Part shown: one piece after another, positions 1-64,000 of the stretch
Numbering within the stretch: position 1 is the stretch's first letter
How the letters are laid out: each line of letters starts with the position of its first letter
Source of the DNA: Trichoplax sp. H2
Lineage: Eukaryota
DNA: 64,000 nt
Reading direction: 5' to 3'
NCBI GenBank assembly: GCA_003344405.1
Contig: NOWV01000168.1
Span: 1 to 64,000 of the forward strand
The notes under the pieces: generated by a model
The model's input: the letters and a program-made list of their open reading frames with translations, nothing else
Database searches by the model: none
Told to the model about the DNA's origin: nothing
Program-made: the position numbers and the translations under genes

Positions 1-872
1 TAATAATCTACCAGTATTCTCAATACATTCTCCATTAAAATATTTCTCCCCACGAATACTACCTACAATATATACAAAATGACTGGTTGCTATTGGAAAG
101 AAATGATTTTTATTTAAGATAGAATGAAACAATATCAACATAATTTTGTTTCTTTAAGGTCGTAAGATAATTTCCATATCGTTTGACAACAACTTATAAT
201 GCTCTATCAACTATAGCAAACCTTCATAGTACATCTCTTATCAATCGCGTACTACAGTACAATACAATTAATATTAGACTAAAAATGCCAATTCATCAGC
301 TAAAATGCTTGACATTTTACATGATAAAGTGAGTTAATGGTACTCTGTACATTTATACATTAGTCATGTTCATGGGAAAATGTCATCAATATACTGTACT
401 CATCTAGTAGTAGTATTATACGACTGACAACAGTAACTAACAGTAGCTGACTGTAATTCATAAAAAAAAAAATAATATCATTTAAATACTAAATTAAGTG
501 TCGGATAAATTCTTTGGAAAGAAATCTTAAACGTGGTACTTTCCATGTGGAAATGATTGATAAACATACCTTTTAGCTAAGGTAAGATTTATAATACACA
601 ACTACCTTTTTAAAAGCGTTGCTCAAGCATAGCATTGTTCATACTAGTCAAACTAAAATCTACCCGGGTATGTCGTCTCTATATTACTGTACATACAAAC
701 TACAGACGAGCATAACCGTAGTCTAGTAAAGCCATAGTGTCCCAATCTTATTACATACATTTAATAAAAGATTACACTATAAGGTAAAACACAGTAGCCC
801 TTTCTAGTAGCTCTATGAAAGGATATGGATACATTCGAAAAGAATAACCACAATCCAATTACTGCATTACAA

Positions 873-3800
873 TTAGCACTTGTACGCGTATGCTGCTCCA
901 GCAACATCGGTACTTTCAATCTCGCATCGTTGCATTGAATTACAACCGTCACAATCGTGTAATATATGATTTCCAGCTACATTAGCGGCAGCACATTTGA
1001 GATTTTCAAATAATACATCCAGTTCTTCTAAATACTCTTTAGTCCATTCAAGAGTATCAGGCTCGTTAAAAACGCTTTTTATCTTCTGTATAACATGGAA
1101 TATAATACGACATTAAATTATTATCATTATCACCAGTCGAAATCTTGACTACAGTAACGTCGACAGAGATTTGACGCCAACATGACACTACAACTCCTTT
1201 ATAACTATATACATAAATAATCCAACAATTTAATACCATAGTGCATGCGTTAATGAGATAGACGCGTCTATCATTAACCAAAAGTAATAATTAATCTCAC
1301 CTTGAATAGATCTCGAATAGCGCTATTGAGTATATCCGATCTAAAAAATAAAAACAGAAAATAATAGTATGAAAGGATAGTTCAATTCCAATACGTGATG
1401 TCACATCCATTCAACGTACACCAATCAATACTAAATTACCAAAGGCATAAAGGATCAAGTAATATGCACAATTCTACTAATGACAACTTTCGCTAGACCA
1501 TAGATATTATATTACTACCACTTTTAAGTAGTAGTTTTTTCTTACTTTGATTCTAACATTCTAATATCCTCTCTGCCACTAGCGATCTTCACCAAATCTT
1601 CAACACTTGAGTTTACATGAAAGCATTAAAAGACAATTTTAACCAAGACAGGGTTGAATAAAACTATAACCATCCGACATAAGATATTTATGCCTTCCTA
1701 TGGCTACAATTATACTGTTCAAATGAAACGCCGGCACCATTTAGCCAGTAGAAAATGCAAAATTTAAAGTTTGTATAGCATCTATGGTAGGCACTAAAAA
1801 ATAGTATAGACCAATAGCTTACCAGCCGTCAACTCTTTTGCACAATCGCACCACGTCTTTAACAAATTCACGCGAACGAAGTTGGATAACATCAGCCATG
1901 ACGGTAGAGACTAACTTCTCAGTTAAATCGTGACATGTCTATATGTAATGATAATAATCAGCAAAGAATCTCAAGTAAATCATATGCTATACTAGTTTTT
2001 TGTCTGCAATAGTAACATATCATGTCCAGCTAGTACCCTACCTTTAAGATTTTCACGCAGATAGGAGTTAAAACCCTGTGTAAATACAACGAAACGAATT
2101 AGTCTATTTTACAGCATCCTTCAATAGAGACTGTATAATTTTGAATGTGTTCTATATTAGTAACAGTCTTATTTTACATCATACGTATACAGTGCTATAG
2201 CAATAAAGTTTAATAACAACATGATTAACTTCAATTCACGTAAAAAGGCAAGAATCTTAACAAAGATTCATTATCTTTACTGATGGCTATATTCAACTGT
2301 ACTGATAGCATTGATTTTTTTCAGTATCATCTTTGTTTAATGTTACATCGCACTAGTAGTAGTAGTAGTAGCCTTAACGCAGTACTGTCCTTGTAATCAA
2401 GCGAATGCAATAGAGTTCAGTTATCTTGCTAATTGCTAATGGTAACATTCAATTCTATTGATATGATCGGCTCTTAAGAGCTATCTTTCTTCACTTTTAT
2501 AATATACTAGCAGCAGCTTTGTTATGTACTAAATATTAGACAAGTTCAATAGCACCATATAGCACAGTCTATTCGTATTCAAGGGCAATATTATCGCAAT
2601 TTCTTATAATAATACAGCAAATACAATAAGACTCATTTATCTTTGCTAATGGTAATCTTCAATTTTACTGATGTCATCGACTTTAACATTCTCTTCGTTC
2701 ACTGTTATACTATATTAGTAGTAGTTTTATTATACAAAAGATATCAGTAATATTCAATAGCACTACCAAAAGGCAATATGATTGCAATTTCTTGTAATAA
2801 AGCAAATGCAATAGCCCTCATTTATCTTTGCTGATCGGCAATACTCCATTCTACAGAGGCCATTGATTTTCTAACATTATCTGTACTTATAACATACTAA
2901 GCTAGCTATAGAATGCACTAGAAACTCTTTACCATTACTTGTCTGAAGCTACTAGTAAAATATAGTATGATTATTCAACAACCATGAAAAATACATCTTC
3001 ATGTAGCTATAGGATTGTAGAGGGATACCTTACAGATGTATACTATAATATAGCTACTAGTACTGTTCGGTAAGAAATGATATGACAATTGGAGTAATTT
3101 TGGAGGAAAGTTTTTTAACGCAAAGTGATATGATTGTCTTTCTACTGCTTTAGTATCTGCTACCATAAACATACCTTGACGTCTCACAGAGGCCGTTATC
3201 ATTTAGTTCATCGTCGTCAAAATCAGGCTGTAAATGATTGAATAAAACACATTATTACTTTGCTAGAAAGTATTTCATTTCATTACTTTCATAGTATTTG
3301 TGTAGTTTAATAATGACTAAGATAACTCGAATAGTTTTCAACCTGCGCAGCAAATTCCAAATGAATATCGATTGTTATTTAAAGTAATTGTAAGACTCTA
3401 GAAATCACGAATAAACATAACACAACCTATAGTAATTGTTGATATGATGCTTGATAAAAGTACAATCATTTTATCGTATATTGCTTTAACGTTACTAGAT
3501 AGCTTTCTATCCAATATTAAAAAACTAAAAAACTGATATTATAGCCATAAGGTAGATATTTGAGAATAAAGTATTATGTAGAGCTACCTATCCGAAAGAG
3601 TAATAAATAGTTACAAAACGTAAACACTCTCAACGAGCGCAGTCATCCTTTCTTGGGAGTGGGTTCGAATGAATATCGATAGTAATTTAATATAGTTTAA
3701 TGACTTTAGTAGAGATCTCTTGTAATATAATCCAACGTAAAGTCTCTACTGCCTGATAAAAGTATCGTTATTTAATTGCTTTATCTTGTGTTCATTAAAA

Positions 3801-5372
3801 TTGCTAGACAGATTACTATGAAACATGAAAAGGCTTGAAATAAAACATGTAGTTGTATAATAGATATTTCAGTCCGAAGAATGATCCATAGTTACATAGC
3901 TCAAAAAAGCTGATTGTAAAATACAGTAAAACCATAATACCTTCCGGAATAGCCTGACTGCAAACGTAACTGATTCCTTCTCAAGTAAACCATATGACAT
4001 ACGACAAGTAAAATTGTATTTATTAGCGCTAAAAACCTTATCGTAATACAAACCTGATAGACATCAACTTGTCGTGAATTGGGTAAAATATGGCTGTTCG
4101 TATCATCACTATTTCGAAAGTAGGAACCAGGAGTAAAATCATCACTGTAAATAGAATACCATTACACCAGTGATAAGTTAGTAAGCGATACTTTAACGTT
4201 TAGCTATTACATAGATAATCTATATCTGTAAAAGTCATGCATCGCATATTGATTACTGTATACTGTATTTGGCCCTTTTTTTTAAGTTGTAGTATTGTAG
4301 GGCTTTACTTGTTCTATTTCAATAGGGATTGGGCTATCTTGTTGTCGCGATGCTATCGCACATACCGCGATCAATTTCAACAACAGATTCATAACGACAT
4401 TGGACGTTTATTTTGGCCTTTTTATATTACGGTTTTCATGAATTACAATTAGCAGAATGGTGTGGTGATAATTTTACTTCTTTACAGCGAGTAAAATGGC
4501 CACTTTTACATGATTACTACTGGGTATTTGTGTATTTATTCAATTTCTTATTAACTTAACGTCAGTAATTAACCCGTTAGCAAATGTTGAATACATATTC
4601 AACAATAGACAACTATCGTAAACTAAGCAAGCACTATTGAGTCTGATCTCTATCAATTTAGTGATAGGTTGTCCTTTTAAGAGTAAACGAGTGCATGACT
4701 CAACCCATCAAGTGTTCATCTATCCAGCCAGTTTGCAATGTTCTATTTTGATTCCTTCGCTGGCGTATTTTAAAATACGTCTTGATCTATTAGTAGACTA
4801 CCTTGGTGGAACAGTCAGTGGAGAGTTGATTGATGAATTGATGTAAAAGGGGTCATCTAGACTAGACACATGCTTTAGCGAAAAGAAATTGGCTAGTATC
4901 ACCATGCAAGTTTCCTTCCAATCCGCTACCTTCACTAGCTCGATCACTCTACTATTGAAATCGATATACAGGAATAGTACAACAAGAAGCCCTAAATCCC
5001 TATTGCCTAAGCATGCAAGCACTGACAAAAAAAAAACCCAAAAACTCTCTACTACGTGATCGATTCAACCCGATCGAAAACAATAACAATAAAGCTGTTC
5101 AAGAAGACGTTGAGTACTTGAAGCGAGATTAGAGTCGTTGGAAACGATTCCCTTGACCTATTTCAATTTCTTTCTCTTACTCTAAACTAAGCTGATGGCT
5201 ATTGATTTGTTGACATCATTGAAATGGAGATGTATTACCTTAGTTTTAAGTTCTCCGTTAAATCGACCTTTCGGCAATATCGATGTCGACATACTGCAAC
5301 AAGCGCGATCGCGGCCACCACAAACAGGAGAGAAAGTAAAACGATCGGAATGGCGATCAAAGTATCAATCAT
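873..5372 (-). CDS. TMEM98: Transmembrane protein 98 homolog, about 9 exons
   Basis: Phase-consistent GT-AG exons: 5372-5239, 4861-4802, 4144-4054, 3227-3175, 2075-2042, 1938-1823, 1605-1546, 1340-1301, 1085-873. N-terminal TM MIDTLIAIPIVLLSLLFVVAAIALVAVCRHRYCRK and ILKTCHDLTEKLV...KRVDGCVEDLVK resemble vertebrate TMEM98 (LVLVCRQRYCR; ILKICHTLTEKLV). Exon 2 and a possible extra exon near 3940-3975 are less certain. Confidence 0.85.
2240..2900. repeat. Degenerate intronic tandem repeat, about 4 units of about 150-210 bp
   Basis: Recurrent motif related to TTATCTTTGCT(A/G)ATGG...TTCAATT.TACTGAT near 2270, 2420, 2635 and 2820. Confidence 0.55.
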
Positions 5373-5788
5373 CGTTCTATTGCATGAGCACCGTATGTGT
5401 GCAACCTCTCTCTATGAATCAAAAGCAAATTTAGCAAGCTGTTTTTCCTGTCCTTGAAACAAATCGTTGACTTTAACCAAGAAGACTCAGAACGCGTTGC
5501 AAAAGCCGCTGAGTAATGCCGATTGATTTTCCTCTTATTAATTTATTTACGGCACAGTACAGTCCTGGATTATTTTGGGGGGATTTTTTTTTCCTCTGTC
5601 TGGTGTCCGTCCGCATGGATGTCTGTAGACGGTACGCCTGGCGTCCGATTCGAGCAAGCTGGCTGTCAACAGTACCGAGTGTACCGTTTCAGTCTGCTGA
5701 TACACTAAAATGACCAGGAAAAAACAGTCGGCATGACATTTTGGCGGAGCGTCGTCATCCTCTCTTGCGTGGACCTGGAGCAGATGCT

Positions 5789-6580
5789 AAATTCGGATTT
5801 CCAGTAGCTCTTGTCTGGACTATCATCGTAGTCCTCAATAATGTCTTCCTCTCTCTTTGGTTATGGAGTTGTTATGGACCAACGACTGCTCGAAATTCGG
5901 ATTTCCAGTAGCTCTTGTCTGGACTAACTATCATCGTAGTCCTCAATAATGTCGTCCTCTCTCTTTGGTTATGGAGTTGTTATGGACCAACGACTGCTCG
6001 AAATTCGGATTTCCAGTAGCTCTTGTCTGGATTAACTATCACCGTAGTCCTCAATAATGTCGTCCTCTCTCTTTGGTTATGGAGTTGTTATGGACCAACG
6101 ACTGCTCGAAATTCGGATTTCCAGTAGCTCTTGTGTGGACTAACTATCATCGTAGTCCTCAATAATGTCGTCCTCTCTCTTTGGATATTGAGTAGTTGGG
6201 GTTAGGGTCATAGACCAACGACTACTTGAAATACGGGTTTCGAGTAGCCCTTGCATGGACTAACTATCATCGTAGTCCTCAACAATGTCGTCCTCTCTCT
6301 TTGGTTATGGAGCTATTATGGACCAACGACTGCTCGAAATTCGGATTTCCAGTAGCCCTTGTGTGGACTAACTATCATTGTAGTCCTCAATAATGTCGTC
6401 CTCTCTCTTTGGATACGGAGTAGTTATGGACCAACGACTGCTCGAAATTCAGATTTCGAGCAGCCCTTGTGTGGACTAACTATCATCGTAGTCCTCAATA
6501 ATGTCGTCCTCTCTCTTTGGATATGGAGTAGTTATGGAACAACGACTGCTCGAAATTCGGGTTTCGAGTAGCCCTTGCAT
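5789..6580. repeat. Minisatellite, about 7.3 copies of a 108-bp unit
   Basis: Unit AAATTCGGATTTCCAGTAGCTCTTG...TATCATCGTAGTCCTCAATAATGTCGTCCTCTCTCTTTGG...GGACCAACGACTGCTCG starts near 5789, 5893, 6001, 6108, 6229, 6337, 6445 and 6553. Confidence 0.95.
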
Positions 6581-8758
6581 CTCATTTTAGCGGAGCTCAG
6601 CAGTTTCCCGTCGTCCTTGCTTTTGTACCAACATGGACCTTGAGTAGCAAATGCATTGCATTGTCGGCAAATATGGCAATCCGAATCCAACCTGGCCCGA
6701 TCTAAATATGGATCCATTAGTATCCTAGTACGGTAGTGCTAAATAACATCATCTCCGCTACAAGCACAGATTAGTAAAATGAAAGAAACAGGACTGCTAA
6801 CGGTTGCTGATGATACTCATAGTGTGCAGGCTGATTATTTTATTGGCCATTTCAACTGAATCGTATACCCTGTAATAACGGCACACTCTATTGTCCGTGA
6901 TTGATATCCAAATTAGCTGCTAGGTTGTTGATTTTATGCAGCATGTAGTACGGTTTCGTTGATACCGTATAATAGTAGAATAAGCGGAAAAAGGATAAAT
7001 CTTTGCATTCTTTTGCACTGACGGCCGTTGCAAGTCCCATTTCTTTCGTTCTGCTACAGGTTACGGCACCAGTCAGATGTAGGATCTAAATCTGCCGTCG
7101 ATTGCAGTTCCGGTGCTAAATCCTCAATTATTGAGGTCTCCATTGGGTAAAGTAGATAGCTGTAAAAACAACCTCTGTACTACTAATAATAAAGCATTTA
7201 CATCATGAGAACGTTTACTTTGACGTATTTTAAACTGAAAGCAGATGATATCGACTTGAGCAATGTCGTACAGCTTATTCTCAATATAGTAGAATGGATA
7301 CGCACCTATGCCAATGCCCTAGATCGGCGAGCATTATTGCGTATTCTTTTTTTCTATTTTACGGAAGTTGCCACAACTTCTATTGCTTGACTACTCTATC
7401 TAATTATATATTGCATGATATCTTTTCCTTCTCCGAGTATGACAACTTGGTATACAGTTTTTGCAATTTTGGAGAACAGATGCGGCCAATCAGATTACTA
7501 TCCAACTGAAATTACTCATAAATGACCATCTACAGCTGTAGTACTGCATAAATGGCTCTGTAATAAATTTAATATCATGACATCGCTAAAGTACGTCACA
7601 AGAAACAGTATGGGTCCTTGGTGAAATGATGCTAATGGCGATAGGTATCTTGATTTAACATACGCCGGCATAATAATATCAATAAATACGCGTACAGTAA
7701 TATTTATGTTGTCGTGTAGATCGTCTTATGGCGACCACTGTTGAAGGTTAATTACACACTACACCATAATATATCAATGTAATGGAACAGATTTTAATTT
7801 GATACTGTTCTGCTGGAAATATCTTATAAAGCAATCATACTGTCCGTCATTAAAAACTGCCTGACTGCGCCCTCGCTTAAGAAAAGAAATAACCAATGTT
7901 CAAATTTTATCCATCGATTGCGATCACGGCAATACCCATTCTCTCTCTATCTATAATAACGTATCATTGAATAGTCAATCCAAACAAGATACAGTAGCCT
8001 ACAACATTGTTCATACGCTTTGGTCTTTAATATAATCGCTACTCTATGTAAAAAAATAGCTATATCGAATAAAAAAGTCAAAACAATAAAAAAATCGAGA
8101 TTTCTGTACTGATGAGCATAATCAAAGTAAAAGTAAGATATGTCATCGCTAGTCAAATTTGAGTTTCGTTTAAACGTTCTACACATGGTTAATGCCCATT
8201 AGAATAATAAAAAAGTATAGCATATCCTATAACTAATATAATTAATTCCTCAATCTTAGCTAAGACTATACAATGTACAGTTTATAACACTAATGAGTGT
8301 AACGCAACATGAGCTACAGATGGTTACAGTATCAAAGTATTTAAAAGATTGCATTCATGCTCAAAATATGTAAACAACCTTAATTCTAAATAAGCGTAAT
8401 GTCGAATCGATAAGCAATTTCAACAAAGACATGTTCAAAGAAACTAGAATAGATTTTCTACGAAATATTGTGGAAGACATTATGATCGCAGCGTTGTACA
8501 GTATATTGATAGGCCAGCTGAAGGTCGTCGAATTATGGTAATTGTATTAATCTCTTTCCACACTAATTCTGCAAGCGTTGAAGAACAACATGTAAAAAAG
8601 CTGTAAATAATAAAGTAGAGAATCAAATTTACAACTCCTAAAGCCTATGCTGTCTAAATTTTAATATTCATTACTACTGCTAGCACAATAAATCAATCCT
8701 TTGACCAAGGTGAAAAGTGTTGAAATGCAATCTTCAACAACGGTGGCTCCAGTAACCC

Positions 8759-11235
8759 TTAGAAAACTCCAGGATTATACGTGGGTGGTTTCGGTGGTGA
8801 TGATTTGAATGAACGATTAACAAGTAAATATCCTGCCAAAAAGCCTACAATGATAACCAGGATAGCCATGGTATTTCCCATTCTCGGTGCTAATCCAATG
8901 TCAGAATAGTTTTGACTACAAAGATTAAATCAACAACATTACACGTGTTAATTGTCATCCAAGCGATTTTCTTCCATTTTTCCATTTTCTATCATTAATA
9001 TCAACATCTACAAAACCTACACTATACATTGTTCGTTGTAAATACTAATGTTAATGACGTCGGGAGACATTATTATCAACACCAATATAACAAATTGAAA
9101 ATCTGAAATTATCAGCTGACTTACTAAAATAGCACTAAATGGTCAAAAGCACCAGTTGAAACGGAAACCAATGAAGTTAAATAAGCCGCGGCGCCAAAGA
9201 AGCGATGGAAAGGTAAGAATTGTTTGCGTTTAGCTTGGGATACCATTGATTCCGGCAGCAGGAAATAAATAACGCCAAAGACATACTGAATCATGCAAAT
9301 ACAAGTATTTAAAGATAGTATGCTAAAAAAAGGAAGTGCAAGTACAATATCGCGATGCTGTTTTACAGACAAAGCGAGTACTATCTACACGACGCTTAAA
9401 TTGTGCTTCTACATTATGATAATTGTCGAGACATCAGTTGTGCAAACTCATAGGAAAGCCAGTACTGCATCAATAGTGCAGCGGGCATACACATATTTGC
9501 AAATCCGGGATATTTTTCAATTTTATCTTGGCATGACAAATTTGCAGCACCGTATCAATACGTCAGCACTGACTTTTCTGCATGCAAAGCAGTTATTGAC
9601 AGTGTCCCTAGCATACAGTAAATTCCAGCTAGAATAGGTCTTGTCCTTAATACCATAAGCACTAGCGATGACGATATTTCCCCAAGCTGTGCATATAAGT
9701 ATAGTATGTACAGTACAAGCGTAAAATAGCTATTTGTGTTGTTGCATAACTTTGAAAGGCATCTTGAATTAGGATGAGTAATAATCCAGCTGGTCAAAAA
9801 CATATTATACAGGTACAGTAGATGCATTTTCTTGATGATTCACTCTAGTACGAGATCATAAATTGAATTTAAACTAATGTACTACAATCAATAAATACCT
9901 GCACAAGATAGCAAGCCAAGACCAACAGGCCTATCCAACTATGAGTTGTAAAAAAATTGGCAAGAGGCTTCTTTCGGTCATTCTTGAAGGAAATCACCGC
10001 TACTAGAGCGACTATTGAAAACACTAACGTCAAGGTATGTAAAAGTACGTGACCATATTTGACCCATTTCCTCTCCATATTGCGAAACATACGAAATATA
10101 AGTACCGCTAAATTCAAAATACAACAAGAGAATTTCATGACCATACTAGGAGTAGAAAAAATTCTGATAAATAACTATGTTGGGCATCATACAGTAACAT
10201 ACTACCTGAGTAATTCAAATTAGCAAAGTCATGCTTTTCATTAATTGATAGTGTGATGAGGTAACGATTAGAGTATCAGACATGACACCTGCAAGGCTGT
10301 CAACTCTGCAAAAAGTAGGTCGAAAAGCCATTGAAATGAAAATGTTCCATTGCAGAGTCGATAGTTTGCATTTGCAGGTAGCAGGCCTAACGTTCTGATC
10401 ATTGAAATACCAATTTGGAATGAGTCTACCCTATAATACATCTGTATTTATTAGACTAGCTATCGACACCTCCGATAATAATAATATTAATCTACTGTAC
10501 TGTAGACTGTCCGTTCTTGCAGGCATCAAGTCTAATGCTCTTGTTATTAGGCTTTGGACACAGCCAACGGTAAGCATGACTTTAGTCGATTTTGTATCAA
10601 TCCACCTGTTGGCACATGCATCCAATTTGAAGTCTTGGTCATTGGATTGATTAACGATACATGCAATTCAAATGTTTCGATCATTGGACCATGATAATAG
10701 CAACTTGAAATCATAATCTTAGCTCATTTCAAACAATCCACCGTCTAATCGATGTGTCTTGATGGGCTTTCTACTCATCGACACATTGATCTCTGTGCTG
10801 AATGATATGGACTACTAAAAGTTCCACGGGGAACAGTTAGTAGTCCATGGATAAACAATAGAAATCGACTTGGTTATCAAACAATTAGCTAGCCAACTAG
10901 CTACAGTAGTTCATTTCAATTGCATGCATCAACTAGAAATCCACTGGAATATACTTGCCTTCAGTGGACAGGAACAGGTATCCCATCGTCATAAATAAGG
11001 GATGGAATTTGGATCGGCTTGTCAGGTTATGCCATTCAAAACCAGGGTGTGAGAAATAACTACTCATCCATACACCAAGAATGATCATAATGGTGATGAG
11101 AAGGCATTGAATGATTGTGAATGTGATCTTAAATGACCTCGATTGAGGAGCTTGACCACGAATATCAATATCATTATTATTATTATAACCAGATCCTTCC
11201 TGGATCGGTGTGCGATCATCGAAATCTTTCTCCAT
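8759..11235 (-). CDS. Cytochrome b561 family transmembrane ascorbate-dependent reductase (paralog A), 4 exons
   Basis: Exons 11235-10959, 10107-9899, 9285-9125, 8915-8759. Heme-ligand motifs FHPLFM, KYGHVLLH, FFTTHSWIG and PFHRFFG. Intron 1 is GC-AG. Confidence 0.92.
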
Positions 11236-12269
11236 CGCAAGCGGCAGCAATAATCTCTATCGTGGTGGAGGTTGGGCTCAGCGGTGCAACCCTCCAGACT
11301 AATAACAGACTTATATCACAGTTAGCAGGTCCAAAGGCGAAGAATTGGGGAGGTCCGACGTCAGTAGTATATCACTCTCAAGTCTCGAGACAGTCAGCAG
11401 GCCCCAGGGGTCACTATCACCATGACGATGCAAAAGTTGAATTTTTGTTGGGTACATTGTGTACTAGAATATACAAGAGTAGAAATGGCCGAGGGTATTG
11501 ACAGATTGCATCGCTCTCTTTCAGTGATCATTTGACGTTAAGGATTGAAAATTGCATATCACCTAGCTCATTTTCATCGGAATTAATACCCATACTCAGT
11601 GTAGGATTATGCAAGCATGATGAGAGGAATATCCATAAAAATAGTCATCCAATTGGTTTGTCAATATCAAGTAGTGAATATCCAATGAGCGAACAGTTGA
11701 ATGGCATTGATGCGTTGATGTAATACTGTACTATCGAGCATACCAAGACTCTCATGCCTTCGATATTGTCCTGATTACAGTTGTAAGCTTTAAAGCATCA
11801 TCCCCTCGCCTATCTGGCGTATTCCTACTCCTCCTCTATCCTCCCGTTATCGTCCTTATTGCAGTCGTAAGCTTTATCCTGAACTCCCAAAATATCACCC
11901 CCTCACCTATCTGGCATATTCCTACTTGTACATCCTGTTCTCCATTATCTGTTTTGTTGGTATTCCATGGTAGACACCTATTGTGATCATCATAGCACTG
12001 TGTACCGTAGTAACAATTGCCATGGCATCGTCCTTGTACAAATCCTACCACTTGAAACCATCACCCTTCCTTTTTCCCCCCTCATTAACCTCCAATCTCT
12101 CGCCTCAAAAATACCGAAAAATGGATGCAATTTGGCACCATTTTAGGGCTTCTTGGTGGTCACTTTATTGTTGCTCATCACCCCAGGAATGGCCAGTGCA
12201 CTTTTCCGTAGAATCACATGATCGTCACGCTGTTGATACTTTTTCTTGAAAGGCATCAAACCGGCGAAA

Positions 12270-12678
12270 GTGTGCAAAAATAATGTCAGCAGTCGATCTG
12301 TGTGTCCTATGGCTTCCAGTAGGAAATGATCGCTACAATGGTGACATCATTTTAGGTACATTTAGCGTATACTGAGTGGCAGTACAATACCATCGTTGTG
12401 TCAATAATACAATACATGTACTGTACACGTAAACCATTGACTAGCAAATCCTTTTAACCAGCTAAACTGTGCAAAAATAATGTCAGTACTCGATCTGTGT
12501 CCTATGGCTTCCAGTAGGAAATGATCGCCACAAAGGTGACATCATTTTAGGTTTCGACTCCACTTTCCTAGACTGTATACTTAGCGTATACTGAGTGACA
12601 GTACAACACCATCATTGTGTAAATAGCTCAATACAAGCACAGTAGACTCCAACCTTTGACCAGCAAATCCTTTTAAAT
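12270..12678. repeat. Direct duplication of about 190-210 bp immediately upstream of b561 paralog B
   Basis: TGTGCAAAAATAATGTCAG...CCTATGGCTTCCAGTAGGAAATGATCGC...GGTGACATCATTTTAGG...AGCAAATCCTTTTAA occurs at about 12270-12457 and about 12468-12677. Confidence 0.85.
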
Positions 12679-12759
12679 TGGAATCTCTGCCAGTTCTCCT
12701 TTTTGTGGAGAGTTGACATTCAGTTTGTTGAGTAAAAGGTCGCCAAATTACCAATTAAT

Positions 12760-14788
12760 ATGGATAAAGATGACGAATATACAGTGACGCCATCGCAGCG
12801 ACAATCTGCGCCATTTTTCTTGAGTGGTTTTCTTGCTCAATCATGTGTGGTTGCGATATGTGTTATGATTGGGTTATGGATGGGAGTTTATAGCAGTCAT
12901 CCCGGTCTCGATTGGACTGATACCTTTCATCGTTTACATCTCCATCCATTCCTAATGGTAGTTGCGGTTGTATTTTCTGCTACTGAGGGTATGCAACTAG
13001 TTGAAACAGAAATAAACATTTTGCATAACGATAGTCGGATCAACTGTAATCGATACTGCTTGCAACTGGTTGGATATCTTGTCAAAGTAGAAAAGTGACT
13101 ACTTCATTACACAGTGGAATCGGAATGATTGGTTTTGGACAAACCAATCATGTTCATTGACTTTTCCATTCTATCCATGACGACGAAGCAGTAGGCAATG
13201 ATTGATGTATCTTATGGATTGAAAATTGCCTAGTGTCCATTTATACGTGCATAGTATGAATAGTCAATATTATATCAAAGTCTATAAAATCTGTAGGAGT
13301 CGGATAGGACTGTTGATCCTGATACTCTTCAACAGTTTCGCTTTCAGTACTGTAAAGTATAGTGGTGACTTTGCAAGTAAACCCACGCTTCCATCAGATA
13401 ATCGATGCTATTACAAATGCCGTCCTTAAATCGATAGTAATTACTCTAATTGCCTACTATTATACGGTAAAATTGTTCATGTAGACAGTTTACAGACATC
13501 GAGAAATAGGTCAGTTAGAAAAAAAAGTTGGAGATACGATCATCGCAAATGCTACAAGATACTCCTTCCAGCGATACAATTGCTTCCTAGCAAAATTCTT
13601 CATGATATCACATCGAGACCAACAGGGCCTACAAGTGTACAATAAGTTAATCACCGTAGCAAATAAAACATGATCACGTCTACCATACTCTACTACTGCT
13701 CTAGCACCGGTTGCACTGGCCCATTTAAATAACTCACTATACCGGCCTGTTTACAACTGACTGTCTATTGCACAAGTCAATTAATAAATACGTCGCTTAT
13801 TATCATCAATTTCATCTTTTAGCTATCTTAATCTTCCGGATGCTGCGTACGATTTCCAAGCCGACGGTAAAAGCGATCCATGTTTTCCTGCATACGGCTA
13901 CCCTAGCTTTGGTTGGAACTGCCTTGGCAGCAGTGATTAAATCGAAGAACGACTTGAAATTTGCTCATTTTTATAGCGCTCATAGTTGGTTTGCCTTAAT
14001 AGTTCTCTTCTTATACGCCAGTGAGGTATACCGTTTGTCCGATATTGATATCAACCTGTTCAATTATAATACTTGACGTTGAAATGAAATTTATCCCTAT
14101 CAGATATAGAATTGTATCGTATGCGTAAAGTAGAGTACTGTAGCTAGAATACTGAATGATTTGCCCAGACAGAAATAAAATTTTAGCATTCATTTTGGCT
14201 AATATCAATATACGATATGCTATCGGATAGCTGTAAATAAGTAACATGATATAGACTCTGTAGGATGCGAATTTAATAAAGCATTCATACTAATGTGTAT
14301 CCATTTCACTATTGACCTGTGTATAGTATGTAGCAGGAATTATAGTTTTCGTACTACCAACGCGCTGCATCTCAGACACCATGCGTCAGAATATTCTACC
14401 CTTTCACAAATTCTTTGGTCTTTGTACATATGTCTTCGCTCTCATTACCATCGGTATGGGTGTATTTGATTTCTTGGAATCAATTGTTGGGTAAGGATGT
14501 TGATAGATTGATTCATGAAGTAAATAACTTGTTTTGACCATTACTAAGATGGTTTACTTAAAGTTGAAATAAGTTGGAAGGAACATCAACACTTATCTGA
14601 TCGAAATTATTCTCATTTTACTCAATAGTACCTCCGCTTATTCAAATTTGGGTCTTCAAGCAAGGCTTGGCAATGCAATATGTGTCATCCTACTTATTCT
14701 TGGCGCCACCGTCGTCCATATCTTGACCAGAAGTACCTATGCACGACCTAGCACGAGTGATTCTCTTTTTGAGCCAGAACCACTTTAA
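12760..14788 (+). CDS. Cytochrome b561 family protein (paralog B), 4 exons
   Basis: Exons 12760-12988, 13823-14025, 14327-14490, 14629-14788. Motifs LHPFLM, KAIHVFLH, FYSAHSWF and PFHKFFG. Intron positions and phases match paralog A. Confidence 0.92.
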
Positions 14789-16443
14789 AAACTGACAGTA
14801 TTGCAGCGACTGTTCATGCCACAATTCACCAACCAACCAACCTAAGGCTTCCATGAATGACTGCATCTCCTTTTAATCTTATGAAAGACTGCTTACTCAA
14901 TAAAAATGAATGATGTCGTCATTAATAAGATAACTGTTAAATCGACCACTAAAGTTTGTGTACAAGTAGCGTCTTGATAACTAGGTAATGATATAAGCGT
15001 TGTACTCCACCTAGTGCAGTTACGCCACAGTAGATCTTTTTCCATTAAATGTATTTTAATTGTGATTATCGACTGTTACTCATTGCTGTAACTGTTGAAG
15101 ATAGCACATTTCGCCACCTATATCAACTAAATAGAAGCTATTCTCACTTGATTATATGGATTTAAAATATTCAACCTGTTCCTCTAATTCAATTGGTTTA
15201 CCTCGTGCCTATTTGTTTTGATTAGAGTACTCCTATTCAAATAATTTAATTGACATTGCTATCGTGAATCAATCCACCCTTCTTGTCTTGGATAGAACTA
15301 CGTAATATCAATGAAACACGACACTTTTGAAATGTATATGCATATACACTCTACTTAATAAATAAGTAAGAAATCACTTACTGACTACAAGATGATAAAA
15401 TATCCTAATATTCTTCGATTTTACCCTTAACTTGCTACATGTTTGTGTTCATTTAATAACCCTTTATTTATCTGTCAGTAAAGTTTAGTCAAATGGAAGT
15501 CAGAATATTATACTATAGTATCCATAATGAAAAGCGTTCAAATTTGCATTGCAATTTGACAATGTTGGAATCAACACTCTACATGTCCAGCAGACAACTA
15601 TGTCATTCCTAATCGTCAGCAAAGTCTTGCACACTACTCATACTCGTATACTGTAGTTACGAAATTACCGCCACCTAAACTTAGCAATACGTGATAGCCA
15701 ACTTAACTGCAAATGATATTTTAACTTTGTAACGAAAAATACCAAACTACAGTATCAAGTCCTGTATTGGCTTATGAAAGCTTTCACCAAATTGGGTACA
15801 AAGAATCTCTGATGGAATGCGAACGTTTACTTCTGTACTGTGAAATGTGAATAGTTTTGAGGAAACAGTGCTGCATTTACGATAAAAGTCATTTTATGGA
15901 TAAATATGACACGATCTAGGGCTCTAGGAGATTACTAATAAAGATGGTAATCTATACTTGGACTTTTGTGCAACATTATAAGCTTGTCAAGTTACTTGTT
16001 GCCGAAAGGTTGCAGAATGTACATTCTGCGATACTGTTTATTCGATGTATACATTAGCCAATAGACTGAATCGGTTTTACTCATTGGAATTAGTATAGTA
16101 CCGCCCGGCCAATTCATTCATGGCTTTATCATCGATATTGTTGTTAGCGCCAACCAATTATTACAGCTACCCAATACGGCATTTATTAATATCACTACGA
16201 TGGAAGATAAATAAATTCTATAGTACAAGAGTATTTTAGAGCAGTTGAAAAACATTTTATTTTATACATGGTTGTCATTCAATCCCTGTAAATAGCATCA
16301 AGGAAGTGATTAAATGGCAAACAATTGTCAACTTGAATTCGGTTTGCATGGCGTAATATATAGTACAGGCACTGTCACTTCCTTAAAACAAGCTACACCG
16401 AAAGAATATTCGTAAAAAATTGAAAGACGAGATGTAGTCCTGA

Positions 16444-18986
16444 CTAATCACCATCCTTATTAGCGGTTTGTCCAGAATAGAAATCGTTGAGCTATATTGC
16501 GATAGAAAGATATTGGTTGGTATATTGATGAAATTAGACCTATCAATTAGACCCATCTTTCTACAATAATTGTGCATGATTATAGAAATGTAAAACAAAC
16601 TTATTATAAATTAACTTGTATAAAATAGGCGAGTGTAAAAACTTACAACTTTTTGGATAATTTTAAGTCCTTGTTCATTTCCAGAGCAGTCATTGATACC
16701 GTAAGGCTCACGGATTTTCACAGACTCATCTATAGCGCAAAGTAGCTTACCTTTCCATTTTACATCAAATCTATCGGGTAACAAGACGTATACAGTAGTT
16801 ACAAATAGTGCATCAAAAGTTCTATCTTGTCGCTCATGAATACGTAATGCAATGCAGCATATAGAATATCAGCTGCACCGAAAGAGTTTGACGATATTAG
16901 AGAGCCTCTATACTTACTTTTTCTTTATAGCTGCGTATACTAATGCTCCTGTTCTAGAGATACCTTCGCGATGAACTATTTTTCCTTCTTCAATAGCTTC
17001 TTGAAGCCGTTGATCGATGCCCTCAAGATTTAGTTCAGGTAAGCTTGGAGGGGATTTGTCGCAATCTTCGATGACATCTATCTCACGTAACTTTGTTAGG
17101 TTGACAATCATGACATCCCGCCATTCACGATTTTGTGATTGTTTGCATTATTAGTGTTAAGAAGAAATCTTACCATTGCGTAATCACAAGCGCGAATATT
17201 ATTTTAAAATCAATAAAGTAGCATTGCTAAGTAAATGATAATGGACAAGATTGCTGCAATTAAAACGAAAACAATGTCGTCATTTCAAATAGGAGATGCA
17301 CATCTTCTTCTTTCATAGTTGATGAAAGGTTTTATATCGCTCAAAGAGGTTAATATGCGCACTCCTAGAATGGAATCAATCGCTAATATTTTACTTTAAT
17401 TCAATATGCCGTCCATGTTGTAGTGATACTACGTACTGGTGGTTGCTAGTGCACTATCGCACTGAATGCGTATACATATTCTGTCAAGCCATTGGATTGA
17501 AGATTTCATCATCTTCGATTTAGTAAAGGTAAAGGCCTTGATTGTAGTAAGAGTCAGTCAAGTTTGAGGGCAAAGATGATTTCTGGTGTCTAGTAATACG
17601 TAGGATAAGTTGTCAGAATCCTTTTTTGTTTATTTCCTATACTGTATGATGGAGTAGATTTGGACGAAAATTATAACGCTAGATAGAATGTCAATGCGCA
17701 CAAATGTGTCCTCGACAAATTATGTATGCTATCCAGGATTGTAAATGCTAACTACATGCTTTATTTATACATTGACTATACCTTGCAATTTGTTTTGTCG
17801 AGTACAATCCCAATCTTTCATTATACGAGTAAGTAATCAATGTGGATTTGGGAGGTCTACTATTTCTTTTCAGTGTACTATCCTATCTCCATAAGAGATG
17901 AAATCATAATGCATTTCCACTTTTACAGTATACCGTACTAGAGGGAAAACTTGACGAACAAGATGTCAACAACGTGTGTATCTATCAAATTCATTCACTA
18001 GCTATTTATAGTGATGCGAATGCAAGTATTCAAGAAGAGTAGTAACAGTTTCGTAGAATAGAGGCAATTCCTTTTAACAGTCCACTTCGAGAGTAGAACA
18101 AAAATCTATCGGACGGTATTGTAGGTGTCTACCCTTATGAGCTAAATAAACTGCCAACTTGTGATCAAATGAGCACTGTCTACAGTAATACTGCTTATGC
18201 TCGAGTGTCGGCTGTAGACTGTCGTTCATTTGAGTGCAGGCGGTAGGCACCTTGAGGGGATATCACGTAGAACGAATCGACGGCTATTCCATGACAAAAT
18301 GACTATCGTAAAATCATCCAACAAGAATGTTTGTGGCATAACACTAGTGCGTGCAATCGTCTTCTTGACGACACTATTCCTGCCTACTCATGTTAACATG
18401 AAATCGATGGTCCATTGATGAATCCTTGACGGTACAGTGTTGTCGACAACAATATATGCCGATCTCTTCTGAATGTCCTGTATACGATTGCAAGGATGAC
18501 ATTGAGGAAAATTGGTGATCGTCCATGACCACTGTAATCATGTCGACATCAATACGAATCACTGTATCCAATAGAATATCGACTGCTTTAACGAGCCTTA
18601 CTATCTTACCGTGTGATCGTACCTTTCAATTAGTGTACTTTAGCGTAGAATCAAGCTACTACTGTAAACGAATTGGACGTTGTTGTATGCCTCTCTCTCT
18701 CTCTCTCGATCAAGAGTTTACAGCGGCGCTGATGTCTAGACATTGTCTCGTTATAGTCGTAAAACTAGCAACATTTCAGAATGAATTACAGTCCATCGAT
18801 CAACATGAGGATACTTAAGACCAGCATTTTGGTCTTTTCTTCAAAGGCGTCCACATCTCCTTGTAATTCGCTGCCTAGGCATGTTACTAATCTGACTTTA
18901 TCCCCAATTCTTAGAGGCGGTATTTTTCGCATATTGAGTCCTACGGCATCGCTAGTAGAGACATCTTTTCGTGAGGAAGACGCCAT
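16444..18986 (-). CDS. LSM12: LSM12 homolog (Lsm domain plus anticodon-binding domain)
   Basis: Exons 18986-18815, about 17149-16918, 16770-16647, and a tentative last exon 16491-16444. ELQGDVDAFEEKTKMLVLKC...SPPSLPELNL...GISRTGALVYAAIKK...VKWKGK...IREPYGINDCSG aligns by eye with human LSM12. Confidence 0.88.
17150..18814 (-). other. U12-type (minor spliceosome) intron in LSM12 with non-canonical 3' end
   Basis: Donor GTATCCTC at 18814 and U12-like branch site TTCTTAAC at 17163-17156. There is no AG between the branch site and the resumed coding sequence. Confidence 0.75.
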
Positions 18987-19774
18987 TTTTTTTCCCTTTC
19001 TACCACATTACGGACTACCTACTGAGTACTGCAAACTCGCTAGTACCAACACCTTGACTGTACCATACTGAGTGTCTAGCAGTACTGATGTCCAGTACAG
19101 TACAATCCGGTCGTGAAGAATAGTACTGTAGAAAGGGACTAGGATTCAAAGCGAGCCATTGGTCTACTGAGACAATACTCTCACTCTCATACATTGCTCA
19201 TTGCAATTACTCCATGGCTACGACTGTATGAAACAATGTACAGTCCACGTGTACTCGTTGGACTGTACACTGTACAGTCATGACTCGTACAGGAGTACTG
19301 TGATACAGGTAGAAGAAATCTCTATGAATCGACAACTGCCCACTCAGCCCACTTGTCATGGTCGACATGTAGTCCATCCATCCATGATGTCTGAAGAGGA
19401 TGGACTGCGGTACGGCCATCGAGTATAAAGAAAAAAACTTCACGTTATTGGGTACAGCCCTGACGCAAGAGACGGGACATTTGGACAGACAGGAAACGAT
19501 CTTCAGATTGTAGCTCATTGGATATCCATGGCGGACAGTATAGTATGGACAGTATATTAGTCTCTATTTTCTTTTACTTTACGGTTCTGCACTGTGCAGT
19601 ATACTGTCAGAGACGGGATAGGAAACGCTTGTTCACTATACTTAGCTGCTATTAGCTTACTAAGTTGGTTTGAACCAGTATGTGTAGATACGTTTTCATC
19701 GCTTTCGTCATCCTGTACCGTAGAGGAAGAAAACAACATGGCGTGCTGACTACAGAATGCATTACACTGGTAGT

Positions 19775-20470
19775 ATAGATCATAAAGGGATTGAACCGCA
19801 CCGAACCGAACTCAGGTTCAACTGGTACTCAGCATCAGTACGGTAGTGCACAGTGCACAGTGTACAGTACTGCACTGTAAACCGTCGTCAAAGTACTGTA
19901 GTCAAATGGTATTCAGCATCGGTAGAGGTGTCGCCTGGATACTGGTACTGGTAATCAATAGATCATAAGGGTTTTGAACCGTACCGAACCGCACTCCGGT
20001 CCAACTGGTTACTCAGCATCAGGGCACAGTGCACAGTGTACAGTACTGCACTGTAAAACCGTCGTCAAAGTACTGTAGTCAAATAGTGTACAGTAGTACA
20101 GTACAGTACTGTACAGTACTCTCAGTCCGAGACCCTTATACCTGTACTGTACACTGTGTACACTGTGTACAGTACTGTACTCAGTATCGGTACAGGTGTC
20201 GCCTGGATACTGGTACTGGTAATCAATAGATCATAAAGGTTTGAACCGTACCAAACCGAACTCAGGTCCAACTAGTACTCAGCATCAGTGCACAGTGCAC
20301 AGTGTACAGTACTGCACTATAAACCGTCGTCAAAGTACTGTACAGTACAGTACTGTAGTCAAATAGTGTAGTACTCAGTCGAGACCCTTGTACTGTACTC
20401 AGTATCGGTACTCAGTAGAAACCCTTATACTGTACGTGTACACAGGGTACAGGTGTCGCCTGGATATGCT
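19775..20470. repeat. Three-copy palindrome-rich repeat (about 185-270 bp units) between divergent LSM12 and RACGAP1
   Basis: ATAGATCATAA.GG..TTGAACCG..CC.AACCG.ACTC.GGT.CAACT.G..ACTCAGCATCAG...CACAGTGTACAGTACTGCACT.TAAA.CCGTCGTCAAAGTACTGTA at about 19775, 19958 and 20226. A partial copy lies near 20670-20730. Confidence 0.85.
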
Positions 20471-21207
20471 GTACTGTATACAGGGTGTCTCATAAGTATT
20501 TCCCACTGTTTGAAATCATATGAAATTATAGTTTCAAGCCCTTATTAGACAAATTTGGTATCATTTGATTGGAAATAAGATGCTTTATGCGAATATGTAA
20601 TTTAAATGCACATAAAATGTGTTCAAGTTACTAATACTGTAGTTCTGTACTGCATTAAAGGACGACATTACACAGTGCACAGTGTACGGTATTGCACCCC
20701 AAAATCGCAGTCAAAGTACTGTAGTCAGAGGAGGGGACGAATCACGTGCTATCTCATCGCCAACCAATCAAATCGCTCCGATCATTTTTTCGAATTTGCA
20801 ACACCTCAACAGTACAACAGTAGCCTAGTGTCAAATCAATCAGCCAAAGGCAAAACTTGCTCATCTCCAGTTGAAAAGAATCATCCCAGTCGTCCAATCT
20901 CCCCTATTGATTGCTATCCTGTCGGTTGAAAGCAAGAAGAAAAGGTAAGAGACAAGTAGAGATTGAGCAAGAGTAAGGCAAATTGTTTTTTGAAAATAAG
21001 GGATAGAAATAGGAAGAAAAGTTTACATCCATTTTCAGCCATTTGGTGATACATGCAAATCTATTTCGACGCAGTTGTCATCTTTAGATTGTCTCCATCC
21101 AACTTGACAAATTCTATTCTTCACTTAACAACATACAATAGATGAAATTGTTTTCTTGACGCACTATTTTTAAATTGGATACGCAGAACGATCAACAGTG
21201 AGAAAAG

Positions 21208-24200
21208 ATGTCATCGCTGCTCTCCAAGTTTGATGAAATTACTCGAATATCGGCCATCCTAGCCGAAGGCAACGAAGAAGGTAAGAGGATCGACATTATC
21301 ATCAACATCGATACCAACTTAGCCAACCATGATGGGATATCATCATGCCAATTTGTGACTCAATCAATTGGTTCTACACATCAATCCAATGTTATTATTC
21401 TTGCTAGTTTACGCGTAATTATGACAATTTATTGAAATTATCAAAATACAAAAATAGAAGTGGATAATAGCTTGATACACTGTTATAACAAGCATCAGAC
21501 TCCAATAGCAATCAGTTGATATTATCCTTGCCACCATCCATCCATCTATATGGGGGATCCCATTAAAATATTCAACTTCAATTCCATCCTAACCAATGAA
21601 TATCATTATTCTTGGATAGATTTCTATAATTTTGCTAAAAATCAAGAAGAATGTCGCGTACGATGGTTAAAAGCCGAAGGAGAAGTTGAAAATTTACAAC
21701 AAGCCTATAAAATGGTCAAGGTAAATACTGACTAATCTTGATAGTAGTTCACAACGATATTAATAAACTATCCAACGTGCTAGACAAATACTATAACGAT
21801 GGCAAAGACTTTATAACTAAAAAAGAAAAAAATACTGTAGCTTATCAGTACATCACTACTGTATTTTCCAGCATCAATCAAAAATTATATCGATATCGAC
21901 TTTCTCCAATAATGCATTTTACCTCATGAGATAGTAAAATAGTTTTAATCGTAAAATAGATAGAGCCTACTCCAGATTTGATGGATAATGGTGTCATACA
22001 AAGACACAATAGTAATGGATAATATCTTCAGTACTATGATACTCTTATTAACGAGTAGAAACATTTTAATCATAATGATCTACGAAAATTCAAACATTAC
22101 TTTACAAATGTACTATACTCTACATTAGAATTAGATGAATTTCCAATGTAAGTACTGTCTAGCATAGTTCAATCTTAAAAATTGTATAATTATTTTCATT
22201 TTATCCTACACTTGCCGTATACTTACAATCTTCATGCCTAATATCAACGATTCTACTTTTATTCATTCTTATATCTCCAATCATTTCCTTGCGACTGAAA
22301 CTAATAGTCTGACCGAGAGACTTACGATATAAAGCTCAAGCACATCAGGTATACACACCTATATCCAAAATTAAACCTCCATAAACTACAATTTCTAAGC
22401 AATGACTCAATAAAATGCGCTGTTAGCGTCTACTTTTTAATGCTGTAAACCCAACCATAGTAATAACCATTGCATATCTTGAACCTGAATTACTTTGAAT
22501 ATATCAGTATTAAATAGTACGATAGACGACTCTAACAATCAATTTCATTACGCTGCCAATTTGCCTCAACTCATAACACTTTTTCATTTGTGCTATTTTT
22601 CTACTTTGAATAAAATACAATAGTAAAATGATATAAATTTGAATCAATTTTGACTCCATTTCTAGAAATCAGCTACAAATTGAAATGGATAGAAGAAAAG
22701 AAGCAGAGGAAGAAATTAGAAATTGGGTAAGAACCTACACTTTGAAATTGCACCATGCAGTAGGACGATTTTCTTCCATCGACACATAGGAACATGAATT
22801 ACGACATAATTCATTTGAATAACTAACGTTGATCAGTGAAAAAGATGTCCAACCATTTGCTTCGTGACTTCATTGACATAGAACAATCATAAGACATATC
22901 ACTAGTTAGAAAAATTTTCACACTGATGTTTACACGAACAGGAGATGCAGATGACCCTTATAAGAGAAATATTATGCGATCCTAAATGTACTGGCTTATT
23001 ATCAGAAGAAGATCGTAGAAAAATACAAAGTCTAGGATCATCTCAACAACGTCCCAGTCCAAGGTTCTATTAAACTTAGCTTTTAAAATAGTCATAACAT
23101 ATGCTACAATAGAAGGAGTATTAGTCAACTGCGTATTATGACTAATTTTGGACGCTTATTCTTCTAAAAAATATAGACAAAGTGTCTCTTTCACCTCAGT
23201 CCTATCCCCTTCTGACATTAGCTTCGATAATACTATCGACGATTTGGTAACCTTTGTCTTAATATCAAATGATGATAGTTCTATTTAGCCAATACTATTA
23301 TACTAAATAACGCAAACCTTCAAACTGGTTTAGGAGGCATATTCACGAAGAAGTAACAAATTCAATAAAAGAGTAAGTAAAGATTTTTTATCAATCTTCC
23401 AGTACAAAATTGAAATCGCTCAATCTAATCTAAATTTATTCCTCTATTTACAGAAAGCCCCATCTGCACCACCAGAGCCGTTAGTAGAGGTAGTCATACA
23501 ATTCTTTACCTTATTCATTCTCTAGAACAACAGTGATATTGCTGATTTTGCTTAAATCTAGGAACCTCCACTTAAGAAATCTTGTAGTCCAGTCCATGAA
23601 ATTCAAGTAATACAACCTCTTACTTTCAATGCGTCTACATTAGCATATTGATAAAAATTTTTAATTTTTTTGCACCTACTTATCAGAGTGAATCCACAAG
23701 TACTGAATCCGATGCATTTCCTAAAGTTTCCCCCAAACCAATGCCTCGTAATCTTTCGCGACCGCCCTCTCACTGTACGTAGTAATTTCGAGCTCTACAG
23801 TCTGTACAGAATTAAACTGTTCTTATACTGATGTTTCCAACTATGCATATTGTAGCCCAAGCTCGTCCACCGGTAGATTCCTTTTTTGGGACATCTATAC
23901 CAGGAGACTCTCCTGATGTTAAGCGGAGACTGGAACGTAATCCAACTAATGGATCGGTTACTTCAATTCAAAGCTTGGGGTATGTCTTTACGAATGTTTT
24001 TATTATAACAACTATCATGCCTACGCATCAAAGTACGTCATCACAAGTTGTAGTCTTATTGCATCTAAACGTGTATTTCACCAGTAATTGTTATCTTTTC
24101 CATTTCTAGAACTCCAACTTCGTCGAGACTAAATAGGGTATAATCAGTCGACGATATATGCATATTGATTTTGCGTATAAATCTGATACTGAGAGTTATG

Positions 24201-26140
24201 TCGCTACTGTATTACTTTTAGATCCATACATTCTGTAGCAAAACAATTTACAAGCCTGAAAACTGCACAGTGGTAAGTTTATGTTTATACTGAGATGAAA
24301 TGCTAAAGTAACTTCTACTTCCCAATAAGCAAAGTGCTATTTACTAACATCTAATGTTACATAATTAGTGCTCTAAAAGGATAAAATTTGGAAAAGTTGT
24401 CTTTAAATGTAAAGACTGCAAAGCAATAGCCCATCCCGATTGTAAAGATAGTGTCCCACTGCCTTGCGTTCCAGTTGCAAACACGCCACAAAGATCAAAT
24501 AGTAAAAAAGTAAAAATGGTAATAACTCAACTTTAGCCGCCCTTTTATGGCTGATATAGTCTAAAATAAAATTGAATCCCTATTATTTAGCAGTTAACAA
24601 GTTCCATATGTAACTCTCGATCTATCATTATTTTCGCCTGATCACTAGGAGGGTATTATTGCAGATTTTACTCCAAGTAGCGCTCCTATGATTCCTGCCA
24701 TAGTGGTTGGTTATAACCCATACTACATATCTTACCTATAGGCTTTAATACCAACACAATTGATCTATTCATATTATTATTATATGCTACCGACATTGTA
24801 GATTCATTGTATACAAGAAGTTGAACGACGTGGCCTGACCGAAGTGGGCATTTATCGAGTTCCAGGTGTTGAAAAAGCGGTCAAAGAGTTGAAGGAGAAA
24901 TTTCTTCGAGGAAGAGGAGCTCCTTGCTTGGTTAGTCAAAGCATACAAGAGTAAAAGTTGTTTATTGTATATAACTATACCCTATAAAGTATACGATCAA
25001 GTTACACTTCATTCTTTTTAGGCTATCCTGATAAACATTCATCTAACAAATAATAATAACATTATTATTTTCTCAACTTTGATAAAATTAGACAAATATC
25101 CAGGACATCCATATCGTTTGTTGCGTCTTAAAAGACTTTCTCAGAAACTTGAAGGAACCTATAATTACGTTTAAACTTCATCCGGAATTTATAAAAGCTG
25201 CTGGTAAGGTCTCAACAATACTTATTCTTTTGTTGCAATAGTTAACATACGTTTTCTTATTATCTCTAGAAATGAGCGATCCTGATCAGAATGTCCGTGC
25301 AACGTATGCAACAATTAAAAAACTTCCTCAGCCAAACCGCGACACTCTCGCTTTAGTAATGTTACACTTACAAAGGTATTAAAATAGTATAATTTATGGT
25401 CACTATGAAATCGATTCATATCTAAGTTTTATCATGACAAAATTTTGTAAATATCAAGCGATAACTTATGGTAAATTATATAAATATGTAATATTTATGA
25501 CATAGAGTTGCAGCTACACCTGAATGTAAAATGGGTACTAATAATCTAGCGCGAGTATTTGGCCCAACATTAATTGGCCACGGATCTTCTAATCCAGATC
25601 CGGTTGATATGCTTCAGGATACAAGAAATCAACCGAAGGTAACGTTTTATAATTAGATGCAAGCAATCTTACTCCCTTTTGGTACTTTATTGTAATTAGT
25701 ATAACTTTTTTTTCTGTAGGTAATTGAAAGCTTGATGTCTTTGCCAAGTGAGTTTTGGAATCAGTATGTTGATATCGACGGAACTGAAAATGGCACAAGT
25801 AACACCAATACTGAACGGAATAAGACACCTCTTTCTGAGGCCAATGCACCAAAATCGAGGAGCACTACGCCAAGGACCCCACAATCCAAAGAAGGTACCA
25901 TTAGAATAATTGTCTACATGGCTACAATATAATACTCGCTTGATTTCAATCACATTAACTTTATTCTATCCTATTTTAACAGCACCAGCCAGTATTTTAG
26001 GACCTGCTCATTTTACTCCCGGTCGCTCTACTGGCACTAAGAGCAAGGAAAATGTGAAGACAACACCACGCTTCGGTAGTAAAAGTAAAAGAGCCAACAA
26101 ACGACCTGATGCTTTTTTCGCTTCTCCTTTCTTAAAGTGA
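21208..26140 (+). CDS. RACGAP1: Rac GTPase-activating protein 1 (MgcRacGAP/CYK-4), many short exons
   Basis: N-terminal coiled coil ([34 protein letters not shown]). C1 domain [33 protein letters not shown]...HPDC. Rho[20 protein letters not shown]...[11 protein letters not shown]...[15 protein letters not shown]-terminus FFASPFLK resembles human FFASPMLK. Confidence 0.95.
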
Positions 26141-27244
26141 TGAGATTACTACACAAAATGACTGTTTATAGTATAATATAGATGTCCATGAAAAGATATT
26201 TTAGGTTGATATTAAATCAACATTTTGTTAGAAAGTAGAAATTATTTATATCCAGTATAAATATAAAAATTCATATTTATTATTAAGATTAATTAGAACT
26301 CTCATATTACGCTAAGAAATTTTTTGTATAGTTTCTTATATTTACCGAAACCAGCTACTATAGTACATTAACAAGCGGTTTCAACTATAGTAGATGGTTG
26401 TATTAATCCCTAGTTTTAATATCAATGCTAACTGGGATTATCCTCGTACAAATAAAATAAATAACTCTGTAATGTGCACTACCTTAATATACGTTCTCAT
26501 ATATTTACTTTTATTAAAGTAGGCTAAACCCGTGAGAATATCCGCTATCGTGTAGGTTTTCTCTCACGGTCCAATAGTAATTAGTAAATCTATTGGTCTT
26601 GGTGTTATGATTACTTAGTTATTACGTCACCAAAAATAATAATGCATTAACTCTAAATTTATGTCATGTAAATATATCACTAAATTGTATTGTAAAGGTT
26701 TTCGTTTAGCCTACAGTCAATAAAAATCTTTATTAATTGATTTACAATCAAAATGGGGAAATAATTTATTATTACTATTAGATTGACAATTATTCCAGAT
26801 TTTATATAATGCGTATGCTAGCACCAGCTCTACGATCAATGCTAAATCATTCACCGCATTAATGCTTGCTTAGCATAATCACATAACATCAAACCTTGTT
26901 TGCCGCAGTCACAAGACTATAACCTTTCTTGTAGTACAAATTTGTATTTCTGAAATAATTCGAATTTAGGAACATACAGTAACAGTTATTGTCTCGTAAT
27001 TTTTGGTGATAAAATTCTTTGTATTTAAAAATCTACAAGTACGCTAGAGGAAGTAGTTGTTTGATATTGCGCGTATTCGAATGATTTTATTGCATTATCG
27101 CTTGATATGATCTTTATACAAAGCATCTACGAGTTAACCAAGTAAAACCGCATATTTTCTATTTCTACAAAATTTTTAATCCTGGTAGATCCATTTACTG
27201 AGTTAATTACAAGGCCATAAACACATTCCCCATTCATACATTCT

Positions 27245-28586
27245 CTACAAAGTGGTTGTTACTTCGCCCGATCGGATGGCATCGTAATATTTATCAATGG
27301 CCTTTTGCATTTCAGATTTCTGTAATGCTTTCAGGAAGACATCTAATGTACCTGATTTTCCCTTACTGCAAGACCAGGTCAAAAAAAGTTTATAATACTG
27401 ATTATAACTGCCACGCTCATCGTGACTAATATCGTCAGTATCTTGCTCCTTTAGCTTAAGTTTATTTGCCACTTTCTTAAAATCGTTTCTCTGAAGCCGA
27501 GAAGCGAAAAAATCGAATGTTTGACGTAGGTTATCTCCTGGAAAAAAAATATGATATAAGTTTATGTAAACGGTAATTTAACGATTTATATAAGCATATG
27601 CAGTATTAACTGGATAATTAAGTATATTACCATTGCGAACAATTAGAAAAATCAAGAGTGTAATTATATTTATCTTTGGATTGATACGCTTATTACTGTA
27701 CAAGCAGAAATTACTCAGGTATAGCTTAAGCGCTCACGTAGTTTGCTAGTTAATTGAGAATGAGTGTATAAATATAGCCATGTCCTCTACTGTACTGTAC
27801 AATCTTTTGGATGAAATAGTAAAAGCATAAAATGGAGTACCTTGCATGCTAGGGTAATACAGTATAGTATAAATTTCTGAACCTTGTATTGACAGAGCTT
27901 TCCTATAATCATATCTATTAGTCAAATGTTTCACTCGTGATATTTTACGTACTTGTATACCAAATATAACACATGTATCTCAGCACATAATGCATGCTAT
28001 GTATATTATAATTCTGCATATACATGAATGTATAGTAACTGCTTCCATAAATTAATCCTAAATCGCCTGCCTACTATCCATAACTGCATACTGCAATAGG
28101 TAACTATATGTGTTTTTTTTAATATAGAAATATATACGTATATCAATGGGATGAATTAAATTATACTGCATTTTTACCCCATCTAGCGAGATCTTGCTCA
28201 GATAAGGCATTATTACTTAAATCTGTATCCTTGTTTTCATCTGGTCTGGCTGTATCTTTATCGACATTGATATCTTTCTTTATCTCTTCCCCAATATGTC
28301 GACAATTACATGAAGGTTGAGTAATGATTTTTAAAAAGACGTGGAATTGATTAACCGTTTTACTGAAAAGTAAATTTAACAGTTTGAAATTGGCATCAGA
28401 ATCGATCTGCAATTGCGACAAATTATTAGTAATATTTCGCAATTCCTCCAGAGATAAAACACCTTCGTTGAATAATTCCGAAGCAATTTGCTTAGTTTGT
28501 AAATTATCTTTTAGTGATGTGAAATTTTTCCTTAAAGCCTCAAATTCCTTTTGATCATCTTTTAAAGGAGATTCACCATCGGCCAT
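27245..28586 (-). CDS. CARD plus Death-domain adaptor protein (RAIDD/CRADD-like architecture), 2 exons
   Basis: Exon 1 28586-28178 is CARD-like (ALRKNFTSLKDNL...IASELFNEGVLSLEELRNI...KLLNLL...FHVFLKII). A phase-1 GT-AG intron leads to exon 2 27537-27245, which is DD-like (FKKVANKLKLKEQDTDDISHD...YKLFLTW...GTLDVFLKALQKSEM). Confidence 0.7.
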
Positions 28587-29756
28587 GATGATTGCTAACG
28601 TGGCATGCGAATAGAAAGTTCTAGAGCAAGAGTGCTACTACGCGTCTAAACGCTATGACTTTGTATAGCTAGGACACTGCCTGGTCGAACTCCGACCACC
28701 CAACACGTTGCCATGCAACGTTAGAGCTTGCTTGTGAACAGTAGTGCGTTTAAGGCGTACGATTCTAGTCTGCCGGCACAGTAAAATGGCCAGCAATCAT
28801 AGTCAGCCATAGAATTATCGAGTCTGTCTTTTCTTTTTATTTTAGTAGTTCTTGCTTTTAGTAGTCCCTGGTCACTAATACTCATATTTAGAGATTTTTA
28901 CAAGAAAATGATACAGTACGATGCAACTGTATAGCACAGTGAGGCAGCTGGATTGCGGTTACTTTCGGTACTGTGCAAAGATATTGGCTCCAGCCCTCTA
29001 AGCGCAATATCGTTTTTAACAACGATTTGTATATATATATACAACAGGTAAAATGAGGTCTGTTTCCATCCCTAGTGCAGCCTACTGACTGGCTAGCAAA
29101 AAAGAAGCAGGGTCGACAAATAGAATCCTGTCTCGCACTCTCGTTGCACTGCAGGGGTGCAGGTCTACCACCACCTTACTAGTGCATTGCACGAGCAATA
29201 GGCAATTCTGAAGATCGATCCATCTTCCCTGTCTGTGTACAGTACACCCCATTTGCAATCAAAAATATAAAAAAAAAGAAAACCTTCCTATCTTCCATCC
29301 CTTCCGATATTTTCTGTAGCAAACATCAATATCCATTCTGTTCAGTTCGAGCTGTACTACAATTATTTTCGATAGCCTTAAGAGATTGCTAGTCCCCCAA
29401 AAGAGGTGTGGCTTTTAGCGAGTCGTCAAGATTGAAACTATGCGCAGTCTCATAGCCCCTTTTCCTAATTCGAAAATCGCCAAGTTGTCGCCCCCCTTTA
29501 ACATCTTCTCCCACCTTTGCAAGCCTACCATCCCTGTTTTTCTTCACCAATTTGGCTGCTTCAACTTGTTTTACTCAAGCCGACAAGTAAGCTGTAGGTA
29601 AGTGTAGAAAAATGCTGCTTGTAATGGTTATTGATTGTGTAGAGAGTACTTGAAAGTTGATCAGTAAAGAGTAAGTACGCTTGTATCTTACGTCTTGTGA
29701 TTAATTGCAGGCAGCTTTGAATTAATTGATCACACGGAGAATTGCAACTATCTGAA

Positions 29757-30611
29757 ATGGCTGAAGAAAGACAATCTACCGAGTCGAAAGCACTACAATG
29801 GAACGCCAATGATGAAACGTTAACTGCATTCTTAGATCGATTGCAAGTAGAATTAGATGATCGAGAAATTATCGATAATCAACAGTGTGTCTCCTGTTTA
29901 ATTCGAGCACTTCCACCTCTGATACGAAATGGACTGAAAGCCATGTCCAATGATCAAGACGTAACACAGCAAGATTACCAACAAGTTGTTGAAGAAATCA
30001 AGCAGCAATGCCTACCTCAAGCGCAACCCTCTAAAACGGTGTGGTGGCATCGAGCACAACTCTATCAACGAAAGCAACGATCCAAAGAATCGATTGAACA
30101 ATATAAAAATGTGCTATTAACGCTTGCCAAACACTGCCAGCTCCATTATCATCAAGATATGATGTTGACCATGGTATTTATAGCTGGCTTAAGAGAAAGA
30201 TCCATTCGACGTCGTCTTCTCGATTACCAACAAGAACTCAACTTTATCAAAGTAGTCGATTATGCTTTAGAAATTAAAGCAGAAAAATCAGCCGTGGAGA
30301 CTACACAAGATAATACGCGTATCAATCATGACAGTGATCATCATGATGACCATGCTGAAGTCGATGATAACCACGATGATAACAGTAAAAATCCAAGAAG
30401 AAATCGAAGGAGAGAAAAAAGACCACAGCAAGCGCGAAATACCTATCATGAATCCAAAAAGTCTTGCTATCGTTGTGGAAGTTTCGCTCATCTAGCTGCA
30501 AGTTGTACCTATAGAAGACTATATTGCGACTGGTGTGGAAAGAAAGGCCATATAGTTCGTGAATGTTATGAAAAAATGGACTATGATGACGATTATAACT
30601 ATTATGATTAA
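29757..30611 (+). CDS. Single-coding-exon retrotransposon Gag-like protein (Ty3/gypsy-type capsid region plus two CCHC zinc knuckles), no pol
   Basis: Intact 284-aa ORF from ATG 29757. ETLTAFLDRL, RKQRSKESIEQYKNVLLTLAKHC and VFIAGLRERSIRRRLL are typical of gypsy Gag. Knuckles CYRCGSFAHLAASC and CDWCGKKGHIVREC (CX2CX4HX4C). No protease or RT ORF is seen downstream. Confidence 0.85.
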   Translation: MAEERQSTESKALQWNANDETLTAFLDRLQVELDDREIIDNQQCVSCLIRALPPLIRNGLKAMSNDQDVTQQDYQQVVEEIKQQCLPQAQPSKTVWWHRAQLYQRKQRSKESIEQYKNVLLTLAKHCQLHYHQDMMLTMVFIAGLRERSIRRRLLDYQQELNFIKVVDYALEIKAEKSAVETTQDNTRINHDSDHHDDHAEVDDNHDDNSKNPRRNRRREKRPQQARNTYHESKKSCYRCGSFAHLAASCTYRRLYCDWCGKKGHIVRECYEKMDYDDDYNYYD

Positions 30612-32578
30612 AAATAATAATAGGAACCGATCGATAGTCACTCCAATAGAGTTATCCTAGTAATGATAAAGATATTAACCAACATGACTTAGCCTCGGTT
30701 ATAACAGTATTTAGGAAACGGATATATCTGCTTCTATTTATTGTAACCCATTAATATGCAACTTATCCTATCTTTACTATTTTCAATTAATCAATCGCAA
30801 ATTGCACTACATCGTTATAGATATAGTCCATTTGTAATTGAAAAATTATGTTGAAATTGTTCTCTTATTGATGTTATTCGTATCATGGCTTTCCAGTCGC
30901 GAGCCATAGGTATTTCTACCTTATTTATTCTCAACATCCAATTTGTTACTGTCAGGCCTTTATTATCAAAATCAACTAGTATAGAAGCTAATTCTTATGT
31001 TAGTTGTGTTGTACCATGTTGATGACAAAGAATATGTCTACCACTTCATGTGCAATGTACTGTATATTTTGTATAATCTTCGTGGATTAAATGATATTTA
31101 AGTAATAAAAACTTGTATGTCAACTCTTCGTCTATAACACAGTTATAATCCTTATGTTGTCTCTTATTTCATGTTTAAGCAACGTGGCTGTTGACTATCT
31201 TTTCCATGTCCACTACATGAAAATCCTGTCCTTTTCGATAACGCTACCTTGTTAGTTAATCCTTCCCTTTATCATCGATAGCAGATAAATTTACCTTACC
31301 AATGACTACACGATATTTTGTAAGTATCTCATCGAAATACATCCCGGTACCTTGAATAACAAATTTTTATTTGATCAGTAGCTACTTTTGCATGTCGAAG
31401 TAAAGAGTTGCTATAGTATACTTTAGCATTGAAGTACTGGCTATCAAGCAATGTAGCTATTAACTACTTTCTCCTTTGCCTACTGCGTTGAATCCTTTTC
31501 TTTCCATGCTTCTATTCTTTATTGGATAATCCTATTCTCCTTACGATCTATAAATACGTATATCAGACAACTACCTCCTGAGAATTAAATAGGATGTCTA
31601 CAAATGATGTGGACGGTATTTTGCAAGCATCTCATCGATATACATCTTGATACTTTTACGATAGCAAACTTTATATTTATCAAAGTATAAAATCCACTTG
31701 TACACCATAATGTGCGAAGCGAGAGTTTCCACAGTGTATCTTAATGCAGAAGTACACAATGACGATGATTTACAGGAATTATCGTATGTAGAATAATTCA
31801 TACTTTCATGACAAGAAGATAATTTGGACAGACTAATGTGATAATTAATCTATACTACGTATATTCCATGATACTTTTTTAATACAGAAAATAGTTGTTC
31901 AGTTTACTGTAGTACCGATACTTTAAACCCATCTATTTACTGTTAGTCCTTTACTGCATTCTTAAACATTAATCATATTTGATATATATAGGTTATATAT
32001 CAAACATACGAGTACCTGGTAAATCGATAATGACTAATAAGTGTGGTAGTAGCGTTAGCATAATGGATTAGTTACCAGAGTCAATAAAACAGATCAAAGC
32101 AATACGCTGCCAAATTAAAAAAGACTATCTTGCCTACTTACTATACAACTGTAAGCTATACAATGCAAGCAATAATTCTTGGCTATAAACTAGTAAAGTA
32201 AGAAAGGCAATAAAAAGTATTAAGCTATTTCCACTAAAATTGTATCAAATACCGTACCGGATAAAAATTATAATGACGGATCACGAGTATGATGGAATTC
32301 ATTCCGTAAGGACGTCAGTTGTCATAATATAGAACAGCAACAGCAATATTTTTGTAATATAGTTTCTTTCCTAGATGGGAATAAAGGTGCTTCTTCCCCT
32401 ATGTATTATAATGATTGGATAATCGTTAACATGTTTGAATAGGACCTTAAGATAATTTAAAGCAAGTACAATACATGATACTATACAATAACAAATTGTA
32501 GTCCTTTTAGTAAATCTTTAAAGATGATGCTATTATGATATCTGATTACAAGACTACAGCCAGACAAAATGTAAATAT

Positions 32579-35500
32579 TCAATAATTACCACTATCTTCA
32601 AATCTTCTCATTTCGTCTTCTTTTTCTTGCAGTTTGTTTTCTAAATCATTTTTGGCTCTCAAAAGTAAATCTTTCTCCCCTGAAATATTATCATTCAAAT
32701 AAAAGTGAGTCAGTTTGAGCACTAATTGACATAGTAGAGAATCCACTTTAAGTTATATACATCTAGTTTAAATAATTATACAACTCTACAGGTTTTATTA
32801 TGCTGTCAGTAAATTTTCCGCTCAGAAATAGAGTCATTTCATTATGAGTATATAGATCTCACGATTAACTCATGTCGTAGAAAGTCCTCTCTTAAATGAT
32901 ATTTGGATTAATCATTGACAAAAAGTTGATCTTATAAACGGGCTATGGCTTACTTTCCAAATCCAGGATTTGAGCAGCTTGACTTTCAATAAGTCGTTGC
33001 TTCTCTTCCTTAACTTCTTTACTTGACGTATTATCTTGTTCAAGCTTCTTTACCGCGTCTAATAATAAAAACAAGAATTAATAGGAATTTACCATCTACT
33101 AGTAATTATCAAATCATTCGTGCAATGGTATGCCGAATAAGATAATCTAAGCATACATTTAGGAGATGTTCTACCTCGATACAAATAGTAATTACAAGCT
33201 ATTTGCAGTTAGTTAACCTTTTAAATTTTTAATATTAATATCTTGACGCTGGATTTGTTGAGTTCGATCAGACACTAAAGCCGACAAATTTTCCTTCTCC
33301 CTAATCAATTCAGTTACTATATCAAAAAAATATAATTGATAATTAATATAACTTCATAGGGCAAGGATAATATAAACTACCCATTTAATTAGTTGCTACA
33401 GCAATAAACAATTAATCATTGATTTATGTATGAATCTATAAATAGATAGCATAATGATATCTGACAAAATTTTTACATGTACGCGTATATTAACACTAAT
33501 TATGTTCTAGGATTTAATTTACCATTCTAGTTATATGAATAGAATCACATATCAATACCTGATATTAAGTCTGAGGAATTTGGAAGCTGAATTTGAGCTG
33601 TTTGTAACGGCAGTCGAGACTTATTCTTATTTGTATCTACATGTAACAAATTGAAAGACATAATTAGTATTATTAGAATTGCTAACGGCTACTGCATAAC
33701 TTATAACTTTATAAAGCACACCAAGAGGCAGCGCATAGATAGAGTTTTGCGTTTGAATAAATAATCAGGACTAACATAAAAATTTAAGTGATGGAATTGA
33801 ACAAAGTATTTTATGTTAGAACTACTACATGATATGTAACTCCATAGATCTTATCAAAAGTAAGTTCAAAAGTAGAATTTTGAGATTGAACAAGATCATC
33901 AGGACTACTAGCTGTGGTAGTATATTTTACCTGACTTCATAACTATCAAGTTTACGGATTATACATTATATAGAAAAAATCAGCATAAAAATCCAAATGA
34001 TGATGGTGTTGGTGAAGATGGTTTACAACTATCAGCGCTAATAGCACTCTATAAAAGCCATTTGTATCATTATTGTGAAATGCCTAAGGAGTCTACGTCT
34101 GTAGACTCTTCGAACCCTCCATCACACTATTAAAACACTAAATTTCTAGCTCATCGTACCAGTTATAAAACCAGAATTAAATTCTTCACCTAATTGCGCG
34201 CCATCGAAATTATCATCTACGTGAGGAATAATTATAATTAATTCATTATTGGAGATGTAAACACCAATTTACGATTAGGAATAGAAATTATTTGCCAGCA
34301 CTATATAATTAGTAATTTCTATTGCCTGGTAATCGCATCACTTCAAGTTTATCCTAGTTAAGTAATTCAGACAGCAATTTAGTTACCGTACCATGATTAT
34401 TAATTGATAGATCCCGTTGTTTAAGATTATTTATTTCTTCCATCCGTTGAGATAGATCATAAGCCATGGATCGCTTATCTTGTAGTAATCTGTTATTTTC
34501 AGCTACAATTATTTAGAGGAAGGAATATATTATAACAATTAACTTTACTTTTCGTTTCTAGGAAATTTTAATAGAATTGTTCCAGATTATGATATAATTG
34601 ATATATTTCATTGTTCATTCTTGTAGAGTCTTATTTAATCATCATACCTTGTAGGATTTCAATTTTGTTATTTAATTGCAAAACTATAGTAGAATTGGAC
34701 GAATCTTCTTTATCAGATTTGTTACTGGTTTCGAATTTTTTAATAAACGCACTAACTGCCGGTTTTTCTTCTGCTGTTTCTGCAATAAAATTGATCGGTA
34801 CGATTTGAAATAGATCTATTTCGTAATAAGCCTATGACGAGAAAATGTGTCGCCTTTTAGTCAATAAACAATTTCTATAGCAACCTGATGACTTGCTTGT
34901 AGACATAGATGGCTTTCCATCCTCGCTATGTGAAGCATTACTATCTGTACGCTTTCTTGTCTCATCCTTCTTGTCTTTCGCTTCAGTAATTACATTCATA
35001 TCCGCTAATTTATGGTGAGAAAATTATAAAAATTAGTTGATATACATTAGCTTTACATCGCAATAGTCTAAATCTATACAGTATCCAACTCAGTAATTTA
35101 AACTAACACATTAAGTTTTGAACTCTTTCTTGTAAGAGCAAAATCTTTTGATGTTTGGCCGTTGATTTTTTTGCAGGCGATCCCAACTCAATTGTTCCGC
35201 TTGTTAAATCATCTATATATATAAATAAATTAATGTTGTTCATAACTAGTTATCCCTAGTATTTCAATTTTAAATTAAAGAGACTATCACGATGGAAATT
35301 AATCGCTTGCAATAATAGATAGGAATAGCTTATGTCTAAGTCCCCGGAAATTTACTAAATTCGGCATTTTACAATATGATAAAAACCTTTGTAGATTATA
35401 CAATACACTTCATGACCGCATACCTAATAATTGCCATAACTTGAATACTAGCCGTTTTATTTCTTCTTCTCGATCTAACATAATCTTTTGCGAAATTCTT

Positions 35501-38500
35501 TTCTCTTGATATAGTCCTTTCTGTTCCACTAAAGTAGCAAAGATAGATTACTATACTGATACATTGATGGGTAAAATAAATGAAAGCCTAAGTTGTATTA
35601 AGACAGTTTAAGCAACGATTAGGATAAATGCGATGGAATTTCTTTAGGCGTAAGTAATATAAATAAAAGTGATGCCTTATTTTGCATTAATTCAATCGAA
35701 AATCAAGCTCCAATTTATCATACATAGTAACTTGGCCACTTTGCTTTCATGTAGTTTTAACTCATTTTCTTTCTTTTCTAATTGTTCCTCCAACTGTTTC
35801 TTTTCCGAATAAATGGCATCCTTGTCAGCTAGAGATTTTATAGTCAATACAGGCACGATAAAAATGTTGAATGGAATTTCCATAAATAGACTATATTAAA
35901 TGCCAAAGTAGCTTAAATAATAAGCATTAGCTCTTGAGTTATTACAAATGTTAACACAAATAATATAAAGTAGTGCTATGAAACAAGAGTAAACATTTTT
36001 GATTACTCATAGCTTAAAATATGAATTTATTAATTCATTTAAGAATTGAAAATATGAATTACTGATATCACTATATCGTATGTAGTCAATTACAGCTATT
36101 ATAGCACTTAAACAGGGGCAAATATTTTTAATTACGAATATTTTGAAACATGAATTTACTAATTAATTTAAGAATTGAAAATATGGATTACTGATACCAC
36201 TATATCATATGTTACTAATCATAGCTATTAGGGGATAGTTACATAATGAATTACATTCGACGTTAATCCTTTTACGTTGGTTCGCTGGAGTATAACGTAT
36301 TTACTGTTATTGCAAATATTTATTTTTAAGCTAGGGCATTCTTGACAGGGACATCTGAGAAGAAATTCTGAAATTTCCCCTTAAAAGTCCCTATTCTTGA
36401 GATGATCTAGCGCTAAAAGTATTAGACTTTATCAAAATGATGGCTCGTCTCTCTAGTATTTGCATAACATTATAAGGTTGGTTCTATCAGTGCTTATGAT
36501 AGCAAGAATTGGAGAAAGCATGCAAACGAAATTTGTTCGTTATAAGAGATAGTTTAATTGATGCAACATGATCGTAGATAGAACCGTAAATATGAATTTA
36601 CCTATGGCTTTCTTTACCTGATACTCTCTCTAAGGTTTTTTGCATGAACTGCATGGGTTCATTGGAAGTGTTTGTTGGACTTCCATCATTAGACTGTTCA
36701 CCTTCTGTGGAGGCTAGTTTTCCTGAATAGAGTTGATTAAAATCAATCAGAATAGTCCTTTTACCTAAGACCACTAGTAGTATTCATTTTTAAAGCGCAT
36801 AACACAAATAGACGGAGTAAATTCCTTCAATTTGAATAAATCGTTATCACAGAATTCCACCTTCTGTAAATATATCAAAAATAATCTATTTTGTATCCAT
36901 TAGGAATAATGCACCAAGATAGATTAGTTCTATAATCTTGGTGATTAAATTGCAATTATTAAGTTTTATACAGTAGCAAGTGAAATTTTCATGCAATGGA
37001 ATAGATCAGTTCTTATAACCAATAACAACAATTGAAAAATTTCTTTTAAATTATTCATCTCAATATCCAATTTATATTTCAATGTGAATTCCAACAGGAT
37101 AATATTGAAATAATAGTAGTGTTACCCATGAAAGTCGAGAGATAATACTTTAATTAATTATTAATGAACGTTTTTAATGTAAATAAGCAAGTATCTATGG
37201 CCTAGTATAAAATAACGATAAAGAATTATCCCGATCATCGATGCATAAGACTTCATGATATTAACTCAAGCCCTCAAAATAGGAATAAATTCATTTAGCA
37301 TAACAGATATGAACTACTGATAAATCACTTTTACTAGTTAATGTTTAAATGTAATATCTATGTAAAGGCTAATATAACATTGTTTAATGGATCCTTAGCA
37401 ATAAATGTTCTATTCTAACGACTAAAATGGTTAAGGGTTGCTACAAATTTAATACAAGATATTACATGTTGCATCAGACATTAAACTTAAAAGTAAATAC
37501 TACAGACGTAATCTCAGAGTCATTATCATTCTGCATTGCTCCAAAGTTTGTACAAATAACCACTACGGTAAGCTTGGGATCGAGATGGAAAGAGAGGTAC
37601 AAAATTGGATTAGTAAAAATATTAAGCTACTACGAATGTTATTGCAGCCAATCTTTTAATAGAAATCATCCTGAATAGTAAACGGATGAACAGAATAGAT
37701 TCTTATTGATTATAGTACGAACAGCTTTGAAGCAATTTAGAAGAAATCTACCGTTGAACCTGCAAAATTTACTCAAGATAGTATCGCCAATAAAAATAAA
37801 ATCGATTTATTTGTTGATGCCGACAAGACGTTAGATAGTAGTGCGATGCTTTGGGTGACAGTGAAAGATAGGATTAAAGAAACATAGAGACGATATGAAC
37901 TATGAGAAATCTCTTACCGTAATTGCCAAACGAATCTGCTCTTCGCCTTAATTCATGAATTTCCACTTGCTTATTACCGACCTTCTTTTTTAGTGATTCA
38001 TTCTCTTTCCTTAACGATTCCTTTTCGGCTAATAAAATATGAAGTTATCGATATTATTCAAGTATCATAGCAGGATTGTAAGAGAATGGTTGCGGCGATA
38101 TATAATTACTGTTAAATTAATGTACATTTTAATTAGAATGGTATATATGAACGAGCATAAACTATAGTTTGGAATAAGATGAGCATGGATAACGAGGCAA
38201 TCTGATGCCATTACTGATCGTAAATGAAGCTCTTGCTAAAATCTAAGAGCAGGGCTAGAAGGCCTAAATCTATGCAACGATTACATTCTAATCCACTACT
38301 CGAATAACTTAGTAGAATTGACAATATCCCATTGCTAGATTATAATCATCAGCGTGAGATATTCCATTTACTAATTTCATCATCATATTACTTAATCTAA
38401 TCTATTGAAGCGATCTTAATAAAAGGTGTTAGACTGTCTAGCAAGTGTAGGATGTTAGCGGATGGTGTGGATATCGGCTAATAAAGTGTTAAGTAATCGA

Positions 38501-39526
38501 TATTCTGCAAGTATTGTAACAAGATTGAACAGATGTGAGGCTATGGTAGTACATCGATACTGTTAATATACATTGTAATTGTAATTGGATCCATGCACGA
38601 GCGAAAACTATAATTTCGAATAAGGTGAGCATGGATTCCGATGGAATCTGATGCTATTGCTAATCCTAAATGAAGACTCTTACTGAAATCTCTAGGCAGG
38701 AAAGATGACCTAAATCAATGCAACGATTGCCTTCCAATCGACTACTCCAATAACTTCAAATCTGCAAAGATAGATCAATCAACGAGTAAGATTGTCGATA
38801 TCTTATTGCTCGATTAACAGCATGCGATGCTCTGTTTACTAATACTATCGGGTTATTCAATTGAATTTATTGAAGCGATGATAGCAAAAATGGAACTCAA
38901 TAAAAAGCGTTGAAAGGTGTTTGTTTCTTGTTCATTTTCAATCGACTAGAAAAGTCTTTCTCATTTTACAGTCAAATTTTCATTCTTTTTGTCCTTTACA
39001 AAGTTCTGTTTACTAATTTCATCATGTTATTCAATCTAATCTATTGAAAGGATCATAGTAAGGGTAGAGCGGTCGAACAAATGTTGAATGCTATTTGTTT
39101 CTTGTTCATTTTTAATCCATTCGAAAAGTATATATGCCGCCAACTTTAAAATTTTCTATTTTACTGAGAAATTCAAATTCTTTATATTCTTTACAGAGCT
39201 GTTATCAAATTTTATACCAATATTGTCAATGGGTGCAATAAAAGAATCGATTTAAGAAGCTTTAATGATACGTATGTTGCCATTTTACGTGGTTATCGTG
39301 TCTTGCCGTATTGCTGCCGACTATCTTAATGTCGATTTATATCTTCAAAAAATGAATTTATTTGCTATCCTTTTCTATGCTTGTAAGCAAGCTATTGTGT
39401 CTCGACTTATTCAAAATTGGAAACGTGATTTAGACAAGATCAATGATATAATTTACCTTCTAAATTCCAAATTTTATCCACAAGCCTTTTGGACTCAACA
39501 CCTTTGCCAGCACCTTCAGTTTCCAT
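32579..39526 (-). CDS. Unidentified coiled-coil protein (about 467 aa), 14 or more exons, all introns phase 1
   Basis: GT-AG exons 39526-39457, 38028-37918, 36722-36618, 35828-35724, 35528-35424, 35212-35108, 35004-34885, 34779-34648, 34502-34392, 34216-34160, 33636-33559, 33316-33218, 33058-32954 and 32679-32579 splice into one open frame of E/K/L-rich heptads. An alternative last exon 31547-31519 is possible via a donor at 32589. Confidence 0.7.
38080..39130. repeat. Degenerate intronic duplications
   Basis: ACGAGC..AAACTATA.TTT.GAATAAG.TGAGCATGGAT...AATCTGATGC...TAAATGAAG.CTCTT... at about 38150 and 38597. TGTTTACTAAT...AATCTAATCTATTGAA-like motifs at about 38365, 38830 and 39005. Confidence 0.6.
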
Positions 39527-40814
39527 TTATGTGAATTCTCGAGGCTACTTACGTCTGCTGGTATGGCTAGAAATTATTCAACCCTTGGCTTTAATGATAT
39601 CAATCTTCTTGATTGGCCAGTAGCAACCTATATTATAGTCGTAATAGATTGTCTATTGAATGGATATTGACTATTTGGTGTTTATGTTGACAGATACCAT
39701 CTGGAGGACGTGAACCTTCAACACTAATAAATAAAAAATGTCCTTATAACTATTGTTTTCGGCTCTAATTCAATTTCTACCTTTGGATAATACTATTCTT
39801 GTCAGTAAAATTTCTTCTTGTTGACAGTATGGAAATGGGTAGCAATAATTCCTTCCACTGCTGTACCAAAAGGTTTATATATCCAAGATTAGCAAAATCA
39901 TGATGATCGATAACGCTGCAAATGGCACAGTAGCTTACAGATTGGCTGCCTTAATTAATCGTTGACTTGTTTTCAAGTTTACCGGCAGCAGCGTTCAATT
40001 CTATTGCAACAGTGTGAATTAGATATGTATGTCGATATTATTAACGAGCATCAAAAGACTCTACAGTTACGACAATAGGTTAATCTGCGGGATAGCGGCA
40101 AAATCAAGCTAATCTTTCTTCATCATAAGATCATTTCAATCATAAAGTAATTCTCGAATTGATCCATGATCATTAGCAGTACCCTGCAAGACGTTGTACT
40201 GCAATACTATCAACTATCGCACACTATCCAAGACTTTCAAGCGACTATCAAAGAGCTCATTGGCAATGGAATAACAAAGTAGGAATAAACTCACTGTCTT
40301 GGTCACAATCTCGATTCTTTCAGTTCTTATTTACGTCTTTTACTTCGGTAGTTGTTCAATTTTGGCTTAGGCAACGATAATTCAACAGCAGAGGGGATAA
40401 ATGACCTCAAAATTGTCATCGAGAATTGAGGAGAAAACCAGCGTTGAGCGACTAACTTATTGTAGGAAGCAACCTACCAATCGATGGATAGGCAAGCTTA
40501 TTTATTGATATAGTGTTTATTATGGTGGATAGAGCAAGAACTTAATGACTTTTGCCTCGTAAATTGCAATTATAATAATATACGCATATACTTATTAAAA
40601 GCCGTCATTCACAGGCAGACAATTGGACAGACAAAAAGCAAAATAATATTCCTATGGATAGCAAGGTAGAAACGATAGGTTATTTCATACATGCATCCTC
40701 CAGGATTACTCCATAGGTGGATTGATTGGAAGCTTGCAATATGGATTTTAACCACGTTAATTGAGTTAGTGTTTTCCTCACTAAATGACTATTTAACAAT
40801 CACACGCTGAGATG

Positions 40815-42750
40815 AAGATGGAAATTAGAATCGAGTTGCAGCGGCTCGTCTCTTGATTAAAATTTTGTACTTAAGCATTATGGAAAGGAAACTATTTTAA
40901 AGTTGCAAACTGAGGTCCTGTACCTATCGAAGTGAGTGTTTTATTTGGCTTTTGCCGACGACATGATAGAAGTAAAGATTTCTAAAATCAACGGAAATCG
41001 AGTAGTAGCAGCTCGTCTCTTGATTAAAATTTTGTATATAAGCATTATGGAAAGGAAGCAATTTTAAAGTTGCAAACTGAGCTACTGTACCTATCGAAAT
41101 GAGTATTTTATTTAGATTTTGCCGACGACATGATAGAAGTTAAAATTCCTAAAATCAACAGCTAGAAAGACTAAAATACTTTTTCAGAAAAGGAAAATAT
41201 CAATGGATACTTAGGCAAGAAAATGTCTAAAATGCACCATGAAGTATTCGGCTGGCAGAGTAAAAGGGAATACTGTTTGTTGTTTACTGGCAACATTATG
41301 CAGTAGTAAACAAATGTTCCTAGAATTAGCTGATAGGCTGGCTTATATAATTCTGCCTTATACAGTAAAAGTGATTCCTTTTATCGTTTGCCGACGACAT
41401 TATGTAGCAGTTAATAAATATTCCCTAGCACAGCATGATAGACGTAAGGTGTACAATTATGGGGACTTCTCACGCCTGTAAACGCTTACATTTTTGGCCT
41501 TTTATCGACAATATTATGAAATAAAGATTCCTAGAATAAGCCAATAGAATGACTGAAAAAGAAAATACTTTAATTCCTAATGAAATCTCTTTCTAATAGC
41601 TAATACTTTTGGCGTTTTCCGACGATGTTACAGTAAATAAATATTTCTAGAACAACCTGATATACACTAGGAATACAACGATAAGTGTAAACTTCTACTC
41701 CTAGAATGAATAGATCAAAGGGTATTAAAAAGACTGAAAAAGAAAATGTAGATCCTGTACATCCATTAAGCAAGGAAAGACTTAAATTACCTAATCAAGC
41801 CATTTTCTAACAGCTAATGCTGTTTAACAATCATTAACTGACAATATTATAGTAAATAACTATTTCCTAGAACCACCTGATATACGATAGGAATACAACG
41901 ATAAGTGTAAACTTCTACTCCTAGAATGAAAAGGTCGAAGGGAAAAGACTGAAAAAGAAATTGTTGATCCTGTACATCCATTAAGCAAGGAAAGACTTAA
42001 AATGCCTAATCAAGCTTCTTTCTAACAGCTAATGCTGTTATCATTAACTGACGATATTATAGTAAATAGCTATTTCCTAGAACCACCTGATATACACTAG
42101 GAATACAATGATAAGTACGAACTGCTAGCCCTAGAATAAACCAATAGAAAGGAAAAAGATTGAAAAAGAAAATATCAATACTGTACGTCTAGATATTAAG
42201 CAAGGAAGTACTTAATATACTTAGTGAAGCTTCCATCTATAACTATAGAAGCAAATACTTTTATCCTTTACTGGCGATATTATCATAAATAAATATCACC
42301 TAGTGCAACCCGATCCACGTCTGTTAAAGGAATACAATTTGAAGTAGGAGCTCTACTCCTATGAGCGCTAACATTTCTTTCGCCTTTTCTCGATGACATG
42401 AAATAAAAAATTCCTAGAATAAACTGATACAAAGACTGAAAAAATTTGTAAATGCGAATACATACTTTACTCAAGAAAATGTTTAAAATACCTAAAGAAG
42501 CTTCCTTTTAGTATAGTAGCAGCGAATACTTTTGTCGTTTACCGACAATACTACAGAAATGAATATTCGCTAGAACAACCTGATATACACTGGGGAGTGC
42601 AGGTAGAAGTATGAGCTTTTATTTGTAAGCGCTTATAATCTTTTACCTTTATCGATGACATCAGAGAACTGAAAATCCCTTGACATGAATTAATGTAAAG
42701 ACTTCAAAAGAAAATGTCAATGTATTCGTTAAGCAAGATTTTTCAGCGGT
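40815..42750. repeat. Diverged tandem array of about 170-230 bp units
   Basis: A near-identical pair lies at about 40820-40990 and 40991-41160. Units containing CTAGAAC.ACCTGATATAC...GGAATACAA.GATAAGT...AAAGACTGAAAAAGAAA...TTAAGCAAGGAA occur near 41645, 41865, 42075 and, more diverged, 42300 and 42570. Confidence 0.8.
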
Positions 42751-42889
42751 GTATAAAAGCATCGTTGAAAGTGAGATAATAAATTTTGGAAGAATCAATC
42801 ACCCAAATTATTTTATAAATGGTTTATCCATAAAATTTTAAGTACTCCTGTCTTGGCTAAATTTGATGTTCATGGTTAGATATCGCATT

Positions 42890-43480
42890 CTTGATTTTAT
42901 TTTAAAATGGCAATATTTATACCTACCGCTCTGCTGATTTACCGCATATTGTTAATATTATAAGTTATAAATGAATCTGTATTTTATCATTTACTGCTCA
43001 TATGTGTACAGTAGGTACTTAAAAGCATAGTAGATTGTAGTAAATTGATTTGAGAAGTAATTATTGACTTATTAGAAATTGGCAACACATTTATACCTGT
43101 CCATTTGCTCATTTATATTATTTTATAAATACAATAAGTGATGAATGTATATTTTACCATTTGCTATCAATGTGTACTGGCCTTGTAAAATAGAGTAAAT
43201 TGCAGTAAAATGATTGGAAGAGCAATTATAGACTCTCTTTGCAATCAAATTGCAATGAAAGAATTTGAAGAGCGATTATCGACTTATTATAAAATGTAAT
43301 ACATCTATACTAGCCGCTTTGCTCACTTACAATATTCATTCATGCTGCAAGTTATACGTACTAATGTCAGTCTCTGCAAGTTATGAATCTACTTGTATAT
43401 TTAATATATTTGTTATGCACATGGACTGGCATTATAAAGTATAGTAGATTGAAGTAAAATAATTGGAAGAGCGCTTAGGC
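42890..43480. repeat. Degenerate tandem repeat, about 3 units of about 170-240 bp
   Basis: Recurrent TAGTAGATTG.AGTAAA.T.ATT.GAAG-like motif near 43030, 43195 and 43445, with preceding ATGAAT.T.TATTTTA.CATTT.CT motifs. Confidence 0.55.
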
Positions 43481-45390
43481 TGTCGGTGTATTTGACCTAA
43501 CTTAACCGACAGAATATAGATGATTAGATATAAATGGCATTGGATTTGCTTTCTAGCTTGTATCATAAGCCAACTAAAAAAGAAGACTCCGGCCAGGTAC
43601 TCGTATATCATCGTTACCGTCGCTGTCTAAAATTAACAGTCAATATAAAGAAAACTATAGCCCTCCTATCTTTCCTATCTCTGAAATTATTCTCTCTAGT
43701 CAATTTATAATTTCAATAAATATTCTACTGCAGCTATAGCCGTACTAGAATATTATTTAGACAACCTTAAGGAATCATAACTTGAATCGGTATAGCATAG
43801 TGTATACCGACGTTTGAAATCAGGGATTGGCCGACAGTATCTGTAGTAGGATGGTAAATATGCTGTAAGGCACCGAAATCCAAACGAATTGATACATAGC
43901 ACGATCTTAATTATTTTTTATTTGCCATTCTCATGCATGGTGTGCCATTCATAATTGTTATATATTAAAAATGGAGTGAAAGTTGTTTTAAATGGAGGAA
44001 TTAGCTTAACGTAATACTGGTACGATTACTTGACGATAATCTTTCATTCCCCACTACGTTGAGTTAAACGATAGTAATTAAGCTACCATTGATAATTGCT
44101 ATGTGTATGTTCCTTTCAAGGATTTTGATTTAGGATAGCATTGACTGCCGGTAAGAGTAGGCCAACGACGTAAAAGTGTCGAAATAGTCCTGGTTGTAGG
44201 TCATCATTTCAGAGAAAATTGTTGTCTTATTTCTGTGGTACTGTAATATTGCAGAATCGAATAATGAGCTACTTAATTAAACTCCGCCTTGTTGTCTTCT
44301 CTGTCAATATTTAACAGATTTTTGCAATTAGCTTCAGTTATGAGAGATTTCAAATGGAAATACAGTCGAAATAGGGCCCCGTTGGTACATAAACATAAAC
44401 TAGCCGCGGTTTACGCAATGTCCGAAGCTATCCCGACTTGCGTTATTTAGCATGATGGGACTCGTTTTACCTTGTGTTATACATTATTGTAATACAATCC
44501 GAAAATAGCTTCAGATGGAGGTTATAATGCAGCCTTTATGCATAATGGTGATCCATTGTAGACGAATAGATTAAAGATAGATATTCGTTGGTAATTAGTC
44601 TGACGAATCAATTTGTGGAATAAGTTGTAATTTGACAGGAAATTGAAATTCTAGTCACAATAGTCTGGAACGCTTTATCGCCATTATACAATGATAATGT
44701 CTAGATCTAGTTCGAACATTTATTTCTGTAAAAGAAATCCTTTCACTGCTGCATGTGATTGCAATAACAAATTGTCAGTAGATACTTGAAGTAGGACGAA
44801 CCTTTCCATTATACAGACAATCGGATAAACAGCGAGTCTGGTAATAAAATAAACCCTGCCGGGCTGCTTATAGTGTTAAATTGAATTAATGTACTCTAGC
44901 CGAACCCATTAACTGTGGCTTAACTTGTAATATAATACACAATACAATTACATTTATATTAAAGCTTAACATAGCATGCATTAGTATTTAGCTTGAGTAG
45001 TAGGGAAAAAGTGGCTAGGTTTAAATTCCCTATTGAGGACTAAACAATGCTTTAATAACTGCGATTTTAGGGCGAGGCTATATTTTATAGACTATTATAG
45101 TGGAAGGGGAAATTATTGGTTACTTTAGTATTTATTAATAGCAATAGTACTCGTATAAAGAATCAATAGCTAATAGCCCAATGACTAGAAAGGGCTTATG
45201 GCACTGGAGCTCATGAGTCTAGGTTATAGTAATCTAGTGTGTAAGCGAGAGGATTAATGGAGCACTATGGGACACTATACAATATTGATTCCATCAACAA
45301 CAGGGCTACCATGGCAGCAGACTAGTAGCAGCCAATTTCACCTCCATTATCAATCAACCGCTTTCTTATATAGAATTAACACTAGGATTA

Positions 45391-45446
45391 CCTACAGCAT
45401 GGACAACTAGAAAAAGCCCGCTTTTTCTAGTTGTCCATGCCTACAG
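45391..45446. mobile_element. 42-bp perfect foldback flanked by a 7-bp direct repeat (minimal MITE or transposon remnant)
   Basis: CCTACAG | CATGGACAACTAGAAAAAGC CC GCTTTTTCTAGTTGTCCATG | CCTACAG: 20-bp perfect arms and a 2-nt loop. Confidence 0.7.
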
Positions 45447-48400
45447 CTATAGCAATTGCACTATTTTCATAATGATCATGGTAAACTGATGCGCTTATCA
45501 CTGCAGAACATATTATTCTGAGTTTTGAACGGCTTAAAGGCATTAATTTAAGGTATAATGTAGGATAAAATAATATTCCCTAATAATTGTTATTCTACAG
45601 GCATCCAAAAAATAATCTAATATTATTAGCAGAACTTCTTTACTCCTAAATTGACCTAATTTATGAAATAATATTATTTGAGGGCTATTTAAAAATATGT
45701 CGTCGATAAATTTTTCAACATGTAGTTAACATAATAGTCTACTCTTTGCCGTATTAGTTTGTAGAGTTTAATCAATTTCAGACAGATACTTTTCTTACAT
45801 ATTTTAAAAAGTTAAATGTCCTTACAATTACTGATATTACAGAATATCAAAATGTAATGTTACTATTAACAAATATGTAACTGATATCACATTGAATAAG
45901 GCATTTAGTTATTAAAATCATCTTATCTAAGCATTTATCTCTACTACCGTATTATCGAAACTTGCGAAAAATCATACCAATCTTTTTGATAAACTGTATA
46001 TTGTAACTAAAAATAATGAAATTCATCCCACAATTAGAGGATATTAATAGCATAGTAAAAAAATAAATGGCAAGAACTAAAAGTATCAATTAATCGTATC
46101 CATTAATGAGCCATATTATTATGCTGTTCTATTTTTAATATATTGATTTATCATAAGCTTAATACCTTCTTAGAATGAAAAGAATAAAAAATAATTTATA
46201 TGAATTGGATGTATTATCCTCATCAACTAGTTGGCCATATAATAATGAAATTCTATTTTTAATATATTGACTTGTTATTAGCTAAATATCTTTCGAAATG
46301 ACAGGAATGACCATAATTACTGCATTCATTACATCCGTATCTTAACATATAGTTTGTGCACCTTAACATATACCGAAGCTGTCATATGCCAAATTTATAT
46401 TTTATTGCGATACTATGTTGTAAAATTAATAAGATATCGAATTTTCAATCGGATTCACACTTAATCATAGACAGATTTTGATACTTGTTGATACTGTCAA
46501 AAATCATCACTTTTATATGCACTAGAAATTAAATTAAGAAGTTAATGTGTTACATGATTTATTGGCATTAAATGATGAATTTTAAAATTACTTAAAATAA
46601 ATATTTTTTTACTCCTAAAAATCAAAAAGAGTAAGCTAGGAAAATTGTAATTATGAATGTTACATTTTAATAGAATATTTTTGTGTATTCGTACCTTAAC
46701 GATTAAATTGATAAAATTAACAGGACAGTCAAAACTGTAATCTGGATAACTTTACGTATATATTCTATAAAACTACCAATATAACGTATTAATTATTATT
46801 TCGGTTGGCTCAAGGTTACTTTATTTGGTATATGCTGACTTGGAGAAATTTATAGGAACCTATAGAAAATTACAACTATTTATGCTGCCTAGTCCGGTAT
46901 TGTTCGGAACTTACACTAATGGGAAGTGGCAGTGGAAAAAACACGCCGACATAACTTTCTATGCATATAACAGATTACCGTTATTGTGAGAGAGCATATC
47001 CAGATAAAAGAAATAAATCTATAAATACTAGTTCAATTGCCTAATTCTGATTACGAAAGACGCTTTAATTAATAAGTAGGTCATGCCGAAATTACTGTTG
47101 GTATAATTTTATCGAAGTGACGATACTTACATTCAAGCAGCCACCTGAAGAATAGAAAATAAGAAGGATTCTTTCTTGAAAGTTCATACTGGATAAACTT
47201 ATTCTGGAATATCATTTAATTTTACTTTTAGATACTGTTGTAAAATATGATGTATCTATTTACTATTAAACAATTTTTAATGAAGGACAATCGCTTGTGA
47301 CTAATATTCTCTCAACTGTTAACGGTTAGTCATTATATTATCGCTAAATTGATGCTGTCTTTCAGTTAATTATTAGCGTGATAATAACTTAATCTATTTA
47401 AAGATTCAGCATTGAAGAATTTAACTTTCCAGTTGAAATTAAAATGCGCATAGCGTTATCAAACAACTTATTCATTATGTTGGCGACAGAACTTATTAAC
47501 ATCAATTTTAAAAGACCCTACAACATGTAGCACTATAACTACACTACTTTAATATAAAAATATTCCCTTACTGTGTAATCTGACCTACGACCTGTTTTTA
47601 TCTATTCCTTGAAAACTACTGTCTACTTATGGTTATAGAAAATTCAATATCACCCTTAAATATAAAAGAAAGTAATATAATAAAGAATGAATTGATTTCT
47701 TAAGAGTCAGATGTTAACAACTACTCTAAATGATTTCTAGCTAAATATAACATGACCTTAATTATTCGTCTTGGAAACTGGTTGAATGTCAGTTATTTTT
47801 AGTTCAATAAAATAATAACCATTTCAATATACAGTAAATCACTTTCAAAGTAGATTTTAATTACGCCTCTGAGTGACAATCACACGTTATAAATCATTGA
47901 CACAAGCAATTATAATAGCTAGCTTTTGAAGTAGAAAATGATGAAAAAAGTCGATACAAATTTTAATGCAATCATGAATAATTAGACGATGAAACTAAAA
48001 ATTGTAGTAATCATGATTAATAAAATATATTTTCCATTCATCTCGTTACAAAAGTGAGCATCGTTTATAGACTGTTGTATGAGAATTGATTCACGTCAGA
48101 GATTTGATGACTTTAAAGTCAATTCGTCATTTACGTCAATAAGGTATTGTATTCATTTGTACCCATTCATGACATGGCTAACTCTAAATTAAGCTATCAT
48201 TTTATATGCCTAAAGGAATTAAGATAATTTATTTTAATGGCATCATTAATTCCATCAAGGTCATCTAAATTTATATTCTATTTAGATTGAAAGCACTCAT
48301 TATCATGAAACTAGCAACAAGTTGAAATTGGATAGCAAGAAGAAATTGAAATAATCCCCCAATTATTTTGATAATTCATCTAAATAATCCATTGGTGATA

Positions 48401-49566
48401 ATAAAAATAATGATTTGATCCAATCAACACCTCTAACCCATGGCTATGGCATGAAACTCAAACTTATATAAGTATAGAAAACACTACAAGGTATCTGTCT
48501 CTTTCTTAAGTATACCATGATGATTGGATCAATCATTTGAGTATATGCAGCCTTGATTAAACTTTATCATCACATGATGATTGGAATGGATTGTTCGCCA
48601 CCTGATTAGTTACGTCATTCTTTATCTTGTCTACCTCGATAGCTAAATTGCCATAGCAACCGGATTGCTGGTCTTATTATCGTCACAAATTGTTTTTCTA
48701 CTTGTTATTGCTAAAACAGGACAATAATATAATCGAAGCAGAAGAGCTCCTCTACTTTTGTCTCATAACTTTCTACAAGGGTCGTGTTATAATCAATGCA
48801 GTCTTTTCTTCTCATTTATTATTAAAAAAAACAAAAATCTACCACTAAGGCAAATTATACAAACCCATTGACAGCGATACAACTTGTTGAATTTGAACAG
48901 CGAACTAGGTTGGCGAATTTGCATAGACGTCCTCAAATTGATATCATCTTCGTTTCTTTTTGGTTATTCCTCAACATCAGATAGTATTTTTAACCCTAAA
49001 GCGTAGCTCAACAAAAAAACTAATCGATATCAAGTCATTACAACGCTAATTCTAAATTATTTCTTCTCCAAATTGTTTCAAATATCGGATCGACTATTGA
49101 ACATCTTGAGCTATCCCATCCTCCAACAGGTTATACCCATTAATCTTGCCATCGTATCAAGTATCCATTTACTTTACTCCTCAAGGATAGCCATTAATCG
49201 AACAGCAAGCTGATTAGAAATAATATTGGATCATAAAATTCCTCAATCCGCATAAAGACTTATTATTCCAATTGAAACCATTTAAAGAAAGAAATCGCTT
49301 TACATTCCATTAAAATAATTGGATTGATACTATAGATTGCACACATCAATTTATTCTTTCCGTCGCGATATTGCTTAACTTCATAGGCTTCAGCCTTAAA
49401 TATTGACATCCAGAGATCAAGAATAGTATGTATTGACTCTGATTGGCATTAATCCATTGGAAAATCACTTTATAACTCTGCTGTTAGATATCCTACATAA
49501 TTATTGGCTATTGTCTACAAGAGTAAGAAAACGTTTCCAACTTACCGTTGATTGTATTACCCAAAG

Positions 49567-52500
49567 ATGGGTGCAGTATTAAGTAGGAAAGTACAACTGG
49601 CTAGTGACGACAGTTGGAAATACACTGTTCGTAATGATGACGACGACGGAGGTGAAGAAAATAAAAAAAATAATCAAGAGAATTATCATACTATAAGTAA
49701 ATTATTAAACTCTACTCATCAAACAAGTACAGTTCCAGCCATGACTAGCAATAGTAAAGCTTATAAAGAGCTAAAATTCGATTACGAATACACTTGGCCA
49801 TTCGAAAATCTTGTTCTTGAAGGAGGTGGTAGTAAAGGGATGGCCTACGTTGGTACTCTTAAGGTTAGTTTGATAAAGTAAACATCTCCATCATTTGCTT
49901 TGATAATCATTCATGTAATGAATAGCAATATTATCAAGCATAAATAAAATAAATCAAGTAATTTAAACCTAGTGGAGCATATCGCTATAATAAAAAGTCG
50001 CTCGTATCTTTCTTAAACAACATCATCCCTAAAATCTGACCTTAGTGATGAAATCAACTTCATTTTCGGTATTTTATTACAAAGTCCGCGGTTAAGGAGC
50101 ACATATAGCAATCACTGAGAATTTAATTACCGAATGATAAAAGTCAGACAATAACTCATTTATATTCCATTTTTGTTTTACCTTATTTTAATACGGATGA
50201 AACGATAACTTTTTTTCTTGGTTTTTGCATTACGTACCTTATCAGTTCTATGATGTTGCTGTTGATATAAAGAATCAACCATCATAGCATAAATTCAGAT
50301 GCTTTAAAGTCTCAAATTCTATTGCATAAATATATGAATTTTAAAGATAAGAGCATCAATTGAAAGTTTAACTCTACCATAGATTCATTGGCAATTTATG
50401 ATAAGCATGTTAAACCTATCGGTTGAAATTTGACTTTAAATTCTTATAATGATATAGGATAACGCATTGAGTAATTTATTATTTTATGATAGCGATCCAT
50501 TTGCATTAAATAGTTATTAATCAATGGAAGATATTCTATGTATGATACGTTTAGTACAGTCTAACCTATTTTTGCCTAATTCTAGTTACTTAAAAAACCG
50601 GTCATTAACATAACCTGCTTACTGATGTAGTGATTTTATTGTAAAGAGTTGAATCGAACAAGTAACAAGGATGACCGACTTTATTTCATTCAATTTAGCG
50701 CGTTTTAGGATAGATATAAGATTAAAGTTAGCGTGGTCATCAGTATTTTTTCTGAGCTGTTACACTTTAAAATAACTACCAAGCTCAAATTTAATATTTT
50801 GATACGGTAAGATACTGACCTTGAGGTATGAAGATGACGGTTTCCTATTACTAATTTGCCCTCTTTTCCCTCTGATCACTTCATTATTCAAAGGCATTAT
50901 TATAATCTACAACATGCAGTGATTATTTGATGCCAGTGGGTATTAATTCTCAGAATTCATAATTATACTATAAATTGTTTCTTAATCCACGCACACAAAA
51001 ATATCGGAGCCAACAAACTACATTAATGAAGGATACTTTTCAACCTTGAATTTATGCTCGTACTTAGTTTGTACCATTGGATGGCTTATATTGACAAAGC
51101 TTGAATCCTTTTAAACGACAGCTAGTCATTTTTATCTTTACTGCTTTATTCTAGCGGATTGGGTAATTAACTTTACAAATGATGATTGTTATACCGTCCA
51201 AACGTTATAAAATTTTATTCTGCCTCAATTTTTCGTACCCTACTAATACACGAATTGAATAATATTTCGTATAGAATCGAGTATCGTGTAGTTCCAAACA
51301 TTTAGTAATAATCAAGAAATTATAATATTGCAATAGTCAAATTGAAAATAAACGATTTACGCACGAAACAAATGTTGTATCATTTACTCCTGAAATTTTA
51401 TGGGATACCCAATCAGTCAAAATTTCGCTACGTCTACGCTTGTACTGATATTTTCAAATGTGGGTAAATTTGTGATCTAAAATTATATAAAATTAGTTGT
51501 AGATGAAATAGATATTTCAAGACTAAATACGGCAGCAGATATTCATCAGTGCCGCTTTGGATTTTATTAGATAGTACTATTTTTAATGTTTTCTTCAGCC
51601 TGTTTGATCCCTACGAAAGCGATCTGCATATAGCAAGCGTCTGAATTCTTTTAAAGGGTGTTCTAAACATACGCATAGAATAGATATTTTGCTGACTGTG
51701 TAAACATCATATTCAACTTTGACATCTCTTTTACGCCGAATAATATAACACCTAGAAACCGTCGCATACCACTCTCATCATACAGGTCTTAGTTAGCCTA
51801 GGAAAAAAATAAATTCGACAGTAAAAATCATTTTTTTCCTATTGCCCATCGATAACACCAATTCGACATCATCCACAAACAGTCCGATTTGACTTTATAC
51901 TTTAATCAAGAAATTTCTTCAAAAAGAAATCATTGTCTATAGTCAGAAAAAACTCCTTAGGTGCCAACTGAAAATGATGAATTGTTTTCTTTCAATCTAA
52001 CTAGAAGCTTATGCCCATTCTTTCCTGCTACATACCTTTCTATCGATATTTTGTTGTCTAGTTTTTCAATCCCATTCAGGATCGATGCCACGCCTTATGT
52101 ATATATACAGTATATGCCGCCGCTATTGATTCAAGTTTAACTACGCCATTTTCTATTATAATTATTTCCCTCCTCTGTTAGTAATTCTTGCCTGTCTATC
52201 TACTATGATAAAGTCTTGCATCATTTTTCTATTCAATGTTTTTTACCCTATAGCGATAAGAATCGGGTTTAAGTAATTTTGATTTAATTTCCATTCCGAT
52301 TAGTTTTTGCTAGCAGTAATAGGAATCATCCTTTACATTTAGAGAGCGTATTTTATCATGGACTTCTAACAAGCCCCCTGATTTTATATACTAGTCTGTC
52401 GTAGTAATGATAGAGAGGTGTAGACTTGTCGTTGTGGACGATTTTTCGCTAGCAGCAATGATCTAAGAATTTTATTTTACTAGGAAGTTGGAGGGCATAT

Positions 52501-55500
52501 TTTGCATACCCAATCGGTCGTAGTAATGATAAAGAGATGTACATGTACTTGTCAATCCTGTTATCCAATATAGTGCATCTAGATACATAAAATTCCATGG
52601 TCAGAGTGGATAAAATGAGAATTCAGTTGGATCAGACTAGAAGAGTTTAACAGGAAATTAGATGAGATGGACCTGTTGCTTGTACAATCGCTTCGTAAGC
52701 ATTGACATTTGTATAGGAACTATCGCAATCGTTGACAATTCTTCGTTATACCTTTTATTGATGACCATAATGAATATGCGATTAACTTATCCTACATCCG
52801 GATAAAAGGAGCAATAAAAGATAATAGGTTAATAGTGCAATGGCGAGTGGTCCTTTTTAATCCTTTCCTTCCTCATAGTTAGAGATGGAAAGAATAATGT
52901 ATCAAAGTTAAAATTTCTTGTCATATGATATTTAAGGAACTTGATATAATCAGAAATAGAGAAATTCAGTTTCTATATTATGACGCTAGTAATTCTATTA
53001 GAAATAGCATATTGACAACCTTGATGGAAAAACGTAACAGTTTGGTAATTGTTGCAGTCATTAATGATTAGCATTTCATAGAGCAATAATTCCTAGCTAC
53101 ACAACTGGATTATGTTATAATTGTATTCATTCTTAATAATATGATAGGTATTAGAAGATGCCGGCATTCTTCGAAATATAAAACGCGTAGCAGGCGCAAG
53201 TGCAGGCGCCATGTCAGCTTGCCTAATTGCAGTTGGCTTGAAACCATCTCAAATAGAGGAATTCTTGAATCAAGATACTCGTAAATTATTAATGGGTAAG
53301 TCCTACTAATTTCATTTTGTACGTGTATATCATTTGCAAGCGATTTTAATTGCAATTTATAAGCTATTTATTGATCCTAATTGATGATAATATAAAGATT
53401 CATATCATCATCATACTGTATTTTTGATAGCCAATGACGACGGTAGATAAATTCGTAGTTAGGCTTTAATGTCAGTAGGAATATATGCGTATAAAAGGAC
53501 AAGATTATTTTTGAGCTTCTTGCTATCATCATCAATGTTAACGAAGCTATGCGAACATACTATCGCATATGATTACGTCAAATTACGATCATAATGAATA
53601 ATTTACGTCGATAAAAGGGAAAGGTGTAGATAGATTTGTTTCAATTGACTACATTATATGTTTGATCACAATTTCCTCTTTCATTATACTATGAATGACT
53701 AGCTATAGTAGAGAAAATAACGTCCATTTATTCCCTTATACTACAAGTATCAGTAAGATAAAATTAATGATTACCAGCAGGGAGTAACCTCAAAGTATTT
53801 AATTATTTTTTTCTGTGGTGTTATTGCTATTTACAGATCATTCTTGCGGTTACCTCAGTTTATTACCAAATATTTTACAAAAGTACGGCTGGAATCCAGG
53901 TAAAAGATTATTGCATTGGTTCGGTGAGACACTAGAGAATGTCACTGGTAATGCCGATATCACTTTTTGGGAGGTAAGCTAAACGAATAGAGAAAGTAAA
54001 GAAATCATAGCAATTTTTTCTTGATTTTTAAATTTATTTGAATATGAAATATATTCATTTCTACGGATAGGTTTATGAAGGCTTTGGTATTGAGCTTTGC
54101 ATTGTGGCAACAAATCTCAATTTAATGTCAGTAGAATATTTCCACCCTAAAACATCCCCTAATATGCCAATAAGGAAGGCAGTTCGTATGTCTATGTCAA
54201 TTCCAGGTTAGTATAGTATTTGCACAAGATACTCTACTGTAGACATATCCTACAGCAGTATCCAATAGAATATCTCACACAAGATATTGTATCATTATTA
54301 AACTTTGACTCCATTTATCATAATAGGCATATTTCAAAGCGTTTTACACAAAAATCACGAGCACTTTGATGTTTATGTCGATGGTGGGTTACTCTGTAAT
54401 TATCCAATTCATGCGTTCGATGGTTGGTGGCTATCGATGAAGCCTGAAGATAGCTTTTTAAGAAAATTACAACCACTGAATGATTTACCACGATTATTTG
54501 ATAAATCTGAACGATTTGGTGTATGGAATGATAAAACGATTGGATTGATGCTGGTAAAGTGATACACTTATGCGTCTAAAATCATATTCTTTACAACTAT
54601 TAATAAACATTTTTCAAGGCTTATTAAATAAAATCATTTTTTATAATAAATTATAGTACTCGCGTACGGAAAACGAATTTCTTAAAACTTACTTAAGTGC
54701 TAGAGATGGTTGCCAACCTCCATTACCACCAAGAACAAAATTATCAATGTAAGTATATGAGGATATTATGTAATCTAACGCTTTTAGCTTATTTACAAGA
54801 TACAGACAATTCTATTGTCAATATACGATCAATTCTTTGGAAGCCTTTATAATCTTGTTTAAAATTGGTAAATTGAAAAATTTTATAAATGCATTTATGT
54901 AGTGCTAGAGAGAAAATCCGACAGAAGCAACAGATAATGATGAGAGATCATAGCAAGGTTGTTAAAGCAATCGAACGTTTTCTGAAAGTCTTAGCCGAGA
55001 GTAACATCGACGAAGATGCCATAATTGATAAAACTGAGCTCAAGTTGGCATTTAGCGATGTAAGCCCGATATTACTACAGGAATAGCGATTTAGATACTC
55101 GTCAATCAAATTGCTTAATAGTTTTTAAGCTCTTTAGAAGATGACAGGCTCGTCGTTAATAATACGACCATTAAGCTTCTAGATTTGCTTAGTATTAGCC
55201 TAATATTGATCAAAGTATAATTTTTATGTCGACATTCACGTTTATAGAAGGAAAAATTTTCCGACGATGATGCATATCTCCTATTTGGTAAAGATTATAC
55301 CTTGGCATCAGCATTTGAAACTTTAGATACTGACGGAGATGGAAGTGTAAGTAAATCTGCCATAGCTATCTACAGCTCGCTTGTTAATACTAGTCTATTT
55401 GAGAGTGTTCTCTTTTTAAGAAAAATAGAGGGTACTGTTAGTTTTATATTATCAACAGCAATCATAGCATTGGAACTATGGAACACTTATCACAACGGAT

Positions 55501-57097
55501 TAAGTGTCATTAGGCTAGATTAACTTATTGTAACTATCAAATCATGACCATTACGGCGCAAGATTTTCTTCCACAGAATAGTTTTGACATGTGTATATAG
55601 AATATTTATAGTTATAGAAGGTTGACGATTACAACGATGATTGATATGCTACGATTTATTTCTTCTAGATCACGTTTCAAGAATTAGTTAATTTTGTAGA
55701 AAAGCGTGGTGTTAGTTTACAAGCCCGATTTGAAGGTTTAAATCGTAAAGAGATTAATGGTCTTGGAGATTTTATGGTTAATCTACAGGAAGCATTATCT
55801 ATTAATGTAAAAAAAGTCTACGTCGAGGTAAGATATTTGCTATAGAATATTCGAGTATTTTAAAATGCCTTCAGTTAAAAATCATTGGTTTTAAGTCCAC
55901 TTCCAGACATTGTTTCGCACAGCTAGCCCTTCAATAGCGATTTATAATAAGCTTCTATTAAAATTGATCAATTTATTTCCTATATTAATTTGATGTCCAT
56001 ACATCTATATGAAATCGATGTTTAAAATAGTCGGTTTATGCTTTATTTTAATTTAATGTAAGCGTATAACTTTGTAAAAAAGCTCGAATTGTACTTCGAT
56101 TAATTCAAGTTTATAAGCTTTAAAGACTACTGTTAGATGTTAGAAGACTTAAACTCTGATTGTGCAGGAATTAAATTACTGTCGTTTTATCTTGTAGAAA
56201 CGCGATGTAGAAAGGACGATCGGTATCGATACCGATTATATAGAAACCACTGACTTTGAATTATTAAAAGAAGATCGAGAATTCTTACTGGAGGTAATAA
56301 CGCTTATAGATGCACTATTTTCTATCCACTGAAGGATTTTCGATATAAAATTACTGTATAAGTATCAAGTATACAGAAATATTTTATCATCTATCATCTT
56401 GCCTGTATTTTTATAATATTAAGCCAATTTTGGCGCAATACCCTATCTTCTCTAATTGAATTAAATGTACTCAGGTTGGTCGTCGATCTGCTAGAGCATT
56501 CCTGTATGACTTTCTCAAGCGAAAGAATCCACCTAGGAAAACAGCAGCTGATTACAAGAGAAGTCGTCGAATGGAAGCATTGCGACATCAACAATTATTA
56601 CGACGGCGTAGCGAACAAATCTTAGGTTTATCATCAGGAAGTCAATCTAAAAACAAGAAGAGTCTGTCGGGACGAAAAAAAGTTTCCGTAAGTTTAAGCA
56701 CTATAGTACTATTATCGGTATATTGTATCAGATTTAAATGTAAACATCCAAAACGATCTCTATAACCATCATTGAATCTAAATGATTTAACTACTGTACT
56801 GGTATTGTAAGTGGTACCTTATTTTAGTATACCCAGGGTGAAATATGAAGTGATTGCGCAGTTTTATCCTTTTTTTAAATGGTGACTGTGTTAAACTCGT
56901 ACTGATCAATCTGTTTTTTAATTATCTGACGAAAATAGATAAAGAAGAACGCCAAAAATCCTATGATGAGGCAAATTACAGAAGAAACAGAAATTACCGA
57001 TTCCGATGCAAGTGATATCAGTTCAACTGGTGGTAAAGATACTCGTAGACTGAATCCAATTAATAATAGGCCTCGAACAAGAACATGGGATAATTAG
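49567..57097 (+). CDS. Patatin-like phospholipase with inserted EF-hand pair and N-terminal myristoylation-type motif, 12 exons
   Basis: Exons 49567-49863, 53148-53295, 53837-53973, 54071-54206, 54327-54553, 54657-54748, 54903-55059, 55248-55346, 55669-55827, 56198-56293, 56475-56687, 56939-57097. Motifs ENLVLEGGGSKG, AGASAG, AVRMSMSIPG and YVDGG. EF loops NIDEDAIIDKTE and DTDGDGSITFQE. Starts MGAVLS. Confidence 0.9.
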
Positions 57098-59224
57098 CGC
57101 AATTATAACAAAAGTTATAAGAAATTGATGGAAAAGCTGTAAAGCTTGGACCACGATTACTACACGAATTTTAGTTTATGATATCTAGTACTGTATATTA
57201 GCGGTTTTGAGCTTGAACGGATAGTATTATATAATTATACTTTATACCGTCGAGCATTCGATGGAATAATTCTTACTTGAACTTATAAATACGTATAACA
57301 TTGAATTATTGACTTTACTATTATCGTCGTGTAGCTACGAAGAAAATATGTTTTAGTATATTTAATAGCAAAGTATACACCTCGATATGCTATCCTTTCT
57401 CTACGAAGTCAAAGAAATCGATTCTGCTATTTTTTTCAGCACAATTTAAATTTTATACATCATACTATGTATCAGTTAGAATTTATTAATAGATAGAATA
57501 TATTGAGATTTTGTGCCGCCGATAAGAATCGTCTACACGCTGTACTTACTGCTTGACTAATCATTATCAAGTCTACATCATTCAAACAATAATTCCAATT
57601 TGATGCTTATGTTGATTGTAATATTTGGATTATGACTACGAGGTGGAATAATCAATTCCCTGTAACTATTATTGTCATTGTAGTTGGCCATGCCAATATA
57701 CATAAGTTATTGAATTGATCCTTTAGAATTCATACTTTAGGCTGGTAGCATATTTACTGCACAATAATGTAATGCATTAACATAAAAAAATTACGGCGAG
57801 GCGGCTTAGTACAGTATCTATAAATCATTACTTGCATCTAAAATGCTAAATTATTTCATTGCAAAATTCAAAAATTTCTCTGATCATGTTAATGATTTTA
57901 AATGATATTCATGAACTTTTGCTGATCCATATTATTTCCTTACATGCTATCTGTAATAACGGTATTTCTTCTCCATTATCGCCAATATCAATATCTCATT
58001 TCATATTTCGATAGATTACCATGTATCAAATTTAGGTCAATTGTATGGGTAGTTAATTATAATGTAATTGATAAGATGCTGTCATAACATATTGAATAAT
58101 TACAATCAATCTATGAAATGTTAACTAAATAGCAGCTTTGATAGCAGCCATTTTTATATTTTGCAAGTTCATTTTTAATTATTGCCGCTAGTATGGTTAC
58201 TCTAAGTTAAGTTCAAAAAGGCTACGCAGGTACGTCAATATCTAGAATAATAGCCTACCTATTTTAAATAAACTTATTCTAAATTGAATATAATGGTATC
58301 TTTAATTAACCTATAATAATATTCATCATTAGTATTAATAACCTATTATAATAACGATTGGGAAAGTGATCACAACCTACGTAGCAGACAATTCAATGGC
58401 ATTAGATAGAATATATCTGTTGAATTATACTGTATTCATGATAATGATGACATAGCAGTATTAGCAAATAAAGATAATACACTCCTCTCTTTATTGTCCA
58501 TTAATTTAACATTTCATTTCCTGCTTATTCTATAAAGCCTGTATAAACAATCTACATGAAATTGTGCTACAGTTACCGTGTACGTAACGATAGCATAAAA
58601 TTGGTGTAAAACACATTTTTTATTTCTTAATGTGAACTAATTTGAACATTGTAGCTAGTTTACACCTTATTTTGTAAAACGTTAGAGAATTTCTGTCTAT
58701 ATATTTTATGTACTAGGTGTGTAATACATTTCGGCTCGTATTTAATGAAATAATAAAGAAATTGGAATAGTTATATTTGAATCAAAGATGTAGTTGTTGT
58801 CTCGATATAATATAATCGTGTAACAAAGCAAATGGTTCAATAAGGAAACCATGGGCAGTAAAAGTTACGAACAAGTAATTGCTGATTGTTTATCTACTAC
58901 AATCGCTTCTATGTATAATAATAATGGAAATATTAGCGTAAATATGCTATTACTAGTACTGAATGGACTGATAATTATTATCATATAATACAGTAGAGAT
59001 AAAGTAGATTTTACAGGCTTACAGCACTGATATAGCAAGTACGTTTAACACACACATACTATACATATATATGAATATGAACGAGGCTAGAGAAATGTTC
59101 TATAAGCTGCGTATCAGTATATTCCATTAATCTTTTAAGAGTATGCATTTGTTTTGATATAGGCAAACATAACTAAGAGATGATATCAGGTACCATAACA
59201 ATTCAATCAGTAAGCTTTCGTGAT

Positions 59225-60492
59225 CTATGTTTTTTCTTTACTGCTTTCGTGTAATAGACCTAAAAACAAGAAACAGAGTTATTTACAATGCGTGAATAAA
59301 GTTAGTTTTACAATAATTAAATATACATAGAGCGTCTATACGTAATGGTACTATCCTGACCTATCTTTGAAATTATTCCATCAACTGATGGCGTATAAAA
59401 CGAGAAAAGTAGCTTGAATTAGAATTTTACGAACTTACTATTAATCCTATCGGTAGTAGTTTTCCGATCTACCAAGAAGAAGATGTTGCTATTGGGTTGC
59501 TTTGAGTACACTGCCTGCAGATATTAAAGATTAACTTGTTCTATCATCGTATATCGATTTTATCTATTAATATGTATAATTGCATCATTGGATAAAGATA
59601 TATCATAGCTGCATAACCGATCGATTATATATTTAGATTATTCATTACTTTATCGTACAGTGAGTGCTACTTGCTAAAGTAGATTATATTAACGATAAAT
59701 TACAGATTAAGAAGGCGACTGATAATATTGATGGAGTTGCAATCTTCAACTTTAAAGGACTGTCATCCTAAACTACAGTTCAATATGGTTGACTTACTCG
59801 ATTAGGTTTCAAAGAAGTTAATTCTCCACTCATCACGGTCAATTCATGGCGCTATTGGAAGTAAAATAGGGCATTATTATAATTTAGACGCTTAAGTTAT
59901 ACGCGTACATCAGTTATACTCATTATTATTGAAAGTAGAACTTTTTGAAAGACTCAGATTTGGTAGTCCATCATTAGTAAAATAACTTTCGCTCTTTGTA
60001 GTCTTCGACCTCTTATACAATAAACATTTTGTAGTTGTACAGTTTATTTCCATTTCTCAACCAAAAATATCCTTGGGCATATATCATTTCGAGGTAGTCC
60101 ACAGTTTGTACACTGTGCACTGCATAGTGACTATAGTTACGACTGTAATTGAACAACAAATTAAGTTGCAGTCGATCGTACAGTATCCTCCTCTTCAGGA
60201 CATGATCTACAATCATATTGTAATTTACAGTAATCAATATACAGTTATGCCGTCATTTGAATCACAACTAGCTGTTTTATTGCATCTTCTCAAGCAAAAA
60301 TGGCCATTAAATCATCCAAACCTATCAAAATGATTCAAGTCACCCACTCACTACCGTCATTACTTGAGCGATGAATTCAATTGCAGTATCTTATTGTATA
60401 TAATAATCTAGGATGATTTCTAAAGTTATCCGTGTATTTGGAGTATGTACCCTTCTTTCTTCGTCAGTAAGACGTTTTGGAACTTCCTCCAT
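59225..60492 (-). CDS. ASDURF: ASDURF-like small prefoldin-like protein (about 68 aa), 4 exons
   Basis: Exons 60492-60451 (tentative), 59851-59798, 59514-59439 and 59259-59225 give MEEVPKRLTDEERRRHELTVMSGELTSLKPNRAVYSKQPNSNIFFLVDRKTTTDRINSLLHESSKEKT. The core matches recalled human ASDURF [26 protein letters not shown]. Confidence 0.8.
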
Positions 60493-60498
60493 ATCGAA

Positions 60499-61150
60499 TC
60501 TAAGTTGCCAGAAAGGGTCCGAGATAAAATGGGCGTAGAAGGACTTCTATAACTTTGAAGGAGAGAAATTAAATTCCTTGCTCAAGTATTTATAACAACA
60601 ATTTGGCCACAAGCCTCTGAATTCCTCATCACAAGTCCTTAAGCTTCCACATTACAGTATGTCGATTTGGAAGGATCTCTATCCAAGCACTGTAGATTGT
60701 AGTCAGTAATCGTCTAAGTAAATTAGTATACAGCATCGAACCCCGCGATTGGCTGATACAAATTACTGNNNNNNNNNNNNNNNNNNNNTCTAAGTTGCCA
60801 GAAAGGGTCCGAGATAAAATGGGCGTAGAAGGACTTCTATAACTTTGAAGGAGAGAAATTTAATTCCTTGCTCAAGTATTTATAACAACAATTTGGCCAC
60901 AAGCCTCTGAATTCCTCATCACAAGTCCTTAAGCTTCCACATTACAGTAATTAAACTCCTTGCTCAAGTATTTATAACAACAATTTGGCCACAAGCCTCT
61001 GAATTCCTCATCACAAGTCCTTCGGCTTCCACGTTACAGTACGTCGATTTGGAAGGATCTCTATCCAAGCACTGTAGATTGTAGTCAGTAATCGCCTAAG
61101 TAAGTTAGTATACAGTATCGAACCCCGCGATTGGCTGATACAAATTACTG
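60499..61150. repeat. Near-identical duplication across a 20-N assembly gap (60769-60788)
   Basis: 60499-60768 is repeated from 60789 onward, with an extra internal copy of about 90 bp near 60948-61040. Confidence 0.9.
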
Positions 61151-61761
61151 TCTAGACTTGCTAGGTTAGCGCGACTCCATTGACCGCTGCTACAGTACAA
61201 TTTGACCGGACTGCTACTCAAGTACAGCATATAAAGTACTGTAGTGTTTATTTCTCTCTTCAAGGGACACCAGCCATTTTGCATCAACTTGATATATTCC
61301 TTCCGATGAAACAGAATTTTCTCTAAAATAAACTGGGAATACAACATTACCGAACTAAAATATCAATTGTATTGGTACGATACGATAATAAATAGACATT
61401 TGTTTTAACTAATTCGATCATTTTTCAACTCTACAGTCTACACAACACGAATGAATGCACTATTTCTTACTGAATGAATTCAAAATTTCTCCTTTTAGCT
61501 GCAAAGATTGGGCATCTTTTAGTACAAATTGAACACGTTACAATTAATCAACGCAATTCTAAGGTACTGTTGTACCATCTGACGAGCACTCACCAAATAG
61601 ACTGTGCTATCGAGATCAAATAGCTTATCGTATTACAGCTAGCAGCTAGCGGTTTACTGTTATCGCTCAATACAGTATTAGATACGCCTTCATAAGACAT
61701 ACCAGAGTCTCGACCGAAACTGTGCAGCAAAGTCTCCTTCAAACTTCTTCGAGGTTCAGAT

Positions 61762-63979
61762 ATGACATTGTTAACGTTGTTACGCCGTTCAGTAAGGGAT
61801 AAAGGACGTGCCCTTCGCTCAGTTATAAGTCAATATCAGCCGTCAGCATCTGTACATAATGATGGGCCTTTGAGAGGCATTAAAGTACTCGACCTGACAA
61901 GGTATGATAGAATAAGGTGCTTTTTCAACACATTATCTGCAGCATAGAAGTACGCATAGCTTTACCAAAAATAGATTACACTTTTTATTTAATCTACTAG
62001 TAGATCCCTCGCTCGTTATACTTCGCGTACTAAGTACATGTACAGTATTTGTGTTTATACTCGACTCATTATGCTTGTATTTGCTTAAATGGAATAAATA
62101 TCTATTACTATTTCTTAGAGTTTTAGCTGGGCCGTATACAACAATGGTGCTTGGTGATCTTGGAGCTGAAGTAATTAAAATTGAGAAACCAGGTTAGTAT
62201 GATTACAATAAGAATTTAAAAGCGAGCATCATCCTATACTATAGGAGTGATACAACCGTTGATAGTGATATGCTATCCGATGATGATTTACAACATAGGA
62301 GTATACATACTTCCTGCCTAATCTTGATCGGTACAGTTCATTCTATATAGAGGTAAAAAATGAACTTATAGCATACATTGAATAGGAGATGGTGACGATA
62401 CAAGATCTTGGGGTCCTCCATTCGTAAATAGTGAAAGTACCTACTTCCTGTCTATCAATAGAAATAAAAAGGTATAAATTATATTTCGGATGGTCAACTC
62501 TGAAATTGCTATTGTATCAGGCTGAGTATAAAATTATGCTATACTATACTTTTATCTTATTGTGGTGAACAATGTTATTAAAATCTACGTATATGTAATT
62601 GATTTGTAGTTGTGTAGTCATGATATAAGTAACAAGTTGGATAGTACTTTGAAGATGAACTGGTTCAATAAAGTTATAATTACCAACTCTGTATTAATGT
62701 GCGTTAATTTAATAATTCTCTTATGACAGGTGTATTGTATTACCATAGTGACAGTTTTTTTGCTTTATATGCGCAGCAATCATGCTAAAGAAACATGTAT
62801 GCTAATTTTAATATTTAGAGTGTTGTTGTTGATCTAAAACGTTCAGAAGGATCCAATCTTGTCAGAAAGGTTAATATCACAATATTTATATTGAATTATA
62901 CAAATAATTGTAAACATAAATTGCTTATCACTAATGACTTCTGGTGTGACTGTTTCTCACTTAGTTAGCTGCATCATGCGATATTTTAATTGAAAATTAT
63001 CTACCTGGAAAGTTGGACAAGTATGGATTAGATTATGAAAGTATTCGCGAGTCTTCACCCGGAATCATTTATTGCTCAATATCTGGCTATGGATCAGATG
63101 GACCTTATCGAAATCGTCCTGGCTATGATGTGATTGCTGCCGGTATTGGAGGACTATTGCATATAACAGGACCTGAGGTAATACTATCGTTGAGTGAAAT
63201 AGCAATGGCATAGAATATCAACTTACCTTGTCAATATTCTTGTACTGTGTTACATCCCCTACGGAATTTAAATTAAATCTTAATTATCTTACCATACCTT
63301 GCATATCTGACGTACTTTTAGTAAAGTTTTGGATATGTTAACATCAGTAGTTTGGAGGATCTAGGTAGTTGCATTTAATGGTAGCATTTCTAACGCGCAA
63401 TAAATAATAGGATAAAAGTCACTCTGGAATACTAGATGATTTATATTTAATTTGTGCTTCATTTGAAAGGGTGGAGATCCCTGTAAAGCTGGCATTCCAG
63501 TTACGGATATGGCTACGGGATTATATGCTTCCACTTCAATTATAGCTGCTTTAGTAGAGAAACATAAGAGTGGAGTAGGTCAAAAAATTGAATGTAACCT
63601 GCTGAATACCCAGGTAACGATTAGAATTTGATGTTACGAACCTATAGCTTTTATCATATTGTACATCTTTACTAATAAAAGTATTCTTCAATTGATTAAG
63701 GTAGCAATGTTAAGCTATGTTGCTGCTGCTTATCTAAATGGTGGACTGGAATGGCATCGTTGGGGAACAGCTCATGGTAGTATTGTACCTTATCAGGTGC
63801 AGTATAATTCTTAAACTATTTACCTATACGATCTATAATTCGTGCAATATTATACACCTGTGTTGTGTTCACCATCTAACTAGTATTAACATATCATCAT
63901 ATACAAGGCATTCAAAACGGCCGACAGCTACATTGTTGTAGGAGCTGGAAATAACACTCAGTTTCAACAATTATGCAAG
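61762..63979 (+). CDS. SUGCT: Succinate-hydroxymethylglutarate CoA-transferase (CaiB/BaiF family III), runs off the window end
   Basis: Mitochondrial-type presequence, then [50 protein letters not shown]...[11 protein letters not shown]...ENYLPGKL...[18 protein letters not shown]...[13 protein letters not shown] across at least 8 exons. Confidence 0.93.
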
Positions 63980-64000
63980 GTAAATGTAGTAAATTAAAAT

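What the first reader, a model, noticed from the sequence alone, without database searches (positions are those of the whole stretch)
29587..31110. Candidate domesticated retrotransposon Gag gene (capsid plus two zinc knuckles, no pol, host-style transcript)
Seen in sequence: an uninterrupted 284-aa Gag-like ORF with two intact CCHC knuckles ends in an acidic Tyr-rich tail (DYDDDYNYYD). No protease/RT/integrase ORF follows and no LTR pair is evident. Just upstream is a plausible 5'UTR intron (GTAAGT at 29598 or GTAAGC at 29587, to TTGCAG at 29710), the ATG has a good context (GAAATGG), and an AATAAA lies near 31104. Established: Arc, PEG10, the PNMA/RTL genes and Fv1 are Gag-derived host genes, and some form RNA-carrying capsids. 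Inference: this may be an independent Gag domestication in a basal animal, possibly forming RNA-packaging particles or acting as a restriction factor.
Basis: partly seen in the sequence, partly recalled or inferred. Interest (0 to 1): 0.8.

Follow-up and report, generated by a model that had tools for sequence, protein, structure and literature searches.

The report
Domesticated retrotransposon Gag gene in Trichoplax
A placozoan (Trichoplax) host gene that is a complete retrotransposon capsid-plus-nucleocapsid (Gag) protein with no other element parts, is transcribed and spliced like a normal gene, and is kept intact in diverged relatives, so it is probably a new, independent case of an animal taming a viral-type capsid protein.

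Summary
Window 29757-30611 (+) is one 284-aa ORF, the longest in 64 kb. It is 99% identical to the uncharacterised T. adhaerens protein TRIADDRAFT_55062.

- **Fold:** an AlphaFold2 model (pLDDT 82) gives a two-lobed helical capsid. The top 35 of 50 structural matches are retroviral or retrotransposon capsids (MLV, MOAP1, PEG10, PNMA2, dArc, Ty3). Two CX2CX4HX4C knuckles follow.
- **Relatives:** the nearest are Gag parts of Ty3/gypsy Gag-Pol proteins, at only 23-31% identity.
- **No element around it:** no pol remnant in the window and no flanking repeat pair in 20000-42000.
- **Conservation:** two further lineages (53-58% identity) keep the ORF, all knuckle Cys/His and a clade-specific acidic Tyr-rich tail. 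The linker has diverged. Under simulated neutral drift to that divergence, 0 of 1000 ORFs stayed open.

**Verdict:** a domesticated Ty3/gypsy gag gene (about 0.8), with no published report found.

**Not tested:** function. My best guess is an RNA-binding, self-assembling capsid-like protein. Genome-wide copy number, synteny and codon-level dN/dS could not be tested.

The parts
29502..29586 (+). 5'UTR exon 1. The 5' limit is a minimum. It extends to 29597 when the alternative donor is used.
   Evidence: X11 RNA contig covers 29502-29586 joined to 29711-30769. X3 contig is joined 29595(+2)|29709(+2). No ATG in this exon (read).
29587..29710 (+). 5'UTR intron, 124 nt, GT..AG. The alternative donor GTAAGT at 29598 gives a 113-nt intron.
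   Evidence: Joints 'skips 124 GT..AG' (X11) and 'skips 113 GT..AG, cut +2' (X3), table 5.
29711..31125 (+). Exon 2: 46-nt 5'UTR remainder, whole CDS and about 0.5-kb 3'UTR. The 3' end is approximate.
   Evidence: X8 contig covers 29713-31243 and X11 contig covers 29711-30769. AATAAA at 31104.
29757..30611 (+). Intronless CDS, 284 aa plus stop (P0001).
   Evidence: Exact protein is on record, and it is 99% identical to TRIADDRAFT_55062.
29769..30011 (+). Capsid N-terminal lobe (about residues 5-85, helical).
   Evidence: AF2 helices 5-85, pLDDT mostly above 83. Ty3 CA-NTD 6r22: Z 7.8, rmsd 3.0, 72 aligned, residues 17-93. Arc N-lobe 4x3h: Z 7.2.
30039..30332 (+). Capsid C-terminal lobe (about residues 95-192). 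It holds the near-invariant E111, L120, C127, L137, G144.
   Evidence: MLV CA 6hwx Z 10.9. MOAP1 7lgc Z 10.8, rmsd 2.4 over 94. PEG10 7lga Z 10.6. Near-invariant columns.
30333..30452 (+). Disordered linker: His/Asp-rich, then basic (RRNRRREKRPQQAR). It holds a 12-nt in-frame indel polymorphism near 30362.
   Evidence: pLDDT below 50 over 196-230. Indel seen in X3 and X11, matching the 4-aa difference to P0002. Only 8/38 identical to P0157.
30465..30506 (+). CCHC zinc knuckle 1 (C237-C250).
   Evidence: Motif. Pfam zf-CCHC E 4.8e-4. HIV-1 NC match E 5e-5.
30525..30566 (+). CCHC zinc knuckle 2 (C257-C270).
   Evidence: Motif. Columns C257, C260, G264, H265, C270 are at least 90% conserved in 76 relatives.
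30567..30608 (+). Acidic, Tyr-rich C-terminal tail (YEKMDYDDDYNYYD), specific to the clade.
   Evidence: The tail motif was found in 4 of 160 stored proteins. Those 4 are exactly the placozoan-type rows.
31104..31109 (+). AATAAA, candidate poly(A) signal.
   Evidence: No read-level 3' end is available (laid contigs only).

Best explanation

**What was kept and lost.** Only Gag survives: a two-lobed capsid (CA) domain, a disordered acidic-then-basic linker and a two-knuckle nucleocapsid (NC). It ends in a short acidic Tyr-rich tail that is specific to this clade. Protease, RT, RNase H, integrase and LTRs are gone.

**How it is expressed.** The gene has acquired a host-type transcription unit: a non-coding first exon, a 5'UTR intron with two alternative donors, a single coding exon and a 3'UTR of about 0.5 kb. 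It sits head-to-head with a Death-domain gene.

**Shown here:** Gag homology and fold, absence of pol and LTR locally, spliced transcription, and conservation of ORF, domains and tail in two diverged relatives.

**Inferred mechanism.** The unprocessed protein (no protease) oligomerises through its CA lobes into an immature-type capsid-like shell or smaller oligomers. It binds RNA through the basic linker and the two zinc knuckles. The acidic tail probably tempers that binding or the assembly.

I rate the downstream roles as follows:
- Arc/PEG10-like packaging and possibly transfer of RNA: about 0.4.
- Gag-interference restriction of retroelements or viruses: about 0.25.
- A non-capsid RNA-chaperone or adaptor role: about 0.2.

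The confidence given is for 'domesticated Ty3/gypsy gag gene', not for a particular role.
For: **Gag homology**
- phmmer against 1.84 billion representatives: 2334 hits at E <= 1e-3. Residues 17-273 align to 122-376 of a 1198-aa protein at E 6.4e-19.
- All six long hits scanned carry RNase H-like and integrase-type domains, four also RVT_1, and five an aspartyl-protease match.
- 35 of 76 aligned relatives match Pfam Retrotrans_gag, 13 PNMA and 3 Ty3_capsid.
- The family profile hits dArc1 (4.8e-5), PNMA2 (1.5e-4) and Ty3 Gag (3e-4) by sequence.

**Fold**
- AF2 mean pLDDT 82.4.
- The ten best Foldseek matches are all Arc, dArc1, MLV or PNMA2 capsid chains, though none reaches E 1e-3.
- In the Foldseek-independent search, ranks 1-35 of the 50 rows shown are all retroviral or retrotransposon capsids, Z up to 10.9, covering both lobes.

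**No element around it**
-.

**Host-style transcript**
-. X3 and X8 also splice the neighbours' introns, so they are cDNA-derived.

**Selection**
- P0157 (272 aa) and P0006+P0007 are 53-58% identical to the window protein.
- Identity is domain-structured: NTD 45/90, CTD 60/92, linker 8/38, knuckles 28/41, tail 5/7.
- The four rows form one clade (SH-aLRT 100) on a stem of 1.19 changes per column.
- Neutral drift to 53-57% identity left 0 of 1000 ORFs open at each of three target identities, with a mean of about 9 stops.

**Context**
- A published survey reports TEs as 0.13% of the T. adhaerens genome.
- It found all 53 gypsy-like pieces degenerate, and complete ORFs only in 6 hAT or mariner elements (PMC2871265, section 3 part 1).
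Against: - **Pfam below cut-off:** on the protein itself both Pfam matches fall below their curated cut-offs. Retrotrans_gag scores 17.5 against 24.1 bits, and zf-CCHC 20.5 against 20.8.
- **Weak Foldseek E-values:** the best is 4.9e-3. Z of about 10 is within the range that helical models can reach by chance, according to the tool's own note. The case rests on the uniformity of the hit list plus the sequence homology.
- **Relatives unnamed:** the two diverged relatives come from unnamed records. Their taxon, genomic context, copy number and absence of pol are unknown. They could in principle be gag genes of a still-mobile family.
- **No genome:** no whole genome was available, so copy number and synteny are untested.
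- **Few variants:** only 3 substitutions were seen in the CDS among four runs (2 synonymous, 1 D258N), too few for a test.
- **Function:** nothing here measures assembly, RNA binding or any phenotype.
Confidence: 0.8

Rival explanations
1. Gag-derived restriction factor. The protein co-assembles with, or binds, incoming or endogenous retroelement or viral capsids and poisons them, as described for Fv1, Ty1 p22/Drt2 and enJS56A1 (recalled). It would thereby help keep placozoan genomes almost free of active retroelements.
For: - Complete CA lobes, so it could mix into a foreign lattice.
- A solved Gag-CTD restriction factor, Drt2 (9rxy), is among the structural matches at Z 7.9.
- The genome is reported to have 0.13% TEs and no active element (PMC2871265).
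- The divergent neighbour encodes a Death domain, a fold common in innate-immune signalling. This is a weak association.
- Divergence between lineages is fairly fast, at 53-58% identity.
Against: - No intact Ty3/gypsy target is reported in the genome to maintain selection.
- The knuckles and the basic linker are among the best-kept parts, which a pure capsid-poisoning role does not obviously need.
- No test for positive selection was possible.
Confidence: 0.25
2. Not domesticated. The ORF is the gag of a mobile or recently dead element, for example a non-autonomous gag-only element or a solo relic, that happens still to be open.
For: - The CDS is intronless, and its nearest relatives are transposon Gags.
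- Copy number in the genome could not be measured.
- The context of the two diverged relatives is unseen.
Against: - No flanking repeat pair in 20000-42000 and no pol remnant in the 64-kb window.
- A spliced 5'UTR intron with host-type GT..AG sites.
- One unspliced 10,474-nt record (run X1) crosses the whole 6-kb stretch without a break at the ORF borders, and no contig fits two places of the stretch.
- There is no relative above 31% identity outside the small clade.
- The ORF is kept at 53-58% identity, where 0 of 1000 neutral simulations stay open.
- The stop is at the same place after a shared tail in 3 lineages.
Confidence: 0.07
3. A domesticated Gag that no longer forms capsids. It would act as a cytoplasmic or nuclear RNA chaperone or adaptor, with CCHC knuckles as in CNBP or Lin28 and the CA lobes used as peptide-binding modules, as in monomeric Arc (recalled).
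For: - The profile of the family also hits Lin28 and AIR2 knuckles.
- The Arc N-lobe, a peptide-binding module, is matched at Z 7.2.
- There is no membrane-targeting N-terminus: the protein starts MAEE, with no Gly2 for myristoylation.
Against: Both CA lobes are kept with high model confidence. The CTD, the main dimerisation lobe in known capsids, is the best conserved part at 60/92.
Confidence: 0.2

Closest known systems
Gag of Ty3/gypsy (Metaviridae) LTR retrotransposons, for example the Gag part of 'K02A2.6-like' Gag-Pol proteins (P0009, Diaphorina citri) and Ty3 Gag3
   Same: Collinear CA-NTD, CA-CTD, basic linker and two CCHC knuckles. 23-31% identity over about 250 residues. Ty3 CA-NTD is matched at Z 7.8.
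   Different: No protease, RT, RNase H, integrase or LTRs. It has a host-type spliced 5'UTR and a clade-specific acidic Tyr-rich tail directly after knuckle 2.
PEG10 and MOAP1/PNMA family (mammalian Ty3/gypsy-derived genes)
   Same: Gag-derived host genes. Their CA C-terminal domains are among the best structural matches: 7lga Z 10.6, 7lgc Z 10.8, PNMA2 8rb3 Z 9.7.
   Different: The window protein has no Pfam PNMA match at E <= 1. Those families arose in mammals (PMC8321522, section 6). PEG10 keeps a protease through a frameshift and has one knuckle (recalled). Here there is no pol frame at all and there are two knuckles.
Arc (tetrapods) and dArc1/2 (flies)
   Same: Bilobed CA of Ty3/gypsy origin, expressed from a host gene. 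Arc CTD 7r24 is the top Foldseek hit, and the dArc1 capsid is matched by structure and by profile.
   Different: Independent origins, in tetrapods and Muscomorpha (PMC8321522, section 6). Mammalian Arc has no zinc knuckles and has an added N-terminal coiled-coil domain (recalled). No assembly or RNA-transfer data exist for the placozoan protein.
Crtg1, a co-opted Mdg3-like gag of beetles (Wang and Han 2021)
   Same: An invertebrate Ty3/gypsy gag co-option that is mostly single copy (PMC8321522, section 6).
   Different: Different host phylum and different source lineage. The paper's main text does not mention Trichoplax or Placozoa (0 occurrences).
Gag-derived restriction factors (Fv1, Ty1 p22/Drt2)
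   Same: Endogenised Gag pieces that are expressed by the host. Drt2 CA-CTD is matched at Z 7.9.
   Different: Those keep only part of Gag and lack NC knuckles (recalled). No restriction activity has been tested here.

Membership tests
Ty3/gypsy-type Gag (Retrotrans_gag superfamily) | Significant sequence similarity to the Gag part of Gag-Pol polyproteins | tested here: met
   E 6.4e-19 to a 1198-aa protein with RNase H-like and integrase domains and a sub-threshold protease match. The five other long hits also carry RNase H and integrase-type domains, and four of them RVT_1. tblastn of five Gag-Pol proteins gives E 7e-24 to 3e-12 at the ORF.
Ty3/gypsy-type Gag (Retrotrans_gag superfamily) | Pfam PF03732 at or above the gathering score | tested here: not met
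   17.5 bits against a cut-off of 24.1. 35 of 76 aligned relatives match at E <= 1e-3.
Ty3/gypsy-type Gag (Retrotrans_gag superfamily) | Two-lobed all-helical retroviral-type capsid fold | tested here: met
   AF2 pLDDT 82.4. Ranks 1-35 of the VIA-align list are retro-capsids, Z up to 10.9, with both lobes matched.
Ty3/gypsy-type Gag (Retrotrans_gag superfamily) | CCHC zinc knuckle(s) after the capsid | tested here: met
   Two CX2CX4HX4C motifs. HIV-1 NC match at E 5e-5. Pfam zf-CCHC scores 20.5 against 20.8 bits, just under the cut-off.
LTR retrotransposon (mobile element) | Flanking long terminal repeats | tested here: not met
   No direct-repeat family brackets the ORF in 20000-42000. Diverged or gapped repeats could be missed.
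LTR retrotransposon (mobile element) | Linked pol (PR, RT, RNase H, IN) | tested here: not met
   No pol hit better than E 0.58 anywhere in the 64 kb.
LTR retrotransposon (mobile element) | Multiple copies in the genome | not testable with these tools
   No genome is held. Indirect evidence only: one record spans the locus, and no contig fits two places of the laid 6 kb.
Co-opted (domesticated) gag gene | Orthologues kept in diverged host lineages | tested here: inconclusive
   Two further lineages at 53-58% identity form one clade. Their organisms and loci are unknown.
Co-opted (domesticated) gag gene | Conserved synteny | not testable with these tools
   No other placozoan genome or contig could be fetched. 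The metagenome scan found none.
Co-opted (domesticated) gag gene | Purifying selection | tested here: met
   By proxy only: 0 of 1000 neutral simulations keep the ORF, and conservation is domain-structured. Codon-level dN/dS was not possible.
Co-opted (domesticated) gag gene | Expression from a host-type transcript | tested here: met
   Spliced contigs in X11 (an RNA library) and X3. X8 has a contig across the CDS and 3'UTR.
Arc / PNMA / RTL (known animal Gag-derived families) | Match to the family's own sequence model | tested here: not met
   No Arc, PNMA or RTL-type Pfam family among the 9 listed at E <= 1 for the window protein. The similarity is at fold and superfamily level only.
Capsid-forming Gag proteins | Self-assembly into shells | not testable with these tools
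   Needs recombinant protein and EM.

The most novel reading that the evidence does not exclude
Placozoans carry their own lineage-wide, complete (CA + NC) Gag gene. It would build RNA-loaded capsid-like particles for cell-to-cell RNA transfer. That would mean Arc/PEG10-type signalling arose independently in an animal with no neurons or synapses, with the clade-specific acidic Tyr-rich tail acting as the switch on RNA binding or assembly. A second bold reading is that the same protein is the Gag-interference factor behind the near-absence of active retroelements in placozoan genomes.
Probability: 0.2. Interest if true: 0.85.

Novelty: new member of a known kind. Interest (0 to 1): 0.55.

Why it matters
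Gag domestication is known from tetrapods, mammals, flies and beetles. A systematic screen of 2,011 eukaryotes listed only seven animal events and none in a non-bilaterian (PMC8321522: abstract, section 6, and passages found).

A full-architecture Gag gene (both capsid lobes plus two knuckles) in Placozoa would have three consequences:
- It would extend the phenomenon to one of the earliest-branching animal phyla.
- It would offer a minimal animal, with few cell types and almost no transposons, in which to ask what a tamed capsid does.
- It would provide a compact natural CA-NC protein for assembly and RNA-packaging studies.

The gene is already annotated as an uncharacterised CCHC protein. 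What would be new is recognising its origin and its conservation, not the ORF itself.

Tried and rejected
- **Whole-genome search:** no genome is held for this window, so copy number and synteny stay open.
- **Complex prediction, two copies of CA residues 1-195:** 'no answer' (score 0.01, controls not run). This is neither for nor against self-association.
- **Metagenome scan for orthologue DNA:** 305 pattern matches, none confirmed, so no DNA for dN/dS.
- **The search of earlier findings:** nothing on record.
- **Pfam on the upstream 141-aa exon ORF 28161-28586 (-):** only sub-threshold, unrelated hits. My impression that it is CARD-like is unsupported.
- **Literature.** No report of this gene as Gag-derived was found with these searches:
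  - 'Trichoplax + gag + domesticated': 5 papers, none on this by title or abstract.
  - 'placozoa + retrotransposon + gag': 17 papers, 16 listed, none on this.
  - 'TRIADDRAFT_55062': 0 papers.
  - 'placozoa / Arc / capsid / Gag-like': all 15 listed papers (of 163 holding at least 3 terms) had 0 occurrences of placozoa.
- **Supplements closed:** additional file 2 of PMC2871265 (its list of 139 TE-like pieces) and the supplements of PMC8321522 could not be seen. They may mention the locus.
- **Variant density as a constraint test:** 3 of the 40 listed variant places (5 more not shown) fall in the 855-nt CDS of the 6,001 nt laid. That is too few to conclude anything.
- **Parts of the laid stretch without cover in some runs:** not interpreted.
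Full report
**1. The observation**

- Window 29757-30611 (+) is an uninterrupted ORF of 284 codons plus stop.
- An in-frame TGA lies at 29727-29729, so ATG 29757 (context GAAATGG) is the first start available (read).
- It is the longest stop-to-stop ORF in the 64-kb window. Only 4 ORFs reach 120 codons, and the next longest has 157.
- That fits a single-exon coding region in an otherwise intron-rich genome.
- The protein has two CX2CX4HX4C knuckles (C237-C250, C257-C270) and ends in YEKMDYDDDYNYYD.

**2. Identity of the gene**

- The exact protein is on public record.
- It is 99% identical to a 280-aa protein that its sources name 'uncharacterized protein TRIADDRAFT_55062 [Trichoplax adhaerens]' and 'CCHC-type domain-containing protein'.
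- The only difference seen is a 4-residue indel in a DDN(H) repeat of the linker.
- So the window is from a Trichoplax genome, and the ORF is an annotated but uncharacterised gene.

**3. It is a Gag**

On the single sequence, Pfam gives only sub-threshold matches: zf-CCHC 20.5 bits against a cut-off of 20.8, and Retrotrans_gag 17.5 against 24.1. The PDB sequence search finds only the knuckles, with HIV-1 NC at E 5e-5.

An exhaustive phmmer search of 1.84 billion representatives is much clearer:
- 2334 proteins at E <= 1e-3 and 113 at E <= 1e-10.
- Typical alignments cover residues about 15-275 at 23-31% identity.

Long hits are Ty3/gypsy-type polyproteins:
- All six that I scanned carry RNase H-like and integrase-type domains, four also RVT_1, and five an aspartyl-protease match.
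- One is named 'K02A2.6-like' from a psyllid by its source.

Of the 76 aligned relatives, 35 match Retrotrans_gag, 13 PNMA, 3 Ty3_capsid and 14 a gag-associated aspartyl protease. A profile of that alignment reaches dArc1 (E 4.8e-5), PNMA2 (1.5e-4) and Ty3 Gag (3e-4) among solved structures by sequence alone.

The AlphaFold2 model built with this alignment:
- Mean pLDDT is 82.4.
- Helices between residues 5 and 192 form two lobes.
- A disordered stretch at 196-230 is followed by the knuckles.

Structure searches:
- Foldseek against the PDB lists Arc CTD, dArc1, MLV CA, PNMA2, PEG10 and MOAP1 first, with weak E-values (best 4.9e-3).
- The Foldseek-independent search puts retroviral or retrotransposon capsids at ranks 1-35 of the 50 rows shown.
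- C-lobe matches: MLV CA Z 10.9, MOAP1 Z 10.8 (rmsd 2.4 over 94), PEG10 Z 10.6.
- N-lobe matches: Ty3 CA-NTD Z 7.8 (residues 17-93) and Arc N-lobe Z 7.2.
- The tool warns that helical models can reach such Z values by chance. I rely on the uniform hit list together with the sequence homology.

**4. Nothing else of an element is there**

- Five Gag-Pol proteins laid on the whole window by tblastn match only with their Gag part at the ORF (E 7e-24 to 3e-12). No other hit is better than E 0.58.
- None of the 10 direct-repeat families found in 20000-42000 brackets the ORF.
- Outside a small clade (section 6), no protein in the representative library exceeds 31% identity apart from knuckle-only repeat proteins. 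So no closely related Gag-Pol element is on record.

**5. Host-type transcript**

Contigs of four public runs were laid on 27000-33000.
- **X11** (recorded as RNA-seq): a 1132-nt contig joins 29502-29586 to 29711-30769, skipping 124 nt with GT..AG ends.
- **X3:** a contig joins 29597 to 29711 (skips 113, GT..AG). The same contig removes the CT..AC introns of both minus-strand neighbours, so it is cDNA-derived.
- **X8:** a 1531-nt contig covers 29713-31243, which is the CDS and 3'UTR.
- AATAAA lies at 31104 and ATTAAA at 31086.
- Contigs cannot fix the ends, and beyond 31225 the convergent neighbour's transcript overlaps.
- **X1:** unspliced at all these joints. One 10,474-nt record spans the whole stretch, so it behaves as DNA. 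There is no break at the ORF borders, and no contig fits two places of the stretch. This is weak evidence against near-identical extra copies.
- **Variants in the CDS:** I38 synonymous, R222 synonymous, D258N, and a 12-nt in-frame deletion at 30362 in X3 and X11.

**6. Conservation**

- The searches found a 272-aa protein (P0157) and two overlapping pieces of another (P0007, 137 aa; P0006, 228 aa). All come from unnamed records and are 53-58% identical to the window protein.
- All keep the open frame, every Cys and His of both knuckles, and a stop right after an acidic Tyr-rich tail (DYYDYY, DYEYYEYYD).
- Identity to P0157 is domain-structured: N-lobe 45/90, C-lobe 60/92, linker 8/38, knuckles 28/41, tail 5/7.
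- P0157 and P0006 are closer to each other (151/217) than to Trichoplax.
- In a maximum-likelihood tree of 76 rows, the four rows form one clade (SH-aLRT 100) on a stem of 1.19 changes per column. P0007 was left out as a fragment that overlaps P0006.
- In a simulation of substitution-only drift of the window's CDS to 57, 55 or 53% protein identity, 0 of 1000 sequences kept an open frame each time, with a mean of about 9 stops.
- I infer purifying selection on a protein that predates the split of these lineages.
- I infer that the two relatives are other placozoans. This is not shown. Their mutual closeness would fit the recalled placozoan taxonomy, but their source, context and copy number are unknown.

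**7. Context from the literature**

- A repeat survey of T. adhaerens reports TEs as 0.13% of the genome and 53 gypsy-like pieces. Most elements carry stops or frameshifts, complete ORFs occur only in 6 hAT or mariner elements, and none is active.
- Its main text never uses the word 'gag' (PMC2871265: abstract, term search, and section 3 part 1 of 2).
- The eukaryote-wide screen for co-opted gag genes lists seven animal events: Crtg1 of beetles, Arc, dArc, two RTL, PNMA and SCAN. Its main text does not mention Trichoplax or Placozoa (PMC8321522: abstract, passages, section 6).
- Four further searches found no report of this gene.
- Supplements of both papers were not visible and could list the locus.

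**8. How it most likely works**

*Shown:* a CA-linker-NC protein without protease, expressed from a spliced host transcript and conserved.

*Inferred:*
- Being unprocessed, it would act as an immature-type Gag.
- The CA lobes would mediate self-association.
- The basic stretch (RRNRRREKRPQQAR) and the two knuckles would bind RNA.
- The conserved acidic Tyr-rich tail, placed where relatives continue into protease, may fold back on the basic NC or serve as a docking motif.
- There is no Gly2, so no myristoyl membrane anchor.

*Odds for the downstream role:*
- Arc/PEG10-like RNA packaging: about 0.4.
- Restriction by Gag interference: about 0.25.
- Non-capsid RNA-chaperone or adaptor role: about 0.2.

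None of these was tested. The one co-folding attempt gave no verdict (see Tried and rejected).

**9. Comparison and verdict**

- It works like the known domesticated Ty3/gypsy Gags, but it is not a member of the Arc, PNMA or RTL sequence families.
- It fails the defining features of a mobile LTR element locally.
- It is best filed as a new, independent member of the known kind 'co-opted gag gene'.
- It is notable for its complete CA + two-knuckle architecture, its clade-specific tail and its host phylum.
- Confidence that it is a domesticated gag gene is about 0.8. Interest is 0.55.

Noticed in passing
window 27000-28635 (-): The divergent upstream neighbour is a spliced minus-strand gene. Its intron 27537-28176 is removed in X3 and X8. 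The exon ORF 27245-27472 matches the Pfam Death domain (E 2.9e-6, above cut-off). The 141-aa exon ORF 28161-28586 has no significant family.
   Followed up: partly
window 31225-33000 (-): The convergent downstream gene has three spliced CT..AC introns (31348-31464, 32398-32588, 32679-32952). Its transcript overlaps the end of the Gag transcript contig at 31225-31243.
   Followed up: no
window 30362-30373: A 12-nt in-frame indel polymorphism sits in a GATGATAAC(CAC) repeat of the His/Asp-rich linker. It is deleted in runs X3 and X11 and in the T. adhaerens reference protein, and present in the window, X1 and X8.
   Followed up: partly
window 20025-20727: Three copies of a 57-nt repeat rich in ACAGT/CACAGTG units. 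A published survey reports ACAGT as the unusually abundant microsatellite motif of T. adhaerens (PMC2871265, abstract).
   Followed up: no
window 38025-39129, 40829-41159, 41644-42000: Several local tandem or near-tandem duplications of 43-164 nt at 67-97% identity (repeat families D1, D3, D4, D6-D10). Their nature is unknown.
   Followed up: no
window 27148 and 28823 (run X11): Two separate X11 contigs end with the same unmatched letters (GTGTTTGA, and GTGTTTGAAC at the other place) on their low-coordinate side. This may be a library or adapter artefact or a shared joined sequence. It was not examined.
   Followed up: no
window 28636-29501: The roughly 0.9-kb stretch between the two divergent genes is covered by cDNA-derived contigs (X3 continuous, X8 to 28871, X11 28823-29013). 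One or both 5'UTRs, or an unannotated transcript, therefore extend into it.
   Followed up: no

Follow-up and report, generated by a model that had tools for sequence, protein, structure and literature searches.

A spliced, apparently monocistronic ASDURF gene, locally uncoupled from ASNSD1, in the placozoan Trichoplax sp. H2

Introduction

Human ASDURF is encoded by a uORF on the ASNSD1 mRNA and is among the best-known functional uORF-encoded human proteins. The PAQosome is a co-chaperone that, in humans, includes a prefoldin-like module. Two papers, in their available text, name human ASDURF together with URI1, UXT, PDRG1, PFDN2 and PFDN6 as members of the PAQosome's unconventional prefoldin complex (PMC9406135; PMC8567396), and the Hofman preprint, in its available part, reports 'four exons' for the human gene. 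In Arabidopsis, ASDURF is listed as AT1G49245, with its own gene identifier and separate from any ASNSD1 gene (PMC10893143 Table 1; bioRxiv 10.1101/2023.12.13.571423, accessible portions), and the same portions of the preprint describe the Arabidopsis orthologue as co-purifying with UXT, URI, PFD2, PFD6 and PDRG1 (bioRxiv 10.1101/2023.12.13.571423). Because Arabidopsis lacks it, placement as a uORF of ASNSD1 is no general trait of the protein family, and with a stand-alone ASDURF recorded earlier in this plant, finding the gene apart from ASNSD1 is no novelty as such.

How is the gene arranged in an early-branching animal? A literature search combining ASNSD1 and Trichoplax returned no paper, broader searches yielded nothing on how the gene is arranged outside vertebrates and Arabidopsis, and the available portions of the ASDURF and ASNSD1 literature do not discuss the arrangement in non-vertebrate animals; the original discovery paper may cover it. 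Here, we describe a small spliced gene on contig NOWV01000168.1 of Trichoplax sp. H2, found within a stretch of 64,000 nucleotides (hereafter the window). We conclude that this is very probably a monocistronic, four-exon nuclear gene encoding a 68-residue ASDURF / ASNSD1-SEP protein of the beta prefoldin-like type, most likely a subunit of the prefoldin-like module.

Results

A four-exon gene on the minus strand

We compared assembled contigs from three RNA runs, all belonging to one study (X13, X14 and X17), and from one DNA-like run (X1) over positions 56000-60700 of the window. The resulting gene model, on the minus strand between 60492 and 59225, is as follows.

60493..60604, minus strand: 5'UTR, minimum extent; supported up to 60604 by X13 record 12 and X14 record 17; enters a 92-bp repeat
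60451..60492, minus strand: coding exon 1, 42 nt, codons 1-14, ATG at 60492, donor GT at 60450
59852..60450, minus strand: intron 1, 599 nt, GT..AG, phase 0; skipped in X13, X14 and X17, covered in X1
59798..59851, minus strand: coding exon 2, 54 nt, codons 15-32
59515..59797, minus strand: intron 2, 283 nt, GT..AG, phase 0; skipped in X13, X14 and X17
59439..59514, minus strand: coding exon 3, 76 nt, codons 33-57 and base 1 of codon 58
59260..59438, minus strand: intron 3, 179 nt, GT..AG, phase 1; skipped in X13, X14 and X17
59225..59259, minus strand: coding exon 4, 35 nt, remainder of codon 58 through codon 68, TAG stop codon at 59227-59225
58865..59224, minus strand: 3'UTR, minimum extent; covered without a break from 59257 to 58865 by X13 record 12; may extend further

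Spliced together, the four exons form a coding sequence of 207 nt that encodes 68 amino acids, and each of the three introns has a pyrimidine-rich tract ahead of its acceptor. A TAG lies in frame at 60549-60547, 18 codons upstream, and the ATG at 60492 is the earliest to follow it (the open frame at 60391-60546 starts right after this TAG); the 112 nt of 5'UTR with RNA support contain no ATG. Further downstream, the minus strand carries ATTAAA/AATAAA at 58746, 58624 and 58495.

The three junctions (60450/59852, 59797/59515 and 59438/59260) were each found in all three RNA runs, in one contig per run, and the stretches skipped there read CT..AC on the plus strand, that is, GT..AG on the minus strand. 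The junction-spanning contigs had depths of 28.9, 28.5 and 4.0, and intron 1 was also partly covered by low-depth RNA contigs (2.7-2.8). None of the X1 contigs carried any of the three junctions, and the introns were covered without a break; because it lacks the splice joints and runs continuously through the introns, X1 behaves as DNA and serves as a control. A first-pass annotation, made from the letters of the window alone, had proposed that four tiny exons splice into one protein and had named the two downstream junctions. The sequence and the RNA junctions bear this out: both of those junctions were recovered exact to the base in all three RNA runs, and the third was recovered too. We therefore conclude that the four-exon gene is real, spliced and expressed. 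Since the RNA evidence consists of assembled, unstranded contigs from a single study, from which rare variants are dropped, it shows the spliced form but fixes neither the transcript ends, nor the strand, nor the level of expression.

No sequence difference among the runs was listed in the 207 coding bases, and six were listed in the surrounding 1.5 kb; chance would put about one of these there, and the zero found is therefore uninformative with regard to constraint.

Identity of the protein

The 68-residue protein (P0001) reads MEEVPKRLTDEERRRHELTVMSGELTSLKPNRAVYSKQPNSNIFFLVDRKTTTDRINSLLHESSKEKT and, in a comparison by script, equals the spliced four-exon translation letter for letter. Against the Pfam profile PF21975 (ASNSD1-SEP), it scored 35.7 bits, with a gathering cut-off of 27 and an E value of 9.6e-9, a match far beyond chance; residues 15-66 align to positions 31-82 of the 96 positions in the profile. 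The same label, PF21975, is attached to the protein as its precomputed Pfam assignment in a public collection, and a Pfam scan up to E 10 yielded PF21975 only, with no match to Prefoldin_2 (PF01920). Exon 3 alone, as a 34-aa stop-to-stop frame, matched PF21975 at 18.9 bits (E 0.0017) and carries the conserved NSNIFFLVDR core of the predicted beta-hairpin, as judged from this exon-only match and from the predicted strands. The family assignment made in the first-pass annotation, an ASDURF homologue, thus agrees with a profile score above the gathering threshold (35.7 versus 27 bits). It is on this Pfam score that membership rests, and the predicted fold is consistent with it; judged by sequence, the 68-aa product belongs to the ASDURF / ASNSD1-SEP family.

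Sequence searches for relatives returned the protein itself. An exhaustive phmmer search with the 34-aa exon 3 frame against 1.84 billion representatives returned P0001 alone (E 1e-8), and a word-indexed search with P0001 among proteins of near length gave one candidate, P0001 itself, and no other relative. Among longer or fused proteins, none of the 19 candidates from the same type of search reached E 1, which is weak evidence for an uncoupled protein. Neither the exon 3 frame nor P0001 matched any PDB sequence in phmmer up to E 10. In a feature search of the ESM Atlas, which we treat as a lead only, ranks 1-3 were all ASNSD1-SEP clusters (scores 0.86-0.87), and rank 4 (0.86) was a cluster from plants that bears the name 'Prefoldin subunit 1 family protein' and in which 33% of members carry PF01920.

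Human ASDURF is likewise a small protein with PF21975, and its order of helix, beta-hairpin and helix is also predicted, at low confidence, for the placozoan protein. The two differ in length, with 96 aa in the human protein versus 68 aa in the placozoan one, whose helices are shorter and in which profile positions 1-30 and 83-96 are absent. Both genes have four coding exons if the 'four exons' of the Hofman preprint, in its available part, are so counted, although this is a match in number only.

A single-sequence AlphaFold2 model of P0001, of low confidence (mean pLDDT 60.4, pTM 0.30), placed helices at residues 10-23 and 49-65 and strands at 32-37 and 42-47. The order of elements in this low-confidence model, helix, beta-hairpin, helix, is that expected for a beta-prefoldin. 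A Foldseek search of the PDB with the same model gave no match at E 0.001 or better, and its best five rows were archaeal prefoldin beta chains at non-significant E values of 0.23-0.58. The model is consistent with a beta-type prefoldin-like fold. Canonical beta-prefoldins (PFDN1/2/4/6; archaeal PfdB, PDB 1fxk chain B) have the element order predicted for P0001, but their helices are much longer (the Foldseek target chains have 94-114 residues, versus 68 in the placozoan protein), and they belong to PF01920, to which P0001 has no match up to E 10.

The NCBI entry for the protein, RDD38623.1, is titled 'hypothetical protein TrispH2_009511 [Trichoplax sp. H2]'. The gene had been thought probably missed by annotation; since the exact 68-aa protein is already deposited, it is unnamed rather than missed. 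Its 90% cluster has no other member, whereas the neighbouring SUGCT protein has an entry from T. adhaerens, so the older T. adhaerens annotation may lack this ASDURF gene.

Relationship to ASNSD1 and to the downstream gene

Beyond the TAG, the RNA contigs run on without splicing, as far as 58865 in X13 record 12 and 56939 in X14 record 17. In the contigs, we found neither further minus-strand junctions nor loose RNA ends after exon 4 or in the 3'UTR, and none at exons 3-4. The longest minus-strand stop-to-stop frame in 56900-59224 has 64 codons, and ATG-started frames after the stop within the supported transcript have at most 39 codons. On its own mRNA, ASDURF would be translated as the leading ORF and the only one of notable size.

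The next gene downstream is convergent.

49552-57097, plus strand: patatin-like phospholipase gene, with PF01734 matches at 49552-49878, 53148-53306 and 54071-54208

The PF01734 match at 53148-53306 scored 28.5 bits against a cut-off of 27.7. The junctions that follow the ASDURF gene in the contigs, 56291/56473 and 56687/56939, read GT..AG on the plus strand and belong to this patatin gene; they correspond to introns 56292-56472 and 56688-56938, seen in the RNA contigs, with the last exon starting at 56939 and its frame ending at 57097. The spacer between the two convergent stop codons is thus about 2.1 kb, and the plus-strand PF01734 matches, with a last frame that ends at 57097, agree with the earlier description of a convergent patatin gene about 2.1 kb away. 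A single RNA contig, X14 record 17, extends without a break from 56939 to 59257, so that the whole 2.1-kb spacer is transcribed, although the contig is unstranded and its span across two genes is no proof of a single transcript.

Among 105 minus-strand frames of at least 40 aa in 33000-59300, which covers 26 kb downstream, none matched Asn_synthase or GATase, in keeping with the earlier observation that no ASNSD1-like coding sequence is recognisable downstream. The same two domains were absent from 66 plus-strand frames in 49400-57200 and from two further sets of frames from the window (36 and 149 frames, the latter of at least 58 aa); besides the 105, this amounts to 251 frame entries (36, 66 and 149), some frames having been scanned twice. 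Placement as a uORF of ASNSD1, which gave the protein its name in vertebrates, is therefore not what is found at the placozoan locus: human ASDURF precedes the ASNSD1 coding sequence, whereas the placozoan ORF stands alone on its transcript. The placozoan ASDURF gene thus appears monocistronic and locally uncoupled from ASNSD1. In this respect it has the independent arrangement of Arabidopsis AT1G49245, as that gene is presented in the available parts of its sources.

Flanking sequence and other genes in the window

Upstream, on the plus strand at 61696-64000, lies a divergent, head-to-head orthologue of SUGCT (CoA-transferase family III), and the best match of its exon at 62965-63210 is TRIADDRAFT_23229 of Trichoplax adhaerens, with 99% identity, ahead of SUGCT proteins from other animals. 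Together with the entry for the ASDURF protein itself, this marks the window as placozoan. Between the SUGCT and ASDURF genes lie about 1.2 kb of DNA rich in repeats. The 5' flank and 5'UTR at 60499-60768 are duplicated at 60789-61150 across a gap of N at 60769-60788, with a 92-bp tandem unit, and contigs of X13, X14 and X1 contain a joint that goes back by 92, from 60658 to 60567, and so carry one 92-bp unit more than the window. The assembly is probably imperfect at 60499-61150, a collapse or duplication at the gap being the likely cause. Because of this repeat and gap in the 5' flank, the transcription start site of ASDURF cannot be placed.

The patatin-like gene also has an EF-hand exon at 55248-55520. 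In its 3'UTR, an RNA contig of X17 switches strand at 57565-57618 (a joint between opposite strands, 57565/57606), perhaps because the assembly went wrong at a short inverted repeat. Elsewhere in the window, two cytochrome b561 genes stand head to head, about 3.5 kb apart (9127-10174, minus strand; 13729-14073, plus strand), and an LSM12-like gene on the minus strand at 16614-19007 has an LSM12 LSM domain at 18789-19007 and an anticodon-binding (AD) domain at 16614-16868. There is a Death-domain exon at 27248-27577 on the minus strand (E 3.5e-8). An unusually long open frame of 293 aa on the plus strand at 29730-30608 shows weak matches to a zinc-knuckle (E 5e-4) and to retrotransposon gag (E 5e-3) and may be gag-derived or a retroelement remnant.

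Discussion

What does this locus encode, and could it conceal the arrangement described in humans? That a minor isoform splices these exons to a distant ASNSD1, inside or outside the window, so that the uORF arrangement is present but hidden, would fit the nature of the data to some degree, in that assembled contigs lose rare variants and leave the ends of transcripts undefined, and in that the genomic place of ASNSD1 lies outside the evidence offered by this window. We nevertheless regard it as very improbable, in view of a convergent gene only 2.1 kb downstream, exons 3-4 and a 3'UTR at which no loose RNA end or extra junction was seen, and a lack of Asn_synthase and GATase matches in all 105 same-strand frames (26 kb) and all 251 other entries in the window. 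Even less credible is a transcribed non-functional relic or a chance open frame. The protein is indeed very small and truncated in comparison with the Pfam profile, and the searches found no relatives that could be aligned for constraint; but the frame stays intact through four exons whose splice sites are canonical, spliced RNA was recovered at contig depths of 28.9, 28.5 and 4.0, and a Pfam E value of 9.6e-9 is hardly that of a chance frame.

The alternative to which we give somewhat more room, while still considering it improbable, concerns the family itself. Because ASDURF is itself prefoldin-like, a diverged canonical beta-prefoldin, for example a PFDN1-like protein, might be mistaken for an ASDURF orthologue, and both the rank 4 Atlas cluster ('Prefoldin subunit 1 family protein', 0.86) and the archaeal prefoldin beta chains in the top Foldseek rows could be read in this way. 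Against this, Pfam up to E 10 yields PF21975 alone, with no Prefoldin_2, and Atlas ranks 1-3 are ASNSD1-SEP clusters.

We therefore favour an ASDURF gene in its own right. It has its own 5' region, head to head with the SUGCT gene, and its own 3'UTR, with no ASNSD1 coding sequence after it. By analogy with the known systems, its product would most likely be the sixth subunit beside URI1, UXT, PDRG1, PFDN2 and PFDN6; the central hairpin and the parts of the flanking helices covered by the Pfam profile appear to be retained, and the slot of a beta-subunit would most likely be filled in the same way. This role in the prefoldin-like module is proposed because of homology with the human and Arabidopsis proteins of the literature; the plant gene, according to the accessible portions of its sources, has membership of a prefoldin-like complex from AP-MS, whereas that of the placozoan protein is by analogy, and both the complex that it joins and its function there are likewise presumed. 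Taken in this way, the locus suggests that placozoans possess a sixth subunit of the prefoldin-like module, and a placozoan 'hypothetical protein' without a name can now receive one.

The first-pass annotation had further inferred that ASDURF is here an independent gene, which would inform how the bicistronic arrangement arose or was lost. The former holds in so far as the gene is locally monocistronic and has its own 3'UTR; the evolutionary weight placed on it was overstated, since a stand-alone gene, Arabidopsis AT1G49245, had already been described, according to the available parts of its sources. Set beside the stand-alone gene of the plant, an expressed, monocistronic, four-exon ASDURF in an early-branching animal speaks for independence as the earlier condition. 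We speculate that the last common ancestor of animals had an independent four-exon ASDURF gene and that ASNSD1 came later into the 3' part of the ASDURF unit, giving rise to the vertebrate bicistron, a scenario to which we assign even chances. For STREMI-SLC35A4, retroposition has been put forward as the route of a similar capture (PMC13303939, available portion). If the scenario is true, ASNSD1 would be a guest and ASDURF its host gene, contrary to what the naming implies, and the placozoan locus would show the state before fusion in a living animal.

Because the family, the fold class and the stand-alone arrangement have all been described already, the gain is incremental, and the placozoan ASDURF locus is a useful but modest data point of modest evolutionary value. 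It narrows the search for the point in animal evolution at which ASNSD1 was fused, and it bears on a question general to bicistronic animal genes, namely how two unrelated proteins come to share one mRNA.
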